This document shows, piece by piece, positions 1 through 64,000 of a stretch of DNA of 64,000 bases; the first letter of the stretch is position 1, and the number at the start of each line of letters is the position of its first letter. A program made the position numbers and the translations under genes. The notes under the pieces are model-generated. The model saw nothing but the letters and a program-made list of their open reading frames with translations. It searched no databases and was not told the DNA's origin. The stretch spans positions 71,785 through 135,784 of the forward strand of contig JBKHYD010000040.1 in assembly GCA_046565645.1 (NCBI GenBank), in the 5' to 3' direction. This DNA is from Acidimicrobiia bacterium (GTDB taxonomy: Bacteria > Actinomycetota > Acidimicrobiia > Acidimicrobiales > VFJN01).

Positions 1-1
1 T

Positions 2-829
2 CACCGCAAGGCCAAGTGGGTGGGGCGACGGCAGCTGGCACTGGTACAGCCAGGGGTCTTCCGGCTGGCCGGCGTGCCCGAGACCTGGCACCAGTCGCTC
101 ATGGCGACGGCGCTGGCCGCTGATGGGGTCGTCTCGCACCGGTCGGCGGCGGAGATGTGGGGCCTGATCCAGCCTGCTGGATACGTGGAGGTGTCCATCC
201 CCCCGAACCGGACGCCCCACCTCCGCCCACCCGCCGTTGCGCACCGCATCAAGGACCTCCACCCAGAGCTGGCGGTCGAGCGCGCTGGGCTCCGGATCAC
301 CGACCCCGTACGGACGGTCATCGACCTCGGGCTCGTGCTCTCGAAGCGAGAGGTGGGCGACGCCTTGAGCCGCGGCCTGAGCATCGGGCTCCTCACCGTC
401 ACCGAGGTCGAGCGCCTCCGCGATGCCCTGGGACGTCCCGGCCGCAACGGGACCGGTGTGGTGCGCCACATCCTCGAAGCTCGCTCCCTCCAGTCCGGTA
501 CGGAGGAGAGCCTGCTGGAGCGGCGGTTCCTCGACCTGGCCAGGCGAGCGGGCCTACCCGCGCCTGTCGTGCAGTACGAGGTGTGGGACAGCGGGCGCTT
601 CGTCGCTCGGATCGATGCCGCCTACCCGTCCCTGAAGATCGCGATCGAGGTGGACGGGTACGCGCCGCACAGCTCGCCGGAGGCGTTCCAGCGCGACCGA
701 ACCCGGCAGAACCGCCTGGTGGCCCTGGGTTGGACGGTCCTTCGCTTCACCTGGGACGACGTCGTCCGCCGGCCGACCGAGGTCGCTCGCATCATCGAGG
801 AGGCGATCCGCCGGGCGCCGGCTGCCTGA
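2..829 (+). CDS. DUF559 (Vsr-like endonuclease domain) protein, 5' end probably outside window
   Basis: ORF 20..829. The frame stays open back to base 2. The C-terminus IAIEVDGYAPHSSPEAFQRDRTRQNRLVALGWTVLRFTWDDV is the DUF559-type endonuclease signature. Confidence 0.75.
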   Translation, partial: HRKAKWVGRRQLALVQPGVFRLAGVPETWHQSLMATALAADGVVSHRSAAEMWGLIQPAGYVEVSIPPNRTPHLRPPAVAHRIKDLHPELAVERAGLRITDPVRTVIDLGLVLSKREVGDALSRGLSIGLLTVTEVERLRDALGRPGRNGTGVVRHILEARSLQSGTEESLLERRFLDLARRAGLPAPVVQYEVWDSGRFVARIDAAYPSLKIAIEVDGYAPHSSPEAFQRDRTRQNRLVALGWTVLRFTWDDVVRRPTEVARIIEEAIRRAPAA

Positions 830-830
830 C

Positions 831-886
831 CGACGTCTCTGTGGGATCTCGAGCCGTAGCGGCGCAAGACCACACACAGACGTTGT
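831..886. repeat. Hairpin repeat copy A (ACGTCTCTGTGGG ... GAGCCGTAGCGGCGCAAGA ... CCACACACAGACGT) between convergent genes
   Basis: Imperfect inverted repeat read directly. About 56 nt aligns closely with copy B at 21131..21181. Confidence 0.7.
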
Positions 887-2638
887 TCAGGGCGCGGGTG
901 GGGGGAGGACCTCGAGGGCCAGGTCTCGCAGCTGGGACGGGTCGACGGGGGTGGGGGCGCCGGTCATGGGGTCGACGCCGGACTGGGGCTTGGGGAACGC
1001 GATGACCTCGCGGATGTTCTCCTCGCCGGCCAGGATGGCGGCCAGGCGGTCGATGCCGAAGGCGAAGCCCCCGTGGGGCGGGGCGCCGTAGCGGAACGGC
1101 GTGAGGAAGAACCCGAAGCGGCGCTGCGCCTCCTCCTCGCCGATGCCGAGCAGGTCGAAGATGCGCTGCTGGAGGTCGGGCTCGTGGATCCGGATCGAGC
1201 CGGAGCCGAGCTCCCAGCCGTTGAGGACGAGGTCGTAGGCACGGGACCGCACCGACATCGGGTCCGCCTCGAGCTTGTCGAGGTCGTCGTCGTGCGGCCG
1301 GGTGAACGGGTGGTGGGCCGGCTTGGGCGTGCCGTCCTCGGACCGCCCCACGAACATCGGGAAGTCGACGACCCACACGTACCTGTACGGGCCCTCGTGG
1401 ACGGGGGGTCGGCCGAGGTCGTTGCGGAGGGTGCCGAGGACCTCGCAGGTGGTGTGCCAGTCGTCGGCCACCAGGAGCAGCAGGTCGCCCGCCTCGGCGG
1501 CGAAGGCGTCGACGAGGGCGGTCCGCTCCCGGTCGGAGAGGAACTTGGCCACCGGGCTGTCGAGGGCGCCGTCCTGGCCCACCCGCATCCAGACGAGGCC
1601 CTTGGCGCCCAGTCGCTTGGCGCGGTCGGTGAGGGCGTCGAGCTTGTTGCGGCCGAAGTCGTCCGAGGCGCCTGGGACGCGGAGGCCCTTGATGGCCTCG
1701 GCGGAGGCGAAGGCCTTGAACTCGGTGGACGAGAACACCGACGTGAGCTCGATCAGCTCGAGGGCGAAGCGCAGGTCCGGCTTGTCGGAGCCGTAGCGGT
1801 CCATCGCCTCGTGCCAGGTCAGGTGCGGGATCGGGTCCGGGCGCTCGCCGGTGACGGCCTCGGCGGCGGCGAGCACGGCCTCGGAGATGAAGGCCAGCAC
1901 CTCGTCCTGGGTGACGAAGGAGGCCTCGGCGTCGAGCTGCATGAACTCGTACTGACGGTCGGCCCGCAGGTCCTCGTCGCGCAGGCAGCGGGCGATCTGG
2001 TAGTAGCGATCGGTGCCGCCGACCATGAGCAGCTGCTTGAACAGCTGTGGCGACTGCGGGAGCGCGTAGAACGAGCCCGGCACCTGGCGGGAGGGCACGA
2101 GGAACTCCCGGGCCCCCTCCGGCGTGGAGGGCATGAGCATCGGGGTCTCCACCTCGACGAAGTCCTGGCGCTCCATGGCGGCCCGGATGGCCGAGTTGAC
2201 GGTCGCCCGGATGCGGAGGTTGCGCTGCATCCGCTCGCGTCGCAGGTCGAGGTAGCGGTGGCGGAGGCGGATCATCTCGTCGACGCCGTCGGCCCGGGCG
2301 TCGATCGGGAACGGGGGCGGTTCGGCCGTCGAGAGGACCTCGACGGCGCAGTCCCCCACCTCGATCTCGCCGGTGGCGAGGGCGTCGTTGGCGGTGCCCT
2401 CAGGACGGATCCGCACGGTGCCGGTGATGCGGACGACGTACTCGCTGCGCAGGTCGGCGGCGCCGTCGACCACGCACTGCACGACGCCCGTGTGGTCACG
2501 GAGGTCGATGAACGCGAGGTGCTCGCCGTGCTCCCGGCGGCGACCGACCCAGCCGCACAGGGCCACCTGCTCCCCTGCGTTCGCCGCCCGCAGCTCCCCG
2601 CAGCGGTGGGTGCGCATCGGCTCGGTCTGGTCGGGCAT
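887..2638 (-). CDS. aspS: Aspartyl-tRNA synthetase
   Basis: ORF 887..2701. Full-length class II AspRS-like sequence (RTHRCGELR..., FYALPQSPQLFKQLLMVGG, GGFAFGIDRL). Start trimmed to the ATG at 2638 (MPDQTEPMRTH). Confidence 0.95.
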   Translation of the reverse strand: MPDQTEPMRTHRCGELRAANAGEQVALCGWVGRRREHGEHLAFIDLRDHTGVVQCVVDGAADLRSEYVVRITGTVRIRPEGTANDALATGEIEVGDCAVEVLSTAEPPPFPIDARADGVDEMIRLRHRYLDLRRERMQRNLRIRATVNSAIRAAMERQDFVEVETPMLMPSTPEGAREFLVPSRQVPGSFYALPQSPQLFKQLLMVGGTDRYYQIARCLRDEDLRADRQYEFMQLDAEASFVTQDEVLAFISEAVLAAAEAVTGERPDPIPHLTWHEAMDRYGSDKPDLRFALELIELTSVFSSTEFKAFASAEAIKGLRVPGASDDFGRNKLDALTDRAKRLGAKGLVWMRVGQDGALDSPVAKFLSDRERTALVDAFAAEAGDLLLLVADDWHTTCEVLGTLRNDLGRPPVHEGPYRYVWVVDFPMFVGRSEDGTPKPAHHPFTRPHDDDLDKLEADPMSVRSRAYDLVLNGWELGSGSIRIHEPDLQQRIFDLLGIGEEEAQRRFGFFLTPFRYGAPPHGGFAFGIDRLAAILAGEENIREVIAFPKPQSGVDPMTGAPTPVDPSQLRDLALEVLPPPAP

Positions 2639-2725
2639 CACGGGTCCTCGGGTCGGGGGGCGGGGCCCACCACGATCCCACGTGGCGACGGCGGCTCCCA
2701 ACGTGATGCGGGACCACCCCGCCGG

Positions 2726-3988
2726 TCAGCCGTCGAGGAGGCGACGGGCGTGGGCGACCACGTCGGCGAGCGCCACCGAGGTCTGCTCCCCCGCGTCGAG
2801 GTCGCGCACCGCGGCGGTGCCGGCGGCGCGCTCGTCTTCGCCGACGATGACCGCGACGCGCGCCGACCGCTTGGACGCCGCCTTCATCTGCGCCTTCATC
2901 GAGCGCCGGTCGAACGCCCGGTCGGCGCTCAGCCCCGCCGCCCGCAGCGCGTGGGTGAGCGTGACCGCGACCGAACCGTCGGTGACGTCCACCACGAACA
3001 CGTCGAGCCGGCGCTCGGGAGGGCCGAAGACGCCCTCCGCGTCACAGGTGAGGAGCACCCGCTCGATCCCGGATCCGAACCCGATGCCGGGGGTGGGCGG
3101 CCCGCCCAGCTGCTCGATCAGCCCGTCGTAGCGCCCCCCTCCCAGGATCGTGGACTGGGCGTTGCCGAGCGCGGAGCTCTGGAACTCGAAGAGCGTGTGG
3201 GTGTAGTAGTCGAGCCCCCGGACGAGCGTCTCGTCCACCTCGAAGTCGATCCCGAGGGAGCGGAGGCCGGCCTGGACCCGCTCTGCGTGAGCGATCGACG
3301 GGCCGTCCAGCGCCTCGGCCATGCGGGGCGCGTCGACGAGCACGGCGCGGGTCTCCTCCCGCTTCGAGTCGAGGACCCGCAGCGGGTGCGAGTCGATCTT
3401 CACGGCGTCGTCCGGCGCCAGGTCGCCGGCGCGCCCACGCAGCCAGGCCTGGAGCACCGAGGCGTAGGTGCTGCGGTCCTCGGGCGTGCCCATGAAGTTG
3501 ACGACCAGGCGCCACCGGCGCAGCCCCAGGGCACGCAGGTAGGCGTGGCCGAGCGCGATCACCTCGACGTCCACGTCGGGATCCCCCGAGCCGATGCACT
3601 CCACGCCGACCTGGTGGTGCTGGCGCAGCCGCCCGGCCTGGGGACGCTCGTACCGGAAGGCGGGGGTGGCGTACCAGACCTTCCAGGGCACGTCGGGACG
3701 GTGCTCGACGAAGGCCCGCGCCACCGGCGCGGTGCCCTCGGGGCGCAGCGCGACGTGGCGACCTCCCTTGTCCTCGAAGTCGTACATCTCCTTCGTGACC
3801 ACGTCGGTGCCCTCGCCGAGGCGCTGGAACACGCCGATGTCCTCGAACATCGGGGACTGGACGAGCCCGTAGCCGTGGCGCCGCGCCACCTCGGCGAAGA
3901 CGGCGATGAGCGCCTCCCAGCGGGCCGATTCGGGGGGCAGCACGTCCTGGGTGCCCTTCGGCGCGCGGAAGTCGGCTCGACCTGACAC
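2726..3988 (-). CDS. hisS: Histidyl-tRNA synthetase
   Basis: 420-aa ORF. FRAPKGTQDVLP, YERPQAGRLRQHHQVGVE and GGGRYDGL are typical HisRS motifs. Confidence 0.95.
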   Translation of the reverse strand: MSGRADFRAPKGTQDVLPPESARWEALIAVFAEVARRHGYGLVQSPMFEDIGVFQRLGEGTDVVTKEMYDFEDKGGRHVALRPEGTAPVARAFVEHRPDVPWKVWYATPAFRYERPQAGRLRQHHQVGVECIGSGDPDVDVEVIALGHAYLRALGLRRWRLVVNFMGTPEDRSTYASVLQAWLRGRAGDLAPDDAVKIDSHPLRVLDSKREETRAVLVDAPRMAEALDGPSIAHAERVQAGLRSLGIDFEVDETLVRGLDYYTHTLFEFQSSALGNAQSTILGGGRYDGLIEQLGGPPTPGIGFGSGIERVLLTCDAEGVFGPPERRLDVFVVDVTDGSVAVTLTHALRAAGLSADRAFDRRSMKAQMKAASKRSARVAVIVGEDERAAGTAAVRDLDAGEQTSVALADVVAHARRLLDG

Positions 3989-4154
3989 GAGGGGCGAGGC
4001 TACCGGAGCCCCTGCCTGACCCGAACCGGCTTCGCCGGAACCCCACGCCGGCGGCCGTCGCCGTCCCCGTGGGCGAGGCTGCCCGGGAGGACCATCGCCG
4101 GCACGGCGGCCTCGGGGCGCTCGCCCGCCGGTCGGGGCGGCTGGCCGGCGGCGG

Positions 4155-4535
4155 CTACCGCACGCCGAGCAGGTCGACGACGAACACGAGGGTCTCGTCC
4201 GGGCCGATCACGCCCCCGGCGCCTTGGCGCCCGTAGGCGAGCTTCGGGGGGATCACGATGCGACGGCGGCCGCCCACCTTCATCCCGGCCACCCCCTCGT
4301 CCCACCCCTTGATGACCTGGCCGGCACCGAGGCCGAACGAGAACGTCTCGCCGCGGTCCCACGAGGCGTCGAACTGCTGGCGGGTGCGCCACGACACGCC
4401 GACGTAGTGCACCTCGACCTGGCTGCCGGCGGTGGCCTCGGTGCCGTCGCCGACCTCGAGATCCTCGGTGACCAGCTCACCCGGCGGAGCCTCGCCGGCG
4501 GGCACGTACACGTGGGGCTTGTCGTCTGCGGGCAT
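4155..4535 (-). CDS. FKBP-type peptidyl-prolyl cis-trans isomerase
   Basis: 126 aa. VHYVGV...GQQFDASWDRGETFSFGLGAGQVIKGWDEGVAGMKVGGRRRIVIPP is an FKBP core. Confidence 0.9.
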   Translation of the reverse strand: MPADDKPHVYVPAGEAPPGELVTEDLEVGDGTEATAGSQVEVHYVGVSWRTRQQFDASWDRGETFSFGLGAGQVIKGWDEGVAGMKVGGRRRIVIPPKLAYGRQGAGGVIGPDETLVFVVDLLGVR

Positions 4536-4572
4536 CCGGCGAACCTACACCGCTCCCCTACGCTGCCCACCC

Positions 4573-6672
4573 ATGTCGCCCTCGCCCCCCGTCGCCCCTC
4601 GTCGCCCCGTCACCCTCTCCGCCCACGGCGACGATCGGGTCGACGAGTGGCACTGGCTGCGCAGCGACGACCGCTCCGACCCCGAGGTGCTCGCCCACCT
4701 CGAGGCGGAGAACGAGTACGTGAAGGAGGCCCTCGCCCACACCGAGGACCTGCAGGAGGCGCTGTTCGCCGAGATGCGGGCTCGCATCAAGGAGACCGAC
4801 CTCTCGGTCCCGTTCCGCAAGGGCGCCCGGTGGTACTTCAGCCGCACGATCGAGGGCCAGCAGTACCCGGTCCTGTGCCGCACCGCGGTCGAGCCGCCCG
4901 CCGACCTGCCGGCCACCGAGCCGGTCCCCGGCGAGGAGGTGGTGCTCGACCTCAACGTGCTGGCCGGCGACAGCGACTACTTCGCGATGGGCGCCTACGA
5001 CGTGTCGCCCTCACAGGACCTCGTCCTCTACTCCACCGACCACGACGGGTCGGAGCGCTACGCCATGCGGCTGCGGGACCTCCGCACGGGCGAGGACCTC
5101 CCCGACGTCATCCCGGAGACCACCTACGGGACGGGCTGGGCCGGCGACGCCACGTTCTTCTACGTGCGCCAGGACGAAGCCATGCGCCCCCACCAGGTCT
5201 GGCGCCACACCGTAGGCACCGACCCGGCCGACGACGTGCTCGTCTACGAGGACCCCGACGACCGCTTCTTCGTGTCGGTGGGACTGAGCCTCACCGAGCA
5301 GTGGGTCCAGATCACCTCGGCGTCCAAGGTCACCAGCGAGGAGCACCTCATCCCGGCCGGGGACCCCGCCGCCGCCCCGCGCTGCGTGCAGCCCCGGGAG
5401 CAGGGCGTGGAGTACGACGTCACCCACGCCCCCACGCCGGACGAGGACCGCTTGCTCATCCTCACCAACGCCGGCGGCGCGGTGAACTTCGAGCTGGTCA
5501 GCGCCCCCGTCGCCACCCCCGGACGGGACCACTGGACGACGGTCGTCCCCCATCGGCCCGATGTGAAGCTCGAGGGGGTCACCGCGTTCGCCGACCACGT
5601 CGTGCGCTACGAGCGCCGCGAGGGCGTCCGCCGGATCGTGGTCACCTCCTACCGCGACGGCACCGAGCGCGAGCTCGAGATGCCCGAGCCCGTCTACGAC
5701 ACGTCCCCCGCCACCAACGCCGAGTTCGAGACCTCGTCGCTGCGGTTCACCTACACGTCGCTGGTCACCCCGACCACGGTCTACGAGGAGGACCTCGCCA
5801 CCGGGGTGCGATCGCAGCTGAAGCAGACCGAGGTGGTCGGCGGCCACGACCCCTCCGCCTACGAGACGGGCCGGCTCTGGGCCACCGCGCCCGACGGCAC
5901 CCAGGTGCCGATCTCGTACGTGCACCGGGCCGGCATCGAGCACGACGGCCGCGCACCCTGCCTCCTCTACGGGTACGGCTCGTACGAGGCGTGCATGGAT
6001 CCGACGTTCTCGATCCTGCGCCTCTCGCTCCTCGACCGGGGGTTCGTGTTCGCGATCGCCCACGTCCGCGGCGGCGGCGAGCTCGGTCGCCCGTGGTACG
6101 ACGACGGCAAGGAGCTGCGCAAGGCCAACACCTTCACCGACTTCATCGCCTGCGCCGAGCACCTCGTGGCCGAGGGGTTCACCCGCCCGGACCGCCTGGT
6201 GGCCCGGGGCGGGTCGGCGGGCGGGATGCTGATGGGAGCCGTGGCCAACCTCCGACCCGACCTCTTCGCCGCCATCGTGGCCGAGGTGCCCTTCGTGGAC
6301 TGCCTCACCACGATCCTCGACGAGACCCTGCCGCTCACCGTGACGGAGTGGGAGGAGTGGGGCAACCCGGTGGCGGACCCCGAGGTGTACGCCTACATGA
6401 AGTCCTACAGCCCCTACGACAACGTCGGACCCAGGCCCTACCCGTCCATCCTCGCCACCGCCGGCCTGAACGACCCCCGCGTGTCCTACTGGGAGCCGGC
6501 CAAGTGGGTGCAGAAGCTGCGGGCCAGCACCACCAGCGGTCGGCCCGTGTACCTCAAGACGGAGCTGGGCGCCGGCCACCAGGGCCCGTCGGGCCGCTAC
6601 GACACCTGGAAGGACGAGGCGTTCGTCTTCGCGTTCGTCCTCGACGCCCTCGGGCTGGTCGAGCGCAGCTAG
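4573..6672 (+). CDS. Oligopeptidase B / prolyl oligopeptidase family S9A serine peptidase
   Basis: ORF 4432..6672. N-terminal beta-propeller region plus C-terminal catalytic domain with GGSAGGMLMG (nucleophile elbow). Start set at the ATG at 4573 (MSPSPPVAPRRP). Confidence 0.9.
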   Translation: MSPSPPVAPRRPVTLSAHGDDRVDEWHWLRSDDRSDPEVLAHLEAENEYVKEALAHTEDLQEALFAEMRARIKETDLSVPFRKGARWYFSRTIEGQQYPVLCRTAVEPPADLPATEPVPGEEVVLDLNVLAGDSDYFAMGAYDVSPSQDLVLYSTDHDGSERYAMRLRDLRTGEDLPDVIPETTYGTGWAGDATFFYVRQDEAMRPHQVWRHTVGTDPADDVLVYEDPDDRFFVSVGLSLTEQWVQITSASKVTSEEHLIPAGDPAAAPRCVQPREQGVEYDVTHAPTPDEDRLLILTNAGGAVNFELVSAPVATPGRDHWTTVVPHRPDVKLEGVTAFADHVVRYERREGVRRIVVTSYRDGTERELEMPEPVYDTSPATNAEFETSSLRFTYTSLVTPTTVYEEDLATGVRSQLKQTEVVGGHDPSAYETGRLWATAPDGTQVPISYVHRAGIEHDGRAPCLLYGYGSYEACMDPTFSILRLSLLDRGFVFAIAHVRGGGELGRPWYDDGKELRKANTFTDFIACAEHLVAEGFTRPDRLVARGGSAGGMLMGAVANLRPDLFAAIVAEVPFVDCLTTILDETLPLTVTEWEEWGNPVADPEVYAYMKSYSPYDNVGPRPYPSILATAGLNDPRVSYWEPAKWVQKLRASTTSGRPVYLKTELGAGHQGPSGRYDTWKDEAFVFAFVLDALGLVERS

Positions 6673-6704
6673 GCGCCGACCGGAGGCGACGACGTGGGGA
6701 CGGC

Positions 6705-8936
6705 TCAGCCGCCCTTGCCGGGCACGACCCGATAGGCCTCGTACACGCTGTCGATCCCACGGATCGTGCTGAGCAGCGCGTCGAGGTGGCCGGGATCGGC
6801 GAGCTCGAACTCGAAGCGCATCTTCGACACCCGATCGGCCCCGGTGTGGGTGGACGAGCTGAGGATGTTGACGTGGTGGTCGCTGAGCGCCGACGCCACG
6901 TCTCGCAAGAGGCGCCCCCGGTCGAGGGCCTTGATCTCCACCGTGGCCACGAAGGTTCCCTCGTGCACCTCGTCCCACTCCACGTCGATGACCCGGTCTC
7001 CCTGCCCTCCGGCCAGGGACACCGCGTTGGCGCAGTCCGCCCGGTGGACGGACACGCCCCGGCCCCGGGTGACGAAGCCCAGGATCTCGTCGCCCGGCAC
7101 GGGCGTGCAGCAGCGCGACAGGCGGACCATCACGTCGTCCAGGCCCTCGACGTGGACGCCGGCCGCCGGTCGGCGCTTCGAGCTGGGCCGGCGGGGCTGG
7201 CGCATGGTGCGCGCCAGCACCTCGTCCTCGGTGGCCGGGTCGACCTCGCGGACGCGCTTGGCCACCCTGGCCGCCACGGCCTTGGCCGACACGTGGTTCT
7301 CCCCCACCGCGGCGTGGAGCGCGTCGAGGTCGACGTAGTTGAGCTCCTTGGCCACCTCGTGGAGGACGTGGCCCTGGGCGATCTTCTGGACCGGCAGCCC
7401 CTCCCGGCGCATGGCCTTGACGAGCTCGTCCCGGCCCGTGTCGACCGCGTCCTCGCGCCGCTCCCGGGAGAACCAGTGCCGGATCTTGGACGCGGCTCGG
7501 GGCGTCGCCACGATGTGGAGCCAGTCCCGCGAGGGGCCGGCCCCCTCCACCTTCGAGGTGAACACCTCGACCGAGTCACCGCTGCTGAGCTTGGTGTCGA
7601 GCGACACGAGCCGCCCGTTGACGCGTGCGCCGATGCAGGCGTGGCCCACCTCGGTGTGGATGGCGTAGGCGAAGTCGATGGGCGTGGACCCGGCGGCCAA
7701 GGTGACGACCTGGCCCTTTGGCGTGAAGACGAAGACCTCGTCCTGCTCGAGGTCGATCTTGAGGTTCTGCATGAACTGGTCGGGGTCCGACGTCTCGGAC
7801 TGCCAGTCGATGATCCGGTTGAGCCAGGTCACGTCGGGCTCGTGGTGGCCGTTCTGGTCCTTGTACTGCCAGTGGGCCGCCACCCCCTGCTCGGCCCGGC
7901 TGTGCATCTCCCAGGTGCGGATCTGGACCTCGAGGGGCTTGCCCTGCGGGCCCACCACCGTGGTGTGCAGGGACTGGTAGAGGTTGAACTTGGGCATCGC
8001 GATGTAGTCCTTGAAGCGGCCCTGCACCGGCTTCCAGGTGGCGTGGATGGAGCCGAGGGCGGCGTAGCAGTCCTTCACCGAGTCCACGATGACCCGGATG
8101 CCCACCAGGTCGTGGATGTCGGTGAACTCGCGGCCCTTGACGACCATCTTCTCGTAGATGGAGTAGATGTGCTTCGGCCGTCCGGTGACCTCGGCGTTGA
8201 TCCGCAGCTCGGCCAGGCGCTCCCGGACCTGCTCCAGCACCTGGGTGAGGTACAGGTCTCGCTCCGGAGCCCGCGTGGCCACCATGTGGTCGATCTCGGC
8301 GTAGCGCTTCGGGTGCATCGCCGCGAAGGAGAGGTCCTCGAGCTCTTGGCGGACCTCCTGCATGCCGAGCCGGTGGGCCAGGGGGGCATAGATGTCGAGC
8401 GTCTCCCGAGCGGTTCGCTCCTGCTTCCAGGCCGGCATGGCGGCCAGGGTGCGCATGTTGTGGAGCCGGTCGGACAGCTTGATGATCAGGACCCGGAGGT
8501 CCTTGGCCATCGCCACCAGCATCTTGCGCATCGAGGCCGCCTGCTGGGCCTCCTTGGTGTCGAAGTTGACCCGGTCGAGCTTCGTGACGCCGTCCACGAT
8601 GGCGGCCACGTCCGGGCCGAAGTCGGCCTCGAGGTCCTCCAGCGAGACGCCGGTGTCCTCCACGGCGTCGTGCAGCAGGGCGGCCGCCACCGTGACGTCG
8701 TCGAGGCCCAACGTGGCCACGATCCTCGCCACCGCGAGCGGGTGCTGGATGTACGGCTCCCCTGACGCCCGGGTCTGGGCCCGGTGGGCGTCGGCCGACG
8801 CCAGGTAGGCGCGGGTGATCAGCCCGGTGGGAGCCTTGGGGTGACGGGCCCGGTAGGCCTGGATGAGGGGCGCGACCTCGTCCGCCGGCGGGCGCTCGTG
8901 GCGGCGCCAGGGCAGGACCCGGTCGACGGTGGGCAC
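6705..8936 (-). CDS. relA: Bifunctional (p)ppGpp synthetase/hydrolase RelA/SpoT homolog
   Basis: 743 aa with an HD hydrolase region (HPLAVARIV...LHDAVEDT), a synthetase region (YRSLHTTV-like YQSLHTTVVGP), and TGS and ACT-like C-terminal regions. Confidence 0.95.
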   Translation of the reverse strand: MPTVDRVLPWRRHERPPADEVAPLIQAYRARHPKAPTGLITRAYLASADAHRAQTRASGEPYIQHPLAVARIVATLGLDDVTVAAALLHDAVEDTGVSLEDLEADFGPDVAAIVDGVTKLDRVNFDTKEAQQAASMRKMLVAMAKDLRVLIIKLSDRLHNMRTLAAMPAWKQERTARETLDIYAPLAHRLGMQEVRQELEDLSFAAMHPKRYAEIDHMVATRAPERDLYLTQVLEQVRERLAELRINAEVTGRPKHIYSIYEKMVVKGREFTDIHDLVGIRVIVDSVKDCYAALGSIHATWKPVQGRFKDYIAMPKFNLYQSLHTTVVGPQGKPLEVQIRTWEMHSRAEQGVAAHWQYKDQNGHHEPDVTWLNRIIDWQSETSDPDQFMQNLKIDLEQDEVFVFTPKGQVVTLAAGSTPIDFAYAIHTEVGHACIGARVNGRLVSLDTKLSSGDSVEVFTSKVEGAGPSRDWLHIVATPRAASKIRHWFSRERREDAVDTGRDELVKAMRREGLPVQKIAQGHVLHEVAKELNYVDLDALHAAVGENHVSAKAVAARVAKRVREVDPATEDEVLARTMRQPRRPSSKRRPAAGVHVEGLDDVMVRLSRCCTPVPGDEILGFVTRGRGVSVHRADCANAVSLAGGQGDRVIDVEWDEVHEGTFVATVEIKALDRGRLLRDVASALSDHHVNILSSSTHTGADRVSKMRFEFELADPGHLDALLSTIRGIDSVYEAYRVVPGKGG

Positions 8937-8964
8937 GGCCTCAGGCTACCGAGGGGCCGTCGCG

Positions 8965-10068
8965 CTAGCGCCGCTTGCCCTTCTTGCGGGGCCGGGGCGG
9001 GATGGGCCGACCCGACAGCGACGGGGCCTGACCCGGGGTGACCGACCGCTTCGGGGTGGAGGCGGCCCGGGGCGCGGCAGCCGGGACCGACGGGAGCGGG
9101 TCCAGGACCGGGCCCCCGCGGCCCGTGACGCGGGCACGGATCTCCCGGTACCGGGGCTCCCGCTCCTTCAGCCAGACCGTGACCGGGGTGGCGATGAAGA
9201 TGGACGAGAAGGCACCCACCACGATGCCGACGGTGAGGGCGAGGGCGAACTCCTGCAGCGACGCGGCGCCCATGAGGTTGGCGCCGATGACGAGCATCGC
9301 CACCACCGGGAGCAGGGCGGTGATGGTGGTGTTGATGGAGCGCATCAGCACCTGGTTGAGCGACAGGCTGGCGATCGACGTGTAGGTGAGCTTCCCCGAC
9401 GGGCCGACCTTGGCACCGTTCTCCTGCATTCGGTCGAACACGACGATCGTGTCGTACAGCGAGTAGCCGAGGATCGTGAGGAAGGCGATGACGGTGGCCG
9501 GGGTGACCTCGATCTGGAGGAGCGCGTAGAAGCCGACGGCGATGATCAGGTCATGGGCGACCGAGGCCAGGGCCCCCACCGCCATCTTCCACTCGAGCCG
9601 CCAGGCGATGTACGCCGTGACGACGACGAAGAACCAGATGAGCGCCCGCTCGGCCTTCTCGGTGACCTGGTCCCCCCACGAGGGCCCGACGGTGGACACG
9701 CTCACATCGGCCGGTTCGACGCCGGCGGCTTCCGCCAGCGCCGCCGTGACCTCGTCCTGGGTGTCGAGGTCGTCGATGCGGGACTGGACGCGCACGACCC
9801 GCGTGTCCCCCCGTCCGATGACCTGGATCTTGGCGCCTTCCTGGTTGGTGCCGGCCAGCGTGCTGCGGACGTCGTCGACCTCGAGGGTGCGGCTGGGGAC
9901 GTCCCACGAGGTGCCCCCCTCGAAGTCGAGCCCCAGGTTGAGCCCTCGGGACACGAGGGCCCCGAGGCACACGAGCATCACGAGCAACGAGGCGGTGGTG
10001 CCGACCTTCCAGACGCGGCGGAAGTCGATGTCGTCGTCGAAGGACCGGATGCGGGTGAAGGCGCTCAC
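8965..10068 (-). CDS. secF: Protein translocase subunit SecF
   Basis: C-terminal part of ORF 8965..10914 (GLNLGLDFEGGTSW..., six TM segments). GTG start at 10068 overlaps the secD stop in a GTGA junction. Confidence 0.9.
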   Translation of the reverse strand: MSAFTRIRSFDDDIDFRRVWKVGTTASLLVMLVCLGALVSRGLNLGLDFEGGTSWDVPSRTLEVDDVRSTLAGTNQEGAKIQVIGRGDTRVVRVQSRIDDLDTQDEVTAALAEAAGVEPADVSVSTVGPSWGDQVTEKAERALIWFFVVVTAYIAWRLEWKMAVGALASVAHDLIIAVGFYALLQIEVTPATVIAFLTILGYSLYDTIVVFDRMQENGAKVGPSGKLTYTSIASLSLNQVLMRSINTTITALLPVVAMLVIGANLMGAASLQEFALALTVGIVVGAFSSIFIATPVTVWLKEREPRYREIRARVTGRGGPVLDPLPSVPAAAPRAASTPKRSVTPGQAPSLSGRPIPPRPRKKGKRR

Positions 10069-11666
10069 GAGGGGGCCCCCGGGGTGGTGAGGCCGAGCAC
10101 CTGCGGGCGCTCGAGGTAGCGACGGCTGCGGACCAGCCACATCACCAGCGGCCGCATGAACCAGTAGGAGGCGATCATGTCGAGCACCGTGCCGATGGCG
10201 AGGAACAGGGCGAAGCCCCGCACCGAGCCCACGGTCAGCAGGTACAGCAAGACGGCACCGATGAGGGTGGCGACGTTCGCCTTCACGATGGTGCTGAAGG
10301 CCGAGCCGAAGCTCCCGGTGGCCGCCGACCGTGGGGTGCGCCCACGCCAGACCTCCTCCTTCAGGTTCTCGTAGAAGACCACGTTCGAGTCCACTGCCAC
10401 GCCGATGGACACGATGATCCCGGTGATGCCGGCCAGGGTGAGCGCGAGGTCCCGGGTCTCGCCCATCCAGGCGATCACGACCCACAGCAGCCCGGCGGAC
10501 ACGGCGAGGCTCGCCATGGCGACGAGGCCGAGGAGCCGGTAGTACCCGACCATGTAGAGGGTGACGAGCGCCAGCCCCACGAGCCCGGACACGACCCCGG
10601 CCCGCAGGGAGTCGCTGCCGAGGGTGGCCGAGACCTCCCGGGTCTGCTGGATCTCGAGCGCCACGGGCAGCGAGCCGTAGCGCAGGACGAGGGCCAGGTC
10701 CTTCGCTTCGCCCTCGGTCAGGTTGCCCGAGATCTGGATCTGGTCGCGCTCGTAGGACGGCTGCTGGATCGTCGGGGCCATCACCACCCGTGAGTCGAGG
10801 ACGATGGCCAGCTGCTGGGTGGGGCAGGTGGCGAGCCGCGAGAAGCACGGCGCGGCGGCATCGGCGTTGAAGTCGTCGATGTCGGAGCCCTTGATCTCGA
10901 GGGCGACCGTCCACTCGCCGGTGGGGCTCAGCTCGGCCCGGGCGTCGCCCACGATCTGACCGGTCGCCACCGCGGGACCGAGCTGGTAGGTGAAGACGAC
11001 GTTGCCGTCGTCGTCGTACTCCCCGAGCGTGACCGGCTCCTCGGCCACATCCTCCTCACGGGGGGTCAGCTCCAGGCCGAGGTCTCCCGGCTCGCCGGTG
11101 GTCGTCGTGGTGGTCCCGCCGGGTGCCGTGGTGGTGGTGTCCTGGAAGGGGGCGGCCGGAGCGGCGGCCGACTGCCCGCTCACCTCGGCCGTCGTGGCGG
11201 TGGCGTCCTCGGCAGTGGTGGTCGGGTCGCCGTCGGCCGCCGTGGTGGTGGTCTCCCCCTCGGCCGTGGTGGTGGTCGAGGCGAGGAGGTCCTCGATCGA
11301 GCCCGGGAAGGCGGACAGCACGGGACGGAACCGCAGCTCAGCGGTCTGGCCGACCAGCTCGCGCGCCCGTTCCCGGTCCGTGACGCCCGGGAGGCTCACC
11401 TCGATCGTGGAGCCCTGGCGGGTGATCTCGGGCTCGGCCACGCCGAGCGCGTCGACCCGGGCCCGGATCACCTCGATCGACTGGTCGAGCACCTCCTCGG
11501 AGGTGTCCTCGATGGGTTGGAGGGTCACGGCGAACCCGCCCTCGAGGTCGAGGCCGAGCTTGGGGCCCCATCCGGAGACCAGGACGGCCACGAGGAGGCC
11601 GACGGTCAGCACCACCAACCCCCACATCGGGCGCAGGCCCGACCGCTTCAGGCGTCCCCGCATCAT
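10065..11666 (-). CDS. secD: Protein translocase subunit SecD (with Thr-rich insertion)
   Basis: 533 aa. KLGLDLEGG, and the C-terminal TM bundle is typical of SecD. Low-complexity Thr/Ala/Glu stretch at about aa 130-191. Confidence 0.9.
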   Translation of the reverse strand: MMRGRLKRSGLRPMWGLVVLTVGLLVAVLVSGWGPKLGLDLEGGFAVTLQPIEDTSEEVLDQSIEVIRARVDALGVAEPEITRQGSTIEVSLPGVTDRERARELVGQTAELRFRPVLSAFPGSIEDLLASTTTTAEGETTTTAADGDPTTTAEDATATTAEVSGQSAAAPAAPFQDTTTTAPGGTTTTTTGEPGDLGLELTPREEDVAEEPVTLGEYDDDGNVVFTYQLGPAVATGQIVGDARAELSPTGEWTVALEIKGSDIDDFNADAAAPCFSRLATCPTQQLAIVLDSRVVMAPTIQQPSYERDQIQISGNLTEGEAKDLALVLRYGSLPVALEIQQTREVSATLGSDSLRAGVVSGLVGLALVTLYMVGYYRLLGLVAMASLAVSAGLLWVVIAWMGETRDLALTLAGITGIIVSIGVAVDSNVVFYENLKEEVWRGRTPRSAATGSFGSAFSTIVKANVATLIGAVLLYLLTVGSVRGFALFLAIGTVLDMIASYWFMRPLVMWLVRSRRYLERPQVLGLTTPGAPS

Positions 11667-11759
11667 CGGCGCTGGTGGTGGGCCGGAATCGGGGCGGTGT
11701 GGGGCGTCAGGGGCACTCGGTCTCCGTGGGGTCGTTCGGCGCGGGGCCGGTCGGCGAGG

Positions 11760-12875
11760 TTACTCATATGCCGCTCGCACCCGGGAACGCACCGCGTCGA
11801 GCGAACCGGCCTCGATGGCGGCGCGGACCTCCTCCACCAGCCGCAGGGTCCACCACACGTTGTGGATCGTGAGGAGGCGCGGCGCGGTGGGCTCGTCCAC
11901 CACGAGCAGGTGGCGCAGGTAGGCCCGCGACCAGCGGGCGCAGACAGGGCACCCGCAGTCGAGGTCGAGCGGTGCGCTGTCGTCCGCGTTCTCGGCTCGC
12001 CTCAGGTTGTAGCGACCGGCCGTGGACAGGATCGAGCCGTGACGGGCGAACCGGGTCGGGAGCACGCAGTCGAAGAGGTCGATCCCGAGCGCGATCGACT
12101 CGACGATCCCGATCGGGTCGCCCAGGCCCATCAGGTAGCGGGGCTGGTCGTCGGGGAGGAGGGGCACCGTGACCGCCAGCGTCTCCAGCATGGCCTCGCG
12201 GTCCTCGCCCACGGAGAGCCCGCCGATGGCGTAGCCGTCGAACCCGACCGCGAGCGTCCGCTCGGCGCTCTCCGCACGCAGGGCGGGGTCCGTCCCGCCC
12301 TGGACGATGCCGAGCTGGTTCAGATCGGCTCGCTCCTGGCGCAGGAAGGCGGCGCGGGCCGTGCCCGCCCAGGCGGCGGTGCGGTCCACGGCCAGGCGCA
12401 AGACCTCCGGCGGCGACGGCAGGGGTGCGCACACGTCGAGCACCATCTGGAGGTCGCTGCCGAGGTGGGTCTGGATGTCCACGGCCGAGGCGGGGGTCAG
12501 GCGGTGGGTGCCGCCGTCGTAGGTCGATCGGAAGGTGACGCCCTCGTCGTCGAGGCGCACGTTGCCCCCCGGATCGAGCGAGAAGACCTGGTACCCGCCC
12601 GAGTCGGTGAGGAGGTGGCCGTGCCAGTCCTCGAAGCGGTGGAGGCCGCCGAGCCGAGCGATCCGCTCTGCCCCCGGCTTCAGCATCAGGTGGTAGGTGT
12701 TGCCGAGGATGATCTGGGCGCCGAGGTCCTCGAGGTCGGCCGACGAGAGGGTGCGCACGGCGCCCTTGGTGCCCACCGGCATGAAGCAGGGGGTCTGGAT
12801 CGTTCCCCGCGCGGTGCGGATCGTGCCGGCGCGGGCAGCACCGAGCCGGGAGCTGACCTCCATCGAGAGCGTCAT
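11760..12875 (-). CDS. tgt: tRNA-guanine transglycosylase (queuine tRNA-ribosyltransferase)
   Basis: 371 aa. TPCFMPVGTKGAV, ILGNTYHL, GLGDP and CGCPVC zinc-site motifs. Confidence 0.95.
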   Translation of the reverse strand: MTLSMEVSSRLGAARAGTIRTARGTIQTPCFMPVGTKGAVRTLSSADLEDLGAQIILGNTYHLMLKPGAERIARLGGLHRFEDWHGHLLTDSGGYQVFSLDPGGNVRLDDEGVTFRSTYDGGTHRLTPASAVDIQTHLGSDLQMVLDVCAPLPSPPEVLRLAVDRTAAWAGTARAAFLRQERADLNQLGIVQGGTDPALRAESAERTLAVGFDGYAIGGLSVGEDREAMLETLAVTVPLLPDDQPRYLMGLGDPIGIVESIALGIDLFDCVLPTRFARHGSILSTAGRYNLRRAENADDSAPLDLDCGCPVCARWSRAYLRHLLVVDEPTAPRLLTIHNVWWTLRLVEEVRAAIEAGSLDAVRSRVRAAYE

Positions 12876-13906
12876 CCGCGCTCCCCCCGGAGGAGCATGG
12901 CGTCGCCGAAGCTGAGGAACCGGTAGCCCCCCCGGAGCGCTTCGGCGTAGAGGTCCCGCCAGCGAGGACCGACGAGGGCCTCGACCAGGACGAGCAGCGA
13001 CGACCGGGGCTGGTGGAAGTTCGTCATCAGCACGTCGACCACCGCGAAGGGTCGGTCACCGTGGATGAACAGCTCGGTCCGCCCGGCCAGCTCCCCGGTG
13101 GCAGCGGCCGACTCCAGCGCCCGCACCGTGGTGGTGCCGACGGCGACGACCCGCTCCGCCGACGCACAGGCCGCCATGGTGGGCTCGGGCACCCGGTACC
13201 GCTCGGCGTGCATCCGGTGGTCCTCGACCGCATCGGTGGTGATGGGCCGGAACGTCCCGAGGCCCACGACCAGCTCGACGGGGTGGACGGCGGCGCCGGC
13301 CGCTCGGATGCCTTCCAGCACCCGCCGGGTCAGGTGGAGCCCGGCCGTCGGGGCGGCGACCGACCCGGGCCGCTCGGCGTAGGTGGTCTGGTACCGGCCC
13401 GGGTCGGCCAGCGGGGTCGTGATGTACGGCGGCAGCGGCATCGCCCCGTGCCGCTCGAGTGCGCTGAGCAGCTGGGTGCCGCCGGCCAGCTCGATCGCGA
13501 CGCGCCGACGGCCCTCACCGAGGTCCTCGCCGACGACGACGGTGAGCTCGTCCCCGGCCCTCAGCGCCGTCCCCGCGGCCACCTTGCGGCTCGGCCGCAC
13601 GAGGGCCTCCCAGGTCCGCTCCTCGGGGTCGAGCGGCTCCAGCAGCAGCACCTCGACGGCCCCCCCGGTGGGCTTGGCCAGCCGAAGCCGGGCCGGGAGC
13701 ACCCTCGTGGTGTTGACGACGACCACGTCACCGGGCCCCACGAGAGAGGGCAGATCGGTGACCTGCTGGTGCCGGGGACGCCGGCCCACCCCCTCGTCCA
13801 CCAGCAGCCGCGCCGCGTCGCGCGGCTCCACCGGCGTCTGCGCGACGGCAGCACCAGGCAGCTCGTAGTCGAACGAGGAGGTCTCCATGAGCGTCCCAGT
13901 GTCCAT
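12872..13906 (-). CDS. queA: S-adenosylmethionine:tRNA ribosyltransferase-isomerase
   Basis: 344 aa. FDYELP start region, PLPPYI and LMTNFHQPRSSLL motifs. An alternative ATG at 13888 (METSSFDYELP) is equally plausible. 4-nt overlap with tgt. Confidence 0.9.
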   Translation of the reverse strand: MDTGTLMETSSFDYELPGAAVAQTPVEPRDAARLLVDEGVGRRPRHQQVTDLPSLVGPGDVVVVNTTRVLPARLRLAKPTGGAVEVLLLEPLDPEERTWEALVRPSRKVAAGTALRAGDELTVVVGEDLGEGRRRVAIELAGGTQLLSALERHGAMPLPPYITTPLADPGRYQTTYAERPGSVAAPTAGLHLTRRVLEGIRAAGAAVHPVELVVGLGTFRPITTDAVEDHRMHAERYRVPEPTMAACASAERVVAVGTTTVRALESAAATGELAGRTELFIHGDRPFAVVDVLMTNFHQPRSSLLVLVEALVGPRWRDLYAEALRGGYRFLSFGDAMLLRGERG

Positions 13907-14019
13907 TCCGACGCACCGTCCTCACGAATCGGGCGCGACGCCAGCACCGCAGGCCGCCGACGGCGCTGGAGGGCGGGGTCGCCCCCCGCAGGTGGGCTGG
14001 CGGGTTCGGCCCGGTGGCG

Positions 14020-15069
14020 TCAGCCGAAGAGGCCGGGAAGGGGCTCGGAGCCGGGGGTCTGGCGGGGGGCGGCCAGGCCCAGGTGGGACCAGGCGGCCTG
14101 GGTGGCGACGCGGCCGCGGGGGGTGCGCATCAGCAGGCCCTGCTGGATGAGGAACGGCTCGTAGACGTCCTCGACCGTCTCGGTCTGCTCCCCGACGCTG
14201 ATGGCGAGGGTGGACAGCCCCACCGGGCCGCCGCCGAAGTGCTCGCAGATGGCCGAGAGGATGGCCCGGTCGACCTTGTCGAGGCCGCGCTCGTCCACCC
14301 CGAAGAGAGCCAGCCCGTCGGCGGCGGTGGCGCGGTCGATGGCGCCGTGGCCCCGCACCTCCGAGAAGTCCCGCACGCGACGCAGGAGGCGGTTGGCGAT
14401 CCGCGGCGTGCCCCGGGCCCTTCGGGCCAGCTCGGCGGCGCCGCCGGCGTCGATCTCGACCCCGAGGATGCCGGCCGCCCGGGTGACGATGGCCTCGAGA
14501 TCGGAGGCGGCGTAGTAGTCGAGCCGGGCCACCAGCCCGAAGCGGTCCCGGAGCGGGCCGGTGATGGACCCGGTGCGGGTGGTGGCCCCGACGAGCGTGA
14601 AGCGCGGCAGGTCCAGGCGGATCGAGCGCGCCGCGGGCCCCTTGCCCAGCACGATGTCGATCTGGAAGTCCTCCATCGCCGGGTAGAGGACCTCCTCGAC
14701 GACCTTGGGCAGGCGGTGGATCTCGTCGATGAAGAGGACGTCGCCTTCCCCCAGCTGGGACAGCATGGCGGCGAGGTCGCCGGCTCGCTCGACGGCGGGT
14801 CCCGAGGTGACCTGGATGGCCACCCCCATCTCGGCCGCGATGATCCCCGCCAGCGACGTCTTGCCGAGCCCGGGGGGACCGGCCAGCAGGACGTGGTCCG
14901 GCGCCTGGCCCCGGCGGCGGGCGGCCTCCAGGATGATGGCGAGGTGGTCCTTCAGCTCGGGCTGGCCCACGAACTCGGCGAGGGTGCGGGGCCGGAGGCT
15001 CACCTCGGCGGTGAGCTCGCTCTCCTCGATCTCATCGGGCAGGTCGGCCCGCAGCAGCTCCTCCCTCAC
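14020..15069 (-). CDS. ruvB: Holliday junction branch migration helicase RuvB
   Basis: C-terminal 349 codons of ORF 14020..15369. [12 protein letters not shown], Walker [23 protein letters not shown] start at 15069 (VREELL). Confidence 0.93.
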
Positions 15070-15079
15070 GGCCGACCCC

Positions 15080-15691
15080 TCACCGCCGGGCCGTGGCCAG
15101 GCGCTGGAGGGCGTCGCGCAGCAGCGCCCCGGCATCGCCGTCGTCGGGCAGGTCGGCCATGACCTCGCGGACCTCCGCGTCGGTGTAGCCGAGGCCAGCC
15201 AGGGCGGCCCGCACGTCGGCCCGGGCCGAGCTCGTCGCGACCGCGGGCCCGGGGCCGGGTCCGGTGGCCGCCCCCTCCCCGAGGTCCGGGATCGACAGCC
15301 GGCTCTTGAGGTCGAGGAGGAGCCGCTGGGCGGTCTTCTTGCCGACCCCGGGCACCAGGCAGAGCGCACCGAGGTCGTCCTCGGCGAGGATCCGGGCGAG
15401 CGCCACCGGGCTGTGCACCGACAGGATCGCCAGCGCCAGCGCGGGACCCACGCCGTGGGCCCCGATGAGCGCCTCGAAGCACGTGCGCTCCTCCCGGGTG
15501 CCGAAGCCGTACAGCGTGACGGCGTCCTCCCGCTGGTGGTGGTGGACCCAGCAGAACACCTCCTCGCCGAGATCCCCGAGGGCGACCACGGTGGTGGGGG
15601 CGACCGTGACCCGGTACCCCACGCCGGCCACCTCGACGGTGACCTCCGAGGCGCCGCGGTCGAGCAGCCGGCCGCGCAGGCTGCCGATCAC
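15080..15691 (-). CDS. ruvA: Holliday junction DNA-binding protein RuvA
   Basis: Last 203 codons of ORF 15080..16717 ([10 protein letters not shown]..., HhH region [20 protein letters not shown]). The GTG start overlaps the ruvC stop (GTGA). Confidence 0.9.
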
Positions 15692-16209
15692 GGGGCCACC
15701 GCCCTCAGCGCGGCGCCGGCGACCGCCACCCTCGCCGCCAGCGGGGCGTGGGCGAGGTGGCAGATGGCCAGCGCCACGGCGTCGGCGGCGTCGACCGGTC
15801 GGATGGGCCGGGCGATCCCGAGCAGCGCCTGCACCATCCGCTCGACCTGGTCCTTGTCCGCACCACCCACGCCGGTGACGGCCTGCTTGACCTGGTTGGG
15901 CGAGTACTCGACCACCTCGCACCCGGCGGCCACGGCCTCCGCCATCGCGATGCCGGCCGCCTGGGCCACCGGGATCGCGGTGCGGACGTTCACCTGGAAG
16001 AGCACCCGCTCGATCGCCACCACGGCAGGACGGTGCTCCCGCATCAGGGCCCGCAGGTCCCCCTGGAGCTCGGCCAGCCGCTCCGGCGTGGGGAGGGAGG
16101 GATCGGTGCGGAGCACCCCGAGGGCCACCACCCGGCTCCCGCTGCGCTGCTGCTGGACGAGGCCGTACCCGCAGCGGGACAGCCCCGGATCGATGCCGAG
16201 GACGTACAC
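15688..16209 (-). CDS. ruvC: Crossover junction endodeoxyribonuclease RuvC
   Basis: 173 aa. The MYVLGIDPGLSRCGYG N-terminus is typical of RuvC. Confidence 0.93.
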   Translation of the reverse strand: MYVLGIDPGLSRCGYGLVQQQRSGSRVVALGVLRTDPSLPTPERLAELQGDLRALMREHRPAVVAIERVLFQVNVRTAIPVAQAAGIAMAEAVAAGCEVVEYSPNQVKQAVTGVGGADKDQVERMVQALLGIARPIRPVDAADAVALAICHLAHAPLAARVAVAGAALRAVAP

Positions 16210-16415
16210 GCGTTCGACTGTAGCCCCCGCTCCGGACCGGGTGGCGGACGCTCAGCGCGAGGACGAGGGTCCCGAGCCCGGGTCCACCCCGACGGCCGAG
16301 CGACGGAGGCCCACGCCGAGGGGATGGCCTGGCCCGGAGCGAGCCCGCCGGGGCGAGCGCGCCGCGGCACGAGCGCCGGCTCAAGGCCGAACAGGAGGGG
16401 GCCGACAACCCGGCG

Positions 16416-17426
16416 GTGACCGCCGTCGACGCCACCAGTGCCGGTACCGTGCCCCCGATGTCGCCCGCCCCGGTCATCGAGCTCGACGGGGTGGCCAAGT
16501 GGTTCGGTCCCAACCCGGGGCTCACGGACCTGCACCTGCGGGCGGCGCCGGGCCGGATCACCGTGCTCCTCGGTCCCAACGGGGCGGGCAAGACCACCGC
16601 CATCCGCATGATCACCGGCGCCTTCGCCCCCGACGGCGGGACGGTGCGGGTCTTCGGCCTCGACCCGGCGCGAGACGGCGACGAGGTGCGGAGCCGGTGC
16701 GGGGTGGTGTCGGCCAAGCCGTCGCTCTACGACCGCCTGAGCGGATGGGACAACCTCCGCTACTCGGCCGAGCTCCACGGGCTCGGCCGCGGGCCCGCGG
16801 TCGACGCTCGCATCGCCGAGGCAGCCGGGCGCTTCGGCATCGAGGCCGCCCTCGACGGCCAGGTGGGCAGCTACTCCACCGGCATGAAGACGCGCCTGGC
16901 GCTGGCCCGCTCGGTCCTCCACCGCCCCGAGCTCCTCCTCTACGACGAGCCCACCTCGGGCCTCGACCCCGAGTCCAGCCACGCCGTCCTCGAGCTGATC
17001 CGCGAGATGACGGCCGACGGCAGCACGGTCGTGATGTGCACGCACCTCTTGCTCGAGGCGGAGGGGCTGGCCGACCAGGTCGTCGTGATGCAGGACGGCA
17101 CGGACGTGGTGTCCGGGTCCCCCGCCGAGCTGACCCGCCGCTACTGGCCCCACGAGGTCGTCCGCATCGGGGCCGAGGACCCGGGCGGGCTCGACGCCCT
17201 GTCGGGGGTGCCCGGGGTGCTCGCCTACGAGCGCACCGACGGCACCGCCACCGTGCAGCTCGACACGATCGGGCGGATCCCGGACCTGGTCGCCCACCTG
17301 GCGGCGGCGGGCGTGCGGATCACGCGCGTGGTGCCCCACGAGCCCACCCTGGAGGACCTCTACTTCGCAGTGCGGCAGAGGTCGGGCCACAGCCGCCTGG
17401 GGGCCGTCGAGGGGAGCGAGGTCTGA
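16416..17426 (+). CDS. ABC transporter ATP-binding protein (ABC-2 exporter type)
   Basis: 336 aa. Walker A GPNGAGKTT, signature YSTGMKTRL, Walker B LLLYDEPTSGLD. AGGAGG-like RBS upstream. Confidence 0.9.
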   Translation: MTAVDATSAGTVPPMSPAPVIELDGVAKWFGPNPGLTDLHLRAAPGRITVLLGPNGAGKTTAIRMITGAFAPDGGTVRVFGLDPARDGDEVRSRCGVVSAKPSLYDRLSGWDNLRYSAELHGLGRGPAVDARIAEAAGRFGIEAALDGQVGSYSTGMKTRLALARSVLHRPELLLYDEPTSGLDPESSHAVLELIREMTADGSTVVMCTHLLLEAEGLADQVVVMQDGTDVVSGSPAELTRRYWPHEVVRIGAEDPGGLDALSGVPGVLAYERTDGTATVQLDTIGRIPDLVAHLAAAGVRITRVVPHEPTLEDLYFAVRQRSGHSRLGAVEGSEV

Positions 17427-18283
17427 TGGCCGCCACCCGGATCGCGGAGCGCGGGCCGCTGCGGTGGGACCAGCTGCGCACCGTGGCCCGCACCGATCTC
17501 AAGCAGCTGGCCCAGGCTCGGGACTACTGGATCCCCATGATGATCCTGGGCGGGATCTTCTTCGTGTTCGTCCCCACCGTGCTGCTCCTCACGATCACCC
17601 AGATCGGCGACGTCGGCGCGGTCGAGCAGCTGTCCCAGGCGCTCGAGATCCTCCCCCAGGATGCGAAGGAGCAGATCAAGGGCGACACCGAGTCGGGTCG
17701 CGCCGCCTACGCCCTCGCCGTGTACCTCTTCGCCCCGGTGGCCGTCGTGGTGCCGATCACGATCTCGACCGCCGTGGGGGCGGCCACCATCGTGGGCGAG
17801 CGCGAGCGGGGCACGGGCGAGTTCCTCGCCCACTCCCCCGCCGGGATCCGGGAGATCTTCTACGGCAAGCTGGCGGCCAGCCTCCTCCCCGGCTACCTGA
17901 CGACCATCGCGGGGTTCGGGGTCTACGCCCTCATCGTCAACACCATCGTGGGCCCCGACGTGGGCGGCTGGTTCTTCCCCACCCCCCAGTGGTGGGTGCT
18001 CATGCTGTGGGTGGTGCCCCCGTTCCTGGCGCTCACGCTCTCCTTGGTCCTGCGGCTCTCGGCCAAGGTGAAGTCGACCGCCGCAGCCCAGCAGGCGTCG
18101 GCGCTCGTGAGCCTGCCGCTCATCATGGTCGCCTACAGCCAGGCCACCGGGAGCCTCTACGGCGGCGACGCCCTCGCCTGGTACGTGGGGGCGGTGGCGT
18201 GGGCCCTCGCCGCGGTCGCCCTGTGGCGCGGGGTGCGCTCGGTGACCCGCGCCCGGCTGCTCGGGGTGGCCGACGAGCAGTGA
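17426..18283 (+). CDS. ABC-2 type transporter permease
   Basis: Last 285 codons of ORF 14705..18283. Multi-TM hydrophobic protein. Its ATG overlaps the stop of the ATPase gene. Confidence 0.8.
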   Translation: MAATRIAERGPLRWDQLRTVARTDLKQLAQARDYWIPMMILGGIFFVFVPTVLLLTITQIGDVGAVEQLSQALEILPQDAKEQIKGDTESGRAAYALAVYLFAPVAVVVPITISTAVGAATIVGERERGTGEFLAHSPAGIREIFYGKLAASLLPGYLTTIAGFGVYALIVNTIVGPDVGGWFFPTPQWWVLMLWVVPPFLALTLSLVLRLSAKVKSTAAAQQASALVSLPLIMVAYSQATGSLYGGDALAWYVGAVAWALAAVALWRGVRSVTRARLLGVADEQ

Positions 18284-18301
18284 TCTCGCCTGGCCCGAGC
18301 C

Positions 18302-18790
18302 TCAGGTCTGGGCGGACGCCGACCGGACGGCCGCGACGAGGTCGTCGGTGCTGCGGAAGGTGAGGCCGGCCACGGCCCGGTGGGCGTAGCGGACGACGCC
18401 CTCTCCGTCGATCACGAACACCGAGCGGCGGTAGAACCCGAGCGGGCCCAGGATGCCGTACGCCTCGCCGACCGCCTTGTCCGTGTCGGCCAGGAGCGGG
18501 AAGGCGAAGCCCCCCTGCTGGCACGAGAACTCCTCGTGGCTCTCGACGGACTGCGGGCTGATGGCGAGCACCTGCGCGCCGACGGACGCGAACGAGTCGA
18601 TGCCCTCGGTGTAGCTGTTCAGCTGCCGGGTGCAGACCGGGGTGCTGTCGCCGGGGTAGAAGACCAGCACGACCGGGCTGCCCCGGAAGTCGGCCAGGGA
18701 GAAGGACTGCACCGAGCCGGCGCCCCCGGCGCCGCGGTCGATCCCCTCGAGCTGGAACTCCGGCGCCGGCTGCCCCACCTCAGCGGCCAT
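18302..18790 (-). CDS. bcp: Peroxiredoxin (Bcp/AhpC-TSA family)
   Basis: C-terminal 162 codons of ORF 18302..19147. VVLVFYPGDSTPVCTRQL contains the peroxidatic Cys context. Confidence 0.88.
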   Translation of the reverse strand: MAAEVGQPAPEFQLEGIDRGAGGAGSVQSFSLADFRGSPVVLVFYPGDSTPVCTRQLNSYTEGIDSFASVGAQVLAISPQSVESHEEFSCQQGGFAFPLLADTDKAVGEAYGILGPLGFYRRSVFVIDGEGVVRYAHRAVAGLTFRSTDDLVAAVRSASAQT

Positions 18791-19539
18791 CAGCCCTCGA
18801 TCGCCTCGAGGACGGCATCCGGGATGTCGAAGTTGCCGAAGACGTCCTGGACGTCGTCGTTGTCGTCGAGCGCGTCGACGAGCTTCAGCACCTTGCGGGC
18901 CGCGTCCTCGGTGTCCAGGGCCACGGTGGAGGTGGGGACCATCGTGAGCTCGGACGAGGAGACCGCGATGCCGGCCTCCTCGAGGGCGGTGCGGACGGCG
19001 TGCACGTCCGTCGGACCGGTGGTGATGCGCCACGCGTCGCCGTCGTCGGCGATGTCCTCGGCCCCGGCGTCGAGGGCGGCCAGCATGACGTCGTCCTCCT
19101 CGACCGACCGGTCGGCCAGCACGATGCCCTTGCGCTCGAACTGCCACGCCACCGCGCCCGGCTCGGCCATCGAGCCGCCGTGCTTGGTGAAGATGCTCCT
19201 GACCTCGGCCCCGGTGCGGTTGCGGTTGTCGGTCAGGACGTCGATGAGCACCGCCACCCCACCGGGGGCGTAGCCCTCGTAGGTGATCTGCTCGTAGGTG
19301 ACGCCCTCGAGCTCGCCGGTGCCCCGCTTGATCGCCCGCTCGATCGTGTCGAGGGGCACCGACGCATCGCGGGCCTTCTGGTACATGGTCCGCAGCGTGG
19401 GGTTCATGTCGGGGTCCCCGCCGCCCTCACGGGCCGCCACCTCGACCTGGCGGATGAGCTTGGCGAAGAGCTTCCCGCGCGCGGCGTCGGCGGCACCCTT
19501 CTTGTGCTTGATGGTGGCCCACTTGGAATGACCGGACAT
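18790..19539 (-). CDS. yebC: YebC/PmpR family DNA-binding transcriptional regulator
   Basis: 249 aa. [23 protein letters not shown] is the family hallmark. Confidence 0.95.
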
Positions 19540-19542
19540 CGG

Positions 19543-20115
19543 CTAGCTCATCTCCTCGAGGAATCGCTGGTGGAGCCGGAGGTCGTCGGTGAGCTCCGGG
19601 TGGAAGGCGGTGACGATGACGGGTCCCTGCCGGCACACGACCGCATGCCCGTCGACGGAGGCCAGGACCTCCACCCCGGGCCCGACGCGCTCCACGAAGG
19701 GAGCCCGGATGAACACGGCTCGGAACGGGGCTCCGGGCAGCCCGTCGACGAGGAGGTCCGACTCGAACGAGTCGACCTGCCGGCCGAACGCGTTGCGTCG
19801 CACCGAGATGTCGACGGCGCCGAAGCAGCGCTGGTCCGGACGGCCGTCCAGGATCTCCGCTCCGAGCAGGATCATCCCGGCGCAGGTTCCGAGGGTGGGG
19901 AGGCCCCCGGCGAGGCGCTCCTGGAGCGGCTCCACCAGACCGGCGCTGTCGAGGAGCATCGACATGGTGGTGGACTCGCCGCCCGGCAGCACCAGGGCGT
20001 CGACCTCGGCCAGCTGGGCCGGGGTGCGGACCTCGCGGGGCTCAACCCCCAGCCGGCGCAGTGCGGCCGAGTGCGCGCCGACGGCGCCCTGGAGGGCCAG
20101 CACGCCGACCTTCAC
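19543..20115 (-). CDS. pdxT: Pyridoxal 5'-phosphate synthase glutaminase subunit PdxT
   Basis: Last 190 codons of ORF 19543..20700. VKVGVLALQGAV..., GTCAGMILL catalytic Cys, FHPELT. Confidence 0.92.
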   Translation of the reverse strand: MKVGVLALQGAVGAHSAALRRLGVEPREVRTPAQLAEVDALVLPGGESTTMSMLLDSAGLVEPLQERLAGGLPTLGTCAGMILLGAEILDGRPDQRCFGAVDISVRRNAFGRQVDSFESDLLVDGLPGAPFRAVFIRAPFVERVGPGVEVLASVDGHAVVCRQGPVIVTAFHPELTDDLRLHQRFLEEMS

Positions 20116-20174
20116 CTGGGGGCCTCGCTGCGGTGCGCATGAGGTGGCGATGCTACCGGTCCGTCGGGGCGGGC

Positions 20175-21080
20175 CTACCAGCCGCGGTCGGCGAAGGTCT
20201 GCTCCAGCGAGCCGATCTCGAGGCCGGGCATCGCCGAGCCGAGCCCCCGGGAGACCTTGGCGATGATCGAGGCGTCGGTGAAGTGGGTGGTGGCTTCGAC
20301 GATGGCCTTGGCCCGCCGGGCCGGGTCGTCGGACTTGAAGATCCCGGAGCCCACGAAGACGGCCTGGGCGCCGAGCTGCATGGCGAGCGCGGCATCGGCG
20401 GGGGTGGCCAGGCCGCCGGCGCAGAAGAGCGGCACCGGGAGCTCGCCCGTCTCGGCGATCTCCTGCACGAGCCCGATGGGCGCTTGGAGGCGCTTGGCCC
20501 AGTCGTAGAGCTCGGCGGAGTCGGCCTGCGTGATCTTGCGGATGTCGCCGGTGATGGAGCGGAGGTGCCGGACCGCCTCCACGACGTTGCCGGTGCCGGC
20601 CTCGCCCTTGGAGCGGATCATGCACGCACCCTCGGAGATGCGGCGGAGGGCCTCGCCCAGGTTGGTGGCACCGCAGACGAAGGGGACGGTGAAGGCCCAC
20701 TTGTCGATGTGGTGGGCCTCGTCGGCCGGGGTGAGCACCTCGGACTCGTCGACGTAGTCCACGCCGAGCGCCTCGAGCACCTGGGCCTCGACGAAGTGGC
20801 CGATCCGGGCCTTGGCCATCACCGGGATGGTGACGACCTCCTTGATGCCCTCGATCATCTCGGGATCGCTCATCCGGGCGACGCCGCCGTCGCGCCGGAT
20901 GTCGGACGGCACCCGCTCGAGGGCCATGACGGCGACGGCGCCGGCGTCCTCGGCGATCTTGGCCTGCTCCGGGTCGACGACGTCCATGATGACACCGCCC
21001 TTCAGCATCTCGGCCAGCCCGCGCTTCACCCGGACGGTGCCGGTGTCGTGGCTGATGGGACGGGAGGGAGCGTCGGCCAT
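20175..21080 (-). CDS. pdxS: Pyridoxal 5'-phosphate synthase lyase subunit PdxS
   Basis: [18 protein letters not shown]..., [15 protein letters not shown]. Start set at the ATG at 21080. Confidence 0.95.
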
Positions 21081-21130
21081 GCGCTCAGCGTACCGGCGGG
21101 CCCCCCGATCCTCGAAGCCAGTACCGCACA

Positions 21131-21181
21131 ACGTCTGTGTGGGTTTTCAAGCCGTCAGGGCGCAAGAACCCACACAGACGT
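21131..21181. repeat. Hairpin repeat copy B: perfect 15-bp inverted repeat ACGTCTGTGTGGGTT / AACCCACACAGACGT with 21-nt loop
   Basis: Read directly. The loop TTCAAGCCGTCAGGGCGCAAG resembles the copy A loop. Lies between the DUF3048 gene end and the pdxS start. Confidence 0.8.
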
Positions 21182-21187
21182 CGTCGG

Positions 21188-22273
21188 TCAGAGCTTGGCG
21201 CCCTCGCCGGGTGGGGGAAGGGCCACCCAGGTGCGGCCCGGCGTGAGCTTCACGGGGTTGCCGTCCGCGTCCGTGTAGGTGGTCACCGCCTCGAGGCTCG
21301 GCTTGTGCCACCGGGCGGCCACGAGTCCGCCGTTGGTGAGGATCCAGGCGTCCCCCTCCCCGACCATCGCCGCCTCGGGGATCTCCTTGCCGAACTGGTC
21401 GGCCACCCCCGACCCGACGTAGGGCGTGAACTGGACGACCACGTTCTCGGGTGCGACCTGCACGCCGACGGCGTCGACGTGCGGGGTCCCGGCCTGGGTG
21501 CGGGCCCACCCCGTGCCGTTCCAGCGGTACTCGACCGGGGCGCTCCCGGCGCTGGAGCCGTAGGTCACCCGGACCCCGGTGACCGGCTCGAGGTGGGGCG
21601 TCTCCTCGCCCTCGGCTCGGTAGGTGAACAGGGCGGGAGGCGGGCCGGAGCCCTCGCTCGGTACCGACAGCAGCTCGGCGGTGCCCTTGGCCATCAGGTT
21701 GCTGGGGGCCGGGCGCCCCCCGTCGCGGAAGTAGAGGCCGGACTGGACGTCGTAGCCGACGTCCACCACCGCAGACTCCCGGATCCGGGCTGCGAAGAAC
21801 GCATTGGCACCGCTCCAGGCGAAGTAGGGCCGGTTCAGAGGCGTGTAGATCGCGATGTCCGAGGTGCGGGCCGACCGCACCGGGCCCACCGGGGCGGCGT
21901 CGGTGGAGTGGAACACGGCCAGGAGACGGGTGACGCTCCCCTCGACCCGCTCCTCGTAGACGACGTCGGCCTGGTTCAGGCCGGCTTGTGGCCGGGCCTT
22001 GGGCTCGACGTTGTCGTACTTCACCACCAGGGCCGGACGGGCTGTGCGACCGGAGCCGTCGTCGGGCAGGCCGGTGAGCGGCGCCACCGGCGCCGGCGCC
22101 TGGGTGGTCGTGGTGGCGGGCTGGGTGGTGGTCGTGGTGGTGGTGGAGGGCGCGGCCGCCTCGCCGTCGCCGGACAGGGCCGCCAGCGCGACGCCCAGCC
22201 CGGCAGCCAACGCGATCGCCACGACGACCGCGATCACGCGGTTGCGGGGGGTTTCCAGGATCTTGGGGACCAT
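21188..22273 (-). CDS. DUF3048 domain-containing secreted/anchored protein (copy 1)
   Basis: 361 aa. N-terminal TM anchor, Thr-rich linker, then PLTGLP...RPALVVKYDNVEPKARPQAGLNQADVVYEERVEG...LLAVFHS, typical of DUF3048 (YerB-like). Confidence 0.85.
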   Translation of the reverse strand: MVPKILETPRNRVIAVVVAIALAAGLGVALAALSGDGEAAAPSTTTTTTTQPATTTTQAPAPVAPLTGLPDDGSGRTARPALVVKYDNVEPKARPQAGLNQADVVYEERVEGSVTRLLAVFHSTDAAPVGPVRSARTSDIAIYTPLNRPYFAWSGANAFFAARIRESAVVDVGYDVQSGLYFRDGGRPAPSNLMAKGTAELLSVPSEGSGPPPALFTYRAEGEETPHLEPVTGVRVTYGSSAGSAPVEYRWNGTGWARTQAGTPHVDAVGVQVAPENVVVQFTPYVGSGVADQFGKEIPEAAMVGEGDAWILTNGGLVAARWHKPSLEAVTTYTDADGNPVKLTPGRTWVALPPPGEGAKL

Positions 22274-22304
22274 CGGTCAGCTCCCTGTCGTGCGTCGCTC
22301 GGTG

Positions 22305-23381
22305 CTAGAGGACCTCGGCGCCACCGGGCGGGGGCAGCTCGAGGAAGGTCTGGCCGGGGGCGAGGGCGATCGGCGTGCCGTCGGCCGCCAAGAGCTGGAG
22401 GGGGTCGCCCGGCGTGGGGCGGACCCACCGCCCCTCCACCACGTGGCCACCGGTGAGCACCAGCGCCCGACCCTCCCCGGTGGTGATCCCGTGGGGGCTC
22501 GATTCCCGGCTGCCGTTGGAGAACCGGTACTGGATCTCCAGCACCACCACGTTGGCGGGAGCGAGCTGCACGCCATCGGTGTCCACGTGGGGGGTGCCAC
22601 CCTGGCTCCGCAACCAGGTGCCGGAGCCTGCGTCCCAGGTGAAGCGGGCGATCTCGGGGCCGCCGAACCGCAGCGCCACCCCACCGGCGGGCACGGCCCC
22701 CGACGGCAGCGGAGCCCCCTCGGGCCGGTAGGCGAAGATCGGAGCGGGAGGCGGGGGCTGCTCACTCGCCTTGGCCCGGAGCTGCTCGGTGGCTGCGAAG
22801 AGGTTGTGGGGTGCCGGACGGCCCCGCTCCCGCCAGAAGCCGGCCCCGCCGCGGTTGTGGCCGACGTCGACCACGTTGGCCCGGCGCAGGGCGGCCAGGA
22901 TGTGGTCGTTGCCCCCTGACGAGGCGTAGATCGGGCGGCCCAGCAGTGCCGCGAGGTCGAGGTCCGTGGTACGGGTGGACCGCACCGGACCCACCGACTC
23001 GGCGTCCTGGGAGTGGAACACGGCGGCCAGCCGGCTCAGGTTGGACTCCACCCGCTCCTCGATGACGAGGTCGGCCTGGTTCAGGCCGGCGTGGGGTCGG
23101 GCGGCCTCATGGTTGTCGACCTTCACGAACAGCGCCGGGCGGCCGAGTCGCTGGGCGTCCTCGGTGGGGACCCCGGTGAGCGGGGCGCGCGGCAGCGGAG
23201 CGGTGGTGGTGGTGGTGGTGGCCTCCGAGGTGGTGGTGGAGGCGACGGTGGTGGGGGCAGGCGCGGCGGCGTCGACGCCACTGCCGGCGAGGAGGACGGC
23301 CACCCCGCCGATGACCAGGGCGAGGGCGACGGCGGTGGCGACGAGGCGCTTGCGCGGGGTGTCGAGGGCTCGGACGAGCAA
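22305..23381 (-). CDS. DUF3048 domain-containing secreted/anchored protein (copy 2)
   Basis: C-terminal about 358 codons of ORF 22305..23840. Same architecture as copy 1 (PLTGVP...RPALFVKVDNHEAARPHAGLNQADLVIEERVES). Start proposed at the TTG at 23381 behind GGAGG. The start is uncertain. Confidence 0.75.
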   Translation of the reverse strand: MLVRALDTPRKRLVATAVALALVIGGVAVLLAGSGVDAAAPAPTTVASTTTSEATTTTTTAPLPRAPLTGVPTEDAQRLGRPALFVKVDNHEAARPHAGLNQADLVIEERVESNLSRLAAVFHSQDAESVGPVRSTRTTDLDLAALLGRPIYASSGGNDHILAALRRANVVDVGHNRGGAGFWRERGRPAPHNLFAATEQLRAKASEQPPPPAPIFAYRPEGAPLPSGAVPAGGVALRFGGPEIARFTWDAGSGTWLRSQGGTPHVDTDGVQLAPANVVVLEIQYRFSNGSRESSPHGITTGEGRALVLTGGHVVEGRWVRPTPGDPLQLLAADGTPIALAPGQTFLELPPPGGAEVL

Positions 23382-23449
23382 CGGGACCTCCGTGGGACGA
23401 CCCTCAAGGGTGGCGCTCGGTGGGCTCCCGGGCGCGGATGGTCGGGGGG

Positions 23450-24364
23450 CTAGAGCTCCCGCAGGAGGGCGATGCGCTCCTCCAGCGGGGGGTGGGTGTC
23501 GAACATGCGGTTGAGGCGGGAGATCCTCCCCTGGTCCTCGGAGACCGCCTGGGGCTGCTCGATCCAGAGGTGCGCGGTGGCGTGGGAGGTGGAGCCGACC
23601 ACCGTGTAGTCGTCGCGCAGCTTCTCGAGGGCCGAGATGAGCCCCGGCGGGTAGCGGGTCAGCTCCACCGCGGACACGTCGGCCAGCGTCTCCCGGCGGC
23701 GGCTGATGGTCGCTTGGAGCGCCTTGGCGATGATCGGCGAGAGGATCAGCAGCGCGAAGCCGAAGAGGGCGAGGACGGCGAGGGGTCCCGAGCTGTGGGC
23801 GTCGCCCCGGTTGTTGCGGCTGCGACCCATCCCGAACCACATCATGCGGACGCCGAGGTCGGCCACGATCGCGACGACACCGACGAGCGTCACGGCGAGG
23901 GTGGACACGAGGATGTCGTAGTTCTTGATGTGGCTCAGCTCGTGGGCGACGACGCCTTCGAGCTCGACCCGGTTCATCCGCTCGAGCAGCCCGGTGGTGA
24001 CCGCGATCGCGGCGTGCTTGGGGTTGCGGCCGGTGGCGAACGCGTTGGGGGACGGATCGTCGATGACGTAGATCCGCGGCTTGGGCAGGCCACCGGCGAT
24101 GCAGAGCCCCTCGACGAGGTTGTGCAGCCGCGGGTACTGCTCCACCGAGGCGGGCTTGGCCCGGCTCACCGCGAGGGCGATCGCGTCGGACTTCCAGTAG
24201 GACAGGGCGGCGGAGCCCCCGGCGACCACGAGCGCGATCAGCGTGAACGCGGGACCGCCCCCGACGAGGAGGTTGATGGCGAAGCCGACCGCCACGACCA
24301 GCAGCACGAAGGCTGCGACGAGGAGGACGGAGCGGCGCTTGTTCTGGGCGACCTGGTCGTACAC
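23450..24364 (-). CDS. htpX: Zinc metalloprotease HtpX homolog (M48)
   Basis: 304 aa. TM segments plus the HELSHIKNYD zinc motif. Confidence 0.92.
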   Translation of the reverse strand: MYDQVAQNKRRSVLLVAAFVLLVVAVGFAINLLVGGGPAFTLIALVVAGGSAALSYWKSDAIALAVSRAKPASVEQYPRLHNLVEGLCIAGGLPKPRIYVIDDPSPNAFATGRNPKHAAIAVTTGLLERMNRVELEGVVAHELSHIKNYDILVSTLAVTLVGVVAIVADLGVRMMWFGMGRSRNNRGDAHSSGPLAVLALFGFALLILSPIIAKALQATISRRRETLADVSAVELTRYPPGLISALEKLRDDYTVVGSTSHATAHLWIEQPQAVSEDQGRISRLNRMFDTHPPLEERIALLREL

Positions 24365-24406
24365 CGGCGGTTCAGGGTCCTTGGCGGGGGGCGGGGGCGG
24401 GGCCGG

Positions 24407-25033
24407 TCAGGGCGCCGGAGGTGCGGCAGGGGGAGGCGTGGCCGCATCCCCGGGGGGCGCGGACGGCGTGCCCGATCCCTGGCCGAAGTCGACCGACACG
24501 GGACCGCGGGCGTCGCCCTCGGCCTCGAAGTACTCCCGCTCGCTGAAGCGGAACCGCGACGCGATGGCGTTGGCCGGGAAGGACTGGATCTTGGTGTTGT
24601 AGCGGTACACGGAGTCGTTGTAGTACTGCCGCGCGTAGGCGATCCGGCCCTCCGTGCCGGACAGCTCCTCCTGCAGGTTCAGGAAGCTCTGGTTGGCCTT
24701 GAGGTCGGGGTACGCCTCAGCCAGCGCGAACACGGACTTCAGGGCGCCGGTGATGAGGTTCTCCGCCTCGGCCTGGTCGTGCGGGCCCTCGGCGGCCAGC
24801 GCCACGTTGCGAGCCTGGATGACGGCCTCGAGGGTCTGGCGCTCGTGGGCGGCGTAGCCCTTGACCGTCTCGACCAGGTTCGGGATGAGGTCGTAGCGGC
24901 GCTTCAGCTGCACGTCGATCTGGGCCCAGGCGTTCTCGATCTTGTTCCGAAGGGAGACGAGGCCGTTGTAGGTGACGATGACGTAGATCGCCACGAGGAC
25001 GACCACAGCCAGCAGGATCCAGACGATGGTCAC
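24407..25033 (-). CDS. LemA family protein
   Basis: VTIVWILLAVVVLVAIYVIVTYNGLVSLRNKIENAWAQIDVQLKRRYDLIPNLVETVKGYA is canonical LemA. GTG at 25033 behind AGGAGC. Pro-rich C-terminal tail. Confidence 0.88.
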   Translation of the reverse strand: MTIVWILLAVVVLVAIYVIVTYNGLVSLRNKIENAWAQIDVQLKRRYDLIPNLVETVKGYAAHERQTLEAVIQARNVALAAEGPHDQAEAENLITGALKSVFALAEAYPDLKANQSFLNLQEELSGTEGRIAYARQYYNDSVYRYNTKIQSFPANAIASRFRFSEREYFEAEGDARGPVSVDFGQGSGTPSAPPGDAATPPPAAPPAP

Positions 25034-25082
25034 GGTTTCGTGCTCCTGGTCGAGGGACCGCCCACTGTAGAGCCCCCGGTGG

Positions 25083-26171
25083 TCAGCCCCGAGCCGGGTG
25101 ACCGGCGGCGATCGACGCGTACACCTCGGCGTAGACCTCGGCGAGGTGGTCCATGGAGAGCTCGTCGGCCCGACGCCGCCCGCCCGCCACGAGCTCCTCC
25201 CGCAGCGCGGCGTCGTCCAGCACCCGGCCGATCGCCTTGGCCAGGGCGTGGGCGTCGCCCACGGGCGTGAGAAGCGCATCCACCCCGTCGGTGGCCACGT
25301 TGCGGTGCCCGTCGAGGTCGGACGCCACCAGCGCGCACCCCGCCGCCATGGCCTCCAGGAGGACCATGCCGAAGCTCTCTCCCCGCACCGACGGCGAGCA
25401 GTAGACGGTGGCGCCTCGCATCCGCGCCGCCCGGTCCTCGTCGGAGATGCGCCCCAGCCACTCGATCCGGGGGTCGTGGCCGTGCTGGCGCCGCAGCTCC
25501 TCGGTCTGGGGCCCGTCGCCGCCCACCCAGAGGCGTACGTGCTCGGGCAGCTCGCGAAAGGCGGCCAGGAGGACGTCGAGGCCCTTGCGGGGCTCGTGCC
25601 GGCCCAGGAAGAACACCGTGGGCGCCTCGGTGGGATGAGCTGGTCCGTGCGCGAACCGGTCGACCTCCACGCCGTTGAACACGAGCTGGTACTCGCCGCC
25701 CAGGTGGCTCTGGGCGAGGCGCCGGGCGTCGGGCGACACCGCGCAGCGGTGCTGGAGCCGGGCGGCGAGGCGCTTCAGCGCCCAGCCGGCGTAGCGGTAG
25801 CCGGCGCTCTCCCCCGCGGCGTGGAAGGTGCCGACCATCGGGGCAGAGCCGAACAGCAGGGTCGTCATGGTGGGGCCGGGTGCGATGGGCTCGTGGAGGT
25901 GTACGACGTCGAAGTCCTCATCCCGCAGGGCCCGGATCGTCCGCAGCTGCGCCGAGGGGTCGGGGGCCAGCGGGGCCACCGAGCCGTTGGCTGCGGTGGG
26001 GACGCTGCGACCGAGCGGCGTCACCCCGGCGTCGGGGGGCGGTCCGTCGCTGGGGGCGAGCACCCGCACCTCGTGGCCGAGCCCCCGCAGCGACCGGGCG
26101 AGGCCGAGCACCTGGCCCTGCACACCGCCGGGGATGGTCAGCGAGTAGGGGCAGACCAGTCCGACGCGCAC
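25083..26171 (-). CDS. GT4 family glycosyltransferase, PimA-like (phosphatidylinositol mannosyltransferase candidate)
   Basis: 362 aa GT-B fold (MRVGLVCPYS...GGVQ, EPRKG, ESFGMVLLEAMAAG). Sits directly downstream of the PI synthase and acyltransferase genes, as pimA does in mycobacteria. Confidence 0.8.
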   Translation of the reverse strand: MRVGLVCPYSLTIPGGVQGQVLGLARSLRGLGHEVRVLAPSDGPPPDAGVTPLGRSVPTAANGSVAPLAPDPSAQLRTIRALRDEDFDVVHLHEPIAPGPTMTTLLFGSAPMVGTFHAAGESAGYRYAGWALKRLAARLQHRCAVSPDARRLAQSHLGGEYQLVFNGVEVDRFAHGPAHPTEAPTVFFLGRHEPRKGLDVLLAAFRELPEHVRLWVGGDGPQTEELRRQHGHDPRIEWLGRISDEDRAARMRGATVYCSPSVRGESFGMVLLEAMAAGCALVASDLDGHRNVATDGVDALLTPVGDAHALAKAIGRVLDDAALREELVAGGRRRADELSMDHLAEVYAEVYASIAAGHPARG

Positions 26172-26239
26172 GGCGCAACCCTACGCACCGCACAGCGACC
26201 CGTCCGCGGCCGTCAGACGGCCACACCCGCAGGGCGCCG

Positions 26240-27130
26240 TCAGGCGCCCGAGGACGAAGCGCGGTCCGAGGGCCAGTTGGGCTGGAGGAGGTGCCACTGC
26301 TCGGGGGCCCGGCGGATCAGGACCTCCAGGGCGTGGGCGAGGTCCTGGGTCACCCGAGCCACGTCCTCGCGGAGCTTGCCGTGACGGGTGGTGTCGAGGG
26401 GCGGCAGCACGACGCCGTGGCGGCGAGGCCCGTCGAAGTAGATCGCGGTGGGGAGGAGGGGGGCGCCGCTGCGGAGCGCCAGGGTGGCGGGTCCGCCCGG
26501 CAGCGTGGTGCGCTCGCCGAAGAACTCCACCTCGGGCCCGGCCCCGGTCAGGTCCCGGTCGCAGAGCAGACCCAGCGCCCGGTTGGCCTTGAGCGCCCGG
26601 GCGGTGGCCGCCCCGGCGTCGGGCCCGAGCGGGATGACCTCGAGCCCGAACGAGCGCCGCAGGTCGGCGAACCAGTCGAACAGGGCGGGCGGTTCGAGGC
26701 GCTCCACCACGACGCTGGTCGCGATCCCCTTCACGCGGGTGAGCCAGAACCCCGACCACTCCCACCCGCCGAGGTGGGGCATCGCCAGGATGGCGCCGCT
26801 GCCGGCCCGGATGGCCGCCTCGAGGTGCTCGTAGCCCTCGTGGGTGAACCCGGCATCGAGCTCCTCCACCGTCCGGTCGGGCAGCCGGAACGACTCCTCG
26901 TAGTAGCGGGCGTAGGACTCGAAGGTGTGTCGAGCCAGGCGACCCAGCTCTCGGTCGGTGAGCGTGGGGTCGACCCGGCGGAGGTTCCGCTCGACCTGCT
27001 CCCTCCGACCGGACGCGGCGAGGTACGCGATCCGCCCCAGGCGTCGGGCCGCCCGTGATGCGACGGGGCCGGGCGCCCGGCGAGCCAGGACGGCGGCCGC
27101 CCGGTAGGCGGGGGTGACGAGGTCCACCAC
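26240..27130 (-). CDS. Lysophospholipid/lipid A-type acyltransferase (PIM acyltransferase-like)
   Basis: Last 296 codons of ORF 26240..27649. HLGGWEW motif region and LLCDRDL. GTG start at 27130, 17 nt after the stop of the upstream gene. Confidence 0.78.
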   Translation of the reverse strand: MVDLVTPAYRAAAVLARRAPGPVASRAARRLGRIAYLAASGRREQVERNLRRVDPTLTDRELGRLARHTFESYARYYEESFRLPDRTVEELDAGFTHEGYEHLEAAIRAGSGAILAMPHLGGWEWSGFWLTRVKGIATSVVVERLEPPALFDWFADLRRSFGLEVIPLGPDAGAATARALKANRALGLLCDRDLTGAGPEVEFFGERTTLPGGPATLALRSGAPLLPTAIYFDGPRRHGVVLPPLDTTRHGKLREDVARVTQDLAHALEVLIRRAPEQWHLLQPNWPSDRASSSGA

Positions 27131-27147
27131 GCTTGGTGGGCGCCGGG

Positions 27148-27828
27148 CTAGCGGCGGCCGGTGCGAGCCCGTCGGCGCCATGCCCGCTCGGTGGGCCGAG
27201 CGGCTCTCCGGGCCCGCCAGCGAGCCAGCTCGGGAGCCGGCTTGGGGGGCACCGACGCCTGGCGCCACACCTTCACGAACCGCTGCACCGCGGTGACGAG
27301 GGTGAGGGCGAGCATCACCCAGAGGATCGGGATCAGGATGGAGTCGAACAGCAGGCCCACGCCGAGGGCGATGATCCGCTCGGCCCGCTCCATCAGGCCA
27401 CCGCGGGCGTCGAAGCCCAGCGCCTCGGCCTTCGCCCGCTCGTAGGAGATCAGCATGGAGGCGCCGAGGACGGCCAACGGGAGCACCGCGATGCGGCCGG
27501 GGTGGGTGCTGGCCAGGTGCCACGAGATACCGCCGAGGAGGAGGGCATCGGTGACGCGGTCGCTCACCGAGTCGAAGAACGCTCCCCGAGGACCGGCGGT
27601 GCCGGAGGCCTTGGCCACCGCCCCGTCGAGGAGGTCGGGGAGGGCGCACAGCACGAGGAGCAGCAGCCCGGCCCGCAGCGCCCCGTTGGCGATGGCGACG
27701 GAAGCGGCGCCGGCGAGGAGGACGCCGCTCGCCGTGAGGTGGTCGGCGGTGATGCCGGCCTTGCGGATGTTGGCGCCGACCGGCCTCAGGCCGGCCTCGA
27801 AGCTGGATCGCCAGCGTCCGTCGAACAT
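27148..27828 (-). CDS. CDP-alcohol phosphatidyltransferase (phosphatidylinositol phosphate synthase-like)
   Basis: 226 aa multi-TM protein. DLLDGAVAK...GAFFDSVSDRVTD matches the CDP-alcohol transferase motif D(x)2DG(x)2AR...D(x)3D. Confidence 0.88.
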   Translation of the reverse strand: MFDGRWRSSFEAGLRPVGANIRKAGITADHLTASGVLLAGAASVAIANGALRAGLLLLVLCALPDLLDGAVAKASGTAGPRGAFFDSVSDRVTDALLLGGISWHLASTHPGRIAVLPLAVLGASMLISYERAKAEALGFDARGGLMERAERIIALGVGLLFDSILIPILWVMLALTLVTAVQRFVKVWRQASVPPKPAPELARWRARRAARPTERAWRRRARTGRR

Positions 27829-27928
27829 GGGGAGGTCCCTCGGGTCGGGGGCGGGGTGTGCTTGCTCCAGGCTAACACCGGGTCAGCGCGGTTCCCCGGC
27901 TCCCAGGCGGCGCCGGGGCGGGCGGACC

Positions 27929-28819
27929 TCACCGGTCCGGGTCGCCTGCGGCGGCGCGCAGCAGCCGCTCCCAGTGCGGGAAGAGCAGGTGGTGGCCCCC
28001 ATCGACGACATCCACCTCGACCCGAGCCGACGTGAGGTGCGCCGCCAACCAGGTCCCCACGGCAGGAGGTGAGATCCCGTCCTCGGTGCCGTGGGTCGTC
28101 CGCACGGCCGCGCCGATCCCGCCCAGGTCCAGGCCGGGCTCGAGCTGGAGCGCCACGTCGTGGGCGAGCGGCTCCCGGCCGTGGGCCACCGCCCCGGCGA
28201 GCGCAGCCGCCAGCTGCTCCGCGGCGCCGGGCACCGAGGCCAGCTCAGCGCGCCCGCGCGGCCCGGCGCCCTCCAGCACGTGGTCGAGCGCGACATCGGG
28301 GGTCACCGGATCGGGGACGAGGTACGGGGCCAGCTCCGCCCCGAGGTCGGCGGCGGGGACCTCGCGGACCAGCTCGACGAAGTGCTGTCGCTGCGGGCTG
28401 AGCGCAGCCACGACCGACGGGTCCCCGTAGGCCTCCACCGGGGGCACGGTGGCGACCAGGCAGACCGATGCCGCACGGGGGCCCAGCACGGTGGCCGCGG
28501 CCAGCGCGAACAGCCCGCCCGAGGACCAACCGAGGAGGCCAGCGCGCTCGACGCCGAGGTGGTCGAGGAGCGACACGAGGTCGTGGCCGAGCGAGGTGAG
28601 CGCGGCGCCCGGGTGCGGTGTGCTGCCTCCTGCTCCAGGCCGGTCGACCGCGACGAGCCGCACGCCAGCGCGGCGGGCCAGCCCGTCCTCGGGGTGCCGG
28701 GCCAGCCGGCAGTCGGGCGTCCCGTGGAGGTAGACGGCCACCGGACCGCTCGGATCGCCCACGTCGTCGTAGGCCAGGGAGCGGCCGTCGGGGAGCGTCA
28801 GCCGGTCGGTCGGATCCAC
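27929..28819 (-). CDS. Alpha/beta hydrolase
   Basis: 296 aa. HGTPDCRL oxyanion region and GWSSGG nucleophile elbow. Confidence 0.8.
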   Translation of the reverse strand: MDPTDRLTLPDGRSLAYDDVGDPSGPVAVYLHGTPDCRLARHPEDGLARRAGVRLVAVDRPGAGGSTPHPGAALTSLGHDLVSLLDHLGVERAGLLGWSSGGLFALAAATVLGPRAASVCLVATVPPVEAYGDPSVVAALSPQRQHFVELVREVPAADLGAELAPYLVPDPVTPDVALDHVLEGAGPRGRAELASVPGAAEQLAAALAGAVAHGREPLAHDVALQLEPGLDLGGIGAAVRTTHGTEDGISPPAVGTWLAAHLTSARVEVDVVDGGHHLLFPHWERLLRAAAGDPDR

Positions 28820-28847
28820 GAGCGGAGGCTACGGGCCCAGGGATACC

Positions 28848-30941
28848 GTGAGCCCACTGACGGCGTCCCGAGGAGCGAGCGTGCCCCACCCGACAGCGAA
28901 GATCCGCAACGTGGCCCTCGTCGGGCACGGCGGGGCCGGCAAGACCACCCTGGCCGAGGCGCTCCTGCACCGGTCGGGGACGATCAACCGCCTCGGCCGG
29001 GTCGAGGACGGGTCCACGGTGAGCGACCACGACCCCGAAGAGCAGCGGCGCGGGCTCTCCCTGTCGCTCGCGCTCACCCCGTTCGAGTGGAAGGGCCACA
29101 AGGTCAACCTGATCGACACGCCCGGCTACGCGGACTTCATGGGCGATGTCGCAGCGGCCCTGCGGGTGGTGGACCTCGCCGTGTTCGTGGTCTCCGCAGT
29201 GGACGGCGTGGAGGTCCAGACCGAGGTGATCTGGCGGGAGGCGGCGCGCCTCGGGGTGCCCAGGATGGTCTTCGTGAACAAGCTGGACCGGGAGCGGGCC
29301 GACTTCGAGGCCACCCTCACCCAGCTGCGGGACCGGCTGGGCGCCGGCGTGGCTCCCTTGGAGCTCCCGATCGGTCGGGAGGCTGGCTTTCGTGGGATCG
29401 CCGACCTGCTCACGGACACGGCCCACATCTACGAGGGCGGGGAGCCCCGCACCGAGCCGATCCCCGACGAGATGGAGGAGCTCGAGCACCAGGTCCACGA
29501 CAACCTCGTGGAGGGGATCGTGGTGGCCGAGGACGCCCTCCTCGAGCGGTACCTCGAGGGCGACGTCCCGAGCTTCGAGGAGCTCGAGCACGCCCTCACG
29601 CTCGGCATCGAGTCCGCCACGGTCTTCCCGGTGGTCTGCGGGTCCGCCACCGCGGAGATCGGGATCGACCGACTGGCGGACTTCCTCGTGGAGATCGGCC
29701 CGCCCCCGGGGGACCGGCCCACGACCGTGCAGGCGGGCGACACCGAGGTGGAGGTACCGGCCGACCCGAGCGCAGACCCGCTGGCCTTCGTGTTCAAGAC
29801 CATCGTCGACCCGTTCGTCGGCCAGGTCTCGCTGTTCAAGGTCCTCTCGGGCACCATCCGCTCGGACGACCACCTCGTATGCACCCGAACCGGCACCGAG
29901 GAGCGCCTCCACGGCCTGTTCCTCGTCCGGGGCAAGGACCACGACCCGGTCGATGCGCTGCCCGCCGGCGACATCGGGGGCGTGGCCAAGCTGGCTGGCA
30001 CCGCCACCGGCGACACGCTGTCGGCCAAGGGCAAGCCGGTGTCGGTCCCGCCGATCGAGCGGCCCCGACCGGTGCTCGCCACCGCGATCGTGGCCCGCAC
30101 CCAGGCCGACGACGACAAGCTCGCCCAGGCCCTGCACCGGCTCCAGGAGGAGGACCCCGGCCTCGTCGTCGACCGGGACGAGGAGACGCACCAGACGATC
30201 CTCCGGGGCACGGGCGAGATGCACCTCGCCATCACGATCGAGCGGCTCGAGCGGAAGTTCGGGGTGGCCGTCGACACCCAGGACGTCGTGGTCCGGTACC
30301 GGGAGACGATCTCGAGGCCGGCCGCGGCCGAGGGCAAGCACAAGAAGCAGTCGGGGGGCCACGGCCAGTTCGCCGTGGTGAGCATCGAGGTCGAGCCGCT
30401 CGAGCGAGGCGGGGGCTTCGAGTTCGTCGACAAGATCGTGGGCGGCGCGATCAGCCGCGGCTACATCCCCGCGGTCGCCAAGGGGATCGAGGAGGCGATG
30501 GCGAGGGGTGGGGTGAACGGCTACCCCGTGGTCGACGTCCGGGTCACGCTGGTCGACGGCAAGGAGCACAGCGTCGACAGCTCGGAGATGGCCTTCCGCG
30601 CCGCCGGCCGGCTGGCCTTCCGCGAGGCCATGGCGCAGGCGGGGCCGGTGGTGCTGGAGCCGGTGGCCCGGGTCGACGTGACGGTGCCGGCGGAGCTCCT
30701 CGGTGACGTCATGGGTGACCTGAACGCGCGTCGAGGCCGGGTCCAGGGCACCGAGCCCGGCGACGACGGCGAGCAGATCGTCTACGCGCTGGTGCCTGAG
30801 AGCGAGCTGCTCCGCTACGCCGTCGACCTGCGGTCGCTGACCGGAGGACGGGGGCGCTTCGCCGCCGAGCACGACCACTACGACGTGCTCCCCGCCCACC
30901 TGGTGGAGAGCATCCGCCGGGACGTCGAGGAGGCGGACTAG
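28848..30941 (+). CDS. Elongation factor G-like GTPase (EF-G paralog)
   Basis: 697 aa. G1 GHGGAGKTTL, DTPGYADF, NKLD, and the full EF-G domain order. Lacks some canonical EF-G N-terminal sequence, consistent with an EF-G2-type paralog. The start could be an internal GTG. Confidence 0.88.
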   Translation: MSPLTASRGASVPHPTAKIRNVALVGHGGAGKTTLAEALLHRSGTINRLGRVEDGSTVSDHDPEEQRRGLSLSLALTPFEWKGHKVNLIDTPGYADFMGDVAAALRVVDLAVFVVSAVDGVEVQTEVIWREAARLGVPRMVFVNKLDRERADFEATLTQLRDRLGAGVAPLELPIGREAGFRGIADLLTDTAHIYEGGEPRTEPIPDEMEELEHQVHDNLVEGIVVAEDALLERYLEGDVPSFEELEHALTLGIESATVFPVVCGSATAEIGIDRLADFLVEIGPPPGDRPTTVQAGDTEVEVPADPSADPLAFVFKTIVDPFVGQVSLFKVLSGTIRSDDHLVCTRTGTEERLHGLFLVRGKDHDPVDALPAGDIGGVAKLAGTATGDTLSAKGKPVSVPPIERPRPVLATAIVARTQADDDKLAQALHRLQEEDPGLVVDRDEETHQTILRGTGEMHLAITIERLERKFGVAVDTQDVVVRYRETISRPAAAEGKHKKQSGGHGQFAVVSIEVEPLERGGGFEFVDKIVGGAISRGYIPAVAKGIEEAMARGGVNGYPVVDVRVTLVDGKEHSVDSSEMAFRAAGRLAFREAMAQAGPVVLEPVARVDVTVPAELLGDVMGDLNARRGRVQGTEPGDDGEQIVYALVPESELLRYAVDLRSLTGGRGRFAAEHDHYDVLPAHLVESIRRDVEEAD

Positions 30942-30983
30942 CGCCGTCGGGTCGACCGGACCGCCGCGGGGCAGACTCGGGGC

Positions 30984-31478
30984 ATGAGCCCTCGACCGCC
31001 CGCTGATGCCGTCATCGCCCTCCGGGGTCTGGAGCGCCGCTATCGGAGCCTCTTCACCGGGCTGGAGGACGACGAGGCCCCCGAGGACCTCGCCCACCGC
31101 AACGGTCCCGACGGGCGTTCGGCCATCGACCACATCGTGGCGGCGGCCCGCACGCTGACCTTCCTCGGTCGGGGCGTCGAGCAGGCGCTGGTCGAGGACG
31201 ACCCCGTGCTCCACCCCGCGGTCGCCGACCCGGACCAGCGGGAGTGGCCGACCGCCGAAGGCACCGTCGACGACGCCCTCGCCGAGCTGGCTCGGGCCGC
31301 CGAAGCGCTCGCCGGCCGCGTGGAGCACGTCTCGGCCGCTGGTTGGGACCGGCACGTGCGGGTGGCCGGCCACGACGCCACCACCACCCCCCTCGCCATC
31401 CTCTGGGACGCCGTGGACAGCGCGATCAGCCACCTGAAGGACGCCCAGCGAGCCCTCGACCAGGTCAGAGGGCGCTGA
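30984..31478 (+). CDS. Hypothetical protein
   Basis: 164-aa ORF with no overlap with neighbouring genes. No motif recognised. Confidence 0.55.
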   Translation: MSPRPPADAVIALRGLERRYRSLFTGLEDDEAPEDLAHRNGPDGRSAIDHIVAAARTLTFLGRGVEQALVEDDPVLHPAVADPDQREWPTAEGTVDDALAELARAAEALAGRVEHVSAAGWDRHVRVAGHDATTTPLAILWDAVDSAISHLKDAQRALDQVRGR

Positions 31479-31518
31479 TGCGCTGACCCGCCCGTCGGGG
31501 GGCGTGGGGGAGATCGAC

Positions 31519-31538
31519 CTCGAAGCTCGAGCTTCGAG
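31519..31538. terminator. Perfect 20-bp palindrome CTCGAAGCTCGAGCTTCGAG between convergent genes (candidate bidirectional terminator)
   Basis: Read directly. Lies between the stops at 31478 (+) and 31544 (-). No U-tract. Confidence 0.4.
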
Positions 31539-31543
31539 ATCGA

Positions 31544-32092
31544 CTACAGATCCGACCAGTCCTCGGGGTTGTCCTCGGTGAAGTGGGCCACGATGTCGCC
31601 GTCGACGCCGTCCACCAGCACGAGGCCGCGGGTCTTGGGCGGGTCCTCCGCCGAGTAGAGGAGGATCCGCCAGGTGGGCCGGCTGCGCAGCCCTCGCCAT
31701 CCGAGCTGCGCGGAGGCGTGGCCCACGGCGAACCCGACCTCCCGGGTGGCGGCCACGAGCGCGTCCCGCTCGTCGACGTCGAGGTCCCAGCCGGCGAGCA
31801 GGTGGTAGGCCCCCACCAGGACGAGCAGGATCCCGGCGCCGAGGAAGCCGCCGTTGACCAGCACCCCCTCGCCCTGCCCGGTGGCCGCCCAGGCACCGAT
31901 GCAGGCCACGCCGGTGAGGAGGTAGAGGTAGCCCGGGATGCGGCGGCGGTTGTTGTTCGGGAAGACGTAGGGGCCGACGTACTCGCTGGCGTTCAGGTCC
32001 TCGGGCAGCTCGTCCACGACGTCCTCGTCCCGCACGGGTCCGGTGGGGGGCTCCTGCGAGGGGACGGCGGGGTCCGCGGTGTCGTCAGCCAT
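31544..32092 (-). CDS. Hypothetical membrane protein
   Basis: Last 182 codons of ORF 31544..32362 from the ATG at 32092. Acidic N-terminus and two predicted TM helices (IPGYLYLLTGVACIGAWA, GFLGAGILLVLVGAYHLLAGW). Confidence 0.6.
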   Translation of the reverse strand: MADDTADPAVPSQEPPTGPVRDEDVVDELPEDLNASEYVGPYVFPNNNRRRIPGYLYLLTGVACIGAWAATGQGEGVLVNGGFLGAGILLVLVGAYHLLAGWDLDVDERDALVAATREVGFAVGHASAQLGWRGLRSRPTWRILLYSAEDPPKTRGLVLVDGVDGDIVAHFTEDNPEDWSDL

Positions 32093-32121
32093 GTCGGGGC
32101 GCGACGGTACCGGTGGCCGGC

Positions 32122-32649
32122 TCAGGTGGGCCAAGCGGCACGGATCCGGTCGGCGGCCTCGTCGAGCGGCACGGGCAGGACGCGGGTCTCGGCGGCCACC
32201 GCGATGAAGTTGGCGTCGCCGTGCCAGCGGGGCACGCAGTGGACGTGGAGGTGGTCGGACTGGGAGCCGCCCGCCGCCGCACCCAGGTTGAGCCCGACGT
32301 TGACGGCGTCGCAGGCGAAGGCGGCCTTTAGGGCGACCACGGCCGAGCGGACCGCGCTCCACAGCTCGAGGTGCTCCTCGTCGGTCAGGTCCTCGAGGTC
32401 GGCCACCGCCCGGTTGGGCAGCACCATGAGGTGGCCGGCGGTGTACGGGTACAGGTTGATGAGGGCGAAGCAGGTGCGACCGCGCCAGAGCACCCCGGCC
32501 TCCTCGTCACCCTCCTCGTCGGCCCCGGCGAGGATCCGCTCGAAGAGCGACCGGCCGCCCGCCTCCTCCGGGCTGGGAACGGTCCGGCTGTCGACGACCC
32601 GGCCGACGTAGGCCGAGCGCCAGGTGGCCCAGAGGTGGTCAAGCGGCAC
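32122..32649 (-). CDS. HIT family protein (Ap4A phosphorylase-like)
   Basis: 175 aa. Histidine triad HLHVHCVPR. Located next to thrS, as in mycobacteria. Confidence 0.88.
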   Translation of the reverse strand: MPLDHLWATWRSAYVGRVVDSRTVPSPEEAGGRSLFERILAGADEEGDEEAGVLWRGRTCFALINLYPYTAGHLMVLPNRAVADLEDLTDEEHLELWSAVRSAVVALKAAFACDAVNVGLNLGAAAGGSQSDHLHVHCVPRWHGDANFIAVAAETRVLPVPLDEAADRIRAAWPT

Positions 32650-32661
32650 GGGGCACCGGGC

Positions 32662-34659
32662 TCACAGCTTGGCGGTCACCTGGGCGTGCAGGCGCTCGAC
32701 GAGCTGGTCCATGGGGACGTCGCGCTCGGGGCGGTCGCTCCCTCGCTCGTTCACGCCCACGGTGCCGTGCTCGACATCGTCGTCGCCGACCACGAGGACG
32801 TAGGGGACCTTCTCGAGCTTCGCCTTGCGGATCCGGGCGCCCAGGGGCTCGTCGGCCCCGGCGAGCTCGGCGCGGAAGCCGTCGGCGTCCAGGCGGTCGA
32901 CGAGCCGGGCTGCGTAGGCGTGGTGGTCGCTGCGGACCGGGAGGATCCGAACCTGCTCGGGAGCGAGCCACACGGGGAACGCGCCGGCGAAGTGCTCCAC
33001 GAGGACGCCGAAGAACCGCTCCATCGAGCCGAAGAGGGCCCGGTGGATCATGATCGGCGTGTGGCGCTCGTTGTCAGCGCCCACGTACTCGAGGCCGAGC
33101 CGCACGGCCATGTTGAAGTCGTACTGGATGGTGGAGAGCTGCCAGCTGCGGCCGATCGCGTCCCGCACCTTGACGTCGATCTTCGGGCCGTAGAACGCCC
33201 CACCGCCCTCGTCGACGTCGAACGGGAGCCCGGCGTCCACGAGCGCCGCCTCGAGCGCCCGCTCGGCCGCCTTCCAGCCCTCGTCGGTGCCGACCGACTT
33301 CTCCGGGGGGCGGGTCGACAGGCTGGCCGTGAAGTCCTCGAACCCGAAGGCCCGGAGCACGGACAGCACGAAGTCGAGGAGGCTGATGATCTCGGCCGGC
33401 GCCTGGTCGGGGGTGCAGAAGATGTGGCTGTCGTCCTGGGTGAAGCCCCGGATGCGCAGCAGTCCGTGCAGGGTGCCGGCTCGCTCGTAGCGGTACACGG
33501 TGCCGAGCTCGTAGAGCCGCAGCGGCAGCTCGCGGTAGGAGCGCTGCCGGCTCTTGAAGACGAGCAGGTGCATCGGGCAGTTCATCGGCTTCGGGTAGTA
33601 GACGCCGTTGTCCATCTCCATCGGCGGGTACATGGAGTCGGCGTAGAACCCGAGGTGGCCGGACCTCTCGAAGAGCGTGGCCTTGCTCAGGTGAGGCGTG
33701 TAGACGAACTCGTAGCCCCCGTGCAGGTGGCGCTCCCGGCTGTAGTCCTCCATGAGCTTGCGGACGACCCCTCCCTTGGGGTGCCAGACGGCGAGCCCTC
33801 CGCCCAGCTCCTCCGGGAACGAGAAGAGGTCCAGCTCGACGCCGAGCTTGCGGTGGTCGCGCTTGGCCGCCTCCTCGAGGCGGTGCAGGTGCGCCTCCAG
33901 CGCCTGCTTCGTGTCCCAGGCCGTGCCGTAGATCCGCTGGAGCTGTGGGTTCTCCTCGCTCCCCCGCCAGTACGCCCCGGCGACGCGCATCAGCTTGAAG
34001 TGCCCGAGGTGGCGCCTGGTGTCGGGGACGTGGGGCCCCCGACACAGGTCGATGAACCCTGGGTAGCCGGCGAACGGTGGCCGCTCCTTGGGAGCGGCAG
34101 GCGGGTTCTCGTAGGTGCGCACGGCCTCGGTGGACGAGGTGGCCGACATCGGGTCGGTCGAGGCGTCGTCGATGATCTCGAGCTTGTAGCGGTGGCCGGC
34201 GAACACCTGGCGGGCCCGGTCAGCGGGGAGCTCGTCACGGACGAACGGTTGCGCCTCGGCGATGATCTCCCGCATGCGGGCCTCGATCTTCTCGAGGTCC
34301 TCCTCCACGAACGTGCCCCCGCCGGGGAGCTCGAAGTCGTAGTAGAAGCCGTCCTCCACGGGGGGCCCGATGCCGAAGGTGGCCCCCGGGAACAGGTCCA
34401 GCACGGCCTGCGCCAGCACGTGGGCCGTGGAGTGCCGGATCGTGTAGAGCCCCCGCTCGCTGTCGGCGGTGATGACCGCCACCTCGTCGCCGTCGCCCAG
34501 CGGCGTGTCGAGGTCGCGCTCCTCGCCGTTGACCACCGCGATCACGGCCGCCTTGGCCAGCCGGGAGCCGATCGACGCCGCCAGCTCGGCGGCGGTGGTG
34601 CCGGCGGGGACCGATCGCTCGGAACCGTCGGGCAACCTGATCGTGATCTCCTCGGCCAT
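32662..34659 (-). CDS. thrS: Threonyl-tRNA synthetase
   Basis: TGS N-terminus, class II core (YRYERAGTLHGLLRIRGFTQDDSHIF, GGAFYGPKID). Start set at the ATG at 34659 (MAEEITIRLPDG). Confidence 0.95.
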   Translation of the reverse strand: MAEEITIRLPDGSERSVPAGTTAAELAASIGSRLAKAAVIAVVNGEERDLDTPLGDGDEVAVITADSERGLYTIRHSTAHVLAQAVLDLFPGATFGIGPPVEDGFYYDFELPGGGTFVEEDLEKIEARMREIIAEAQPFVRDELPADRARQVFAGHRYKLEIIDDASTDPMSATSSTEAVRTYENPPAAPKERPPFAGYPGFIDLCRGPHVPDTRRHLGHFKLMRVAGAYWRGSEENPQLQRIYGTAWDTKQALEAHLHRLEEAAKRDHRKLGVELDLFSFPEELGGGLAVWHPKGGVVRKLMEDYSRERHLHGGYEFVYTPHLSKATLFERSGHLGFYADSMYPPMEMDNGVYYPKPMNCPMHLLVFKSRQRSYRELPLRLYELGTVYRYERAGTLHGLLRIRGFTQDDSHIFCTPDQAPAEIISLLDFVLSVLRAFGFEDFTASLSTRPPEKSVGTDEGWKAAERALEAALVDAGLPFDVDEGGGAFYGPKIDVKVRDAIGRSWQLSTIQYDFNMAVRLGLEYVGADNERHTPIMIHRALFGSMERFFGVLVEHFAGAFPVWLAPEQVRILPVRSDHHAYAARLVDRLDADGFRAELAGADEPLGARIRKAKLEKVPYVLVVGDDDVEHGTVGVNERGSDRPERDVPMDQLVERLHAQVTAKL

Positions 34660-34704
34660 GGCCGGAGGGTACCGGAGCGCTCCGAGCACTCCCGAACCCG
34701 TTGA

Positions 34705-35511
34705 TCAGGTGCGTGGAGCGAGCACCTCGGTGCTGCTGCGGCGCCGCGCCTCGCCTGCGCCGTTGCTGGCGGTGACCCGGTGGAGCTGCGGTCCGGCGCC
34801 GATCGACTCGTCGCTCGTGGCCGGAGCCGACGGGAACGACTCGGGCTTCTTCGTGGCGTACTCGTCCACGTACTCCTGCCCGGACAGCTCCCGGATCTCG
34901 TACATGACCTCGTCGATGATCTGGCGCAGCACGAGCCGGTCCTCAGCGCGGTCGGCGTAGCGGCGCACGTCGATGGGGCGCCCGAACCGGACCGTCACCG
35001 ACTTGAAGGGGCGCGGCAGCTTCACCTCGGGGGGCTGGACCTCCCGGGTGCCGATGAGGCCGACGGGCACGATCGGGCACCCGGTGCGGAGGGCGAGCCG
35101 GGCCGGGCCGGTGTGCCCGCGGTGCAGCTTGCCGGTGCGGGAGCGGGTGCCCTCGGGGTAGATGCCGAAGTAGCAGCCCTCCTCCAGCACCCTCGCCGCG
35201 GTGTCGAGCGCCCGCTCGGCCGCGCTGCCGCCGCCCCGGTCGATCGGGATCATGCCGAGCGCCGGGAACAGGTGGCGGGTCTTCCAGGAGTCCATGTACT
35301 CGGCCTTGCCGACGAACTTGATCTGCCGGGGTAGCGCGAGGGGGAGGAAGAACGAGTCGATCGCCGCGGTGTGGTTCGGGCAGAAGATCGCCCCGCCTTC
35401 GGTGGGGACGTTCTCGAGCCCCTCCACCTCGATCTTCCAGAGGGTGCGGAAGATCGGCGTGAGCACCTTGCGAGCGATCGGGTACAGCCGCCCGACGTCC
35501 TGGCTCGACAT
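34705..35511 (-). CDS. 1-acyl-sn-glycerol-3-phosphate acyltransferase family protein
   Basis: PlsC-type HXXXXD motif (CPNHTAAIDS) and YPEGTRS motif. Start at the ATG at 35511. Confidence 0.88.
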   Translation of the reverse strand: MSSQDVGRLYPIARKVLTPIFRTLWKIEVEGLENVPTEGGAIFCPNHTAAIDSFFLPLALPRQIKFVGKAEYMDSWKTRHLFPALGMIPIDRGGGSAAERALDTAARVLEEGCYFGIYPEGTRSRTGKLHRGHTGPARLALRTGCPIVPVGLIGTREVQPPEVKLPRPFKSVTVRFGRPIDVRRYADRAEDRLVLRQIIDEVMYEIRELSGQEYVDEYATKKPESFPSAPATSDESIGAGPQLHRVTASNGAGEARRRSSTEVLAPRT

Positions 35512-35581
35512 TGGTGCGCTGGCTCCCACGAGCCGGAGTCTTGCAGCCCTGGCCGACCCGTGTCGGCCAGTGCCCGCGACC

Positions 35582-36724
35582 TCAGAGCGCGACGCCGAGG
35601 AGCGCCGCCGCCTCGCTCACCCCGAGGCCCTGCGCCGCTGCGTCGTCGATCGCAGCGATGGCGCCGGGCGTGTCGAGATCGTCGTCGAGCCGCTCCCGGA
35701 CCCGGGCGAGGCCGCCGTCGCCGACGCCGGCGGCCCGCCACCGCTCGAGCCGCTCGGCCGCCCGCGGCATGCGGGTGTCGTCCCACTCCCAGGGGTGCCG
35801 GTAGTGGTTCTCCACGATCATGAGCCGGATGGCCATCGGGTCCCAGGCCTTGCGCAGCTCCGACACGAAGACGAGGTTGCCGAGGGACTTGGACATCTTC
35901 TGGCCGTCCATGTGGACCATCGCCTGGTGCATCCAGTGGCGAACGAACGGCTCGCCGGTAGCGGCCTCGGACTGGGCGCGCTCGCACTCGTGGTGGGGGA
36001 AGATCAGGTCTGCGCCACCGCCGTGGAGGTCGATCGTGGTCCCGAGCTCGCGAAGGGCCAGCGCCGAGCACTCGATGTGCCAACCCGGCCGGCCCGGCCC
36101 CCAGAGGCTGTCCCAGGACGGCTCGTCGGGGAGAGAGGGCTGCCAGAGCACGAAGTCGAGCGGGTCGCGCTTGTTCGGGTCCTCCACGTTGCCGCCCCGC
36201 TCCGCGGCGAAGGCCAGCATCTGCTCGCGGTCGTACCCCGACACGCTCCCGAAGTCCGGGAACGACGACACGTCGAAGTAGACCGCCCCGCCGGCCTGGT
36301 AGGCGTAGCCCTGATCCAGCACCATGCCGATGAAGCCCCGGATGTCGGCGATCGCGGAGGTGGCGCGCGGCTCGCTCCACGGCGACAGCATCCCGAGCGC
36401 GGCCATGTCGTCGTCGAAGCGGGCCACCTCGGCCGCCGCGAGGTCGAGGTAGTGCACCCCGAGCTCGCGCGCTCGCCCGAGGATCGAGTCGTCCACGTCG
36501 GTGATGTTCCGCACGCAGCGGGTCTCGTGACCGAGGTCCCGCAGGCGGCGCTGGAGCACGTCGTAGGCCACGTAGACGGCGGCATGGCCGAGGTGGGTCG
36601 CGTCGTACGGCGTGATGCCGCACGTGTACATCGTCACGAGGGGTCCGGGCTGGAACGGCACCACCGCTCGGCGGGCGGTGCAGTAGAGCCGCACCGGGCC
36701 CTCGCCGGCCACCGGCTCGGTCAC
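35582..36724 (-). CDS. mshC: Cysteine:GlcN-Ins ligase MshC (CysRS paralog lacking the anticodon-binding domain)
   Basis: 380 aa. HLGHA (HIGH-like), KMSKS, GRPGWHIECS. Short length and ERGGNVEDPNKRDPLDFVLWQ resemble MshC rather than a full CysRS. Confidence 0.8.
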   Translation of the reverse strand: MTEPVAGEGPVRLYCTARRAVVPFQPGPLVTMYTCGITPYDATHLGHAAVYVAYDVLQRRLRDLGHETRCVRNITDVDDSILGRARELGVHYLDLAAAEVARFDDDMAALGMLSPWSEPRATSAIADIRGFIGMVLDQGYAYQAGGAVYFDVSSFPDFGSVSGYDREQMLAFAAERGGNVEDPNKRDPLDFVLWQPSLPDEPSWDSLWGPGRPGWHIECSALALRELGTTIDLHGGGADLIFPHHECERAQSEAATGEPFVRHWMHQAMVHMDGQKMSKSLGNLVFVSELRKAWDPMAIRLMIVENHYRHPWEWDDTRMPRAAERLERWRAAGVGDGGLARVRERLDDDLDTPGAIAAIDDAAAQGLGVSEAAALLGVAL

Positions 36725-36734
36725 GGCCCGACAC

Positions 36735-37391
36735 TCACTCCGGGATGCTCGTGAACTTCACCGCCACGCGCGTCTTGTAGCGCACGTTGAGCTGGAGCAG
36801 CACCGCGGTGAACGACTCGATGGGCGTGGCGAGGGAGAGCTCTCCCGCGTCGAGCGGGCGCATGTTCGGGATCTTGGCCACCAGGTCGGAGGTGGCCTGG
36901 GTGGCGTCGGGGTAGTCCGAGCAGATGAGCACGTCGCTCTCGATGGGGTGGTCGAGATCCCCGAGCTCCTTGGCCGGCACGTGGTGGAGCGCGGCGGCGA
37001 CGCGGCTCCGAGGGAGCGCGGCCTGGACGCTGGCCGCCACCGACCCGCGGGGCGGCACGAGCGGCTGGAACTCCTTGCCGATCCGGGTGAGGGCGTTGGC
37101 CATCGAGATCACCACCTTGCCCCGAAGCTCCCTCTCGACCGAGGCGGCCGTCTGGGTGGCACCGTCCCACGGGGTGGCGATCACCACGAGGTCCGCGGTG
37201 GCGGCGTCGGCGTTGTCGCCCGCCGCGATCAGCAGCTCCCGACCCGGCCACCGCTCGAGCAGCCCGTCGACCGCCTCCATGGCCCGGTACTTCGACCGCG
37301 AGCCGACGATCGTCTCGAACCCGGCCGCCGCCAGCCGCGCCGCGAGGGCGCTGCCCGCCGGACCGGTGCCTCCAAGGATCCCGATGCGCAT
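36735..37391 (-). CDS. NADPH-dependent F420 reductase (NpdG-like)
   Basis: MRIGILGGTGPAGSALA Rossmann N-terminus and overall length typical of F420-dependent NADP oxidoreductase. Confidence 0.8.
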   Translation of the reverse strand: MRIGILGGTGPAGSALAARLAAAGFETIVGSRSKYRAMEAVDGLLERWPGRELLIAAGDNADAATADLVVIATPWDGATQTAASVERELRGKVVISMANALTRIGKEFQPLVPPRGSVAASVQAALPRSRVAAALHHVPAKELGDLDHPIESDVLICSDYPDATQATSDLVAKIPNMRPLDAGELSLATPIESFTAVLLQLNVRYKTRVAVKFTSIPE

Positions 37392-37480
37392 CGGCGACAC
37401 CGTAGCGGCGCGCCTGCGCCTCGCTGCCAGTCGGCAGCGCCGGCCCGTAACAGCCCGCCTCTCGTGGCAGTCTCAGGCCC

Positions 37481-38254
37481 ATGGCTCTCCTCCACGGCAA
37501 GCGCATCCTCGTCACCGGCGTCCTCACCGACGCCTCCCTCGCCTTCGGGGTGGCCCGCACGGCGCAGGAGCAAGGCGCCGAGGTGATCCTGACCGGCGCC
37601 GGGCGGGGCCTCTCGCTGACCCGTCGCACCGCCCGCAAGCTGCCTGAGCCAGCCGAGGTGCTGGAGCTGGACGTCACCGCTCCCGAGCAGGTGGCCGCCG
37701 TCCGGGACGAGCTCGGCGAGCGGTGGGGCCGAGTGGACGGCGCCCTCCACGCCATCGGGTTCGCGCCCGCGTCGTGCCTCGGCGGCGGGTTCACGGAGGC
37801 GCCCTGGGAGGACGTGGCGACCGCGCTGCAGATCTCTGCCTACTCGTTGAAGACCCTGGCCGACGTGGTCGTCCCCCACATGGCCGAGGGCGGCAGCATC
37901 GTGGGGCTCGACTTCGACAACAGCACGCAGGCCTGGCCGGCCTACGACTGGATGGGCGTGGCCAAGGCGGCGCTCGAGTCCACCTCCCGCTACCTCGCGC
38001 GCGACCTCGGTCCGAAGGGCGTTCGGGTGAACCTGGTGGCGGCAGGGCCCATCAAGACGCTGGCGGCCAAGTCCATCCCGGGCTTCTCCCGGTTCGAAGA
38101 CGTGTGGGACGAGCGGAGCCCGCTCGGGTGGGACGTGAAGGGCGATGCCGACGCGGTGGCCCGCGCGGTGGTGGCCCTGCTCTCGGACTGGTTCCCGAAG
38201 ACCACCGGTGAGCTGGTGCACGTGGACGGCGGCTTCCACGCCGTCGCCACCTGA
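37481..38254 (+). CDS. fabI: Enoyl-[acyl-carrier-protein] reductase (NADH), FabI/InhA type
   Basis: 257 aa. GKRILVTGV...SLAFGVA, and YDWMGVAKAALES contains the Y-x6-K catalytic pattern. Confidence 0.92.
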   Translation: MALLHGKRILVTGVLTDASLAFGVARTAQEQGAEVILTGAGRGLSLTRRTARKLPEPAEVLELDVTAPEQVAAVRDELGERWGRVDGALHAIGFAPASCLGGGFTEAPWEDVATALQISAYSLKTLADVVVPHMAEGGSIVGLDFDNSTQAWPAYDWMGVAKAALESTSRYLARDLGPKGVRVNLVAAGPIKTLAAKSIPGFSRFEDVWDERSPLGWDVKGDADAVARAVVALLSDWFPKTTGELVHVDGGFHAVAT

Positions 38255-38270
38255 GGCCCGGGCGGCGGGG

Positions 38271-39626
38271 TCAGTCCGACTCGAGCCAGCCGGGGTTGGC
38301 GACCTCGAGCTTGGCCCGGACGCAGCCGGCCACCACCTCCCGCACCTCCTGGAGGCGGTGGTCCTCCCTCCCCTCACGGATGGCCGTCGCCAACGACGCC
38401 TCGTCGGGGTGGCCGAGTCGCTCGAGCGCGGTCCGGTGGGCGGCCTCGTGGGCGGGCCCGAGGGCCAGCTGACGCTCCACCATGGCGAGGGCGTTGGCCG
38501 CCACCCGGGCGTGGAACGCGACGCGGCCCTCGGTGGCCGACCGCACGTCGCCGTCGACCCACTCCCGCACGGCCTCGACCAGCTGGCGGGCGGTCGGCCG
38601 GCCGTAGAGGTCCGCCTCCGCGACGGGGACCGGCGCCGGGGGGGCGGGCAGCGGGCCGCCCGGGAGCAGGCCCAGCGCGTCCCACTCGTTCTCGCACACC
38701 CGGCGGCCGATGGTGGCCAGCTCCACCGAGCGGGAGGCGCCGGAGAGGTGGACCTGCGCCTGCAGGATGCAGATCAGGCCCCACTTCACGGTGCCGAGGA
38801 GCTCCCACCACCGCAGCGCCTCCGGGTCCACGGCATCGCCCCCGGCGGCCCGGTAGGCGTCGAGCAGCTCCTCACGGGTGCCCATCCCGCCGGCCGGGAG
38901 CGACGACCCGAAGCGCCAGGCCCGCACGCAGTACCACCCCAGGTCCTCGACCGGGTCGCCGAGGTGGGCCAGCTCCCAGTCGAGGACGCCGGCCAGCCCG
39001 TCGTGGTCGACGAAGAGGTTGCCCAGGCGGAAGTCGCCGTGGACGACGGCGGTGCGGGGCCTCGGGGGTCGGTGGGCGGCCAGCCATCGCAGCGCCAGCT
39101 CGAAGGCCGGGAGCGGCTGGTCGAACCCGTCCAACATCTGGCGGAGCTGCGCCAGCTGGTCTCCGTCCTGGAGCTGCGGGGCCACGGCCGGGTCGATGCG
39201 GTGGATGGCCGCCAGGGCAGCCCCCGCCTGAGCCACCAGTCGGGTGCGGGCGGTGGCCCACTCGTCGTCACGGAGGAGCTTGCGGGCGATCGTCTCCCCG
39301 TGGAGTCGCTCGGTGACGAGGCACGGCGAGCCCAGGGCAGCTCCCGCGTCGTCGGCGAGCACCGTCGGCACCGGCACGCCGAGGTCAGCCGCGGCCCGCA
39401 TGAGGGCGGCCTCCCCCGGCAGTCCGGGGCCGCCGCTCACCGTCCCGGGGCGGACCAGCTGGAGCACGAGGCCGCGACGGCGCTCGCCCGCCAGGTCGAG
39501 GGACCACGTCTCGCGCGATGCGCCCCCGGAGAGCCGGCGGAGCCCCTCCACCTGCCCCTCGAGGCCCCGCGCATGCAGCAGCCCCTCGATCCGTCGGGCC
39601 AGCTCGTCGTCTCCTCCGCCGGGCAT
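38271..39626 (-). CDS. Phosphotransferase (APH/ChoK kinase fold) with helical C-terminal extension
   Basis: 451 aa. VVHGDFRLGNLFV...VLDWELAHLGDPVEDL is the APH catalytic loop / DxD region. About 130 extra C-terminal residues. Confidence 0.8.
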   Translation of the reverse strand: MPGGGDDELARRIEGLLHARGLEGQVEGLRRLSGGASRETWSLDLAGERRRGLVLQLVRPGTVSGGPGLPGEAALMRAAADLGVPVPTVLADDAGAALGSPCLVTERLHGETIARKLLRDDEWATARTRLVAQAGAALAAIHRIDPAVAPQLQDGDQLAQLRQMLDGFDQPLPAFELALRWLAAHRPPRPRTAVVHGDFRLGNLFVDHDGLAGVLDWELAHLGDPVEDLGWYCVRAWRFGSSLPAGGMGTREELLDAYRAAGGDAVDPEALRWWELLGTVKWGLICILQAQVHLSGASRSVELATIGRRVCENEWDALGLLPGGPLPAPPAPVPVAEADLYGRPTARQLVEAVREWVDGDVRSATEGRVAFHARVAANALAMVERQLALGPAHEAAHRTALERLGHPDEASLATAIREGREDHRLQEVREVVAGCVRAKLEVANPGWLESD

Positions 39627-39689
39627 CGGAGCCGACGGTACCGAACGGCGGCGACCCCGGCGGACCGGCCGCCGCGCTGAGCGGCTCGC

Positions 39690-40775
39690 TCAGCAGGCGT
39701 CGCGGACGTAGGGGTAGGGGTTGACGGCGCTGCCGCCGTTGGGGTGGATCTCGAAGTGGAGGTGAGGCGTGCCGCGGGCGTTGCCGGTGTCGCCCACGTA
39801 GCCGATCACGGTGCCCGCCTCCACGTGGCCGGCCCCGACGTTGGCGTACGACTGGAGGTGGGTGCCGTAGTAGTAGTGGCCGTCGTCGCCCTGCAGGTGC
39901 CACGACAGGCCGCCCACGCTGTTCCCCCGGTGCGACACCACGCCGCTCACGGGGGCCACCGTCGGGGTGCCGCGCGGGGCCAGCATGTCGACGCCCTTGT
40001 GGCTGCGGCCGCCGGAGCGGGGAGCGCCCCACGTGTCGCTGAAGGCCACCGGTCCCTGGACCGGGCACACGAAGGATCCACGTGCGATGGGGGCCGACGG
40101 TGCCGGCGCGGAGCGGGCCGTCGCCGAGCCGCGGGCGGACGACGCGCGAGACGCACGGGCGGCCGCCTCGCGGGCGGCGGCCTCCTTGGCGGCTGCCTCG
40201 CGGCGCTTGCGCTCCGCCTCCTGGCGCTCGCGCTCGAGCTCCTCGAGGCGCTCGAACTCGGCCTCGAGGGCCGCTCGCTTGTCCTCGAGCTCCTCGACGG
40301 CGGCCGCTTGGGCCTCCTTCTTGGCGGCGAGCGCGGCGCGAGCCACCTCGAGGTCCTCGCTGGCGGCCATGAAGTCGTCGATGGCGTCCTGGTTGCCCTG
40401 GGTGGCGTAGCGGCCCAGGGTGTCGGCCCGAGCCTGCACGTTGATGTCCGGGTCGAGGTAGGTGAGCTGGGCGGCGTCGGCGTTGACGTAGCGCTGGACG
40501 GCCAGCTCCCGCACGGCGGCCCGCAGCTCGTTGATCCGGGCCTCGGCGTCCGCGGCCCGAGCCTCGAGGGTGGTGATCTCGGCGTCCAGCTGGCCCAGCC
40601 GGGTCTCGGCCTCGGCCAGCTCGGCGGCGGCCTGGTTGGCCCGGGCGCGCGCCTTGGCCAGCTCGCCGCCATCCGCCCCGGCGCGTGGCGCCAGGATCAA
40701 CCCGGTGAGCACGAGGAGCACGGTGAGGCCGGTGGCCAGCACGGAACGTCGCACAGCGGGGACAGAACATAGCAA
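39690..40775 (-). CDS. M23 family metallopeptidase with N-terminal coiled coil (copy 1)
   Basis: 361 aa. Signal/TM segment, long Ala/Glu/Arg-rich coiled coil, C-terminal HKGVDMLAP...[11 protein letters not shown] (HxxxD, HxH). Confidence 0.88.
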
Positions 40776-40845
40776 GCGCGGGTCGGTTGTTGCGATCTGG
40801 TGACGAACCGGCGACGGTTCCGCTGCTGCGGGCGGCCGGTCGGGG

Positions 40846-41886
40846 CTAGCGGTCCGACTCGTCCCGGATGTCGCCCACGAGGGCCTCGATCACGTCCTCG
40901 AGGGTGGCGATGCCCGCCGTGGCCCCGGAGGCGTCGGTGACGGTGGCGACGTGGATCCGGGCGCGCTGCATGGCGAGGAGGGCGTCGTCGAGCGACGAGG
41001 AGTCCGGGAGCACCAGCATGCGCCGCACCCGGCCGAGGGGCAGGGGCCGATGGCGGGCCGAGGCCGGGATGGTGAGCAGGTCCTTGGCGTGCACGAACCC
41101 GAGGACGTCGTCGCGGTCGGCGCCGATGACCACGAGCCGGGTGTGGCCGGACCGCACGACGAGCTCCTCGGCCTCGACCGGCGTGGCCTCCCGCCTGATC
41201 CAGACCATGTCGTCGACCGGCACCATCACGCTGCCCAGCCGACGCCCACCGAGGTCCAGGGCGCCGCTCATGAGCTGGTGGGCCACGTCCTCGATGAGGC
41301 CCTCCTCGCGTGACGCGGCCAGCATCATGGCGAGCTCCTCGGCGGAGGCGGCGGTGGCGATCTCGTCGCGGGGCTCGACCCCGAAGAGGCGCACCAAGGC
41401 GTTCGCGATGCCGTTCAGCACCACGAGGGCCGGGCGGACCACCCACACGTACGCCCGGTTGGGGAGCGCCAGCAGGAGGAGCGTGCGCTCGGGGGCGGCG
41501 ATGGCGATGTTCTTCGGAACCATCTCCCCCACCACCATGTGGAGGAACACCACGATCACGAGGGCGACGGTGAAGCCGATCGCGTGCAGGACGCCCTCCG
41601 GGACCTCCACGAACCGCTCGATGGCCCCCTCGACGAGACCGGCCACCGTGGGCTCGGCCACGAAGCCGAGGAGCAGCGAGGCCAGGGTGATGCCGAGCTG
41701 CGCCCCGGCCAGCTGCCGGTTGAGGTGCGAGAGCTCGCCGAGGGCCACGCGGGCCGGCGCGCTTCCCTGCTCGGCCATCGTCTCCAGCTTGGTGCGCCGA
41801 CTGGCCAGGAGCGCGAACTCCACCGCGACGAAGAAGGCGTTGGCGAGCAGCAGCCCCACGCCGATCGCGAGGTTGGCCGCCGTCAC
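40846..41886 (-). CDS. CNNM/TlyC-family membrane protein (DUF21 + CBS pair, no C-terminal CorC_HlyC domain)
   Basis: Last 346 codons of ORF 40846..42765 from the GTG at 41886 ([26 protein letters not shown]). GTGA overlap with the upstream paralog. Confidence 0.82.
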
Positions 41887-43178
41887 GCGTCGTCCTCGTC
41901 GGGCACCGGCTCGGTGCGACGGAGCTCGACGGTGGCGACGCGGAGCCCGTCCATCGAGGTGACGGTGAGGTCCCATCCGTGGTGCTCGAAGCGGGCCCCG
42001 ACCTCCGGGATCCGACCCAGGCGGTCCAGCACGAACCCGGCCAGCGTCTCGTAGTCCCCCTCCGGCATGTCGAACCCGCACAGGTCGAAGACCTCGTCGT
42101 GGTGCAGGGAGGCGTCGAGGACCCACTCGCCGGGCCGTTGCACGCGGGTGAGCGGGGGCCGTCGGCGGTCGTGCTCGTCGTCGATCTCGCCCACGATCTC
42201 CTCGAGCACGTCCTCGAGCGTGATGATCCCGGCCGTGCCCCCGTGCTCGTCCACCACCACCGCCATGTGGATGCCGTTGCGGCGGAGCTCGACGAGGAGG
42301 TCCGCGAGGTCGCGGGTCTCGGGCACGACGAAGGGCTCGACCATGACCTCGCGCACCGAGGTGCCGGCCCGCTCGTCGTAGGGGACGGTGTAGACGTCCT
42401 TCACGTGGACGACGCCGGCGATGTCGTCCAGGTCCCGCCCGATCACCGGGAAGCGCGACTTGCCGGTGCTCAGCGATCGCGCCGCCAGCACGTCGAGGGT
42501 GTCGTCGACCGAGAGCGCCTCCACGGAGGGCCGGGGGACGAGCGCAGCGGCGGCGTCCTTCTCCCCGAAGCGCATCGTGCGGGTGAGGAGGTTCATGGCC
42601 TCGGCCTCGAGCGTGCCCTCTCGCGCTGAGGACCGGATGAGCAGCTCGAGCTCCTCCAGCGATCGGACCGATGCCAGCTCCTCCTGGGGCTCGATCCCCA
42701 GCCGCCGCACGAGGGCGTTGGCCGCCCCGTTGAGGAAGGTGATCGCCGGTCCGAGGACCGTGCACACGACGACCATCGGTCGGGCCAGGGCGTAGGCGGT
42801 GGTGCGGGGCTTGGCGATGGCCAGCGTCTTGGGCACCAGCTCGCCCAGGACCATCTGGGTGGCCGTGGCGAGGACGAGGGCCAGGGTGATCGACACCGCC
42901 GGCACCCGCTGGTCGCCGACCACCTGGCCGACCAGGGGCTCGAGCGCGGCGGCGACGGTGGGCTCGGCGATGAAGCCGACGAGGAGCGACGTGGCCGTGA
43001 TCCCGAGCTGCGCCCCGGAGAGGTAGAACGACAGGCGGCGGAGCGCCCCCTGCGTGGAGCGGGCGCCGCGACGCCCCTGCTCGACGTCGAGGCTGACCTT
43101 CGACCGGTCGATCGCCACCAGTGCGAACTCGATCGCGACGAAGAAGGCGTTGGCGGCGATCAGGAGGGCGACGGCCAC
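41883..43178 (-). CDS. CNNM/TlyC-family hemolysin-like membrane protein (DUF21 + CBS pair + CorC_HlyC)
   Basis: 431 aa. [16 protein letters not shown] region, and C-terminal transporter-associated domain ([19 protein letters not shown]). Confidence 0.88.
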
Positions 43179-43264
43179 GAGGCCGAGGGCGGTAGCGATG
43201 GATCCGTTCCCGGTCGACGGTGGGGCACCCGAGAATCTAGGCGGCGGCGTTAGGGTCGACCTCC

Positions 43265-44911
43265 ATGGTGCTGGCCGTCGACGTCCTCCTCGAGGTGCTG
43301 CGCAGCGAAGGGGTCCGCCACGTGTTCGGCAACCCCGGCAGCACCGAGCTGCCGCTCATCGACGCCCTCGCCGAGGCCGACGACCTCCACTACGTGCTGG
43401 GCCTCCAGGAGGCCACGGTGGTCGGGATGGCGGACGGCTACGCCCAGGCCACCGGGCGCCCGGCGTTCGTGAACCTCCACACCTCGGCCGGGCTGGGCAA
43501 CGCCATCGGCAACCTCACCAACGCACGGGCCAACCGGGCGCCGCTCGTGGTCACCGCCGGACAGCAGGACCTGCGGCACATCGTCACCGATCCGCTGCTC
43601 TCGGGTCCCCTGGTGGAGCTGGCCGCGGGCGCCGTGAAGCACGGCCACGAGGTCCGCACCGCAGGTGAGCTCGGCACGGTCCTTCGGCGGGCCTTCCACG
43701 ACGCCGCCGTCCCCCCGGCCGGGCCGGTCTTCACGTCGCTGCCGATGGACCTCCTCGACCAGGCTGTCCACGACGGGCCGCCGCCCCCCTCCACCCGTCG
43801 GGAGGGGGCGCTGGCCGACGGCCTGGACGAGCTGGCCGAGCTGCTGTGCGAGCCCGCGGTGGGACGGGTCGGGATCGTGGCCGGCGACGCGGTGGCCGCC
43901 TCGGGGGCGGTCGGAGCCGTGGTCGCCCTCGCCGAGGCGCTGGGCGCTCCCGTCCACGGCGCGCCGTTGCACGGCCGGGGCGTCTTCCCGCCCGCCCACC
44001 CCCTCTACCGCGGGATGCTCAACCCGGCGGCGGCCGCGATCCGGGCCGAGCTCGAGGGCTACGACCGGGTGCTCCTGGTCGGCGAGCAGGCGTTCATGGT
44101 CTACCCCTACACACCGGGCCCCGCGATGCCCCCGGGGGTCGAGCTCCTCCACCTCTCGCCTGACCCGTTGCAGCTGGGTCGCACCTGGCCGGTCCGGCTC
44201 GGGCTGGCCGGAGACCCCCGGCGGAGCCTGGAGGCCCTCCTGCCGCTCGTGCTGGCCCGGGCCGACTCGGAGGGCGCCCAGCACGCCCTGGCCGCCGCTG
44301 CCGACCGACGCCGAGGTGAGGTCCAGCAGCTCGAGGACAGCGCGCTCGGCCGCTACGGCGCCGCGCCCATGGCCCCGATGGCGGCCGCCCACGCGCTCGT
44401 CCGGGCTCTGCCGCCGGACACCGCCGTCGTCGACGAGGCGATCACCACCGGGGTGTACGTGCGGGGCTTCCACCACTGGAGCCAGCCCGGCCGCTACTTC
44501 TTCTGCACCGGCGGGGGGCTCGGCTGGGGCATGCCGGCCGCCTGCGGGGTGTCCCTCGGCCGGGACCGCGCTCCGGTGCTCTGCGTGGTGGGCGACGGCT
44601 CCGCGCTCTACTCGCCCCAGGCGCTCTGGACGGCCGCCGCCGAGCACCTCCCGGTCGTGTTCGCGGTGGTCGACAACCAGCAGTACAAGATCCTGAAGGG
44701 CTACCTGGTCGGCCGCGGGGGTCCGGCGGCGAAGACCGGGAACCTGGTCGGGATGGACCTGGCCGATCCGCCCGTCGACCACGTCGGCCTCGCCCGGTCG
44801 CTCGGCGTCGACGCCACCCGGGTGGACCACACCGCGGACGTGGGCGACGCCGTCCGCGCCGCGCTGGCCTCAGGTCGACCCCACCTGGTGCACCTGCCGA
44901 TCTCGGCATGA
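43265..44911 (+). CDS. Thiamine diphosphate-dependent enzyme (benzoylformate decarboxylase-like)
   Basis: 548 aa. N-terminal Pyr domain (VFGNPGSTELP) and C-terminal PP domain GDGSALYSPQALWTAA...NN motif. Confidence 0.85.
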   Translation: MVLAVDVLLEVLRSEGVRHVFGNPGSTELPLIDALAEADDLHYVLGLQEATVVGMADGYAQATGRPAFVNLHTSAGLGNAIGNLTNARANRAPLVVTAGQQDLRHIVTDPLLSGPLVELAAGAVKHGHEVRTAGELGTVLRRAFHDAAVPPAGPVFTSLPMDLLDQAVHDGPPPPSTRREGALADGLDELAELLCEPAVGRVGIVAGDAVAASGAVGAVVALAEALGAPVHGAPLHGRGVFPPAHPLYRGMLNPAAAAIRAELEGYDRVLLVGEQAFMVYPYTPGPAMPPGVELLHLSPDPLQLGRTWPVRLGLAGDPRRSLEALLPLVLARADSEGAQHALAAAADRRRGEVQQLEDSALGRYGAAPMAPMAAAHALVRALPPDTAVVDEAITTGVYVRGFHHWSQPGRYFFCTGGGLGWGMPAACGVSLGRDRAPVLCVVGDGSALYSPQALWTAAAEHLPVVFAVVDNQQYKILKGYLVGRGGPAAKTGNLVGMDLADPPVDHVGLARSLGVDATRVDHTADVGDAVRAALASGRPHLVHLPISA

Positions 44912-45705
44912 CCCGGGAGCCCGACGGCAGAGCGGCGCTCGTGCTGCGGGACGTCTCGGTGCGCCACGAGGCGGCGACGATCCTCCACCGCGTCGACTGG
45001 GTGGTGCGACCCCACGAGCGCTGGGTGGTGCTGGGCCCGAACGGCAGCGGCAAGACGAGCCTCCTGCGCGTCGCCTCGCTGTACCTCCACCCGAGCACGG
45101 GCTCGGTCGAGGTCGACGGGGAGGCGCTCGGCCGCACCGACGTGAGGCGCCTGCGCACCCGGATCGGCCTGGCCAGCCCCGCCTTCGGCGACCTGCTCCG
45201 ACCGGCCCTGTCGGCGCGGGAGGCGGTGATGACCGGGCGCTACGCCGCGCTGGAGCCCTGGTGGCACGCCTACGACGACGAGGACCGGGCCCGAGCCGAC
45301 GAGCTCCTGGCCGCCTTCGGCGTGGGCGGCCTCGGGGACCGCGCCGTGGGTTCGCTGTCCTCGGGCGAGCGGCAACGGGTCCTCCTCGCCCGCGCCTTCT
45401 CCGGGAACCCGGCCCTCGTGCTGCTCGACGAGCCCACCGCCGGGCTCGACCTGGGCGGGCGGGAGGACCTCGTCGGGCGCCTGGAGTCGCTGGGGCGCGA
45501 CCCGGCGCGCCCGCCCTCGGTGCTGGTCACCCACCACGTGGAGGAGATCCCCGCCACCACGACCCACGTGCTCCTCCTGCGCGAGGGCCGCGTCCTGCTG
45601 GCCGGGCCGCTCTCGGACGTCCTGACCGACCGCTCGCTGTCGGCGACGTTCGGGCTGGACGTGCGCCTCGAGCGGCGGGCCGACCGCTGGACGGCCTGGG
45701 CCTGA
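44908..45705 (+). CDS. Orphan ABC-type ATP-binding protein (no cognate permease adjacent)
   Basis: 265 aa. Walker A GPNGSGKTS, signature LSSGERQRV, Walker B LVLLDEPTAGLD. ATGA overlap with the upstream gene. Confidence 0.85.
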   Translation: MTREPDGRAALVLRDVSVRHEAATILHRVDWVVRPHERWVVLGPNGSGKTSLLRVASLYLHPSTGSVEVDGEALGRTDVRRLRTRIGLASPAFGDLLRPALSAREAVMTGRYAALEPWWHAYDDEDRARADELLAAFGVGGLGDRAVGSLSSGERQRVLLARAFSGNPALVLLDEPTAGLDLGGREDLVGRLESLGRDPARPPSVLVTHHVEEIPATTTHVLLLREGRVLLAGPLSDVLTDRSLSATFGLDVRLERRADRWTAWA

Positions 45706-45716
45706 CCCCGCGGGCC

Positions 45717-46154
45717 CTAGGAGACCAGGCGGCGCAGGCGGGGGCGGGAGCGCTCGATCTCCTCGGAGAGGAGGCGGTCCAGCACCGGCATCCAGAGCCG
45801 GCCGCCGTAGTGGAGGCGCATCGTCAGCCGGCTGCCGTCGTCGGTCGCCTCGACCTCGGCGTCCAGCACCCAGGCGGAGTGCTCGCGCCCGTCGTGCTCG
45901 GCGCGCTCGAACCGGGCGTGGTGCGGCGCCTCGCTGGCGGTCCTGACCATCCGCAGGCGCTTGGCCCGGGCGAAGGGCCCGAGCCGGCCCCGCAGGTCCA
46001 CCGACCAGGCCGGCCCTGCATCGTCGGGGTGGGCGGCGACGGGGACGGCCCTCGGGACGATGTCGAGCCACTCCGGGTAGCGCCCCAGGTCGTCCACCCA
46101 CGGGTGGAGCGCCTCAGGGGGGCAGGGGGCGTCGAGGGTGGCGGTGATGTCCAC
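45717..46154 (-). CDS. SRPBCC (polyketide cyclase/dehydrase-like) family protein
   Basis: 145-aa ORF. Size and YPEWLD-type motif are consistent with the SRPBCC fold. This is a weak motif-level call. Confidence 0.6.
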   Translation of the reverse strand: MDITATLDAPCPPEALHPWVDDLGRYPEWLDIVPRAVPVAAHPDDAGPAWSVDLRGRLGPFARAKRLRMVRTASEAPHHARFERAEHDGREHSAWVLDAEVEATDDGSRLTMRLHYGGRLWMPVLDRLLSEEIERSRPRLRRLVS

Positions 46155-46155
46155 G

Positions 46156-47436
46156 TCAGCGACGGGCCGCCGCCTGCTTGTTCAGGTCGTCCACGACCTT
46201 GAGGAGCGGGTACGGGTTCACCGCCGGGCCACCATCGGGCCGGATCTCGAAGTGCAGGTGGGGGGCGCCGCCCTTCGCGTTGCCGGTGTCGCCGACGTAG
46301 CCGATCACGGTGCCGGCCTCGACCACGAGGCCGTCGTGCATCCCCTCGGCGAAGGCGCTCAGGTGGGCGTAGTAGTAGTACGTCCCGCTCTCGCCCTTGA
46401 TCCAGATCTTCGTGCCGCCCAGCACATCCGAGCCCATGCGGGTCACGATGCCCCGCTCGCAGGCGAGGAGCGGGGTGCCGGCGGGCGCCATGATGTCGGT
46501 GCCCTGGTGGGCGTGCTCGTAGCCGGTCCCCATCATCCGGGGGAAGCCGAACGAGTCGATGAAGCTGTGCGGATCCCCCACCGGGAACACGAAGCCGTGG
46601 ATGGCGATCTCCGAGCCAGCCGCGAACACGGCCAGGTTGAACTTGGCGGCCACGTTCGCCCGGCGGGCGTCCACGAGCGCCGCCCTCGCCTGCTCGAGCT
46701 CGAGGCGGGCGTCGACCAGGCGTTCGGCGGTGCGGACCAGGTCGGCGTCCACGTCGGCCTTCGCGGCGAGGTACTCGGCCACCGACTCCTGGTCGGCGGC
46801 CAGCACCGAGTCGAGCAGCGTGTTCGCCATCGCGATCTCGTTGGGGTCGTCGGTGACGATGTAGCGGGTGAAGCTGTCCAGCCCGCCCCGGACGATCGCG
46901 TTCGCGGCCCGGGCCTCGAAGGCCCGGCGGGCCGCCTCGACGCGCCGGACAGCGGCCCGCTCGTCGTCGGCCAGGCTGGTCACCGCCACCTCGAGCTCGT
47001 CGAGCTCGGCCTCGAGCGCCACCACCCGGTCCTTGGCCTCGGCGTAGGCGGTCTCGAGCTCCACCGCCTCGGCCTCGGCCACCCGCAGCTCACGGCGGAT
47101 GAGGCGGCTGGCGTCGGCGGCGTAGGCGGAGCCGGCCTGCGGGCGGGGCGGCACCGTGTCGGGCACGACGGGCACGGGCTCGGTCGGCAGCTCCTCCCCA
47201 GCCCCTGGGTCGTCGGCCGGCGGGGCCGTGGTGGTGGTGGTCTCCCCGGGCGGGGCGGGGACGGTCACCCCGCTGGTCGGCGGCGCGGCGACCGTTGTGG
47301 TCGTCGACGCGGTCGTGGTGGTGTCCTCGACCGGGTCCTGAGCCAGTGCCATCGGTGCGCCGAGGATTCCCGCGCTGGTCAGCGCGGCAGCGAGGGCGAG
47401 GAGGGGGGTGCGTCGCACGTTCAGAGGCTTCGACAC
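46156..47436 (-). CDS. M23 family metallopeptidase with Thr-rich linker and coiled coil (copy 2)
   Basis: C-terminal part of ORF 46156..47742. Signal-like LLALAAALTSAGILGAPMALA, Thr-rich linker, coiled coil, HQGTDIMAP...GAPHLHFEIRP. Start uncertain (GTG at 47436 or 47418). Confidence 0.82.
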   Translation of the reverse strand: MSKPLNVRRTPLLALAAALTSAGILGAPMALAQDPVEDTTTTASTTTTVAAPPTSGVTVPAPPGETTTTTAPPADDPGAGEELPTEPVPVVPDTVPPRPQAGSAYAADASRLIRRELRVAEAEAVELETAYAEAKDRVVALEAELDELEVAVTSLADDERAAVRRVEAARRAFEARAANAIVRGGLDSFTRYIVTDDPNEIAMANTLLDSVLAADQESVAEYLAAKADVDADLVRTAERLVDARLELEQARAALVDARRANVAAKFNLAVFAAGSEIAIHGFVFPVGDPHSFIDSFGFPRMMGTGYEHAHQGTDIMAPAGTPLLACERGIVTRMGSDVLGGTKIWIKGESGTYYYYAHLSAFAEGMHDGLVVEAGTVIGYVGDTGNAKGGAPHLHFEIRPDGGPAVNPYPLLKVVDDLNKQAAARR

Positions 47437-47485
47437 GTCGAGATCAGGACCTGAGGGGGTATCCCAGCGGTGGGATGCTACGGCC

Positions 47486-48529
47486 TCAGGGCTCCAGGAC
47501 CACCACCGGAGCCGGATCGAGCGCCACGACGACGCGGTCGCCGGCGCCGGGGCTGTCCGCCGGCGCCACCACCTCGATCTCCGCTCCCCCGTCGAGCGCC
47601 ACCCGGACGAGGGTCCGGTCGCCCTGGAAGGCGGACGCCACCACCGTCCCGGCGGCCGGCCGGAGCTCACCCGTGGGTGGGTCGCCGTGGGCCGGCCCGA
47701 GCGCCAGCGCGGGGACCGGCAGGTGGAGGGTGGTCGGACCATCGGGAGCCGTCACCGCCAACGCTCCCCATGGGGTCCCGGCCGATCCGTCCACCACGGT
47801 CGCGGTGATGAGGTTGGGGAGGCCGAGGACCTCAGCCACCCGTCGGGACCGGGGGTCCTGCCAGACCTCCGCCGGTCGACCGATCCGCAGGATCCGCCCG
47901 GCGTCTAGGACGGCGACCCGATCAGCCAGTGCGAACGCCTCGCGGTGGTCGTGCGTGACGGCGACCACGGTCAGGCCGAGCTGGTGGGCGATCCGCCGGA
48001 CGTCGGCGGCGAGGCGCTCGCGGAGCGGCCGGTCGAGTGCGCCGAAGGGCTCGTCGAGCAGCAGGAGGCGGGGCCGGGCGGCCAGGGCCCGGGCGAGCGC
48101 GACCCGCTGCTGCTCGCCGCCGGAGAGGCTCGAGATCGCCCGGGTCCCGTAGCCAGCCAGGTCGACGAGGGCCAGGAGCTCGGTGACCCTCGACGCGATC
48201 TCGCGGCGGTCGACGCCGGCCATGCGCGGCCCGAAGCCCACGTTGCCGGCCACGTCGCGGTGCGGGAAGAGGGCGTGGTCCTGGAACATGAGCCCGACGG
48301 GCCGGCGGTGGACGGCCACTCCGGACTGCGGCCGGCCCTCGACCAGCACCTCGCCCGCATCGAGCGGCTGGAGCCCGGCGACCGCCCGCAGCAGCGTGGA
48401 CTTCCCCGATCCGCTCGGGCCGACGACGGCCAGCACCTCCCCCTCGCCGACGGTCAGGCTCAGCTCGTCTAGCGCCACCGTGGCGCCGAACCGCACGACG
48501 GCCTGCGCCACCTCGAGGAGCGCCGTCAC
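47486..48529 (-). CDS. thiQ: Thiamine-type ABC importer ATP-binding protein
   Basis: Last 347 codons of ORF 47486..49642. GPSGSGKSTLL, LSGGEQQRVALARAL, LLLLDEPFGALD. GTGA overlap with the permease gene. The thiamine assignment comes from the operon's TPP riboswitch. Confidence 0.85.
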   Translation of the reverse strand: MTALLEVAQAVVRFGATVALDELSLTVGEGEVLAVVGPSGSGKSTLLRAVAGLQPLDAGEVLVEGRPQSGVAVHRRPVGLMFQDHALFPHRDVAGNVGFGPRMAGVDRREIASRVTELLALVDLAGYGTRAISSLSGGEQQRVALARALAARPRLLLLDEPFGALDRPLRERLAADVRRIAHQLGLTVVAVTHDHREAFALADRVAVLDAGRILRIGRPAEVWQDPRSRRVAEVLGLPNLITATVVDGSAGTPWGALAVTAPDGPTTLHLPVPALALGPAHGDPPTGELRPAAGTVVASAFQGDRTLVRVALDGGAEIEVVAPADSPGAGDRVVVALDPAPVVVLEP

Positions 48530-50154
48530 AGCCAGCCGCCCGGAGCGGGCCGGTCGCGGCCCCGGGCTCGGTCGACCAGGAGGACGACCGCCGCGGTCAG
48601 GACCATGAGCACGACGCTGAGAGCGAAGGCCTGGCTGGCGTTCACCGCGCCGGGACGTGCGAGGAGCCGGTCGATGGCCACCGGGACGGTCGGGGTGTCG
48701 GCCCGGGCGATGACGATGGTGGCGCCGAACTCCCCGAGCGAGATCGCGAAGGCGAACCCCGCCGCCACCACGACCGCCCGGCGGACGAGCGGCAGGTCCA
48801 CCTCCCGCCAGGCCCGGGCTGGGGAGGCGCCGAGGACGGCCGCTGCCTCCCGCAGCCGGGGATCGACCGAGCGCAGCACCGGGGTCATCGTCCGCACCAC
48901 GAAGGGCAGCGCGACGACGGCCTGCGCGATCGGCACCAGCCACGGGCTGGCCCGCAGGTCGACCGGCTCGTCGAGCGAGATGAGCAGGCCGAACCCCACG
49001 GTGACCGCCGAGGTGCCGAGCGGGAGGAGGAGCGCCGAGTCGACGACGCGGGCCACACGGCCGCCCGGCGTGGTCAGCGCCACCGCGGCCAGGCCGCCCA
49101 GGACCACCGCCAGGGCGGTGGCCGCGACGGCGAAGCGCACCGAGTTGGCGACCGCCTCCGAAGCGGGGACGAAGAGGCCGCTGTCTGCGGTCCGCTCGGT
49201 CACAGCCCGCCAGGCGGTCAGGCTGTAGGCGGCGCCGGTGCGGAGTGACCGCTCGGCGAGCACGGCGAGCGGGGTGACGAGGAGCGCAGCCATGAGCGCG
49301 AGGTTGGCGACGACCCACGCTCGCTGCCCGGGGGTCCTCGGGCGACGGCGGCGGGGTGTCGTGAGCGCCACGGCCGCCCGGCGACGGCGCTCGAGGTGGT
49401 CCTGGACGCCGAGGAGCGCCGCCACCGCAGCCAGCTGGAGGAGCGCCAGCACCGACGCCACCGGGAGGTCGAGCAGGTCGGCGGTCTGCCGATAGACCTC
49501 CACCTCGAGGGTGGCGTGCTCGGGGCCGCCCAGGATCCGCACCACGCCGAAGGAGGTGAAGGTGAAGAGGAACACGATCACGCCCGCCGAGGCGATCGCG
49601 GGCCGCAGCGCGGGGAGGGTGACCTCGCGCCAGGCCCGCCACCGGGAGGCTCCGAGCACCCGCGCCGCCTCCTCGGTGCGCTCGTCGAGGCCCTCCCAGA
49701 GGCCGCCGACGGTCCGGACGACGACGGCGTGGTTGAAGAAGACGTGGGCGAGGAGGATCGCCCAGACGGTGTCGCCGAGGTCGAGCCCGAGCGGACCCCG
49801 GGGGCCGAGCAGGGCGAGGAAGGCGGCGCCCACCACCACGGTGGGCAGGACGAAGGGCACCGTCACGAGCGCCTGCACCGCGCGCCGCCCTCGGAACTCG
49901 TAGCGAGCCAGGACCTGCGCCGCCGGTAGCGCGACGAGCAGGGTGAGGGCGGTGGACGCCGCCGCCTGTGCGGCGGTGAACCAGGCCACGCGACGCAGGG
50001 CGGGGTCCCCGAGGACCTCACCCACCCCGCGCAGGTCCCACCCGTCGTCGGAGCGCAGGCCCTCTCCCACGATGTTCGCCACCGGCCAGGCGAAGAACAC
50101 GATGAGGAACGCCACCGGTCCGGCGAGGAGCAGCGCTCGGGCGCGACCGCTCAC
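48526..50154 (-). CDS. thiP: Thiamine/iron-type ABC importer permease (duplicated two-domain permease)
   Basis: 542-aa duplicated MetI-like permease. Sits in the riboswitch-controlled operon. Confidence 0.85.
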   Translation of the reverse strand: MSGRARALLLAGPVAFLIVFFAWPVANIVGEGLRSDDGWDLRGVGEVLGDPALRRVAWFTAAQAAASTALTLLVALPAAQVLARYEFRGRRAVQALVTVPFVLPTVVVGAAFLALLGPRGPLGLDLGDTVWAILLAHVFFNHAVVVRTVGGLWEGLDERTEEAARVLGASRWRAWREVTLPALRPAIASAGVIVFLFTFTSFGVVRILGGPEHATLEVEVYRQTADLLDLPVASVLALLQLAAVAALLGVQDHLERRRRAAVALTTPRRRRPRTPGQRAWVVANLALMAALLVTPLAVLAERSLRTGAAYSLTAWRAVTERTADSGLFVPASEAVANSVRFAVAATALAVVLGGLAAVALTTPGGRVARVVDSALLLPLGTSAVTVGFGLLISLDEPVDLRASPWLVPIAQAVVALPFVVRTMTPVLRSVDPRLREAAAVLGASPARAWREVDLPLVRRAVVVAAGFAFAISLGEFGATIVIARADTPTVPVAIDRLLARPGAVNASQAFALSVVLMVLTAAVVLLVDRARGRDRPAPGGWL

Positions 50155-50200
50155 GAGACCGCGTCCGGCCCGCGTCGGCGGCGCGCTCCGGGCACCGGAG

Positions 50201-51298
50201 TCATCGCAACACGATGTCGGTCCAGGCGTCGATCCACTCGGCCCGCCGCTCGCCGATGCGGGCGGGGTCCAGGACGGCCACCTCCTCGGGGGTGACCGCG
50301 TGCTCCTCGAACTCGGGGGGCAGCGGCACGCCGGACCGGACCGGGTAGACGAACATCGACAGCGGCACGTCGGCCTGGAACGCCTCCGAGAGCAGGAAGT
50401 CGATCAGCTGGCCCGCCTCCTCCTCGTGGTCGGTCCCGGCCAGGATCCCAGCTCCCTCCACCTGGCGGTAGCACCCAGCCGTGATCACGCCGGTAGGCGC
50501 CTCGTCGACCGGCGGGTCGGCGTAGACGACCTCCACCGGGGGGCTGGAGGCGTACGACACGACCAGTGGGCGGTCGCCCTCGCTGGTGGCGCCGCCGGAG
50601 AACTCACCGTAGTAGGCGTCCTCCCAGCCGCTCGTCACGGTGACCCCGTTGTCTCGCAGCGACCTCCACCAGTCCTGCCAGCCGTCCTCGCCGTACTCGG
50701 CGATGGTGGCCAGCAGGAAGGCCAGCCCCGGGGACGAGGTGGCGGGGTTCTCGACCACGAGCAGGTCTCGGTAGGCGGGGTCGATCAGGTCGTCGAGGGA
50801 GTCGGGCACGGCCAGGCCAGCGTCCGCGAACCAGGCCTTGTCGTAGTTCAAGCAGACGTCCCCGTAGTCGATCGGCGTCACCCGGTGCTCCGGGTCGAGG
50901 AGGAGCGCCTCGTCGACCTCCTCGAGGCCTTCGGCCTCGTGGGGCACGAACAGGTCTTCCTCGAGAGCGCGGCTGAGGAAGGTGGAGTCGATGCCGAAGA
51001 GCACGTCGGCCTGGGGGTTGCCCTTGGTGAGGATGGCCTGGTTGACCACCGTGCCGGCGTCGCCGCCCTGCAGCAGCTCGACCTCGATGCCGGTCTCGGC
51101 GGTGAAGGCGTCGAGCACCCCATCGCTGACTGCGAACGAGTCGTGGGTGAGGAGCCGGAGCGTCACGGACTCAGTGCGGTCCGCACCGTCGCTGTCGGCA
51201 CGATCGTCGTCACCGCAGCCGGCGAGCACGGCGACCGCGACGAGACCGGGGAGGAAGGTCCTGAGCAGGCGATGGAGGCGGGGGGTGATCGTCATCAT
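50201..51298 (-). CDS. thiB: Thiamine ABC importer substrate-binding lipoprotein
   Basis: 365 aa. Lipobox LAGC after the signal peptide, and a periplasmic binding protein fold. Operon context with TPK and the TPP riboswitch. Confidence 0.82.
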   Translation of the reverse strand: MMTITPRLHRLLRTFLPGLVAVAVLAGCGDDDRADSDGADRTESVTLRLLTHDSFAVSDGVLDAFTAETGIEVELLQGGDAGTVVNQAILTKGNPQADVLFGIDSTFLSRALEEDLFVPHEAEGLEEVDEALLLDPEHRVTPIDYGDVCLNYDKAWFADAGLAVPDSLDDLIDPAYRDLLVVENPATSSPGLAFLLATIAEYGEDGWQDWWRSLRDNGVTVTSGWEDAYYGEFSGGATSEGDRPLVVSYASSPPVEVVYADPPVDEAPTGVITAGCYRQVEGAGILAGTDHEEEAGQLIDFLLSEAFQADVPLSMFVYPVRSGVPLPPEFEEHAVTPEEVAVLDPARIGERRAEWIDAWTDIVLR

Positions 51299-51978
51299 GG
51301 GGTCCTCTGGAGGTGGTGGGTGCCGATGGATCCGGGTTGCACGACGAGGAGCACGCCGCTGGCGAGGCGGACCCGGGCCGAGGAGGCCTCGAGCTCGTTG
51401 CTGACGCCTCGGGTCGATCCGGGGAGCAGGTCCTCGCCGGCCAGCGGGTACAGCAGCCCCTCGGTGGTCACGGCGGTGGCCGGTCGGTGCAGGGCGAGGA
51501 GCGAGACGAGCTCCCCGGGCACCCCCCGTACCTCACCGGACGACCGCACCACGGTGAGCGTGGCGCCCCCCATGTGGGCGACGACCTCCACCGAGGCGTA
51601 GCGGTCGGCGGTGAGGAGGGCGGCGTTGGCGAGGAGGTGGTCCACCCGGCCGCCGTGGCCGCCGAGCACCACGATCCGCGCCGGCCTGCGGACGAGCGCC
51701 GCGTCGAGCGCCAGCTCGAGGTCGGTGGCGTCCTTGGCCGCGGGGTGGCGCTCGATGCAGGTGCCATCGGCCTCGGCCCGGCTCAGAGCCCGCTGGGTGA
51801 CCGAGTCGAAGTCCCCGACCGCCACGTGCACCCGCAGCCCAAGGGCATGGGCGTGGTCGAGGCCGGAGTCGGCGGCGATCACGACGGCGTCGTCGGGCAC
51901 CCAGGCGCGCTCCGCCGGCAGGACGGGGTCTCCCCCGGCCACCACGACGATCGTGCCCTCTGCGCCTGGCGCTGCCAT
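51295..51978 (-). CDS. Thiamine pyrophosphokinase
   Basis: 227 aa. ADSGLDHA...VGDFDS, KDATDLELAL and GGRVDH are TPK catalytic-domain motifs. 4-nt overlap with thiB. Confidence 0.85.
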   Translation of the reverse strand: MAAPGAEGTIVVVAGGDPVLPAERAWVPDDAVVIAADSGLDHAHALGLRVHVAVGDFDSVTQRALSRAEADGTCIERHPAAKDATDLELALDAALVRRPARIVVLGGHGGRVDHLLANAALLTADRYASVEVVAHMGGATLTVVRSSGEVRGVPGELVSLLALHRPATAVTTEGLLYPLAGEDLLPGSTRGVSNELEASSARVRLASGVLLVVQPGSIGTHHLQRTP

Positions 51979-51982
51979 CTGC

Positions 51983-52074
51983 CGATTCCCTCCGCCGGCA
52001 TTACCCGGTTCAGGTTCCTCGGGTCGGTGGCGTGCCCTGCGGCGTGGCCACCCTCTCAGCCCGGCTACCCCGAG
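51983..52074 (-). promoter_or_regulatory. TPP (THI-box) riboswitch
   Basis: Minus-strand read: CTCGGGGTAGCCGGGCTGAGAGG...GACCCGAGGAACCTGAACCGGGTAATGCCGGCGGAGGGAATCGGCAG followed by the ATG. Contains the conserved GGGG-GC, CUGAGA, ACCC and GAACCUGA-C-GG-UAAUGCC-GCG-AGGGA elements. Its 3' GGAGGGA doubles as the RBS. Confidence 0.88.
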
Positions 52075-52157
52075 CTCCCCTTCGTGCCCCCACCACCCTA
52101 GCGGCCGCGCCCCCCGAACCGTCCCTCGAGTTCGGGCGGCCCGGTACCGTCGGCGCC

Positions 52158-53306
52158 GTGGAACGCACCCTCTTCGACGCCGAGCACGACATGTTCCGGA
52201 ACTCCGTCCGGTCCTTCATCACCAAGGAGGTGGTCCCCCACCACCAGCGCTGGGAGGCCGAGGGCATCGTCGACCGCGACCTCTTCGCCAAGGCGGGGGC
52301 CAACGGGTTCCTCGGCATGGCCGTGCCCGAGGCGCTGGGGGGAGGAGGGGTGGACGACTTCCGCTACAACGTCGTCATCGCCGAGGAGGTCCAGCGCTCC
52401 GGGGTGAACGCCGCCGGGCTGGGATGGACCCTCCACAACGACATCTGCCTCCCCTACTTCCTCACCCTCACCACCCCCGAGCAGCAGGAGCGGTGGCTGC
52501 CGGGGATCTGCTCGGGCGAGCTGATCACCGCCATCGCCATGACCGAGCCAGGCATCGGCTCCGACCTGGCCTCAATGACGACCACCGCCATCCGGGACGG
52601 CGACGACTACGTCGTGAACGGCTCCAAGACGTTCATCACCAACGGCATCAACGCCGACCTCGTGATCACCGCGGTGAAGACGGACCCCGGCGAGCGCCAC
52701 GCCGGCATGAGCCTCCTCGTCCTGGAGCGGGGCATGGAGGGCTTCAAGCGCGGCCGCAACCTCGAGAAGGTGGGCATGCACGCCCAGGACACGGCCGAGC
52801 TGTTCTTCACCGATGTGCGGGTGCCGGTCGCCAACCGCCTCGGGGAGGAGGGCAGCGGCTTCCGCTCCCTCGTGGCCAAGCTGCCCCAGGAGCGGCTCTC
52901 GATCGCGGTGACCGCCGTGGCGCAGGCCCGCCAGGCCCTCGACTGGACGCTCGAGTACGTGAAGGACCGCACCGCCTTCGGGGTCCCGATCGGGTCGTTC
53001 CAGAACAGCCGCTTCCGGTTGGCCGAGATGGCCACCGAGATCGAGATCGCCCAGACGTTCACCGACCGCTGCGTCCTCGCGCTGAACGACGGCACCTTGA
53101 CGGCCGAGGAGGCGGCCATGGCGAAGTGGTGGTGCACGGAGCTGGCCAAGCGGGTCGTCGACACCTGCGTCCAGCTCCACGGCGGCTACGGCTACATGCT
53201 GGAGTACCCCATCGCCCGCGCCTACGCCGACGTCCGCATCACCACGATCTACGGAGGGACCACGGAGATCATGAAGGAGATCATCGGGAGGAGCCTCGGT
53301 GTCTGA
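52158..53306 (+). CDS. Acyl-CoA dehydrogenase
   Basis: ORF 52032..53306 trimmed to the GTG at 52158 (VERTLFDAEHDMFR). ITAIAMTEPGIGSDLA and a C-terminal YGGTTEIMKEIIGR-type ending. Confidence 0.9.
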   Translation: MERTLFDAEHDMFRNSVRSFITKEVVPHHQRWEAEGIVDRDLFAKAGANGFLGMAVPEALGGGGVDDFRYNVVIAEEVQRSGVNAAGLGWTLHNDICLPYFLTLTTPEQQERWLPGICSGELITAIAMTEPGIGSDLASMTTTAIRDGDDYVVNGSKTFITNGINADLVITAVKTDPGERHAGMSLLVLERGMEGFKRGRNLEKVGMHAQDTAELFFTDVRVPVANRLGEEGSGFRSLVAKLPQERLSIAVTAVAQARQALDWTLEYVKDRTAFGVPIGSFQNSRFRLAEMATEIEIAQTFTDRCVLALNDGTLTAEEAAMAKWWCTELAKRVVDTCVQLHGGYGYMLEYPIARAYADVRITTIYGGTTEIMKEIIGRSLGV

Positions 53307-53784
53307 GACCTCACGCTACGACCGGCTCGTCAACCGGTTCTCGGCCACCCGCGCCGGCTCGTGGATGGTGAAGCACGTCGCCTCCAGGATCGACCCGGTC
53401 ATCTTCAAGGCCACCAACGGCCGCTTCACCTCGACCGGGCGCCCCACCCTGCCGATGCTCGCCCTCACCGTCCCGGGCCGCAAGAGCGGCGAGCCGCGCA
53501 CCGTCCAGCTCGCCTACCACCGAGACGGCGACGACCTCCTCGTCGTGGCCAGCGCGATGGGCCAGGAGCGCCACCCGGCCTGGCGCTACAACCTGGAGGC
53601 GGCCGGCGGCGGCGAGGTGCAGGTGCGCGGCGACCGCTACCGGGTGACCGCCACCGTCCTCTCCGACGACGAGAAGGCCCGGCTCTGGCCGGCGATCGCA
53701 GAGACGATCCCCCAGATGCACACGTACGTCCGCCGCACCGACCGCAACATCCGGGTCTTCCGCCTCACCCGAACCGACGTCTGA
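53299..53784 (+). CDS. Deazaflavin (F420H2)-dependent nitroreductase family protein (DDN-like)
   Basis: 161 aa. L(L)[29 protein letters not shown]...HPAWRYNLEA and RNIRVFRL are typical of the family. Confidence 0.88.
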   Translation: MSETSRYDRLVNRFSATRAGSWMVKHVASRIDPVIFKATNGRFTSTGRPTLPMLALTVPGRKSGEPRTVQLAYHRDGDDLLVVASAMGQERHPAWRYNLEAAGGGEVQVRGDRYRVTATVLSDDEKARLWPAIAETIPQMHTYVRRTDRNIRVFRLTRTDV

Positions 53785-53804
53785 GGGCCCTCGGAGGGCT
53801 CCGC

Positions 53805-53825
53805 CGTCCAACGTCTTGCGACAAC
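53805..53825. repeat. 21-nt repeat arm CGTCCAACGTCTTGCGACAAC (left arm of a perfect inverted pair with 54161..54181)
   Basis: Exact reverse complement of 54161..54181, verified base by base. Followed by a local hairpin containing CCGCTACGGCTC. Confidence 0.85.
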
Positions 53826-53882
53826 CCTCCGCTACGGCTCGTCGCAGCTCAGGGCCTGGTGGCCGAGAAGGCGATGGGTCAG

Positions 53883-54005
53883 CTAGCCGGTGAAGAGGAC
53901 GGCGAGCACGACGGCGAGGAAGCCCACCGCCATGACATAGCGCGTGGCCCGCGCCTGCTCCTCGATCGCCCGCCCTATCGCCTTCAGGACCTCTTCCTCG
54001 TTCAT
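53883..54005 (-). CDS. Small tail-anchored membrane peptide (40 aa), hypothetical
   Basis: ATG at 54005 is preceded by AAGGA 7 nt upstream. MNEEEVLKAIGRAIEEQARATRYVMAVGFLAVVLAVLFTG. Third codon positions are G/C in nearly all codons, matching host coding bias. Confidence 0.5.
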   Translation of the reverse strand: MNEEEVLKAIGRAIEEQARATRYVMAVGFLAVVLAVLFTG

Positions 54006-54100
54006 CGTCACATCCTTGTCGACCGAGCGAGCGGAGCACCCGACCATGTGCCGGTTGGAATCTCGACGCGGCGTGGTGAACGACCTCGGTCTCGTCCCCT

Positions 54101-54181
54101 GTCCAGCGTCTTGCGACAGGTGGGCGGTCCGGACGGTCGCGTCGCCGCGGCCCCGGTCTCGTTGTCGCAAGACGTTGGACG
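54101..54181. repeat. Long hairpin: GTCCAGCGTCTTGCGACAG (54101..54119) paired with GTTGTCGCAAGACGTTGGACG (54161..54181), 41-nt loop
   Basis: 17 of 19 positions are complementary, read directly. The right arm is also the perfect partner of 53805..53825. Confidence 0.8.
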
Positions 54182-54211
54182 AACGGTGGGCGCCGGACCG
54201 TGGAACGACGG

Positions 54212-54529
54212 TCAGGGTCGTGCCTCGGAGACCCGCGCGGCGTGCTCGCCGACCTGCTGGCGGAACCACCAGGCGGTCGAGCGCGGCAGCCGTCGGCCGG
54301 GGCCGTAGACGCCTCGGTCGAGCACGATCGCCCGGCCCTGGCGGACCTCGGTGCGCAGGGCGTCGGAGATGGCCTTGCTGGCCCGGCCGGTCGGTCGGAA
54401 CCCGGCGGCGGCCACCGCCTCCTCGAGGCGTGCAACGGTCATCGCCGAGCCTCGCTGGTGCAGGAGCAGCGCCAGGAGGTGCCGCAGCGGGCGTCCGGCG
54501 ATGGGCAGCAGCGTCGTCGGCGTGTCCAT
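54212..54529 (-). CDS. Hypothetical protein (105 aa, possible winged-helix DNA-binding)
   Basis: Last 105 codons of ORF 54212..55834 from the ATG at 54529, 50 nt downstream of the ACAD gene. The helix-rich RGSAMTVARLEEAV segment suggests an HTH. This is a weak call. Confidence 0.45.
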   Translation of the reverse strand: MDTPTTLLPIAGRPLRHLLALLLHQRGSAMTVARLEEAVAAAGFRPTGRASKAISDALRTEVRQGRAIVLDRGVYGPGRRLPRSTAWWFRQQVGEHAARVSEARP

Positions 54530-54579
54530 CGCCCCAGCCTGGTCGTCGCCTGTGACAGCGACGCCGGGGACGGAACGTG

Positions 54580-55806
54580 TCAGCGGCGGAGGAGGTCCTT
54601 CGCGATGTGGGTGATCTGGATCTCGTCGGTTCCGGCGTAGATCTGCAGGACCTTGGCGTCGCGGGCGAGCTGTTCGACGTGGAACTCGCTCATGTAGCCG
54701 TTGCCGCCGAAGAGCTGCACGGCCTCCATGGCCACCTCCGTGGCGGCCCGGGCCGAGTAGAGCTTCATGGCCGAGGCCTCGGCCAGGGTGAGGCTGCGGC
54801 CCGCGTCGGACATCTCGAGGTGCCGGAACACGAGGTTCTGGACGTTGAGGCGGGCCACCTCCATGCGAGCCAGCTTCTCCTGGATGAGCTGGAACTCCCC
54901 GATGGGCTGGCCGAACTGCACCCGGTCCTTGGAGTACTGCACGCAGAGCTCGAGGCACTTGTCGATGATCCCGAGGGCCATGGCGGCCACTCCGGAGCGC
55001 TCCATCGAGAAGGTGTCCTTGGCGCCCTCCCGGCCACCGGAGGGGACGTCCTCGGTCTCGCCGATGAGGCGGTCCCGGCCGACGCGCACGTCGTCCAGGA
55101 ACAGCTCGCCGGTGGGTGAGGAGTGCATGCCCATCTTGCGCAGCGGCTTGGACTGCTCGAAGCCCGGCATGCCCCTGTCGAGCACGAAGGAGAGGATCTT
55201 GCGCTCCTGGGGCGGGTTGCCCTCGTCGAGCTTGCAGATGAACACCGTGGTGTCGGCGTAGGGCCCGTTGGTGATGAACGTCTTCGAGCCGTTGAGGAGG
55301 TACTCGTTTCCGTCCCGCCGCGCCGTCGAGCGCATCGACCCGAAGGCGTCCGAGCCCGAGCCGGGCTCGGTGATCGCCCAGGCGCCCACCTTGTCCATGG
55401 TGAGCAGGTCGAGCGCCCACCGCTCCTTCTGGGCGATCGTGCCCTTGCTCATGATCGCCGCAGCGGTGAGGCCCATCGACACGCCCATGGCGGTGACCAT
55501 GCCTGGCGAGTACCGGCAGATCTCGATGATCGGGATCATCGTCATCGCCGCGTTGCCGCCGCCCGCGGCCGCCTTCGCGAAGGGCTCGGCCTCGCCGGCG
55601 GCCACCTTCTTCTCGTGCTCGATGCGCTTCTGGAAGCTGGCCCGGGCCATGTCGGCCATGCCGAAGGTCTGGAAGAGCTTGCGGAGGATGTCGTAGGGCG
55701 GGAGGTCCCCGTGCTCGAGCTCCTCGCGCTTGGGGGCGATCTCGGCTTCGACGAACTGACGGACCGCGTCGCGGATCATGAGCTGCTCTTCGGACCACTC
55801 GAACAT
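54580..55806 (-). CDS. Acyl-CoA dehydrogenase
   Basis: 408 aa. WAITEPGSGSDAF, and the C-terminal IYAGTDEIQITHIAKDLL is typical of ACADs. Confidence 0.9.
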   Translation of the reverse strand: MFEWSEEQLMIRDAVRQFVEAEIAPKREELEHGDLPPYDILRKLFQTFGMADMARASFQKRIEHEKKVAAGEAEPFAKAAAGGGNAAMTMIPIIEICRYSPGMVTAMGVSMGLTAAAIMSKGTIAQKERWALDLLTMDKVGAWAITEPGSGSDAFGSMRSTARRDGNEYLLNGSKTFITNGPYADTTVFICKLDEGNPPQERKILSFVLDRGMPGFEQSKPLRKMGMHSSPTGELFLDDVRVGRDRLIGETEDVPSGGREGAKDTFSMERSGVAAMALGIIDKCLELCVQYSKDRVQFGQPIGEFQLIQEKLARMEVARLNVQNLVFRHLEMSDAGRSLTLAEASAMKLYSARAATEVAMEAVQLFGGNGYMSEFHVEQLARDAKVLQIYAGTDEIQITHIAKDLLRR

Positions 55807-55958
55807 GTGGGTCTCCCCGATCAGGTGCTTGCACTGGCCGTGCGAAGAGTAGGACGGCCGGTCGGGGCTGTCAGATCCCAGACCGGTCTCGCCCCCAACG
55901 TGCCGCTCGGGCCTCGACCCCCTATCCTTGACCGGTCCCCCCGCCCCCAGCTCAGGAG

Positions 55959-56447
55959 ATGCGCGTGGCCTTCAAGGTCGGAGACAAGGTCGTCTACCCC
56001 CACCACGGGGCGGCGGTGATCGAGGGCACTGACACCATCACCCTCGCGGACGGAGCCAAGACCAAGTACTTCGTGCTGCGGATGACCCACGGCGACCTGA
56101 TGCTCAAGGTCCCGCAGGAGAAGGCGGAGGAGATCGGCATGCGGTACCCGATCTCCAAGGAGGACGTCGAGGACGTCTTCGAGGTCCTCGCCAAGAAGGA
56201 CGTGCGCGAGCCCACCAACTGGTCTCGGCGGTTCAAGAACCACCAGGAGAAGCTGAAGTCCGGCGACGTGTACCAGGTGGCCGAGGTGGTGCGGAACCTG
56301 GCCCTGCGCGACGCCGACAAGGGCCTCTCCGCCGGCGAGAAGTCGATGTTCGTGAAGGCCCGGCAGGTGCTGGTGAGCGAGCTGGCGTTCGCGCTCAACA
56401 TCTCCGAGGACACCGCCCTCGAGCGCCTCAACAAGACCCTCGCCTGA
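55959..56447 (+). CDS. carD: CarD family RNA polymerase-binding transcriptional regulator
   Basis: 162 aa. FKVGDKVVYPHHGAAVIE..., PTNWSRRFKNHQEKLKSGD and LSAGEKSMFVKARQVLVSEL closely mirror mycobacterial CarD. The start may be the GTG at 55965. Confidence 0.93.
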   Translation: MRVAFKVGDKVVYPHHGAAVIEGTDTITLADGAKTKYFVLRMTHGDLMLKVPQEKAEEIGMRYPISKEDVEDVFEVLAKKDVREPTNWSRRFKNHQEKLKSGDVYQVAEVVRNLALRDADKGLSAGEKSMFVKARQVLVSELAFALNISEDTALERLNKTLA

Positions 56448-56448
56448 C

Positions 56449-57207
56449 GTGACCCGGCGGTGGGCGGCCACCGGGGCCGCGCTCGCCGTCGCCGTCCTGG
56501 CGGCCTGCAGCGGCGGTGACGACGCGTCCGGCCCGACGGCTCCGCCCCCCACCGACGCCGTGATCCTGCAGACCACCACCTCCACCACCGAGGCGCCGAT
56601 CACCGGCGAGCAACTCGTCGTCGTCGACCAGGGCGTCTCGACCTTCCCCGACCCGTTCGACCCCGGGGCGACCCTCGGCGGGTACGGCGTCATCGTCGAG
56701 AACCCCAACCCGGAGGCGATGGCGGCCGGGGTGCACATCTCCACCCGCATCCTCGACGTCGCCGGCACGGAGCTGCTGGTCGACCGGGCGCTCCTCAACG
56801 CCGTGATGCCCGGAGCGCGCATGGCGGTGGGACGCACCCTGATCGAGCCGATCGAGGAGCCCACCCACCTCGAGGTCACCGTCGAGGTGACCGCCTGGCT
56901 CCGCCCGGCGAGCCCCGACGGCGCCACCTCGGTGGACGGCGTCGTCACCGAACCGGAGGCCAACGGCGGCGCGATCACCCGGTTCACCGTGCACTCCACC
57001 TGGCCCCAGATCGAGGAGGGCGTGGACGTCACCGCCGTGTACAGGGCCGAAGACGGCCGCATCCTCGCCGCCGAGTCCACCACCTTGGCCTCGGTGCCGC
57101 CCGACGCCGACACCCCCGGGCAGATCCGGCTCCTCTCGCCCATCCCCTCGCTCGCCGCCACCGAGGTCTACGTCGGTCGCGGCATCGCCGCCCAGACCGC
57201 CGGCTGA
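56449..57207 (+). CDS. Hypothetical lipoprotein
   Basis: 252 aa. Signal peptide with lipobox LAAC, followed by a Thr/Pro-rich linker. No recognised domain. Confidence 0.65.
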   Translation: MTRRWAATGAALAVAVLAACSGGDDASGPTAPPPTDAVILQTTTSTTEAPITGEQLVVVDQGVSTFPDPFDPGATLGGYGVIVENPNPEAMAAGVHISTRILDVAGTELLVDRALLNAVMPGARMAVGRTLIEPIEEPTHLEVTVEVTAWLRPASPDGATSVDGVVTEPEANGGAITRFTVHSTWPQIEEGVDVTAVYRAEDGRILAAESTTLASVPPDADTPGQIRLLSPIPSLAATEVYVGRGIAAQTAG

Positions 57208-57235
57208 CCCGGCCCCGAACCCCCCAAGGAAGACC

Positions 57236-58195
57236 GTGCGCCGAACCCTGCTCCTGCTTCTCGCCCCCCTGCTGGTCCTGGCCGCCTGCGGCGACGACAC
57301 CGACCCGGCCGACGACGGCGCCGAGGAGCGCACGGTCGACCCGGCCGACGAGTCGGCCCTCGAGGAGGTCCAGGTCGAGCCGGGCGGCGAAGGCGAGGCC
57401 CCAACGCTGACCTTCGAGCAGCCCTTCGCGGTCACCACCACCGTCCGCCGGGTGCTCGAGCCGGGCTCCGGGGAGGCGGCGGCAGAGGGCTCCACCGTCG
57501 TGTTCGACTTCGTGTTCGTCAATGGCCGCGACGGCTCCGAGGTCAGCTCGTCCTACGGGCTCGAGCCCCCCACCGTCACGATCGACGACAACCTCCTCGC
57601 CGGCGTCCGCATCGGCCTCACCGGTGCCCAGCCGGGCGAGCAGGCGCTGGTGGCGATCGCCCCCGCGGACGGCTTCGCCGGCCAGGGCGACGACGAGGAG
57701 ACGGGGGTTCGCGAAGACGACACGCTGCTGCTGTTTGTGGACGTGAAGGACGTCCGCACGCCGCTGCCGCGGGCCGAGGGCGAGGCGGTCGAGCCGGCGG
57801 AGGGACTGCCCACCGTCGAGCTCGACGACGACGGGAAGCCCACGATCACCGTCCCCGCCGGCGAGCCGCCGAGCGACCTCGTCGTCCAGCCGCTCATCGA
57901 GGGCGCCGGGCCCGAGGTCGAGGCCGGCCAGCAGCTCACCGTCCACTACACCGGCGTGCTCTGGGACGGCGGGGAGCAGTTCGACTCGTCCTGGGACCGC
58001 GGCTCCCCCGCCACCTTCCCGATCGGCACCGGCGGGGTCATCGAGGGCTGGGACGAGGGCCTCGTGGGCCGCACCATCGGCTCACAGGTGCTGCTGGTGA
58101 TCCCGCCCGAGAAGGCCTACGGCGACACCGGCCAGGGCACCATCCCCGGCGGCGCCACCCTCGTGTTCGTGGTCGACATCCTCGACGCCCGCTGA
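57236..58195 (+). CDS. FKBP-type peptidyl-prolyl isomerase lipoprotein
   Basis: 319 aa. Lipobox LAAC. C-terminal VHYTGVLWDGGEQFDSSWDRGSPATFPIGTGGVIEGWDEGLVG is an FKBP domain. Confidence 0.88.
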   Translation: MRRTLLLLLAPLLVLAACGDDTDPADDGAEERTVDPADESALEEVQVEPGGEGEAPTLTFEQPFAVTTTVRRVLEPGSGEAAAEGSTVVFDFVFVNGRDGSEVSSSYGLEPPTVTIDDNLLAGVRIGLTGAQPGEQALVAIAPADGFAGQGDDEETGVREDDTLLLFVDVKDVRTPLPRAEGEAVEPAEGLPTVELDDDGKPTITVPAGEPPSDLVVQPLIEGAGPEVEAGQQLTVHYTGVLWDGGEQFDSSWDRGSPATFPIGTGGVIEGWDEGLVGRTIGSQVLLVIPPEKAYGDTGQGTIPGGATLVFVVDILDAR

Positions 58196-58234
58196 CGCGG
58201 ACAGCGACCCCGGAGGGCCGCTGAGGAGGAGAAG

Positions 58235-58279
58235 TGGTGGGCGCGAAGGGACTCGAACCCCTGGCCTCTGCCGTGTGAA
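58235..58279 (-). other. tRNA 3' fragment (anticodon loop to CCA only); putative att core of the downstream island
   Basis: Minus-strand read TTCACACGGCAGAGGCCAGGGGTTCGAGTCCCTTCGCGCCCACCA. It has a T-arm with a TTCGAGT loop, a 7-nt acceptor 3' strand and ACCA. No matching 5' acceptor strand (GGGCGCG) or D-arm lies upstream. The TTCACAC loop would imply Val(CAC), tentatively. Confidence 0.65.
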
Positions 58280-58376
58280 CGTGACCCGACCGGACTTAGG
58301 CGGACACTGACGGAACCCAGGCCCAGGTCAGACGGGGTGCGCGGACACCACCGGAAGGCATCGGACGCGACCGGAT

Positions 58377-58398
58377 GTGCCATGGACGTGCCATGGAG
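58377..58398. repeat. Tandem direct repeat GTGCCATGGAC GTGCCATGGAG
   Basis: Read directly. Lies between the tRNA fragment and the stop of the 58404..59132 gene. Confidence 0.7.
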
Positions 58399-58403
58399 CG
58401 GAC

Positions 58404-59132
58404 CTAAGCGCCGAGGAGCTCGCGCCCGTACGCCAACAGCTCCCCGCCCGCTCGACCCTTGGGCGGTTTGCTGAGGATCGCAAGCCTCCTGGCCTGGCCG
58501 AGCTGTCCGAGCACCGTCTTGTAGGCCTGGTGAGTCTCTGCTGCGAGCGCCTTCACCGGGGCGGGGTCGCCCTCGTCCACCAACTCCAGGTACCTAGCGG
58601 CGAGCCGCGCGTACACCTCGTGCGGCACGCCGCGACGGCCCGTGCGCTTTCCAAGATCGTCTGGCCACTCACGATCCAAATCAGGCAGTTGAGGACGGAT
58701 ACCAGATAGCTGCTGTCGCGCTACCCGCTCGAGCTCGTCGAGAGGAAGGCGACGTAGGAGGCGCATCGTGATCCCGCCTGGCGGCCTTCGAGCGCCCCTG
58801 AAGTACTGCCGGCCAGCCCATGGTTTCGTGGTTCGAAACAAGGCCAAGTGGCTCCCGTCGTCGAGTTCTGCGCTGCGCTGCAGCGTGGACATGTTCTCGA
58901 TCCCGACCCCGATCGGGATCCAGTCGCTGACCGAAAACACCCGAAGGTCGACCAACTCGAGACCAGTGACTCCATGGGTGAAGCGCATGGCCACCGCCCA
59001 CGCGCCTGTCCATTCCTGATCCTCATCGTCGACCCAGTTGATGGCCGGCTGGACGACCGTCACCGAGCGCTCGCCGAACTCGTCGACGGCTTCGGCGAAG
59101 TCGACCGGGCGGGCATCGGTGAATGGGTGCAC
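58404..59132 (-). CDS. Hypothetical protein (242 aa), divergent from the island HTH gene; possible C-terminal HTH
   Basis: GTG-initiated ORF with no recognised family. The C-terminal segment AYKTVLGQLGQARRLAILSKPPKGRAGG resembles a DNA-binding helix. Lower GC than its surroundings by eye. Confidence 0.6.
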   Translation of the reverse strand: MHPFTDARPVDFAEAVDEFGERSVTVVQPAINWVDDEDQEWTGAWAVAMRFTHGVTGLELVDLRVFSVSDWIPIGVGIENMSTLQRSAELDDGSHLALFRTTKPWAGRQYFRGARRPPGGITMRLLRRLPLDELERVARQQLSGIRPQLPDLDREWPDDLGKRTGRRGVPHEVYARLAARYLELVDEGDPAPVKALAAETHQAYKTVLGQLGQARRLAILSKPPKGRAGGELLAYGRELLGA

Positions 59133-59194
59133 GCATCGACAATACCCGATGGCCGGCCTCAGTATCGGACCTACTCGGATTCAGGAGGTCCCAC

Positions 59195-59503
59195 ATGGAA
59201 CGGTTGCTCTATTCGATCCCCGAAGCGGCTGCGCGGCTCGGCCGAGGGAAGTCAACGGGCTACGCGATGGCCGCAAGCGGGGAGCTCGAAACCGTGCTCC
59301 TCGGCTCGCGTCGGATGGTCCCGGCCGATGCGCTCGAAAAGCTCATCGGTCGACTCCGCGCCGGATCGCCCAGCGTGCAGCGCCTCGTCGATCTGATCGA
59401 GGACGACGGCCGGCTCGACGTCACCCGCATCCCGCCCGGCACGACCCTGGCCGACCTCGAGGCCGCCCAGCGCATCGTCGCCGAGCGGCAGGTCCCGGCA
59501 TGA
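59195..59503 (+). CDS. Excisionase/MerR-type helix-turn-helix DNA-binding protein
   Basis: ATG at 59195 lies 6 nt after AGGAGG. LLYSIPEAAARLGRGKSTGYAMAASGELETVLLGSRRMVPADALEKLI is the Xis-family HTH pattern. Confidence 0.8.
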   Translation: MERLLYSIPEAAARLGRGKSTGYAMAASGELETVLLGSRRMVPADALEKLIGRLRAGSPSVQRLVDLIEDDGRLDVTRIPPGTTLADLEAAQRIVAERQVPA

Positions 59504-59796
59504 GCCCCCCTGAACGCGCCGCCTCCCCGGGCTGGGGATCCGGGGAGGGCGACAGGATCACGCTGGACGGCACGATCTCCCCCAAGGATGCCACACACGA
59601 CCCTGAGTTGTGCGCCACCTGCCTGCGTGGGGTGCGGCCGTGGACCCCGGAGCGCCGGGAGGCTGCCGCCAGCTACGCGGCGACATCGGGCCGGCGCATC
59701 GACCACCTGCCTCATGGTGAGCGCTCACCTGGCCCGCTCGAGGACGTGCTGACACGGTTCCACCCGGACTGGAAGCGGGAGGACGCCCGTGTCTGA
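59500..59796 (+). CDS. Hypothetical protein (98 aa)
   Basis: ATGA overlap with the HTH gene. Last 98 codons of ORF 59038..59796. No recognised motif. Confidence 0.5.
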   Translation: MSPPERAASPGWGSGEGDRITLDGTISPKDATHDPELCATCLRGVRPWTPERREAAASYAATSGRRIDHLPHGERSPGPLEDVLTRFHPDWKREDARV

Positions 59797-60910
59797 GCCG
59801 TCCTACATCCACCTGACCAGTCAGGAGCTGGCCGAGCACGACGCGTTCCCCGTTCCCACCCCCCATGGTGGGGAACGCGGGAACACGCTCTACGCGGACG
59901 TCGCCGCCCTCCTCGACGGCACGATCCCCGAGCCGCCAGAGCCCACGATCCTCTACCGCAGCGACGGACACGGGATCTTCTACGAGGGGCAGGTCAACGT
60001 CCTGTTCGGGGATCCCGAGAGCGGCAAGACGATGGTGGCCGAGGCCGCCGCCGCCGCCACGATGCTGGCCGGCAAGCGCGTCCTGTTCCTCGACCTCGAC
60101 CACAACGGGCTGCAGTCCACCGTGGTCCGGTTCATGGACATGGGTGTCCCCGAGGAGATCCTCCGGGACCTCGACCGGTTCCGCTACGTCGAACCCGAGG
60201 ACCGGCTGCACCTCCTGGCCGTCATCGAGGACGCCAAGCGGGAACGATGGCCACACCTAGCCATCGTCGACAGCCTCGGCGAGCTCCTGCCCCTCATGGG
60301 CCTGAACAGCAACAGCCCCGACGACTTCACCATGGCCCATGGCCTGGTCCTCAAGCCGCTGGCCATGACCGGCGCCGGGGTCATCGGCATCGACCACCTG
60401 CCCAAGAACCAGGAGAACAAGATCAACGGGCCCACCGGGACCGCCGCGAAGCGCCGGGCCATCGGTGGCGTTGCGATCCGCGTGGTGGTCAAGGAGCAGT
60501 TCACCCCCGGCAAGGGAGGCTCCGCCTACCTCACGCTCAACAAGGACCGTCACGGAGGGCTGCGCCGCTGGTGCCCCACCGAAGGACGCGAACCGGTGGT
60601 GGGCCTGTTCACCCTCGAGAGCCGCCCCGGTGAGCTCATCTGCATGATCCACGCCCCGGAGGCCGGCGACGCGTCCAAGGCCGAAGGCGTCAGTGACGAG
60701 GACCTGGCCGAGCTCGACCTCCTCGACCCGCCGCCCACGTCGGTCCGCGACGTGAAGGAGCGCCTTCGGTGGAGATCCGACAGGGCCGCCAATGCGCTAC
60801 GTCACTGGCGTTCCCGCGTTCCCACCCCCCTAGGGGGGGAACAGGGGAACACGCCCTCATCCGTTCCCCAAGCGTTCCCGGGGAACGGGGAACGCGAGGG
60901 GGAGCGATGA
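59789..60910 (+). CDS. RecA-fold AAA ATPase (RepA/DnaB-like replication protein) with C-terminal winged-helix-like tail
   Basis: 373 aa. GTG behind GGGAGGA. Walker A GDPESGKT and Walker B-like LAIVDSLGEL. Typical of AAA_25-type ATPases of actinobacterial integrative elements and phages. Confidence 0.82.
   Translation: MSEPSYIHLTSQELAEHDAFPVPTPHGGERGNTLYADVAALLDGTIPEPPEPTILYRSDGHGIFYEGQVNVLFGDPESGKTMVAEAAAAATMLAGKRVLFLDLDHNGLQSTVVRFMDMGVPEEILRDLDRFRYVEPEDRLHLLAVIEDAKRERWPHLAIVDSLGELLPLMGLNSNSPDDFTMAHGLVLKPLAMTGAGVIGIDHLPKNQENKINGPTGTAAKRRAIGGVAIRVVVKEQFTPGKGGSAYLTLNKDRHGGLRRWCPTEGREPVVGLFTLESRPGELICMIHAPEAGDASKAEGVSDEDLAELDLLDPPPTSVRDVKERLRWRSDRAANALRHWRSRVPTPLGGEQGNTPSSVPQAFPGNGEREGER
59843..59888. 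repeat. Palindromic GTTCCC/GGGAAC cluster 1 (GCGTTCCCCGTTCCCACCCCCCATGGTGGGGAACGCGGGAACACGC)
   Basis: Hexamers at 59845, 59852 (GTTCCC) and 59871, 59879 (GGGAAC), read directly. Lies inside the 5' end of the ATPase CDS. Confidence 0.85.
60808..60896. repeat. Palindromic GTTCCC/GGGAAC clusters 2 and 3
   Basis: GTTCCC at 60810, 60818, 60863 and 60874. GGGAAC at 60837, 60845, 60881 and 60888. Cluster 2 is nearly identical to cluster 1. Lies inside the 3' end of the ATPase CDS. Confidence 0.85.
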
Positions 60911-61101
60911 GCAACGGCCGCCCCTTCCGCCGCCAGCTCGTCGACCTGCTTGGCCCCCTCGACGGGGAGCGCATCCCCGGTGGTTGCGCCGAGTGTGACG
61001 CCTACCAGACCGTCGCCGCCCTCGAAGCCGGGGTCTGGACCGTGAACGTCCACCACGACCGCGACTGTCCCGCCCTCGCCGCCATGGAGGCCCAGCAGTG
61101 A
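60907..61101 (+). CDS. Hypothetical small Cys/His-containing protein (64 aa)
   Basis: ATGA overlap with the ATPase stop. GGCAECDAY...HHDRDC suggests a metal-binding knuckle. Confidence 0.5.
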   Translation: MSNGRPFRRQLVDLLGPLDGERIPGGCAECDAYQTVAALEAGVWTVNVHHDRDCPALAAMEAQQ

Positions 61102-61391
61102 CCGTCCACCAGTTCCCCCACAAGGCCCGTCCGATCGACGACGAGATGCTGGCGCGGCTCCGGGCCACCCTCACCGCCGAGCCCCTGACTCGGGAAGCGC
61201 TGCTGGCCGGCCCGATCGACGCCATCCGCGAGCCAGGCCCATGGGTCGCTAGCGGGCGGCTGACGGACAGGCTCGAACGCCTCGTGGCCATCGGCCAGGC
61301 CCTCCAAGGCCCAGGCCGGGTGAACCTGGCCGATGGCGTCTACGCCATCGCCGTCATCATCGACGACATCGTCCGCCAGGACCCCGCATGA
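61098..61391 (+). CDS. Hypothetical protein (97 aa)
   Basis: GTGA overlap with the upstream gene. ORF 61098..61391. Confidence 0.5.
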   Translation: MTVHQFPHKARPIDDEMLARLRATLTAEPLTREALLAGPIDAIREPGPWVASGRLTDRLERLVAIGQALQGPGRVNLADGVYAIAVIIDDIVRQDPA

Positions 61392-61525
61392 GCGCCACCT
61401 GCCGCCACGACCGGACCCCGCCGTGCGTCTACTGCAGCGCCAAGATCCGGGCCGACCACTACTGGGAGATGCTCCGCTGGCAGGCCGAGCTCCGCCGCCA
61501 AGGCAAGCGCCGCCGTGTCTCGTGA
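61388..61525 (+). CDS. Hypothetical small Cys-rich basic protein (45 aa)
   Basis: ATGA overlap with the upstream stop. MSATCRHDRTPPCVYCSAKIRADHYWEMLRWQAELRRQGKRRRVS. Below the ORF-track length cutoff, so translated by hand. Confidence 0.35.
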   Translation: MSATCRHDRTPPCVYCSAKIRADHYWEMLRWQAELRRQGKRRRVS

Positions 61526-61754
61526 GACCGCCCGCACCAAGGCCGACCGGCTCCTGATCGAAGGGCGCGTCGTGATCCTCGAAGCCGGGCGCTACGGCGT
61601 GGTGGCCCGCGTCCGGGGCGAGGGCGTGATCCACACCACCCGCTACGGGTTCGGCGCCTGGACCTGCACCTGCCCCGCCCGCACCGACCAGTGCAGCCAC
61701 CTCATCGCACTACGCCGCGTCGTCGCCATCGACCTACAGGAGAAGCCCCGATGA
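61515..61754 (+). CDS. SWIM-type zinc finger protein
   Basis: 79 aa. WTCTCPARTDQCSHLIALRRV matches the CxCx(n)CxH SWIM pattern. Confidence 0.7.
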   Translation: MSRETARTKADRLLIEGRVVILEAGRYGVVARVRGEGVIHTTRYGFGAWTCTCPARTDQCSHLIALRRVVAIDLQEKPR

Positions 61755-61827
61755 CCAACCCCCCGGTACCTCGCTATGGGGCCGGTGCTGTGACCCCCGC
61801 CCCCCACGCACCCGGAGGCCACCGCTG

Positions 61828-62160
61828 ATGGCGCTACGCCCATGCATCGACTGCGGCACCCCGACCACGACCACCCGGTGCCGGGGGTGCCAGGCCCCCC
61901 TGTCCCGTGCCAAGTGGCTCAACAACCCGAACCGCGACCTGAACTACCGCAAGCTCCGAGCCGCGTACGCCCGAGCCCTGCCCCTCCCCTGTGCCATCTG
62001 CCAGGAGCCCATCACCCACCAAGGCCACGACCGTGACGCGCTCACGCTCGACCACGTCAGGCCATGGGCTGACGGCGGCAGCAACGACCCATCGAACCTC
62101 AGGCCCACGCACAAGCGGTGCAACAGCGCCCGAGGACGGCGGGATGGGGGCACCCCATGA
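61828..62160 (+). CDS. HNH endonuclease
   Basis: 110 aa. Paired CxxC motifs plus LDHVRPWADGGSNDPSNLRPTHKRCN (HNH core). GGAGG lies 9 nt upstream. Confidence 0.88.
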   Translation: MALRPCIDCGTPTTTTRCRGCQAPLSRAKWLNNPNRDLNYRKLRAAYARALPLPCAICQEPITHQGHDRDALTLDHVRPWADGGSNDPSNLRPTHKRCNSARGRRDGGTP

Positions 62161-62210
62161 CGACGGTCGACGCCCATCCGACGCGGCGCCCTCATGCAGG
62201 GACCTCGGAA

Positions 62211-62264
62211 TGTGTACGGGTGTGGGGTTCCTGGGACTCCATCTCCACCGCGCTGTGTACGGGT
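62211..62264. repeat. 11-bp direct repeat TGTGTACGGGT x2 (62211 and 62254) in the noncoding gap after HNH
   Basis: Read directly. Followed by the hairpin GTCTGGGG-13 nt-CCCCAGAC at 62282..62310. Confidence 0.7.
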
Positions 62265-62410
62265 TACCGACCGCAGGGCGGGTCTGGGGCCCGTCCGGAG
62301 ATCCCCAGACTCACGCAGGAGGCGACCGCTATGCTGAGGGGCGTCGCGTCTGGCATGCGTCGACCGTGCTCACCCCCACCGCCCCCTGCGATCACCAAGG
62401 TGGTGTCGAA

Positions 62411-62878
62411 GTGAGCGCCGTGAGTCCGATCGACTGGTCCGACGAGTCGATCGACTGGGCCCGGTTCGCGGCTGAGGTCGGACGCCAGATCCAGCAGGAG
62501 TGCCTACCCGAGCAGTTGCTGCCTGGCCTGCTGGCCGCCGACGAGGGCGAGGTGGCGGTGGTGTTCGAGCGCCGCGATCAGATGGGCCCGAACGAGCCGG
62601 AGAACTTCGGTGCCGAGGTGGCCCGGGTTCCGTGGTGGCGTGTCCGTCACCCCGATCCCGACCGGCTCCGCAAGGCAGCCGCAGCGGCGCTAGATCGGTT
62701 CCCGACCCACCTAGCCGACCAGCTCTCGACCGCCATCAACCGAGGCGAGCTCGAGGTGATCGCCCCGTCCCATGAGGATTGGGTGTTCGTGCACGTCCGG
62801 CTTGGCGAGGAAGTGGTGAAGCTCTACGCCGCACACCGCCGCGCGGTGGTGGACGGGTGGCCCGAAGATGAGGGTTGA
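62411..62878 (+). CDS. Hypothetical acidic protein (155 aa) at the position usually held by packaging genes
   Basis: GTG at 62411 behind AAGGTGG. Last 155 codons of ORF 61991..62878. No terminase or portal motif recognised. Confidence 0.55.
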   Translation: MSAVSPIDWSDESIDWARFAAEVGRQIQQECLPEQLLPGLLAADEGEVAVVFERRDQMGPNEPENFGAEVARVPWWRVRHPDPDRLRKAAAAALDRFPTHLADQLSTAINRGELEVIAPSHEDWVFVHVRLGEEVVKLYAAHRRAVVDGWPEDEG

Positions 62879-63052
62879 ACATACGTTCGCCACGGGTGCT
62901 ATGCTGTCAGCTAGGTCTCACCGCGCCGGCAGCCCCCCTGCGAAGCGGTCACGATCGGACGCTTCGCCGCCCTCGCCGCAACCCCCAGAGCGGGCCGGGA
63001 GGGACGCAAGGTCGCCGAGGAGCTTCATCCCTCGCGCCCCGGAGGCGAACCA

Positions 63053-63604
63053 ATGAGCGTCCTACACCGGACCAGTGCCGACCTCGAGCTTCGTTCCGAT
63101 GGGGACGGCCGCACCGTCTACGGCATCGCGGTGCCCTTCGGCCAGGTGGCCGAGGTCCCCGACGACTACGGGTCGTCCTACCGGGAGACCTTCGTACGAG
63201 GCTCGTTCGCTCGGACGATCGTCGAACGCGGCAGCCGGGTGAAGCTGCTCGCCAACCACGACCGCCGCCGGTTCCCAATCGGTCGGCCCACCGTGCTGCG
63301 CGAGGACGCTGCGGGGCTCTACATGGAGGCTCGCATCAGCAAGACCCGTGACGGCGACGAAGCGCTCGAGCTCATCCGAGACGGTGCGCTCGACCGGTTC
63401 AGCATCGGGTTCCGGCCCATCCGCCACCGCGTCACCCCCGAGCGGGTGGTGGAACGAACCGAGGTCGCGCTCAGCGAAGTGAGCCTCGTCGCGTTCCCCG
63501 CCTACGACGGCGCAGTCCTGGCCGGTGTCCGGTCAGGCCCCTTCCTCACCCTCGAGGCCGCCCGAAAGCGCCTCGCCCTCATCGACAAGGACTTCCTCCT
63601 ATGA
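63053..63604 (+). CDS. HK97 family phage prohead protease
   Basis: 183 aa. GYAVPFG-like YGIAVPFGQV, LLANHD, RFSIGF and EVSLVAFPAY are hallmark blocks of the S78 prohead protease. GGAGG lies 7 nt upstream. Confidence 0.9.
   Translation: MSVLHRTSADLELRSDGDGRTVYGIAVPFGQVAEVPDDYGSSYRETFVRGSFARTIVERGSRVKLLANHDRRRFPIGRPTVLREDAAGLYMEARISKTRDGDEALELIRDGALDRFSIGFRPIRHRVTPERVVERTEVALSEVSLVAFPAYDGAVLAGVRSGPFLTLEAARKRLALIDKDFLL

Positions 63605-64000: not shown

Follow-up and report, generated by a model that had tools for sequence, protein, structure and literature searches.

The three copies of a 20-bp box (consensus YGTCCARCGTCTTGCGACAR) found in the 64-kb stretch of DNA analyzed here, referred to as the window, are probably recognition sites of the form GTCC-N8-GCGACA(A), which would build up an operator-like array for the adjacent 105-aa winged-helix protein. 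Boxes and protein are predicted to be a cognate pair within a winged-helix family of actinobacteria that is unannotated, and the placement of the sites is unusual.

All three boxes lie in a gap of 427 bp (53785-54211), on which two groups of genes converge. This gap with its 40-codon ORF had been described in an earlier note on the sequence and was borne out. The features are arranged as follows:

52032-53306, plus strand: acyl-CoA dehydrogenase gene
53299-53784, plus strand: F420H2-dependent reductase gene
53804..53825, plus strand: S box 1, CCGTCCAACGTCTTGCGACAAC, a solo box 20 nt past the stop of the F420H2-dependent reductase gene
54006-53884, minus strand: 40-codon ORF (the mini-gene), between box 2 and box 1
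54099..54120, plus strand: S box 2, CTGTCCAGCGTCTTGCGACAGG, second member of a convergent pair, 41-44 nt from box 3
54161..54181, minus strand: S box 3, CGTCCAACGTCTTGCGACAAC on the minus strand, 5' member of the convergent pair
54529-54212, minus strand: gene of the 105-aa winged-helix protein, 48 nt behind the acyl-CoA dehydrogenase gene listed next
55806-54580, minus strand: second acyl-CoA dehydrogenase gene

Box 3 starts 30 nt past the stop codon of the winged-helix gene, and its GCGACA end faces that of box 2. Box 1, which is separated from this convergent pair by 277 bp, shares the orientation of box 2 and repeats box 3 exactly in inverted form. The perfect inverted repeats that had been noticed earlier were found again: the sequences at 53805-53825 and 54161-54181, which are 335 nt apart, are exact reverse complements of each other. 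The same holds for the third copy, which matches at 17 of 18 positions over 54101-54118 (17 of 19 over 54101-54119) and leaves a loop of 44 nt to the right arm with 18-nt arms, or of 41 nt with 19-nt arms.

With up to three mismatches allowed, the 64-kb window contains the 18-mer exactly three times in comparison to 0.05 expected occurrences, and none of 100 shuffles reached three. A position-weight scan of the whole window, for which the matrix was built from 22 box copies, revealed nothing else scoring 14-29 bits and no degenerate copies. This perfect-or-nothing distribution is unlike a decaying repeat family. Within the gap, a scan for promoter and terminator consensus sequences detected neither a sigma-70-like promoter nor a terminator-like site. 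Rfam yielded nothing at the locus beyond a sub-threshold miRNA-like hairpin match and no match across the whole window, and a literature search for the box sequence returned unrelated primers only.

The search for close relatives of the 105-aa protein alone had suggested an orphan. A profile search of 1.84 billion representative proteins (E <= 0.001), on the other hand, revealed 500 relatives. The named sources, obtained in a second profile search, are Mycobacterium kyorinense, Mycobacterium sp. 3519A, other Mycobacterium, Nitriliruptoraceae, Aquihabitans and 'Actinomycetota bacterium', and all named relatives are annotated as hypothetical. For the window protein itself, no match at threshold was obtained against Pfam and the curated NCBIfam families, including no match to the Pfam models PadR, MarR and HTH_5, and no relative was present among the PDB sequences. 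The family was not found in viral contigs, phages and plasmids. When 60 family members were compared with Pfam, 11 of them weakly matched AbiEi_4 and five matched HARE-HTH; the AbiEi models of PADLOC matched three family members (E = 5e-4 to 7e-3) and not the window protein itself.

Using AlphaFold2 with a 60-sequence alignment, a model with a pLDDT of 94.9 and a pTM of 0.86 was obtained, while the single-sequence run was useless (pLDDT 47). The model displays the topology strand-H1-H2-strand-H3, followed by a beta-hairpin wing and a long helix H4, and no second domain. A Foldseek search against the PDB returned winged-helix DNA-binding proteins only (E ~0.02-0.05, TM 0.45-0.58). These are the MarR-like protein 2hr3, MepR, the PadR-type proteins Pex (TM 0.58) and Rv3488, the ArsR-type proteins HlyU, SqrR and BigR and, furthermore, the replication terminator protein RTP. 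A winged-helix fold is confidently modelled for the 105-aa protein, and the family to which it belongs appears to be spread widely within the actinobacteria.

Within the family alignment, 15 columns are invariant or nearly so: L15, R16, G43, R49, K52, S55, D56, L58, R59, E61, G65, R66, R72, Y75 and T85. Eight of these residues (R49, K52, S55, D56, R59, E61, G65 and R66) are located in or just after H3 of the model, and R72 and Y75 are part of the wing. Conservation at H3 and the wing would be expected if DNA recognition is the conserved function of the family.

If the boxes are the sites of this protein, distant family members should carry related boxes near their gene. Four homologues with 45-50% identity were picked by protein similarity alone, and 6 kb of each locus was inspected with the regular expression G[TC]CC-N8-10-GCGACA, which was partly refined after inspection of these four distant loci. 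All four carry 2-4 copies of the motif within ~250 bp of the homologue gene (2, 4, 2 and 2-3 copies in comparison to ~0.04 expected per 1.1-kb region), and no match was present elsewhere in the four 6-kb loci. As background, the expression matches 0.034 times per kb, determined in 233 kb of unrelated DNA with high GC content. The expression also fits all S boxes, and the blocks that are conserved across the family are exactly those positions of the S box that never vary.

The arrangement of the copies differs between the four loci. At the first one (L113), an unbiased repeat search revealed a convergent pair, GCCCGCTTTTGAGCGACAAC / GCCCACTTCCTAGCGACAAC, which begins ~165 nt downstream of the gene. 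In Mycobacterium sp. 3519A (L115), GCCCACGTACCGAGCGACAAC is present upstream as two direct copies, which begin at -132 and -57 relative to the start codon; a further two boxes, inverted, follow downstream from 7 nt past the stop, and each box is embedded in a repeat of ~38 nt. In M. kyorinense (L116), GCCCTCCTCCTAGCGACAAG and GCCCGGCTATCAGCGACAAG start at -174 and -56. The fourth locus (L119) contains three upstream copies, two of which converge across 3 bp (AGCGACAAAGTCGCT). Upstream boxes are present in three of the four homologues, namely the two from Mycobacterium and one on a metagenome contig, where the placement would be that of autoregulatory operators; the window lineage and L113 have downstream boxes only. 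Counting the relatives of the window locus described below (L001, L002, L004 and L045), the boxes adjoin the gene as inverted pairs or multiples in the window and in eight further loci, the four distant ones included. These loci show, on the sequence level, that the motif travels with the 105-aa protein family across genera.

Three geometries had been offered in the earlier note for the inverted repeats. One of them, the three-site operator array, is supported by these results: the boxes adjoin a winged-helix gene and the distant homologues carry the same bipartite motif. The other two, a miniature inverted-repeat element (MITE) and an mRNA with pairing 5' and 3' ends, are not supported, as detailed below.

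The boxes themselves are conserved far better than synonymous sites. In a comparison of the window with one close relative (L004), the arms of the convergent pair are identical at 35 of 36 positions. Fourfold-degenerate sites of the flanking genes reach only 63-77% identity, and the two 44-nt loops give no significant alignment. In general, the DNA between paired boxes is largely unalignable. Variation among 25 box copies, which come from six independent loci, is restricted to positions 6, 10 and 11 within the N8 spacer, and the GTCC and GCGACA blocks are invariant.

Further copies were found at loci that are not orthologous to the window. Convergent pairs are present at L071, L073 and L101, with loops of 23, 23 and 14 nt and unrelated loop sequences. 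Solo boxes are present at L064 and at the orthologous pair L087/L061, where the box is kept at 17 of 18 positions and the adjacent intergenic DNA has diverged. Five of the non-orthologous box contigs originate from one metagenome, which is also the source of the orthologous locus L045. No functional theme was apparent among the genes beside these unlinked boxes (a cyclase, an alpha/beta hydrolase, a YgjP-like protein, a Zn peptidase and an ALO oxidase). Box 1 of the window is a further example of a solo box. A scan of 185,579 species genomes with the 18-mer gave 15 single chance matches and no pairs, which indicates that the lineage is absent from the species representatives; the viral collection contained two chance matches, both on AT-rich contigs.

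A different explanation of these data would place the function on the RNA level, where the boxes form REP-like 3'-end stem-loops that terminate transcription or stabilise mRNA between convergent genes and have spread as a small repeat family, the neighboring protein being irrelevant. We regard this as unlikely, although it is the alternative with most in its favor. If transcribed, the pairs fold into very stable hairpins (-42 to -60 kcal/mol; z-scores between -3 and -6.5); for the pair of box 2 and box 3, -47.5 kcal/mol is obtained on the minus strand and -60.1 kcal/mol on the plus strand. Every close pair is convergent, the GCGACA ends facing each other across gaps of 3-56 bp, so that all short-range pairs share the same hairpin-forming orientation. 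Most copies are located 10-75 nt past stop codons or between convergent genes (as at L071, L073 and L087), and a second, unrelated hairpin family of the window also stands 2-3 nt past stop codons. Boxes that are found downstream only, often in such positions, fit 3'-end hairpins better than classical operators.

Nevertheless, the pattern of variation is not that of a selected RNA structure. The arms have the same sequence everywhere, the loops of 14-56 nt are unrelated, and compensatory double changes are lacking among the 25 copies; three hairpins even carry an uncompensated A/G difference, which results in an A.C mismatch on the sense strand of the upstream gene. Solo boxes are conserved as well, and the tandem direct copies upstream of the gene in Mycobacterium cannot fold into hairpins. 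The pairs are followed by no U-tract, and the searches of the window described above gave no terminator-like site in the gap, no degenerate copies and no Rfam match. Since compensatory changes are missing, solo boxes are conserved and loops are unrelated, selection appears to act on the sequence and not on the hairpin. The box copies compared here show purifying selection at the level of their sequence, in agreement with sites that would be read by a protein.

The close relatives of the 105-aa protein are a handful and all metagenomic. Their contigs, together with two that were found by scanning metagenomes for the box, provide five versions of the same locus. One of these (L001) is 98% identical and has the same architecture as the window. 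L004 contains only the convergent pair (S-44 nt-S'). In L045 and L002 the order is S, S, S', and in L002 the boxes are followed by a methyltransferase gene, the pair lying ~50-130 nt upstream of it. In L042 the order is S, S', S', with just 82 nt in place of the ORF of the window and with the equivalent third box ~10 nt from the stop of the F420H2-dependent reductase gene. An ortholog of box 3, the first box, is present in all five versions. The boxes are present and the mini-gene is absent in L002, L004, L042 and L045, and the content of the gap varies accordingly between the mini-gene (window), a methyltransferase gene (L002) and nothing (L004). In L042, an M23 peptidase gene has taken the place of most of the gene of the 105-aa protein, and no other boxes have diverged as far as the three at this locus. 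This concurrence of gene loss and box divergence would agree with a link between protein and boxes. The array of L120, mentioned below with its IS110-family insertion, belongs to the same gene as that of L119 and is a second observation in line with this link.

The variable content of the gap might as well point to a mobile or recombination element, in which the boxes are the ends of a MITE, integron attC-like sites or the borders of an invertible or cassette segment that imported the mini-gene. Perfect 21-bp inverted repeats indeed enclose a small gene, the outer ends GTCCAAC...GTTGGAC fit the attC R''/R' consensus RYYYAAC/GTTRRRY, and IS elements lie beside or within box arrays at two loci (L101 and L120, the latter with an IS110-family element inserted within the box array of the same gene as at L119). 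The comparison of the loci nevertheless makes such an element hardly probable. The copy-number check proposed in the earlier note, performed on genome, metagenome and viral collections, gave no copy of the whole 377-bp unit beyond the window and the 98%-identical relative, and the species genomes hold only the chance single copies of the 18-mer. The other relatives have the boxes without the ORF, and the ORF homologues stand in unrelated surroundings that are free of boxes. None of the pairs is flanked by direct repeats, which bears out the earlier observation that a target-site duplication is absent, and the interior holds a conserved protein-coding gene. Degenerate copies are lacking, a cassette array is not present, and no integrase, transposase or recombinase was found among the scanned genes within ~6 kb. 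The spacers of the hairpins are in the same orientation in L004, L045 and L002. Since the boxes are kept while the content between or after them changes, the 377-bp unit is, judged from these versions of the locus, not a mobile element, and the MITE suggested earlier can be set aside.

Several specific candidates of this kind were examined and rejected. With respect to attC sites, the AAC triplet is polymorphic and about half of the copies read GTCCAGC/GCTGGAC; furthermore, the stems of 18-21 bp are perfect or contain one mismatch, and display neither extrahelical bases nor an unpaired spacer. The IS21-like element of L101 has its own, unrelated inverted repeats of 41 nt at a distance of 150 bp, which speaks against boxes as IS21 terminal repeats. 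An inverton was rejected due to the single orientation seen in the window and L001, the forward orientation of the spacers in the relatives and the lack of a recombinase among the scanned neighbors. Likewise, an inversion between the outer boxes, which would connect the order S,S',S' with S,S,S', was not retained, as the spacers are too diverged and, where they can be aligned (L004, L045, L002), are forward-oriented.

The mini-gene encodes a product of 40 aa, MNEEEVLKAIGRAIEEQARATRYVMAVGFLAVVLAVLFTG, which is a small peptide with a hydrophobic C-terminal helix. An AAGGA Shine-Dalgarno sequence can be read 8 nt upstream, the GC3 is 0.93, and homologues share 74-93% identity with the variation mainly at third codon positions. 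Judged by these homologues, the mini-gene is a genuine conserved gene of a small membrane peptide. The homologues occupy unrelated genomic contexts, and at nine homologous loci neither an S box (allowing up to five mismatches) nor complementary flanking arms were detected; the homology of these loci to the window spans from the Shine-Dalgarno sequence to the stop codon. Due to the absence of the boxes and these borders of the homology, mini-gene and repeats appear to be independent and interleaved here by chance.

These nine loci also bear on a long-range pairing of the mRNA, in which box 3 pairs with box 2 or box 1 and thereby gates the translation of the mini-gene in the manner of a type I toxin of the hok type. 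The geometry of the window would allow this: three mutually exclusive pairings can be formed, and the peptide with its hydrophobic C-terminal helix resembles what such a system would encode. The fold of the minus-strand RNA was a check suggested in the earlier note. The minimum-free-energy fold of the 411-nt RNA does use the pairing of box 3 with box 1 (z = -2.1), but this pairing is not conserved among the homologues. The pairing of the 5' and 3' ends of an mRNA, as proposed earlier, is physically possible but kept in none of the mini-gene homologues: all nine loci are devoid of complementary flanking arms and of S boxes, and homology is confined to the stretch from Shine-Dalgarno sequence to stop. 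Conversely, boxes are present at many loci without a small ORF. A hok-type system is thus very unlikely, and 5'-3' pairing of an mRNA is not needed as an explanation of the conservation of the boxes.

Returning to the recognition of the boxes by the winged-helix protein, a mechanism can be proposed. The protein probably reads the invariant GCGACA block via the recognition helix H3, and the GTCC block, about one helical turn away, could be read by the wing, an N-terminal arm or a partner subunit. Dimerisation could be a task of the long C-terminal helix. Here, the gene of the 40-aa peptide is bracketed by the array, which takes up the gap between two operons that converge. With the boxes occupied, transcription would be repressed or blocked if it enters this gap or begins within it, which would concern the mini-gene, with the convergent pair 95-175 nt upstream of it, as well as read-through from either operon. 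The same protein may act at a few other boxes elsewhere in the genome. We infer that the protein physically binds the boxes, that it acts as a repressor or roadblock and that it controls the mini-gene: all boxes of the window lineage are located 3' of the protein gene with the pair 5' of the mini-gene, and from these positions bound protein would be expected to repress or block transcription in the gap.

Some features do not follow from this mechanism. The variable gaps of 3-56 bp are unusual for cooperative binding to operators, and the strict convergence of the pairs, the range of the gaps and the placement at 3' ends are not explained by a simple repressor model. A variant would be that winged-helix protein and boxes together form a polar DNA roadblock similar to RTP-Ter, which stops replication forks and/or RNA polymerase. 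The sites, tightly bound and orientation-specific, would then lie in convergent pairs where genes converge, one of these pairs next to the gene of the protein itself. We consider this very improbable. The cumulative GC skew of the window peaks at ~50-52 kb, but the change of sign coincides with the switch of the gene strand and the GC3 skew follows the coding strand. Since the skew switch tracks the gene strand, the GC skew is uninformative with respect to a replication terminus.

If the recognition of the boxes by the winged-helix protein is true, an unannotated and widespread actinobacterial family gains predictions of its fold and of the DNA motif it recognises (GYCC-N8-10-GCGACA) as well as candidate target sites. 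Its members are present in Mycobacterium, Nitriliruptoraceae, Aquihabitans and many uncultured lineages, and neither a Pfam nor an NCBIfam model describes them. The hypothesis is directly testable in cultivable mycobacteria. It would also imply that, where high-GC intergenic DNA contains long and perfect inverted repeats, these can be protein-binding sites in pairs instead of MITEs or RNA structures. With their consistent position at 3' ends and between genes that converge, the pairs raise the possibility of a roadblock or insulator role and not of promoter repression. If the roadblock holds, it would have no described predecessor in Actinomycetota as a fork-trap-like or protein-roadblock terminator system. 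Otherwise, the practical significance is modest.

Among the known systems, bacterial REP and REPIN sequences share the appearance of the boxes. These short extragenic repeats occur near the 3' ends of genes as hairpin-forming inverted doublets and as singlets (PMC3116915, PMC3337134). The boxes are short as well, often inverted doublets with some singlets, and placed near 3' ends of genes. In contrast to REP and REPIN, only three copies are present in 64 kb, at one locus and without a degenerate cloud, the spacers of the doublets are unrelated, and no 5' GTAG is found. Furthermore, the motif accompanies a winged-helix gene family and not a transposase, and no RAYT, the Y1 HUH transposase that mobilises REP and REPIN, was detected among the window genes scanned against Pfam.

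Regarding the protein, the combination of a winged helix with one long C-terminal helix in ~105 aa resembles small regulators of the PadR type (Pex) as well as of the MarR and ArsR families, which also give the best fold matches. In contrast to these, a membership on sequence level is not given, and the box is bipartite and asymmetric instead of a short palindrome.

A further small winged-helix protein with a long C-terminal helix is RTP, which is among the fold matches (1f4k, 1j0r, 2dqr). The Ter sites of RTP comprise ~30 bp, the first pair is inverted and located beside rtp, and the orientation is strictly fixed, as it is for the boxes here. In Bacillus subtilis, the ter site next to the rtp gene gives rise to autoregulation (PMC10331603). 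The sites are asymmetric and few per genome in both systems. The fold similarity is however generic (E ~0.04-0.05, TM 0.47-0.50). Also different from RTP-Ter, several convergent pairs are found on separate contigs, and the upstream boxes of L115, L116 and L119 resemble ordinary promoter operators.

The closest characterised precedent for the box array is AbiEi/Rv2827c. There, each monomer binds one asymmetric repeat of 23 bp; two repeats form an inverted pair with a distance of 3 or 13 bp, a promoter contains up to four repeats, and autoregulation results (PMC7319586). Differences are evident. The 105-aa protein is devoid of the C-terminal antitoxin domain of AbiEi and has no DUF1814 toxin partner; no nucleotidyltransferase (NTase) or AbiEii partner was found among the neighbors in the window and of the distant homologue genes. 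The gaps between the boxes span 3-56 bp and are not fixed to 3 or 13 bp, and boxes of the window lineage follow the gene and are found at unlinked loci as well. Nevertheless, the two systems share the winged helix-turn-helix, asymmetric repeats of ~20-23 bp (with binding predicted in the present case), inverted pairs and up to four copies beside the gene. The weak HMM similarity of some family members to the winged helix-turn-helix of AbiEi adds to this likeness, and the upstream boxes of the Mycobacterium homologues fit the same autoregulation.

The gap that holds the S boxes (three copies of a 20-bp repeat) is a hot spot of gene gain and loss, as in one relative, L002, a class I methyltransferase reading frame (1072-1741) is inserted into the stretch that separates the S-box array from the reductase gene. 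Here, the frame is split into ORFs of 170 aa and 43 aa. At the orthologous locus of a further relative, L042 (4608-6135), the gene of the proposed S-box-binding winged-helix protein is cut down to its last ~35 codons, and an oppositely oriented M23 peptidase gene fills the remainder of its place. Each of the three S boxes found here carries 1-3 changes, which is more than at any locus with an intact winged-helix gene.

Within the gap of the window lies the following reading frame:
53884-54006, minus strand, 40-aa ORF

This ORF is a member of a conserved small-peptide family, with 74-93% identity to the homologues at nine further loci (L102-L110), and most of the variation among them is carried by the third codon positions. 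The C-terminal helix of the peptides is hydrophobic, and no match to the family was found in Pfam or NCBIfam. Furthermore, a conserved gene of 162 aa follows the ORF homologue in L102, L103 and L105.

On a larger scale, the genes of the window are mostly on the minus strand at 0.9-52 kb and mostly on the plus strand at 56-64 kb, with the switch at ~52000-56000 and a peak of the cumulative GC skew at ~50-52 kb. The GC3 skew tracks the coding strand, so that the switch is no sign of an origin or a terminus. The segment at ~58400-64000 is prophage-like and of lower GC content (about 0.70); no integrase was found within its inspected part, and the segment contains:
59123-59503, HTH_17 gene (excisionase-like)
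59789-60910, AAA_25 gene
63053-63604, Caudovirus prohead protease (S78) gene

The window also harbors hairpin repeats of another family, distinct from the S boxes, in two copies:
832-884, copy 1
21128-21184, copy 2

Their arms are approximately ACAACGTCTGTGTGGGTT and AACCCACACAGACGTYGT, the 21-nt loops are alike in both copies (..AGCCGT(C)AG(G)GCGCAAG), and a stop codon lies 2-3 nt before each hairpin. The 12-mer GAGCCGTAGCGG is present inside one loop (position 851) as well as flanking S box 1 (position 53829).

In Mycobacterium kyorinense (L116, 3001-4104), a Ub-Mut7C/Mut7-C RNase-domain gene lies 40 nt after the winged-helix family gene on the same strand, with a PIN-domain gene close by. 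This arrangement could represent a toxin-antitoxin-like pairing that is confined to this lineage.

Insertion sequences are present beside box arrays. At L101, a non-orthologous locus with an S-box pair, an IS21-like element (258-2690) lies 150 bp away from the pair; its terminal repeats of 41 nt contain two GGGGACTT motifs, and its genes are:
348-1856, istA
1853-2638, istB

At L120, an IS110-family transposase gene (2-985) is located immediately upstream of the winged-helix gene shared with L119, and the homology between L120 (about 1040) and L119 (2835-2915) breaks inside the third box, between GCCCGCCTC and GGAGCGAC. Specific palindromic sequences are known targets of IS110-family elements.

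Follow-up and report, generated by a model that had tools for sequence, protein, structure and literature searches.

Palindromic hexamer units at both ends of an ATPase gene in an actinobacterial phage-like element, candidate sites of a replication origin

Genes and repeat clusters at the locus

Close to the end of the window (the whole stretch of DNA that was analysed, 64 kb long) lies a set of genes around a RecA-fold ATPase gene (Table 1). The genes of the HTH_17 protein, a 98-aa ORF, the ATPase and a 64-aa ORF overlap one another on the forward strand, an arrangement that suggests a single operon with its start upstream of 59195; family searches with the 98-aa ORF returned no match. The window ends inside the element, and the locus L036 ends in the capsid gene. 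Relatives of ~10 kb carry an integrase, an XRE regulator, TerL, a portal and a capsid gene, and no integrase was found in the part of the element that falls within the window. Judged by gene content, the host element is a candidate ~10-kb, phiRv-like, capsid-forming island of the satellite type. The phiRv1/phiRv2-like and capsid-forming PICI-like actinobacterial elements have what is probably the same context, being ~10 kb long and encoding an integrase, a regulator, a replication protein, HNH and/or terminase, a protease, and a capsid protein; the studies describing them cover gene content, not the origin (PMC10654092, PMC10085698).

Table 1 Features of the ATPase locus, in window coordinates
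Feature	Position	Strand	Remarks
Divergent 242-aa ORF, possible element regulator or repressor	58404..59132	-	PHROG 11473 'HTH DNA binding protein', E 3.8e-6
HTH_17 / excisionase-family DNA-binding protein, 102 aa	59195..59503	+	First gene of the suggested operon
98-aa ORF	59500..59796	+	Overlaps HTH_17 stop and ATPase start; gene call in L036/L037
RecA-fold (AAA_25-like) ATPase, 373 aa, putative replicative helicase/initiator	59789..60910	+	ORF, GC3 0.89
Cluster 1 / unit 1	59843-59888		GTTCCC starts 59845, 59852; GGGAAC starts 59871, 59879
C-terminal three-helix domain, coding region	60671..60823	+	Residues ~295-345, LDPPPTSVRDVKERLRWRSDRAANALRHWR; proposed repeat-recognition domain
Cluster 2 / unit 2	60808-60854		GTTCCC starts 60810, 60818; GGGAAC starts 60837, 60845
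Cluster 3 / unit 3	60861-60896		GTTCCC starts 60863, 60874; GGGAAC starts 60881, 60888
64-aa ORF, next gene of the suggested operon	60907..61101	+	Start overlaps ATPase stop; family search without match
HNH endonuclease	61828..62160	+	Packaging-associated module
Prohead protease (Peptidase_S78)	63053..63604	+	Capsid gene next, past window end

A sequence-only reading of the window had described twelve GTTCCC/GGGAAC hexamers in three palindromic clusters at both ends of the ATPase gene, and we found all of them where they had been placed. The further details held as well: the outer and inner GTTCCC are offset by 7 nt in cluster 1 and by 8 nt in cluster 2, and all three reading frames are used (frames 2,0,1,0 / 1,0,1,0 / 0,2,0,1 for the three clusters, counted from position 59789, where the ORF starts). 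Units 1 and 2, both of what we call type A, are 84% identical over 44 nt and read GC-GTTCCC-c-GTTCCC-accccccatggtg-GGGAAC-gc-GGGAAC-ACGC and GC-GTTCCC-gc-GTTCCC-acccccctagggg-GGGAAC-ag-GGGAAC-ACGC, respectively. Unit 1 is contained within codons 19–34 and encodes AFPVPTPHGGERGNTL in the N-terminal tail (pLDDT <50), and unit 2 starts immediately 3′ of the coding region of the C-terminal helical domain and encodes RSRVPTPLGGEQGNT; the protein reads AFPVPTPHGGERGNT near its N-terminus and RVPTPLGGEQGNTPSSVPQAFPGNGERE at its C-terminus. Unit 3 (type B; GTTCCC-caagc-GTTCCC-g-GGGAAC-g-GGGAAC) has no long spacer, its end lies 11 nt upstream of the start codon of the next gene, and its right half is complementary to the left half of unit 1 at 16 of 16 positions.

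Across the 64-kb window the hexamer was not enriched (38 matches versus 34 expected), so that its clustering alone is the signal. The 5-mer core GTTCC/GGAAC occurred at 106 sites in the window, and runs of at least three such sites with gaps of at most 30 nt formed only at 59845–59880 (++−−) and 60810–60889 (++−−++−−). The Poisson expectation for at least four hexamers within any 50-nt stretch of the window was ~0.002. A lone GGGAAC at 60240, inside the gene core, looks like a chance occurrence. An AT-rich unwinding region was not found near the units, the lowest GC content of any 40 nt between 59780 and 60960 being 0.57, and the spacers offer just a central TA, CTAG, or CATG step (consensus ACCCCCTATGTG, with the TA step only). 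Our searches returned no promoter-like site within 58200–61500, no terminator-like site at the clusters, which lack a T-tract, and no Rfam match (E ≤1) in the ATPase gene or the clusters; the one weak Rfam match in 59000–61500 was at 59074–59203.

Conservation in DNA across homologous loci

Around 140 homologous loci across the Actinomycetota possess the same unit—two repeats, a spacer of 12–14 nt, and two inverted repeats—at the same gene ends, conserved at the DNA level and linked exclusively to this ATPase gene family. Among the 116 loci in which both gene ends were present, the strict 2+2 unit was found at the 5′ end in 78, at the 3′ end in 56, and at both ends in 44. The first 36 sequences examined yielded 45 units with the ++[12–14 nt]−− layout, which was also recovered by a motif-agnostic search, and the type B layout, + (5 nt) + n − n −, recurred at the 3′ end in four further loci (L001, L004, L019, and L023). 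Cultured relatives exist, for example in Kribbella sp. NPDC056861, Nakamurella lactea DSM 19367, and Mycolicibacter icosiumassiliensis, and L047 is a mycobacterial relative. In 26 loci, the terminal zones of the gene contained 13.3 hexamers per kb. The corresponding densities were 1.07 in the gene core and 0.54 in 402 kb of flanking DNA; rather than being similarly dense around the gene, the hexamer thus shows a 25-fold excess at the gene ends over the flanks.

The frame in which the homologues read the repeats varied widely, with GTTCCC in frames 0/1/2 on 40/25/15 occasions and GGGAAC on 19/27/29. The hexamers were read as VP, GS(R/L/Q), xFP, RSP, GN, GE/REP, or xGT, and the tail peptides ran, depending on the frame, FPVP..GGExGN, VPGS..REPGT, or SPFP..VGNGE. 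Since the hexamers are kept while the frames and the disordered-tail peptides differ, the conservation resides in the DNA and not in the peptide, which bears out the sequence-only reading on this point; a peptide kept by diverged codons, with the palindrome gone, was not seen among the homologues. A short linear motif in the two tails, or a chance cluster, would be an alternative, and VPTPxGGExGNT is indeed present twice in the ATPase. However, the same hexamers give different peptides in different homologues, and codon usage in the terminal zones points the same way: among the 72 VP dipeptides encoded there, 40 are written GTTCCC and another 14 GTTCCT, with a Val codon (GTT) that is rare in the gene core (9.8% of Val codons). 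In addition, some units are non-coding, such as one in intergenic DNA of L047. The frame counts, the codon usage, and the non-coding units refute the protein-repeat reading, the expectation of ~0.002 speaks against chance, and we find this pair of explanations hardly credible.

The ATPase and the repeats of each element

The ATPase is identical to an NCBI protein of an Acidimicrobiia MAG and has at least 788 homologues. It carries the Walker A motif GDPESGKT, and a Pfam scan gave AAA_25 (E 1.2e-5, narrowly below the cut-off), with AAA_24 besides and nothing else. Its AlphaFold2 model (mean pLDDT 86.8) had Foldseek matches to RecA, Rad51, KaiC, the T7 gp4 helicase (TM on target 0.59–0.61), and Twinkle, the core being equally close to recombinases (RecA, Rad51, RadB) and to helicases. 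K80 of the Walker A motif and D161 of a VDS stretch that we read as Walker B were invariant in the homologues. The core displays the traits of an SF4-type protein (T7 gp4 / Twinkle / DnaB-like), namely a RecA-fold NTPase with Walker A and B and a primase association: in homologues with a fused Toprim_2 or Prim-Pol domain, the repeat unit is located at the domain junction, and phage relatives carry a primase/helicase annotation. Phage and plasmid collections yielded just distant relatives (28–31% identity), of use as context; on a 7.9-kb Streptomyces plasmid, one such homologue is followed by an array of CCTGCCC/GGGCAGG repeats.

On the protein, the repeat units fall on the AlphaFold-disordered residues 1–30 and 354–370. 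The C-terminal domain comprises three helices (303–310, 319–326, and 330–343; pLDDT >90) with the near-invariant residues S318, V319, D321, R325, W328, R332, and W340. Modelled alone (AlphaFold, pLDDT 73.5), it gave non-significant HTH, winged-helix, and FtsK-gamma-like matches in Foldseek (best E 2.6).

Across the homologous loci, the same architecture is built from a range of repeats: GTTCCT, GGTTCCC, GGTCC, GCTCC, GCTAC, GTTTCC, CGTTACC, GATTCC, GGTTGCAA, and GGGTGCACCC. One locus (L031) has direct repeats only, in the form of GGGGTTCAC iterons downstream of the ATPase gene. Units elsewhere in an element ('far' units) use that element's own repeat, as in L040 and L041, where CGTTAC is found at both gene ends and again at a far site, or in L018, L030, L044, L046, and L047, with CGGTTC at the 5′ end and +7.3 kb. 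As all units of an element share one repeat, we take the reader of the sites to be encoded by the element. The proposal of the sequence-only reading, iteron- or operator-type sites that bracket a replication gene, is supported, neither of the refuting conditions that it named having been seen in the comparison of loci.

The identity of two residues in the C-terminal domain followed the repeat. In raw counts over distinct domains, which ignore shared ancestry, residue 319 was V with G-T-... repeats (57/57), K with GGTCC (3/3), and Q with GCT.. (6/7), and at residue 329 R went with GTTCCC in 22 of 23 cases, with G accompanying GTTCCT six times versus GTTCCC once. Because the domain covaries with the repeat, we favour binding by the C-terminal domain of the ATPase. 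The sequence-only reading had offered the winged-helix tail of the ATPase among the possible binders; the tail itself is predicted as disordered and is directly preceded by the folded helical domain. The upstream HTH protein, another of its candidates, is disfavoured: HTH_17 proteins were near-identical in L018 and L054 despite different repeats, and they diverge strongly between loci with the GTTCCC repeat in common. As the type of repeat does not follow this protein from locus to locus, we rejected it as the main binder, and likewise the 98-aa upstream ORF, which is not conserved between loci sharing GTTCCC. Boxes of host factors were also set aside, since those of LexA (GAAC-N4-GTTC), DosR, and PhoP (the PHO box) misfit in orientation or spacing; that the repeat varies from element to element also speaks against a host reader.

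Two further observations concern the distribution of the repeats. In L071, GGTTCCC units surround a scaffold-like gene and the element's own ATPase has a different repeat. Moreover, elements of distant genera have the same hexamer in common; iterons usually diverge faster. Both count against an origin bound by the ATPase, the function that we favour below. So do the lack of an AT-rich region near the units, the weak HTH likeness of the C-terminal domain, an ATPase core no nearer to helicases than to recombinases, and covariation counts that ignore shared ancestry.

Candidate functions and known systems

We regard the clusters as cis-acting sites that belong to an integrative element, small and phage-like, and consider it reasonably probable that they form a replication origin bound by the ATPase. 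ATPase binding, helicase activity, and origin function are what we infer from the observations above, and they would combine as follows. The ATPase would bind the units via its conserved C-terminal three-helix domain, the units would serve as the replication origin, or as the origin and a second control site, and the primase-associated helicase would load itself on them. Because the genes overlap and leave no intergenic space, the sites would have been placed in the disordered-tail codons of the ATPase gene, where the amino-acid sequence may be free to follow the DNA. The literature that we searched contained no origin description for such actinobacterial elements, no description of these repeats, and nothing on iterons in mycobacterial phage-inducible chromosomal islands.

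Alternatively, the units might be operators or control sites, through which the ATPase or another element-encoded protein autoregulates the operon, blocks downstream read-through, or pairs distant units by handcuffing or looping as a form of copy control. Their positions where the ATPase gene begins, at its junction with the next gene, and, for far units, between the structural genes and the integration module would agree with this, and successive units are opposite in spacer polarity in 24 of 25 pairs, as would suit pairing. For the sites of RepAM, te Poele et al. also raised a regulatory role (PMC2440964). Yet no promoter-like site was found in 58200–61500, the overlapping genes suggest a single operon starting upstream of 59195, the 5′ units sit 55–100 nt within the ORF, and the linkage to a primase-associated ATPase together with the SaPI-like layout points to initiation. 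We thus see control sites as an unlikely reading, compatible with that of an origin and not mutually exclusive with it.

A different possibility is that the units act as single-strand hairpins, either as a double- or single-strand origin of rolling-circle replication, the role proposed for the RepAM hairpin of pMEA300, or as mRNA structures that influence how stable the ATPase cistron is or how well it is translated. Clusters 1–3 fold as ssDNA with −16.0, −18.4, and −12.5 kcal/mol (z of −3.5, −4.0, and −2.4 versus shuffled sequences), the conserved asymmetric spacer would form a loop comparable to the putative nick-site loop of pMEA elements, and the far units of L047 and L071 follow stop codons in the manner of terminators. 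Arm variants always change in both arms together, although this is equally expected of a dimeric DNA-binding site. Against hairpins stand arm linkers that are equal in 24 of 45 units only, the direct-repeat locus L031, the units' lack of a T-tract, a terminator call, or an Rfam family, and a scan of nine window ORFs in which no HUH / rolling-circle nuclease family was found, and we deem them distinctly improbable. Packaging (cos/pac) sites, site-specific recombination sites, or 'linkers' for module exchange by homologous recombination would fit an element with HNH, protease, and capsid genes, mosaic elements in which conserved sequences flank a gene, and far units in the structural module. However, the units accompany the ATPase gene in L038 and L039, where terminase and capsid genes were not detected, which disfavours the packaging signal that the sequence-only reading had entertained; on a plasmid, repeats of a comparable kind come after a distant homologue, the units lie neither beside the terminase gene nor at the element ends, and recombination linkers would not be expected to diversify at constant architecture or to covary with an ATPase domain. 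To these roles we attach very little probability.

Returning to the ATPase-bound origin, a bolder version of it, tentative and in our view doubtful, would make a RecA-fold (SF4-like) primase-associated helicase its own origin recogniser, self-loading on a GC-rich composite palindrome of ~40 bp without an AT-rich element. Its sites would be overprinted on disordered-tail codons, units of opposite polarity (5′, 3′, and far) would pair, and orphan units of the L071 type would exploit or titrate the initiator of another island.

If the origin reading is true, both the origin and its recognition protein would be identified for a widespread group of small actinobacterial phage-satellite/integrative elements, which spans those of mycobacteria, Nocardia, Rhodococcus, Micromonospora, and Arthrobacter. 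The 2+2 palindromic unit at the ends of AAA_25-type genes could then serve as a signature for origin annotation, the suggested pattern of residue-to-base recognition would be open to mutagenesis, and the units might become minimal replicons for genetic tools in Actinobacteria. The locus would also be a clear case in which DNA acting in cis constrains what a protein's disordered tails can be, and annotators should be aware that the odd VPGS/EPGT or FPVP/GNGE tails of such proteins are imprints of DNA sites.

Several well-studied origins resemble the present layout in part. In phage lambda, the origin repeats lie within the gene of the initiator O, in a stretch encoding a flexible linker, and the specificity of repeat and initiator co-varies among related phages. 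Lambda O is, however, not known to be an ATPase or helicase, and its four 19-bp inverted-repeat iterons are found mid-gene, beside an AT-rich region. In P1 (incC-repA-incA) and F (incB-repE-incC), initiator-binding repeats flank the initiator gene, and P4, whose alpha protein is an SF3-type primase-helicase with a C-terminal DNA-binding domain, has two separated loci (ori, crr). To our knowledge, no such site of P1, F, or P4 lies in stretches of the gene that encode the protein's tails. P1 and F have ~19-bp direct iterons (~19–22 bp for the type) and Rep_3-type initiators; the units described here are hexamer palindromes, the ATPase has no Rep_3 match, and all that is shared with P1 and F is the placement of repeats to either side of the rep gene. 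Site II of the SV40 large T antigen, the assembly site of a double hexameric initiator-helicase, consists of four short repeats in two inverted pairs, as do our units. SV40 is a eukaryotic virus with an SF3 helicase, in which the pentamers are 6 bp apart without a long central spacer and are flanked by an AT tract and the early palindrome.

RepAM belongs to pMEA300, one of a set of related actinomycete integrative elements; the protein binds multiple identical short inverted repeats, 8 bp long and hairpin-capable, that lie within the 3′ end of the gene encoding it (PMC2440964, and te Poele et al. 2006 cited in it). These are confined to the 3′ end and have a pC194-like nick motif in the loop, whereas here hexamers are present at both ends, with far units in some relatives. 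The in-ORF sites of the present ATPase gene share the ability to form a hairpin (ssDNA fold z −2.4 to −4.0). RepAM is a DUF3631/PF12307 protein (PMC3218068), and we rejected membership of the ATPase in this family, as the Pfam scan gave no PF12307 match.

The Rep protein of SaPI, a PICI, binds penta- or hexanucleotide iterons beside rep, with at least two per side and in opposite orientation (PMC9371898). The parallel extends to a small satellite-type island encoding its own initiator-helicase with a C-terminal DNA-recognition domain, predicted in our case, and to a repeat specificity that differs between elements (PMC9371898). At the present locus we found repeats in the 5–8 bp range at the two ends of the putative initiator gene, at least two opposed repeats per side, and covariation with the proposed recognition domain when kinship is ignored; an AT-rich centre and an SF3/AAA+ helicase with a winged helix were lacking. 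The SaPI iterons flank an AT-rich region downstream of the ORF, and here the repeats lie inside the ORF, at both ends, around a GC-rich spacer of 12–14 nt. Likewise, SaPI Rep is of the AAA+/SF3 type with a C-terminal winged-helix domain, in contrast to the RecA fold and three-helix bundle of the ATPase. Given this RecA core and the weak winged-helix match, the ATPase and its units would work like the SaPI Rep/ori family without being a member of it.

Repeat clusters and their host element

The sequence-only reading had described twelve GTTCCC/GGGAAC hexamers in three clusters at 59843–60896, and our re-examination bore this out. All three clusters hold two direct followed by two inverted hexamers, clusters 1 and 2 are nearly identical (84% over 44 nt), and the hexamers are spread over all three reading frames of the ATPase gene, whose translated product contains VPTPHGGERGNT and VPTPLGGEQGNT. 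Over the window as a whole the hexamer is not enriched (38 matches; 34 expected). A group of four inside 50 nt would be expected only about 0.002 times per window, and the core GTTCC/GGAAC forms no other run of at least three sites in the 64 kb. A perfect 16-nt inverted repeat is formed by the left half of cluster 1 with the right half of cluster 3; its exact arms lie on either side of a 1023-nt stretch and thus bracket the ATPase gene as a whole. The 98-aa upstream ORF and the ATPase core share an exact 16-nt direct repeat, GCATCGACCACCTGCC, which is translated as IDHLP in each and may reflect chance or a trace of recombination.

Features of the window, with the element genes in gene order and other features after them
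Feature	Position (nt)	Strand	Remarks
Divergent HTH-like protein			242 aa; first element gene
HTH_17/excisionase-family protein	59195–59503		second element gene
98-aa ORF			between HTH_17 and ATPase genes
ATPase gene	59789–60910	+	373 aa
Four small ORFs			between ATPase and HNH endonuclease genes
HNH endonuclease
155-aa ORF			between HNH endonuclease and prohead protease genes
Prohead protease			last in window; capsid gene just past window end
79-aa element ORF	61515–61754		weak SWIM zinc-finger match (E 0.005)
Cluster 1	59843–59888
Spacer of cluster 1	59858–59870
Cluster 2	60808–60854
Spacer of cluster 2	60824–60836
Cluster 3	60861–60896
16-nt inverted repeat	59842–59857, 60881–60896		perfect
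16-nt direct repeat, GCATCGACCACCTGCC	59696–59711, 60387–60402		exact
Chromosome/element junction	58196–58404
tRNA-Arg (TCG)	46872–46953	−	sole tRNA in window

Chromosomal genes (acyl-CoA dehydrogenase, CarD, and an FKBP isomerase) stop at 58195, and a phage-like element extends from about 58400 to the window end and beyond. The start and stop codons of its genes overlap, and the genes thus form an operon without intergenic DNA. Related viral contigs of about 10–16 kb encode a tyrosine integrase, an XRE regulator, the ATPase, TerL, portal, and capsid; the element appears to be an island of the phiRv1/phiRv2-like, capsid-forming PICI-like kind known from mycobacteria (PMC10654092, PMC10085698). 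The module of HTH_17 gene, small ORF, and ATPase gene also occurs in other small integrative elements. ARAGORN found no tRNA at the junction, and the tRNA-Arg lies some 11 kb away and seems to have no connection with the element. We noticed no integrase among the examined element ORFs within the window; the integrase and attachment site presumably lie at the element's far end, beyond 64000.

The ATPase is identical to a protein of an Acidimicrobiia MAG annotated as 'recombinase RecA' and has hundreds of relatives, which are actinobacterial. Its AAA_25 match falls just below the Pfam threshold, a profile search matched RecA and Rad51 paralogues, and Foldseek returned RecA, KaiC, T7 gp4 helicase, and Twinkle; the protein is a RecA-fold ATPase. 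Because of these matches, of Toprim_2 or Prim-Pol domain fusions among its relatives, and of distant phage relatives annotated as primase/helicase, we read it as a putative replicative helicase; a recombinase-like activity is also conceivable. AlphaFold2 (pLDDT 86.8) predicts a compact core and a C-terminal three-helix domain (303–343), with disordered tails at residues 1–30 and 354–370—the very parts that the clusters encode. Some homologues (P0042/P0045) have an annotated start further downstream that cuts off the N-terminal tail, so that the 5′ units fall outside the called gene.

Conservation and anatomy of the repeat units

For comparison, we fetched homologous loci from reference genomes (35), viral contigs (23), and metagenomes (77). 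Identical hexamers occur at both gene ends in Micromonospora, Pseudonocardia, Kribbella, Nakamurella, Haloechinothrix, Mycobacterium, Rhodococcus, and others. Their translation differs between lineages: it is VPGS..REPGT in mycobacteria (GTTCCCgGTTCCC / GGGAACcGGGAAC), FPVP..GGExGN in some of the remaining lineages, and SPFP..VGNGE in further ones. Across 26 loci, hexamer density was 13.3/kb in the terminal zones, 1.07/kb in the gene core, and 0.54/kb in 402 kb of flanks, and frames 0/1/2 were occupied 40/25/15 times by GTTCCC and 19/27/29 times by GGGAAC. Valine is encoded by GTT in 54 of 72 Val-Pro dipeptides of the terminal zones, compared with 9.8% of Val codons in the core. One relative with a Toprim-like N-terminal extension, as judged by sequence (L009), carries a unit at the junction of extension and ATPase domain; a Prim-Pol fusion (L017) has only a partial unit at its domain junction. 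Non-coding units also exist, such as that at 9841–9879 of locus L047, which follows a stop codon and precedes the next start. Conservation at the level of DNA rather than peptide, as the sequence-only reading had proposed, is thus upheld by hexamers kept while frames and peptides differ, by GTT-biased Val codons, and by non-coding units; it thereby passes the refutation check which that reading had set. The clusters are very probably element-specific cis-acting DNA sites.

From the first 36 sequences we collected 45 full units, each consisting of two repeats 0–3 nt apart (mostly 1), a spacer of 12–14 nt, and two inverted repeats. The spacer is conserved and asymmetric (consensus ACCCCCTATGTG) and occurs in either orientation. 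Between successive units—the 5′ versus 3′ gene end, or tandem units at the 5′ end—polarity was opposite in 24 of 25 determinable non-redundant pairs, with both (−,+) and (+,−) arrangements represented (e.g. L008, L010, L016, L019, L023, L024, L025). These calls come from related loci; both spacers of the full units in the window are nearly palindromic (CCATGG, CCCCTAGGGG), and their polarity therefore cannot be called. Cluster 3 represents a second unit type, + (5 nt) + n − n −, also seen at the 3′ ends of several relatives.

The layout is kept with other repeats: GTTCCT, GGTTCCC, GGTCC (Nocardia), GCTCC, GCTAC, GTTTCC, CGTTACC, GATTCC, GGTTGCAA, and GGGTGCACCC. A motif-agnostic search (X-n-X-spacer-rcX-n-rcX) located units nowhere but at the two ends of the ATPase gene and at a small number of far positions. 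Far units carry their own element's repeat: CGTTAC occurs at both gene ends and at a far site in two loci (far units at L040:6062 and L041:5870), and CGGTTC at the 5′ end and about +7.3 kb in five (L018, L030, L044, L046, L047). They are intergenic (L047:9841–9879 and others), at the end of the structural-gene module near the integrase side. As a host protein cannot explain this use of the element's own repeat, the site reader must be element-encoded. In a Terrabacter relative (L031), a classic iteron array of ~10 direct GGGGTTCAC repeats, non-coding and located just after the ATPase stop codon (about 8930–9050), replaces the palindromic units inside the gene.

In locus L071, a very distant AAA_25 ATPase (21% identity to the window protein) carries a GACTCTCCA/TGGAGAGTC repeat at the 5′ and 3′ ends of its gene (6540–6640 and 7655–7735), translating as GESGESGKSG and LTLQTLQTLQ; with its own repeat in both tails, it extends the principle to a second ATPase family. 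Two GGTTCCC-type units, differing from that ATPase's repeat, bracket a scaffold-like gene of the same locus, one inside its 5′ end (1778–1817) and the other just past its stop codon (2171–2210). The L071 structural module shares 72–85% nucleotide identity with those of family members, so module exchange may have left these units behind as orphan sites; alternatively, they may reflect cross-talk between elements. A distant ATPase homologue (31% identity) is encoded on a 7.9-kb Streptomyces plasmid (L063, CP146840.1); the intergenic DNA after it (3160–3350) holds CCTGCCC repeats together with inverted GGGCAGG copies, an array that is likely the plasmid origin.

Candidate site reader and function

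Wherever units occur, the ATPase is the one protein invariably found with them. Across GTTCCC elements there is hardly any variation in the ATPase's C-terminal domain (..PPPxSVRDVKxRLxWRSxRAxxALRxWR..), and where the repeat differs, so does the domain. Tallied over distinct domain sequences, with shared ancestry uncorrected, residue 319 is V with GT-type repeats (57/57), K with GGTCC (3/3), and Q with GCT-type repeats (6/7), while residue 329 is R in 22 of 23 domains with GTTCCC, and G in six with GTTCCT and one with GTTCCC. A fold search with this domain alone gave only non-significant HTH or winged-helix matches. Binding of the repeats by the C-terminal domain is the best-supported interpretation of these sequence patterns.

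We also considered the upstream HTH_17 protein as site reader and rejected it as the main candidate: at GTTCCC loci these proteins diverge too far to be aligned, and almost identical ones accompany different repeats in L018 (GGTTCCC) and L054 (GGTTGCAA). The small ORF between the HTH_17 and ATPase genes is not conserved.

Most likely, the clusters are the element's replication origin, or combine an origin with a second control site, and would be recognised by the element's own helicase-initiator; the full statement—that the ATPase binds the clusters and that they act as origin—we consider moderately probable. Some observations sit awkwardly with an origin: we found no AT-rich unwinding region at the clusters, one hexamer is common to elements of distant genera, unit polarity alternates and far units exist, and in L071 the scaffold-like gene is bracketed by units whose repeat differs from that of the element's ATPase. 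A hairpin mechanism, be it an RNA structure or an origin of the rolling-circle type such as was once suggested for RepAM, might operate instead, as the palindromes fold well as single strands (z-scores −2.4 to −4.0); however, arm linkers are unequal in 21 of 45 units, the Terrabacter relative has direct repeats only, and we found no T-tract or Rfam match at the clusters and no rolling-circle nuclease among the nine window ORFs scanned. A purely operator role is weakened by the lack of any promoter-like site in 58200–61500, and a packaging role by the units following the ATPase into elements where packaging genes were not detected.

For an origin recognised by the ATPase, embedding in a gene is matched by lambda O/ori. 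The SaPI origin has a layout like that of the window clusters: SaPI Rep, a helicase that loads itself, uses its C-terminal winged helix to read penta- or hexanucleotide iterons adjoining rep, at least two on each side of the centre and in opposite orientation (PMC9371898). Embedding within the gene resembles pMEA300, where the inverted repeats bound by RepAM, each 8 bp long, sit within the 3′ end of the gene that encodes it (PMC2440964). Origins made of short repeats are already known, both those that a self-loading helicase reads and those lying inside an initiator gene; we found no published description of the present repeats in the literature searched. New are the protein family, this RecA-fold AAA_25-type ATPase being neither an SF3 Rep nor RepAM; the composite palindromic units placed where the gene encodes the protein's two disordered tails; a conserved asymmetric spacer whose polarity alternates; the far units; and the breadth across Actinomycetota.
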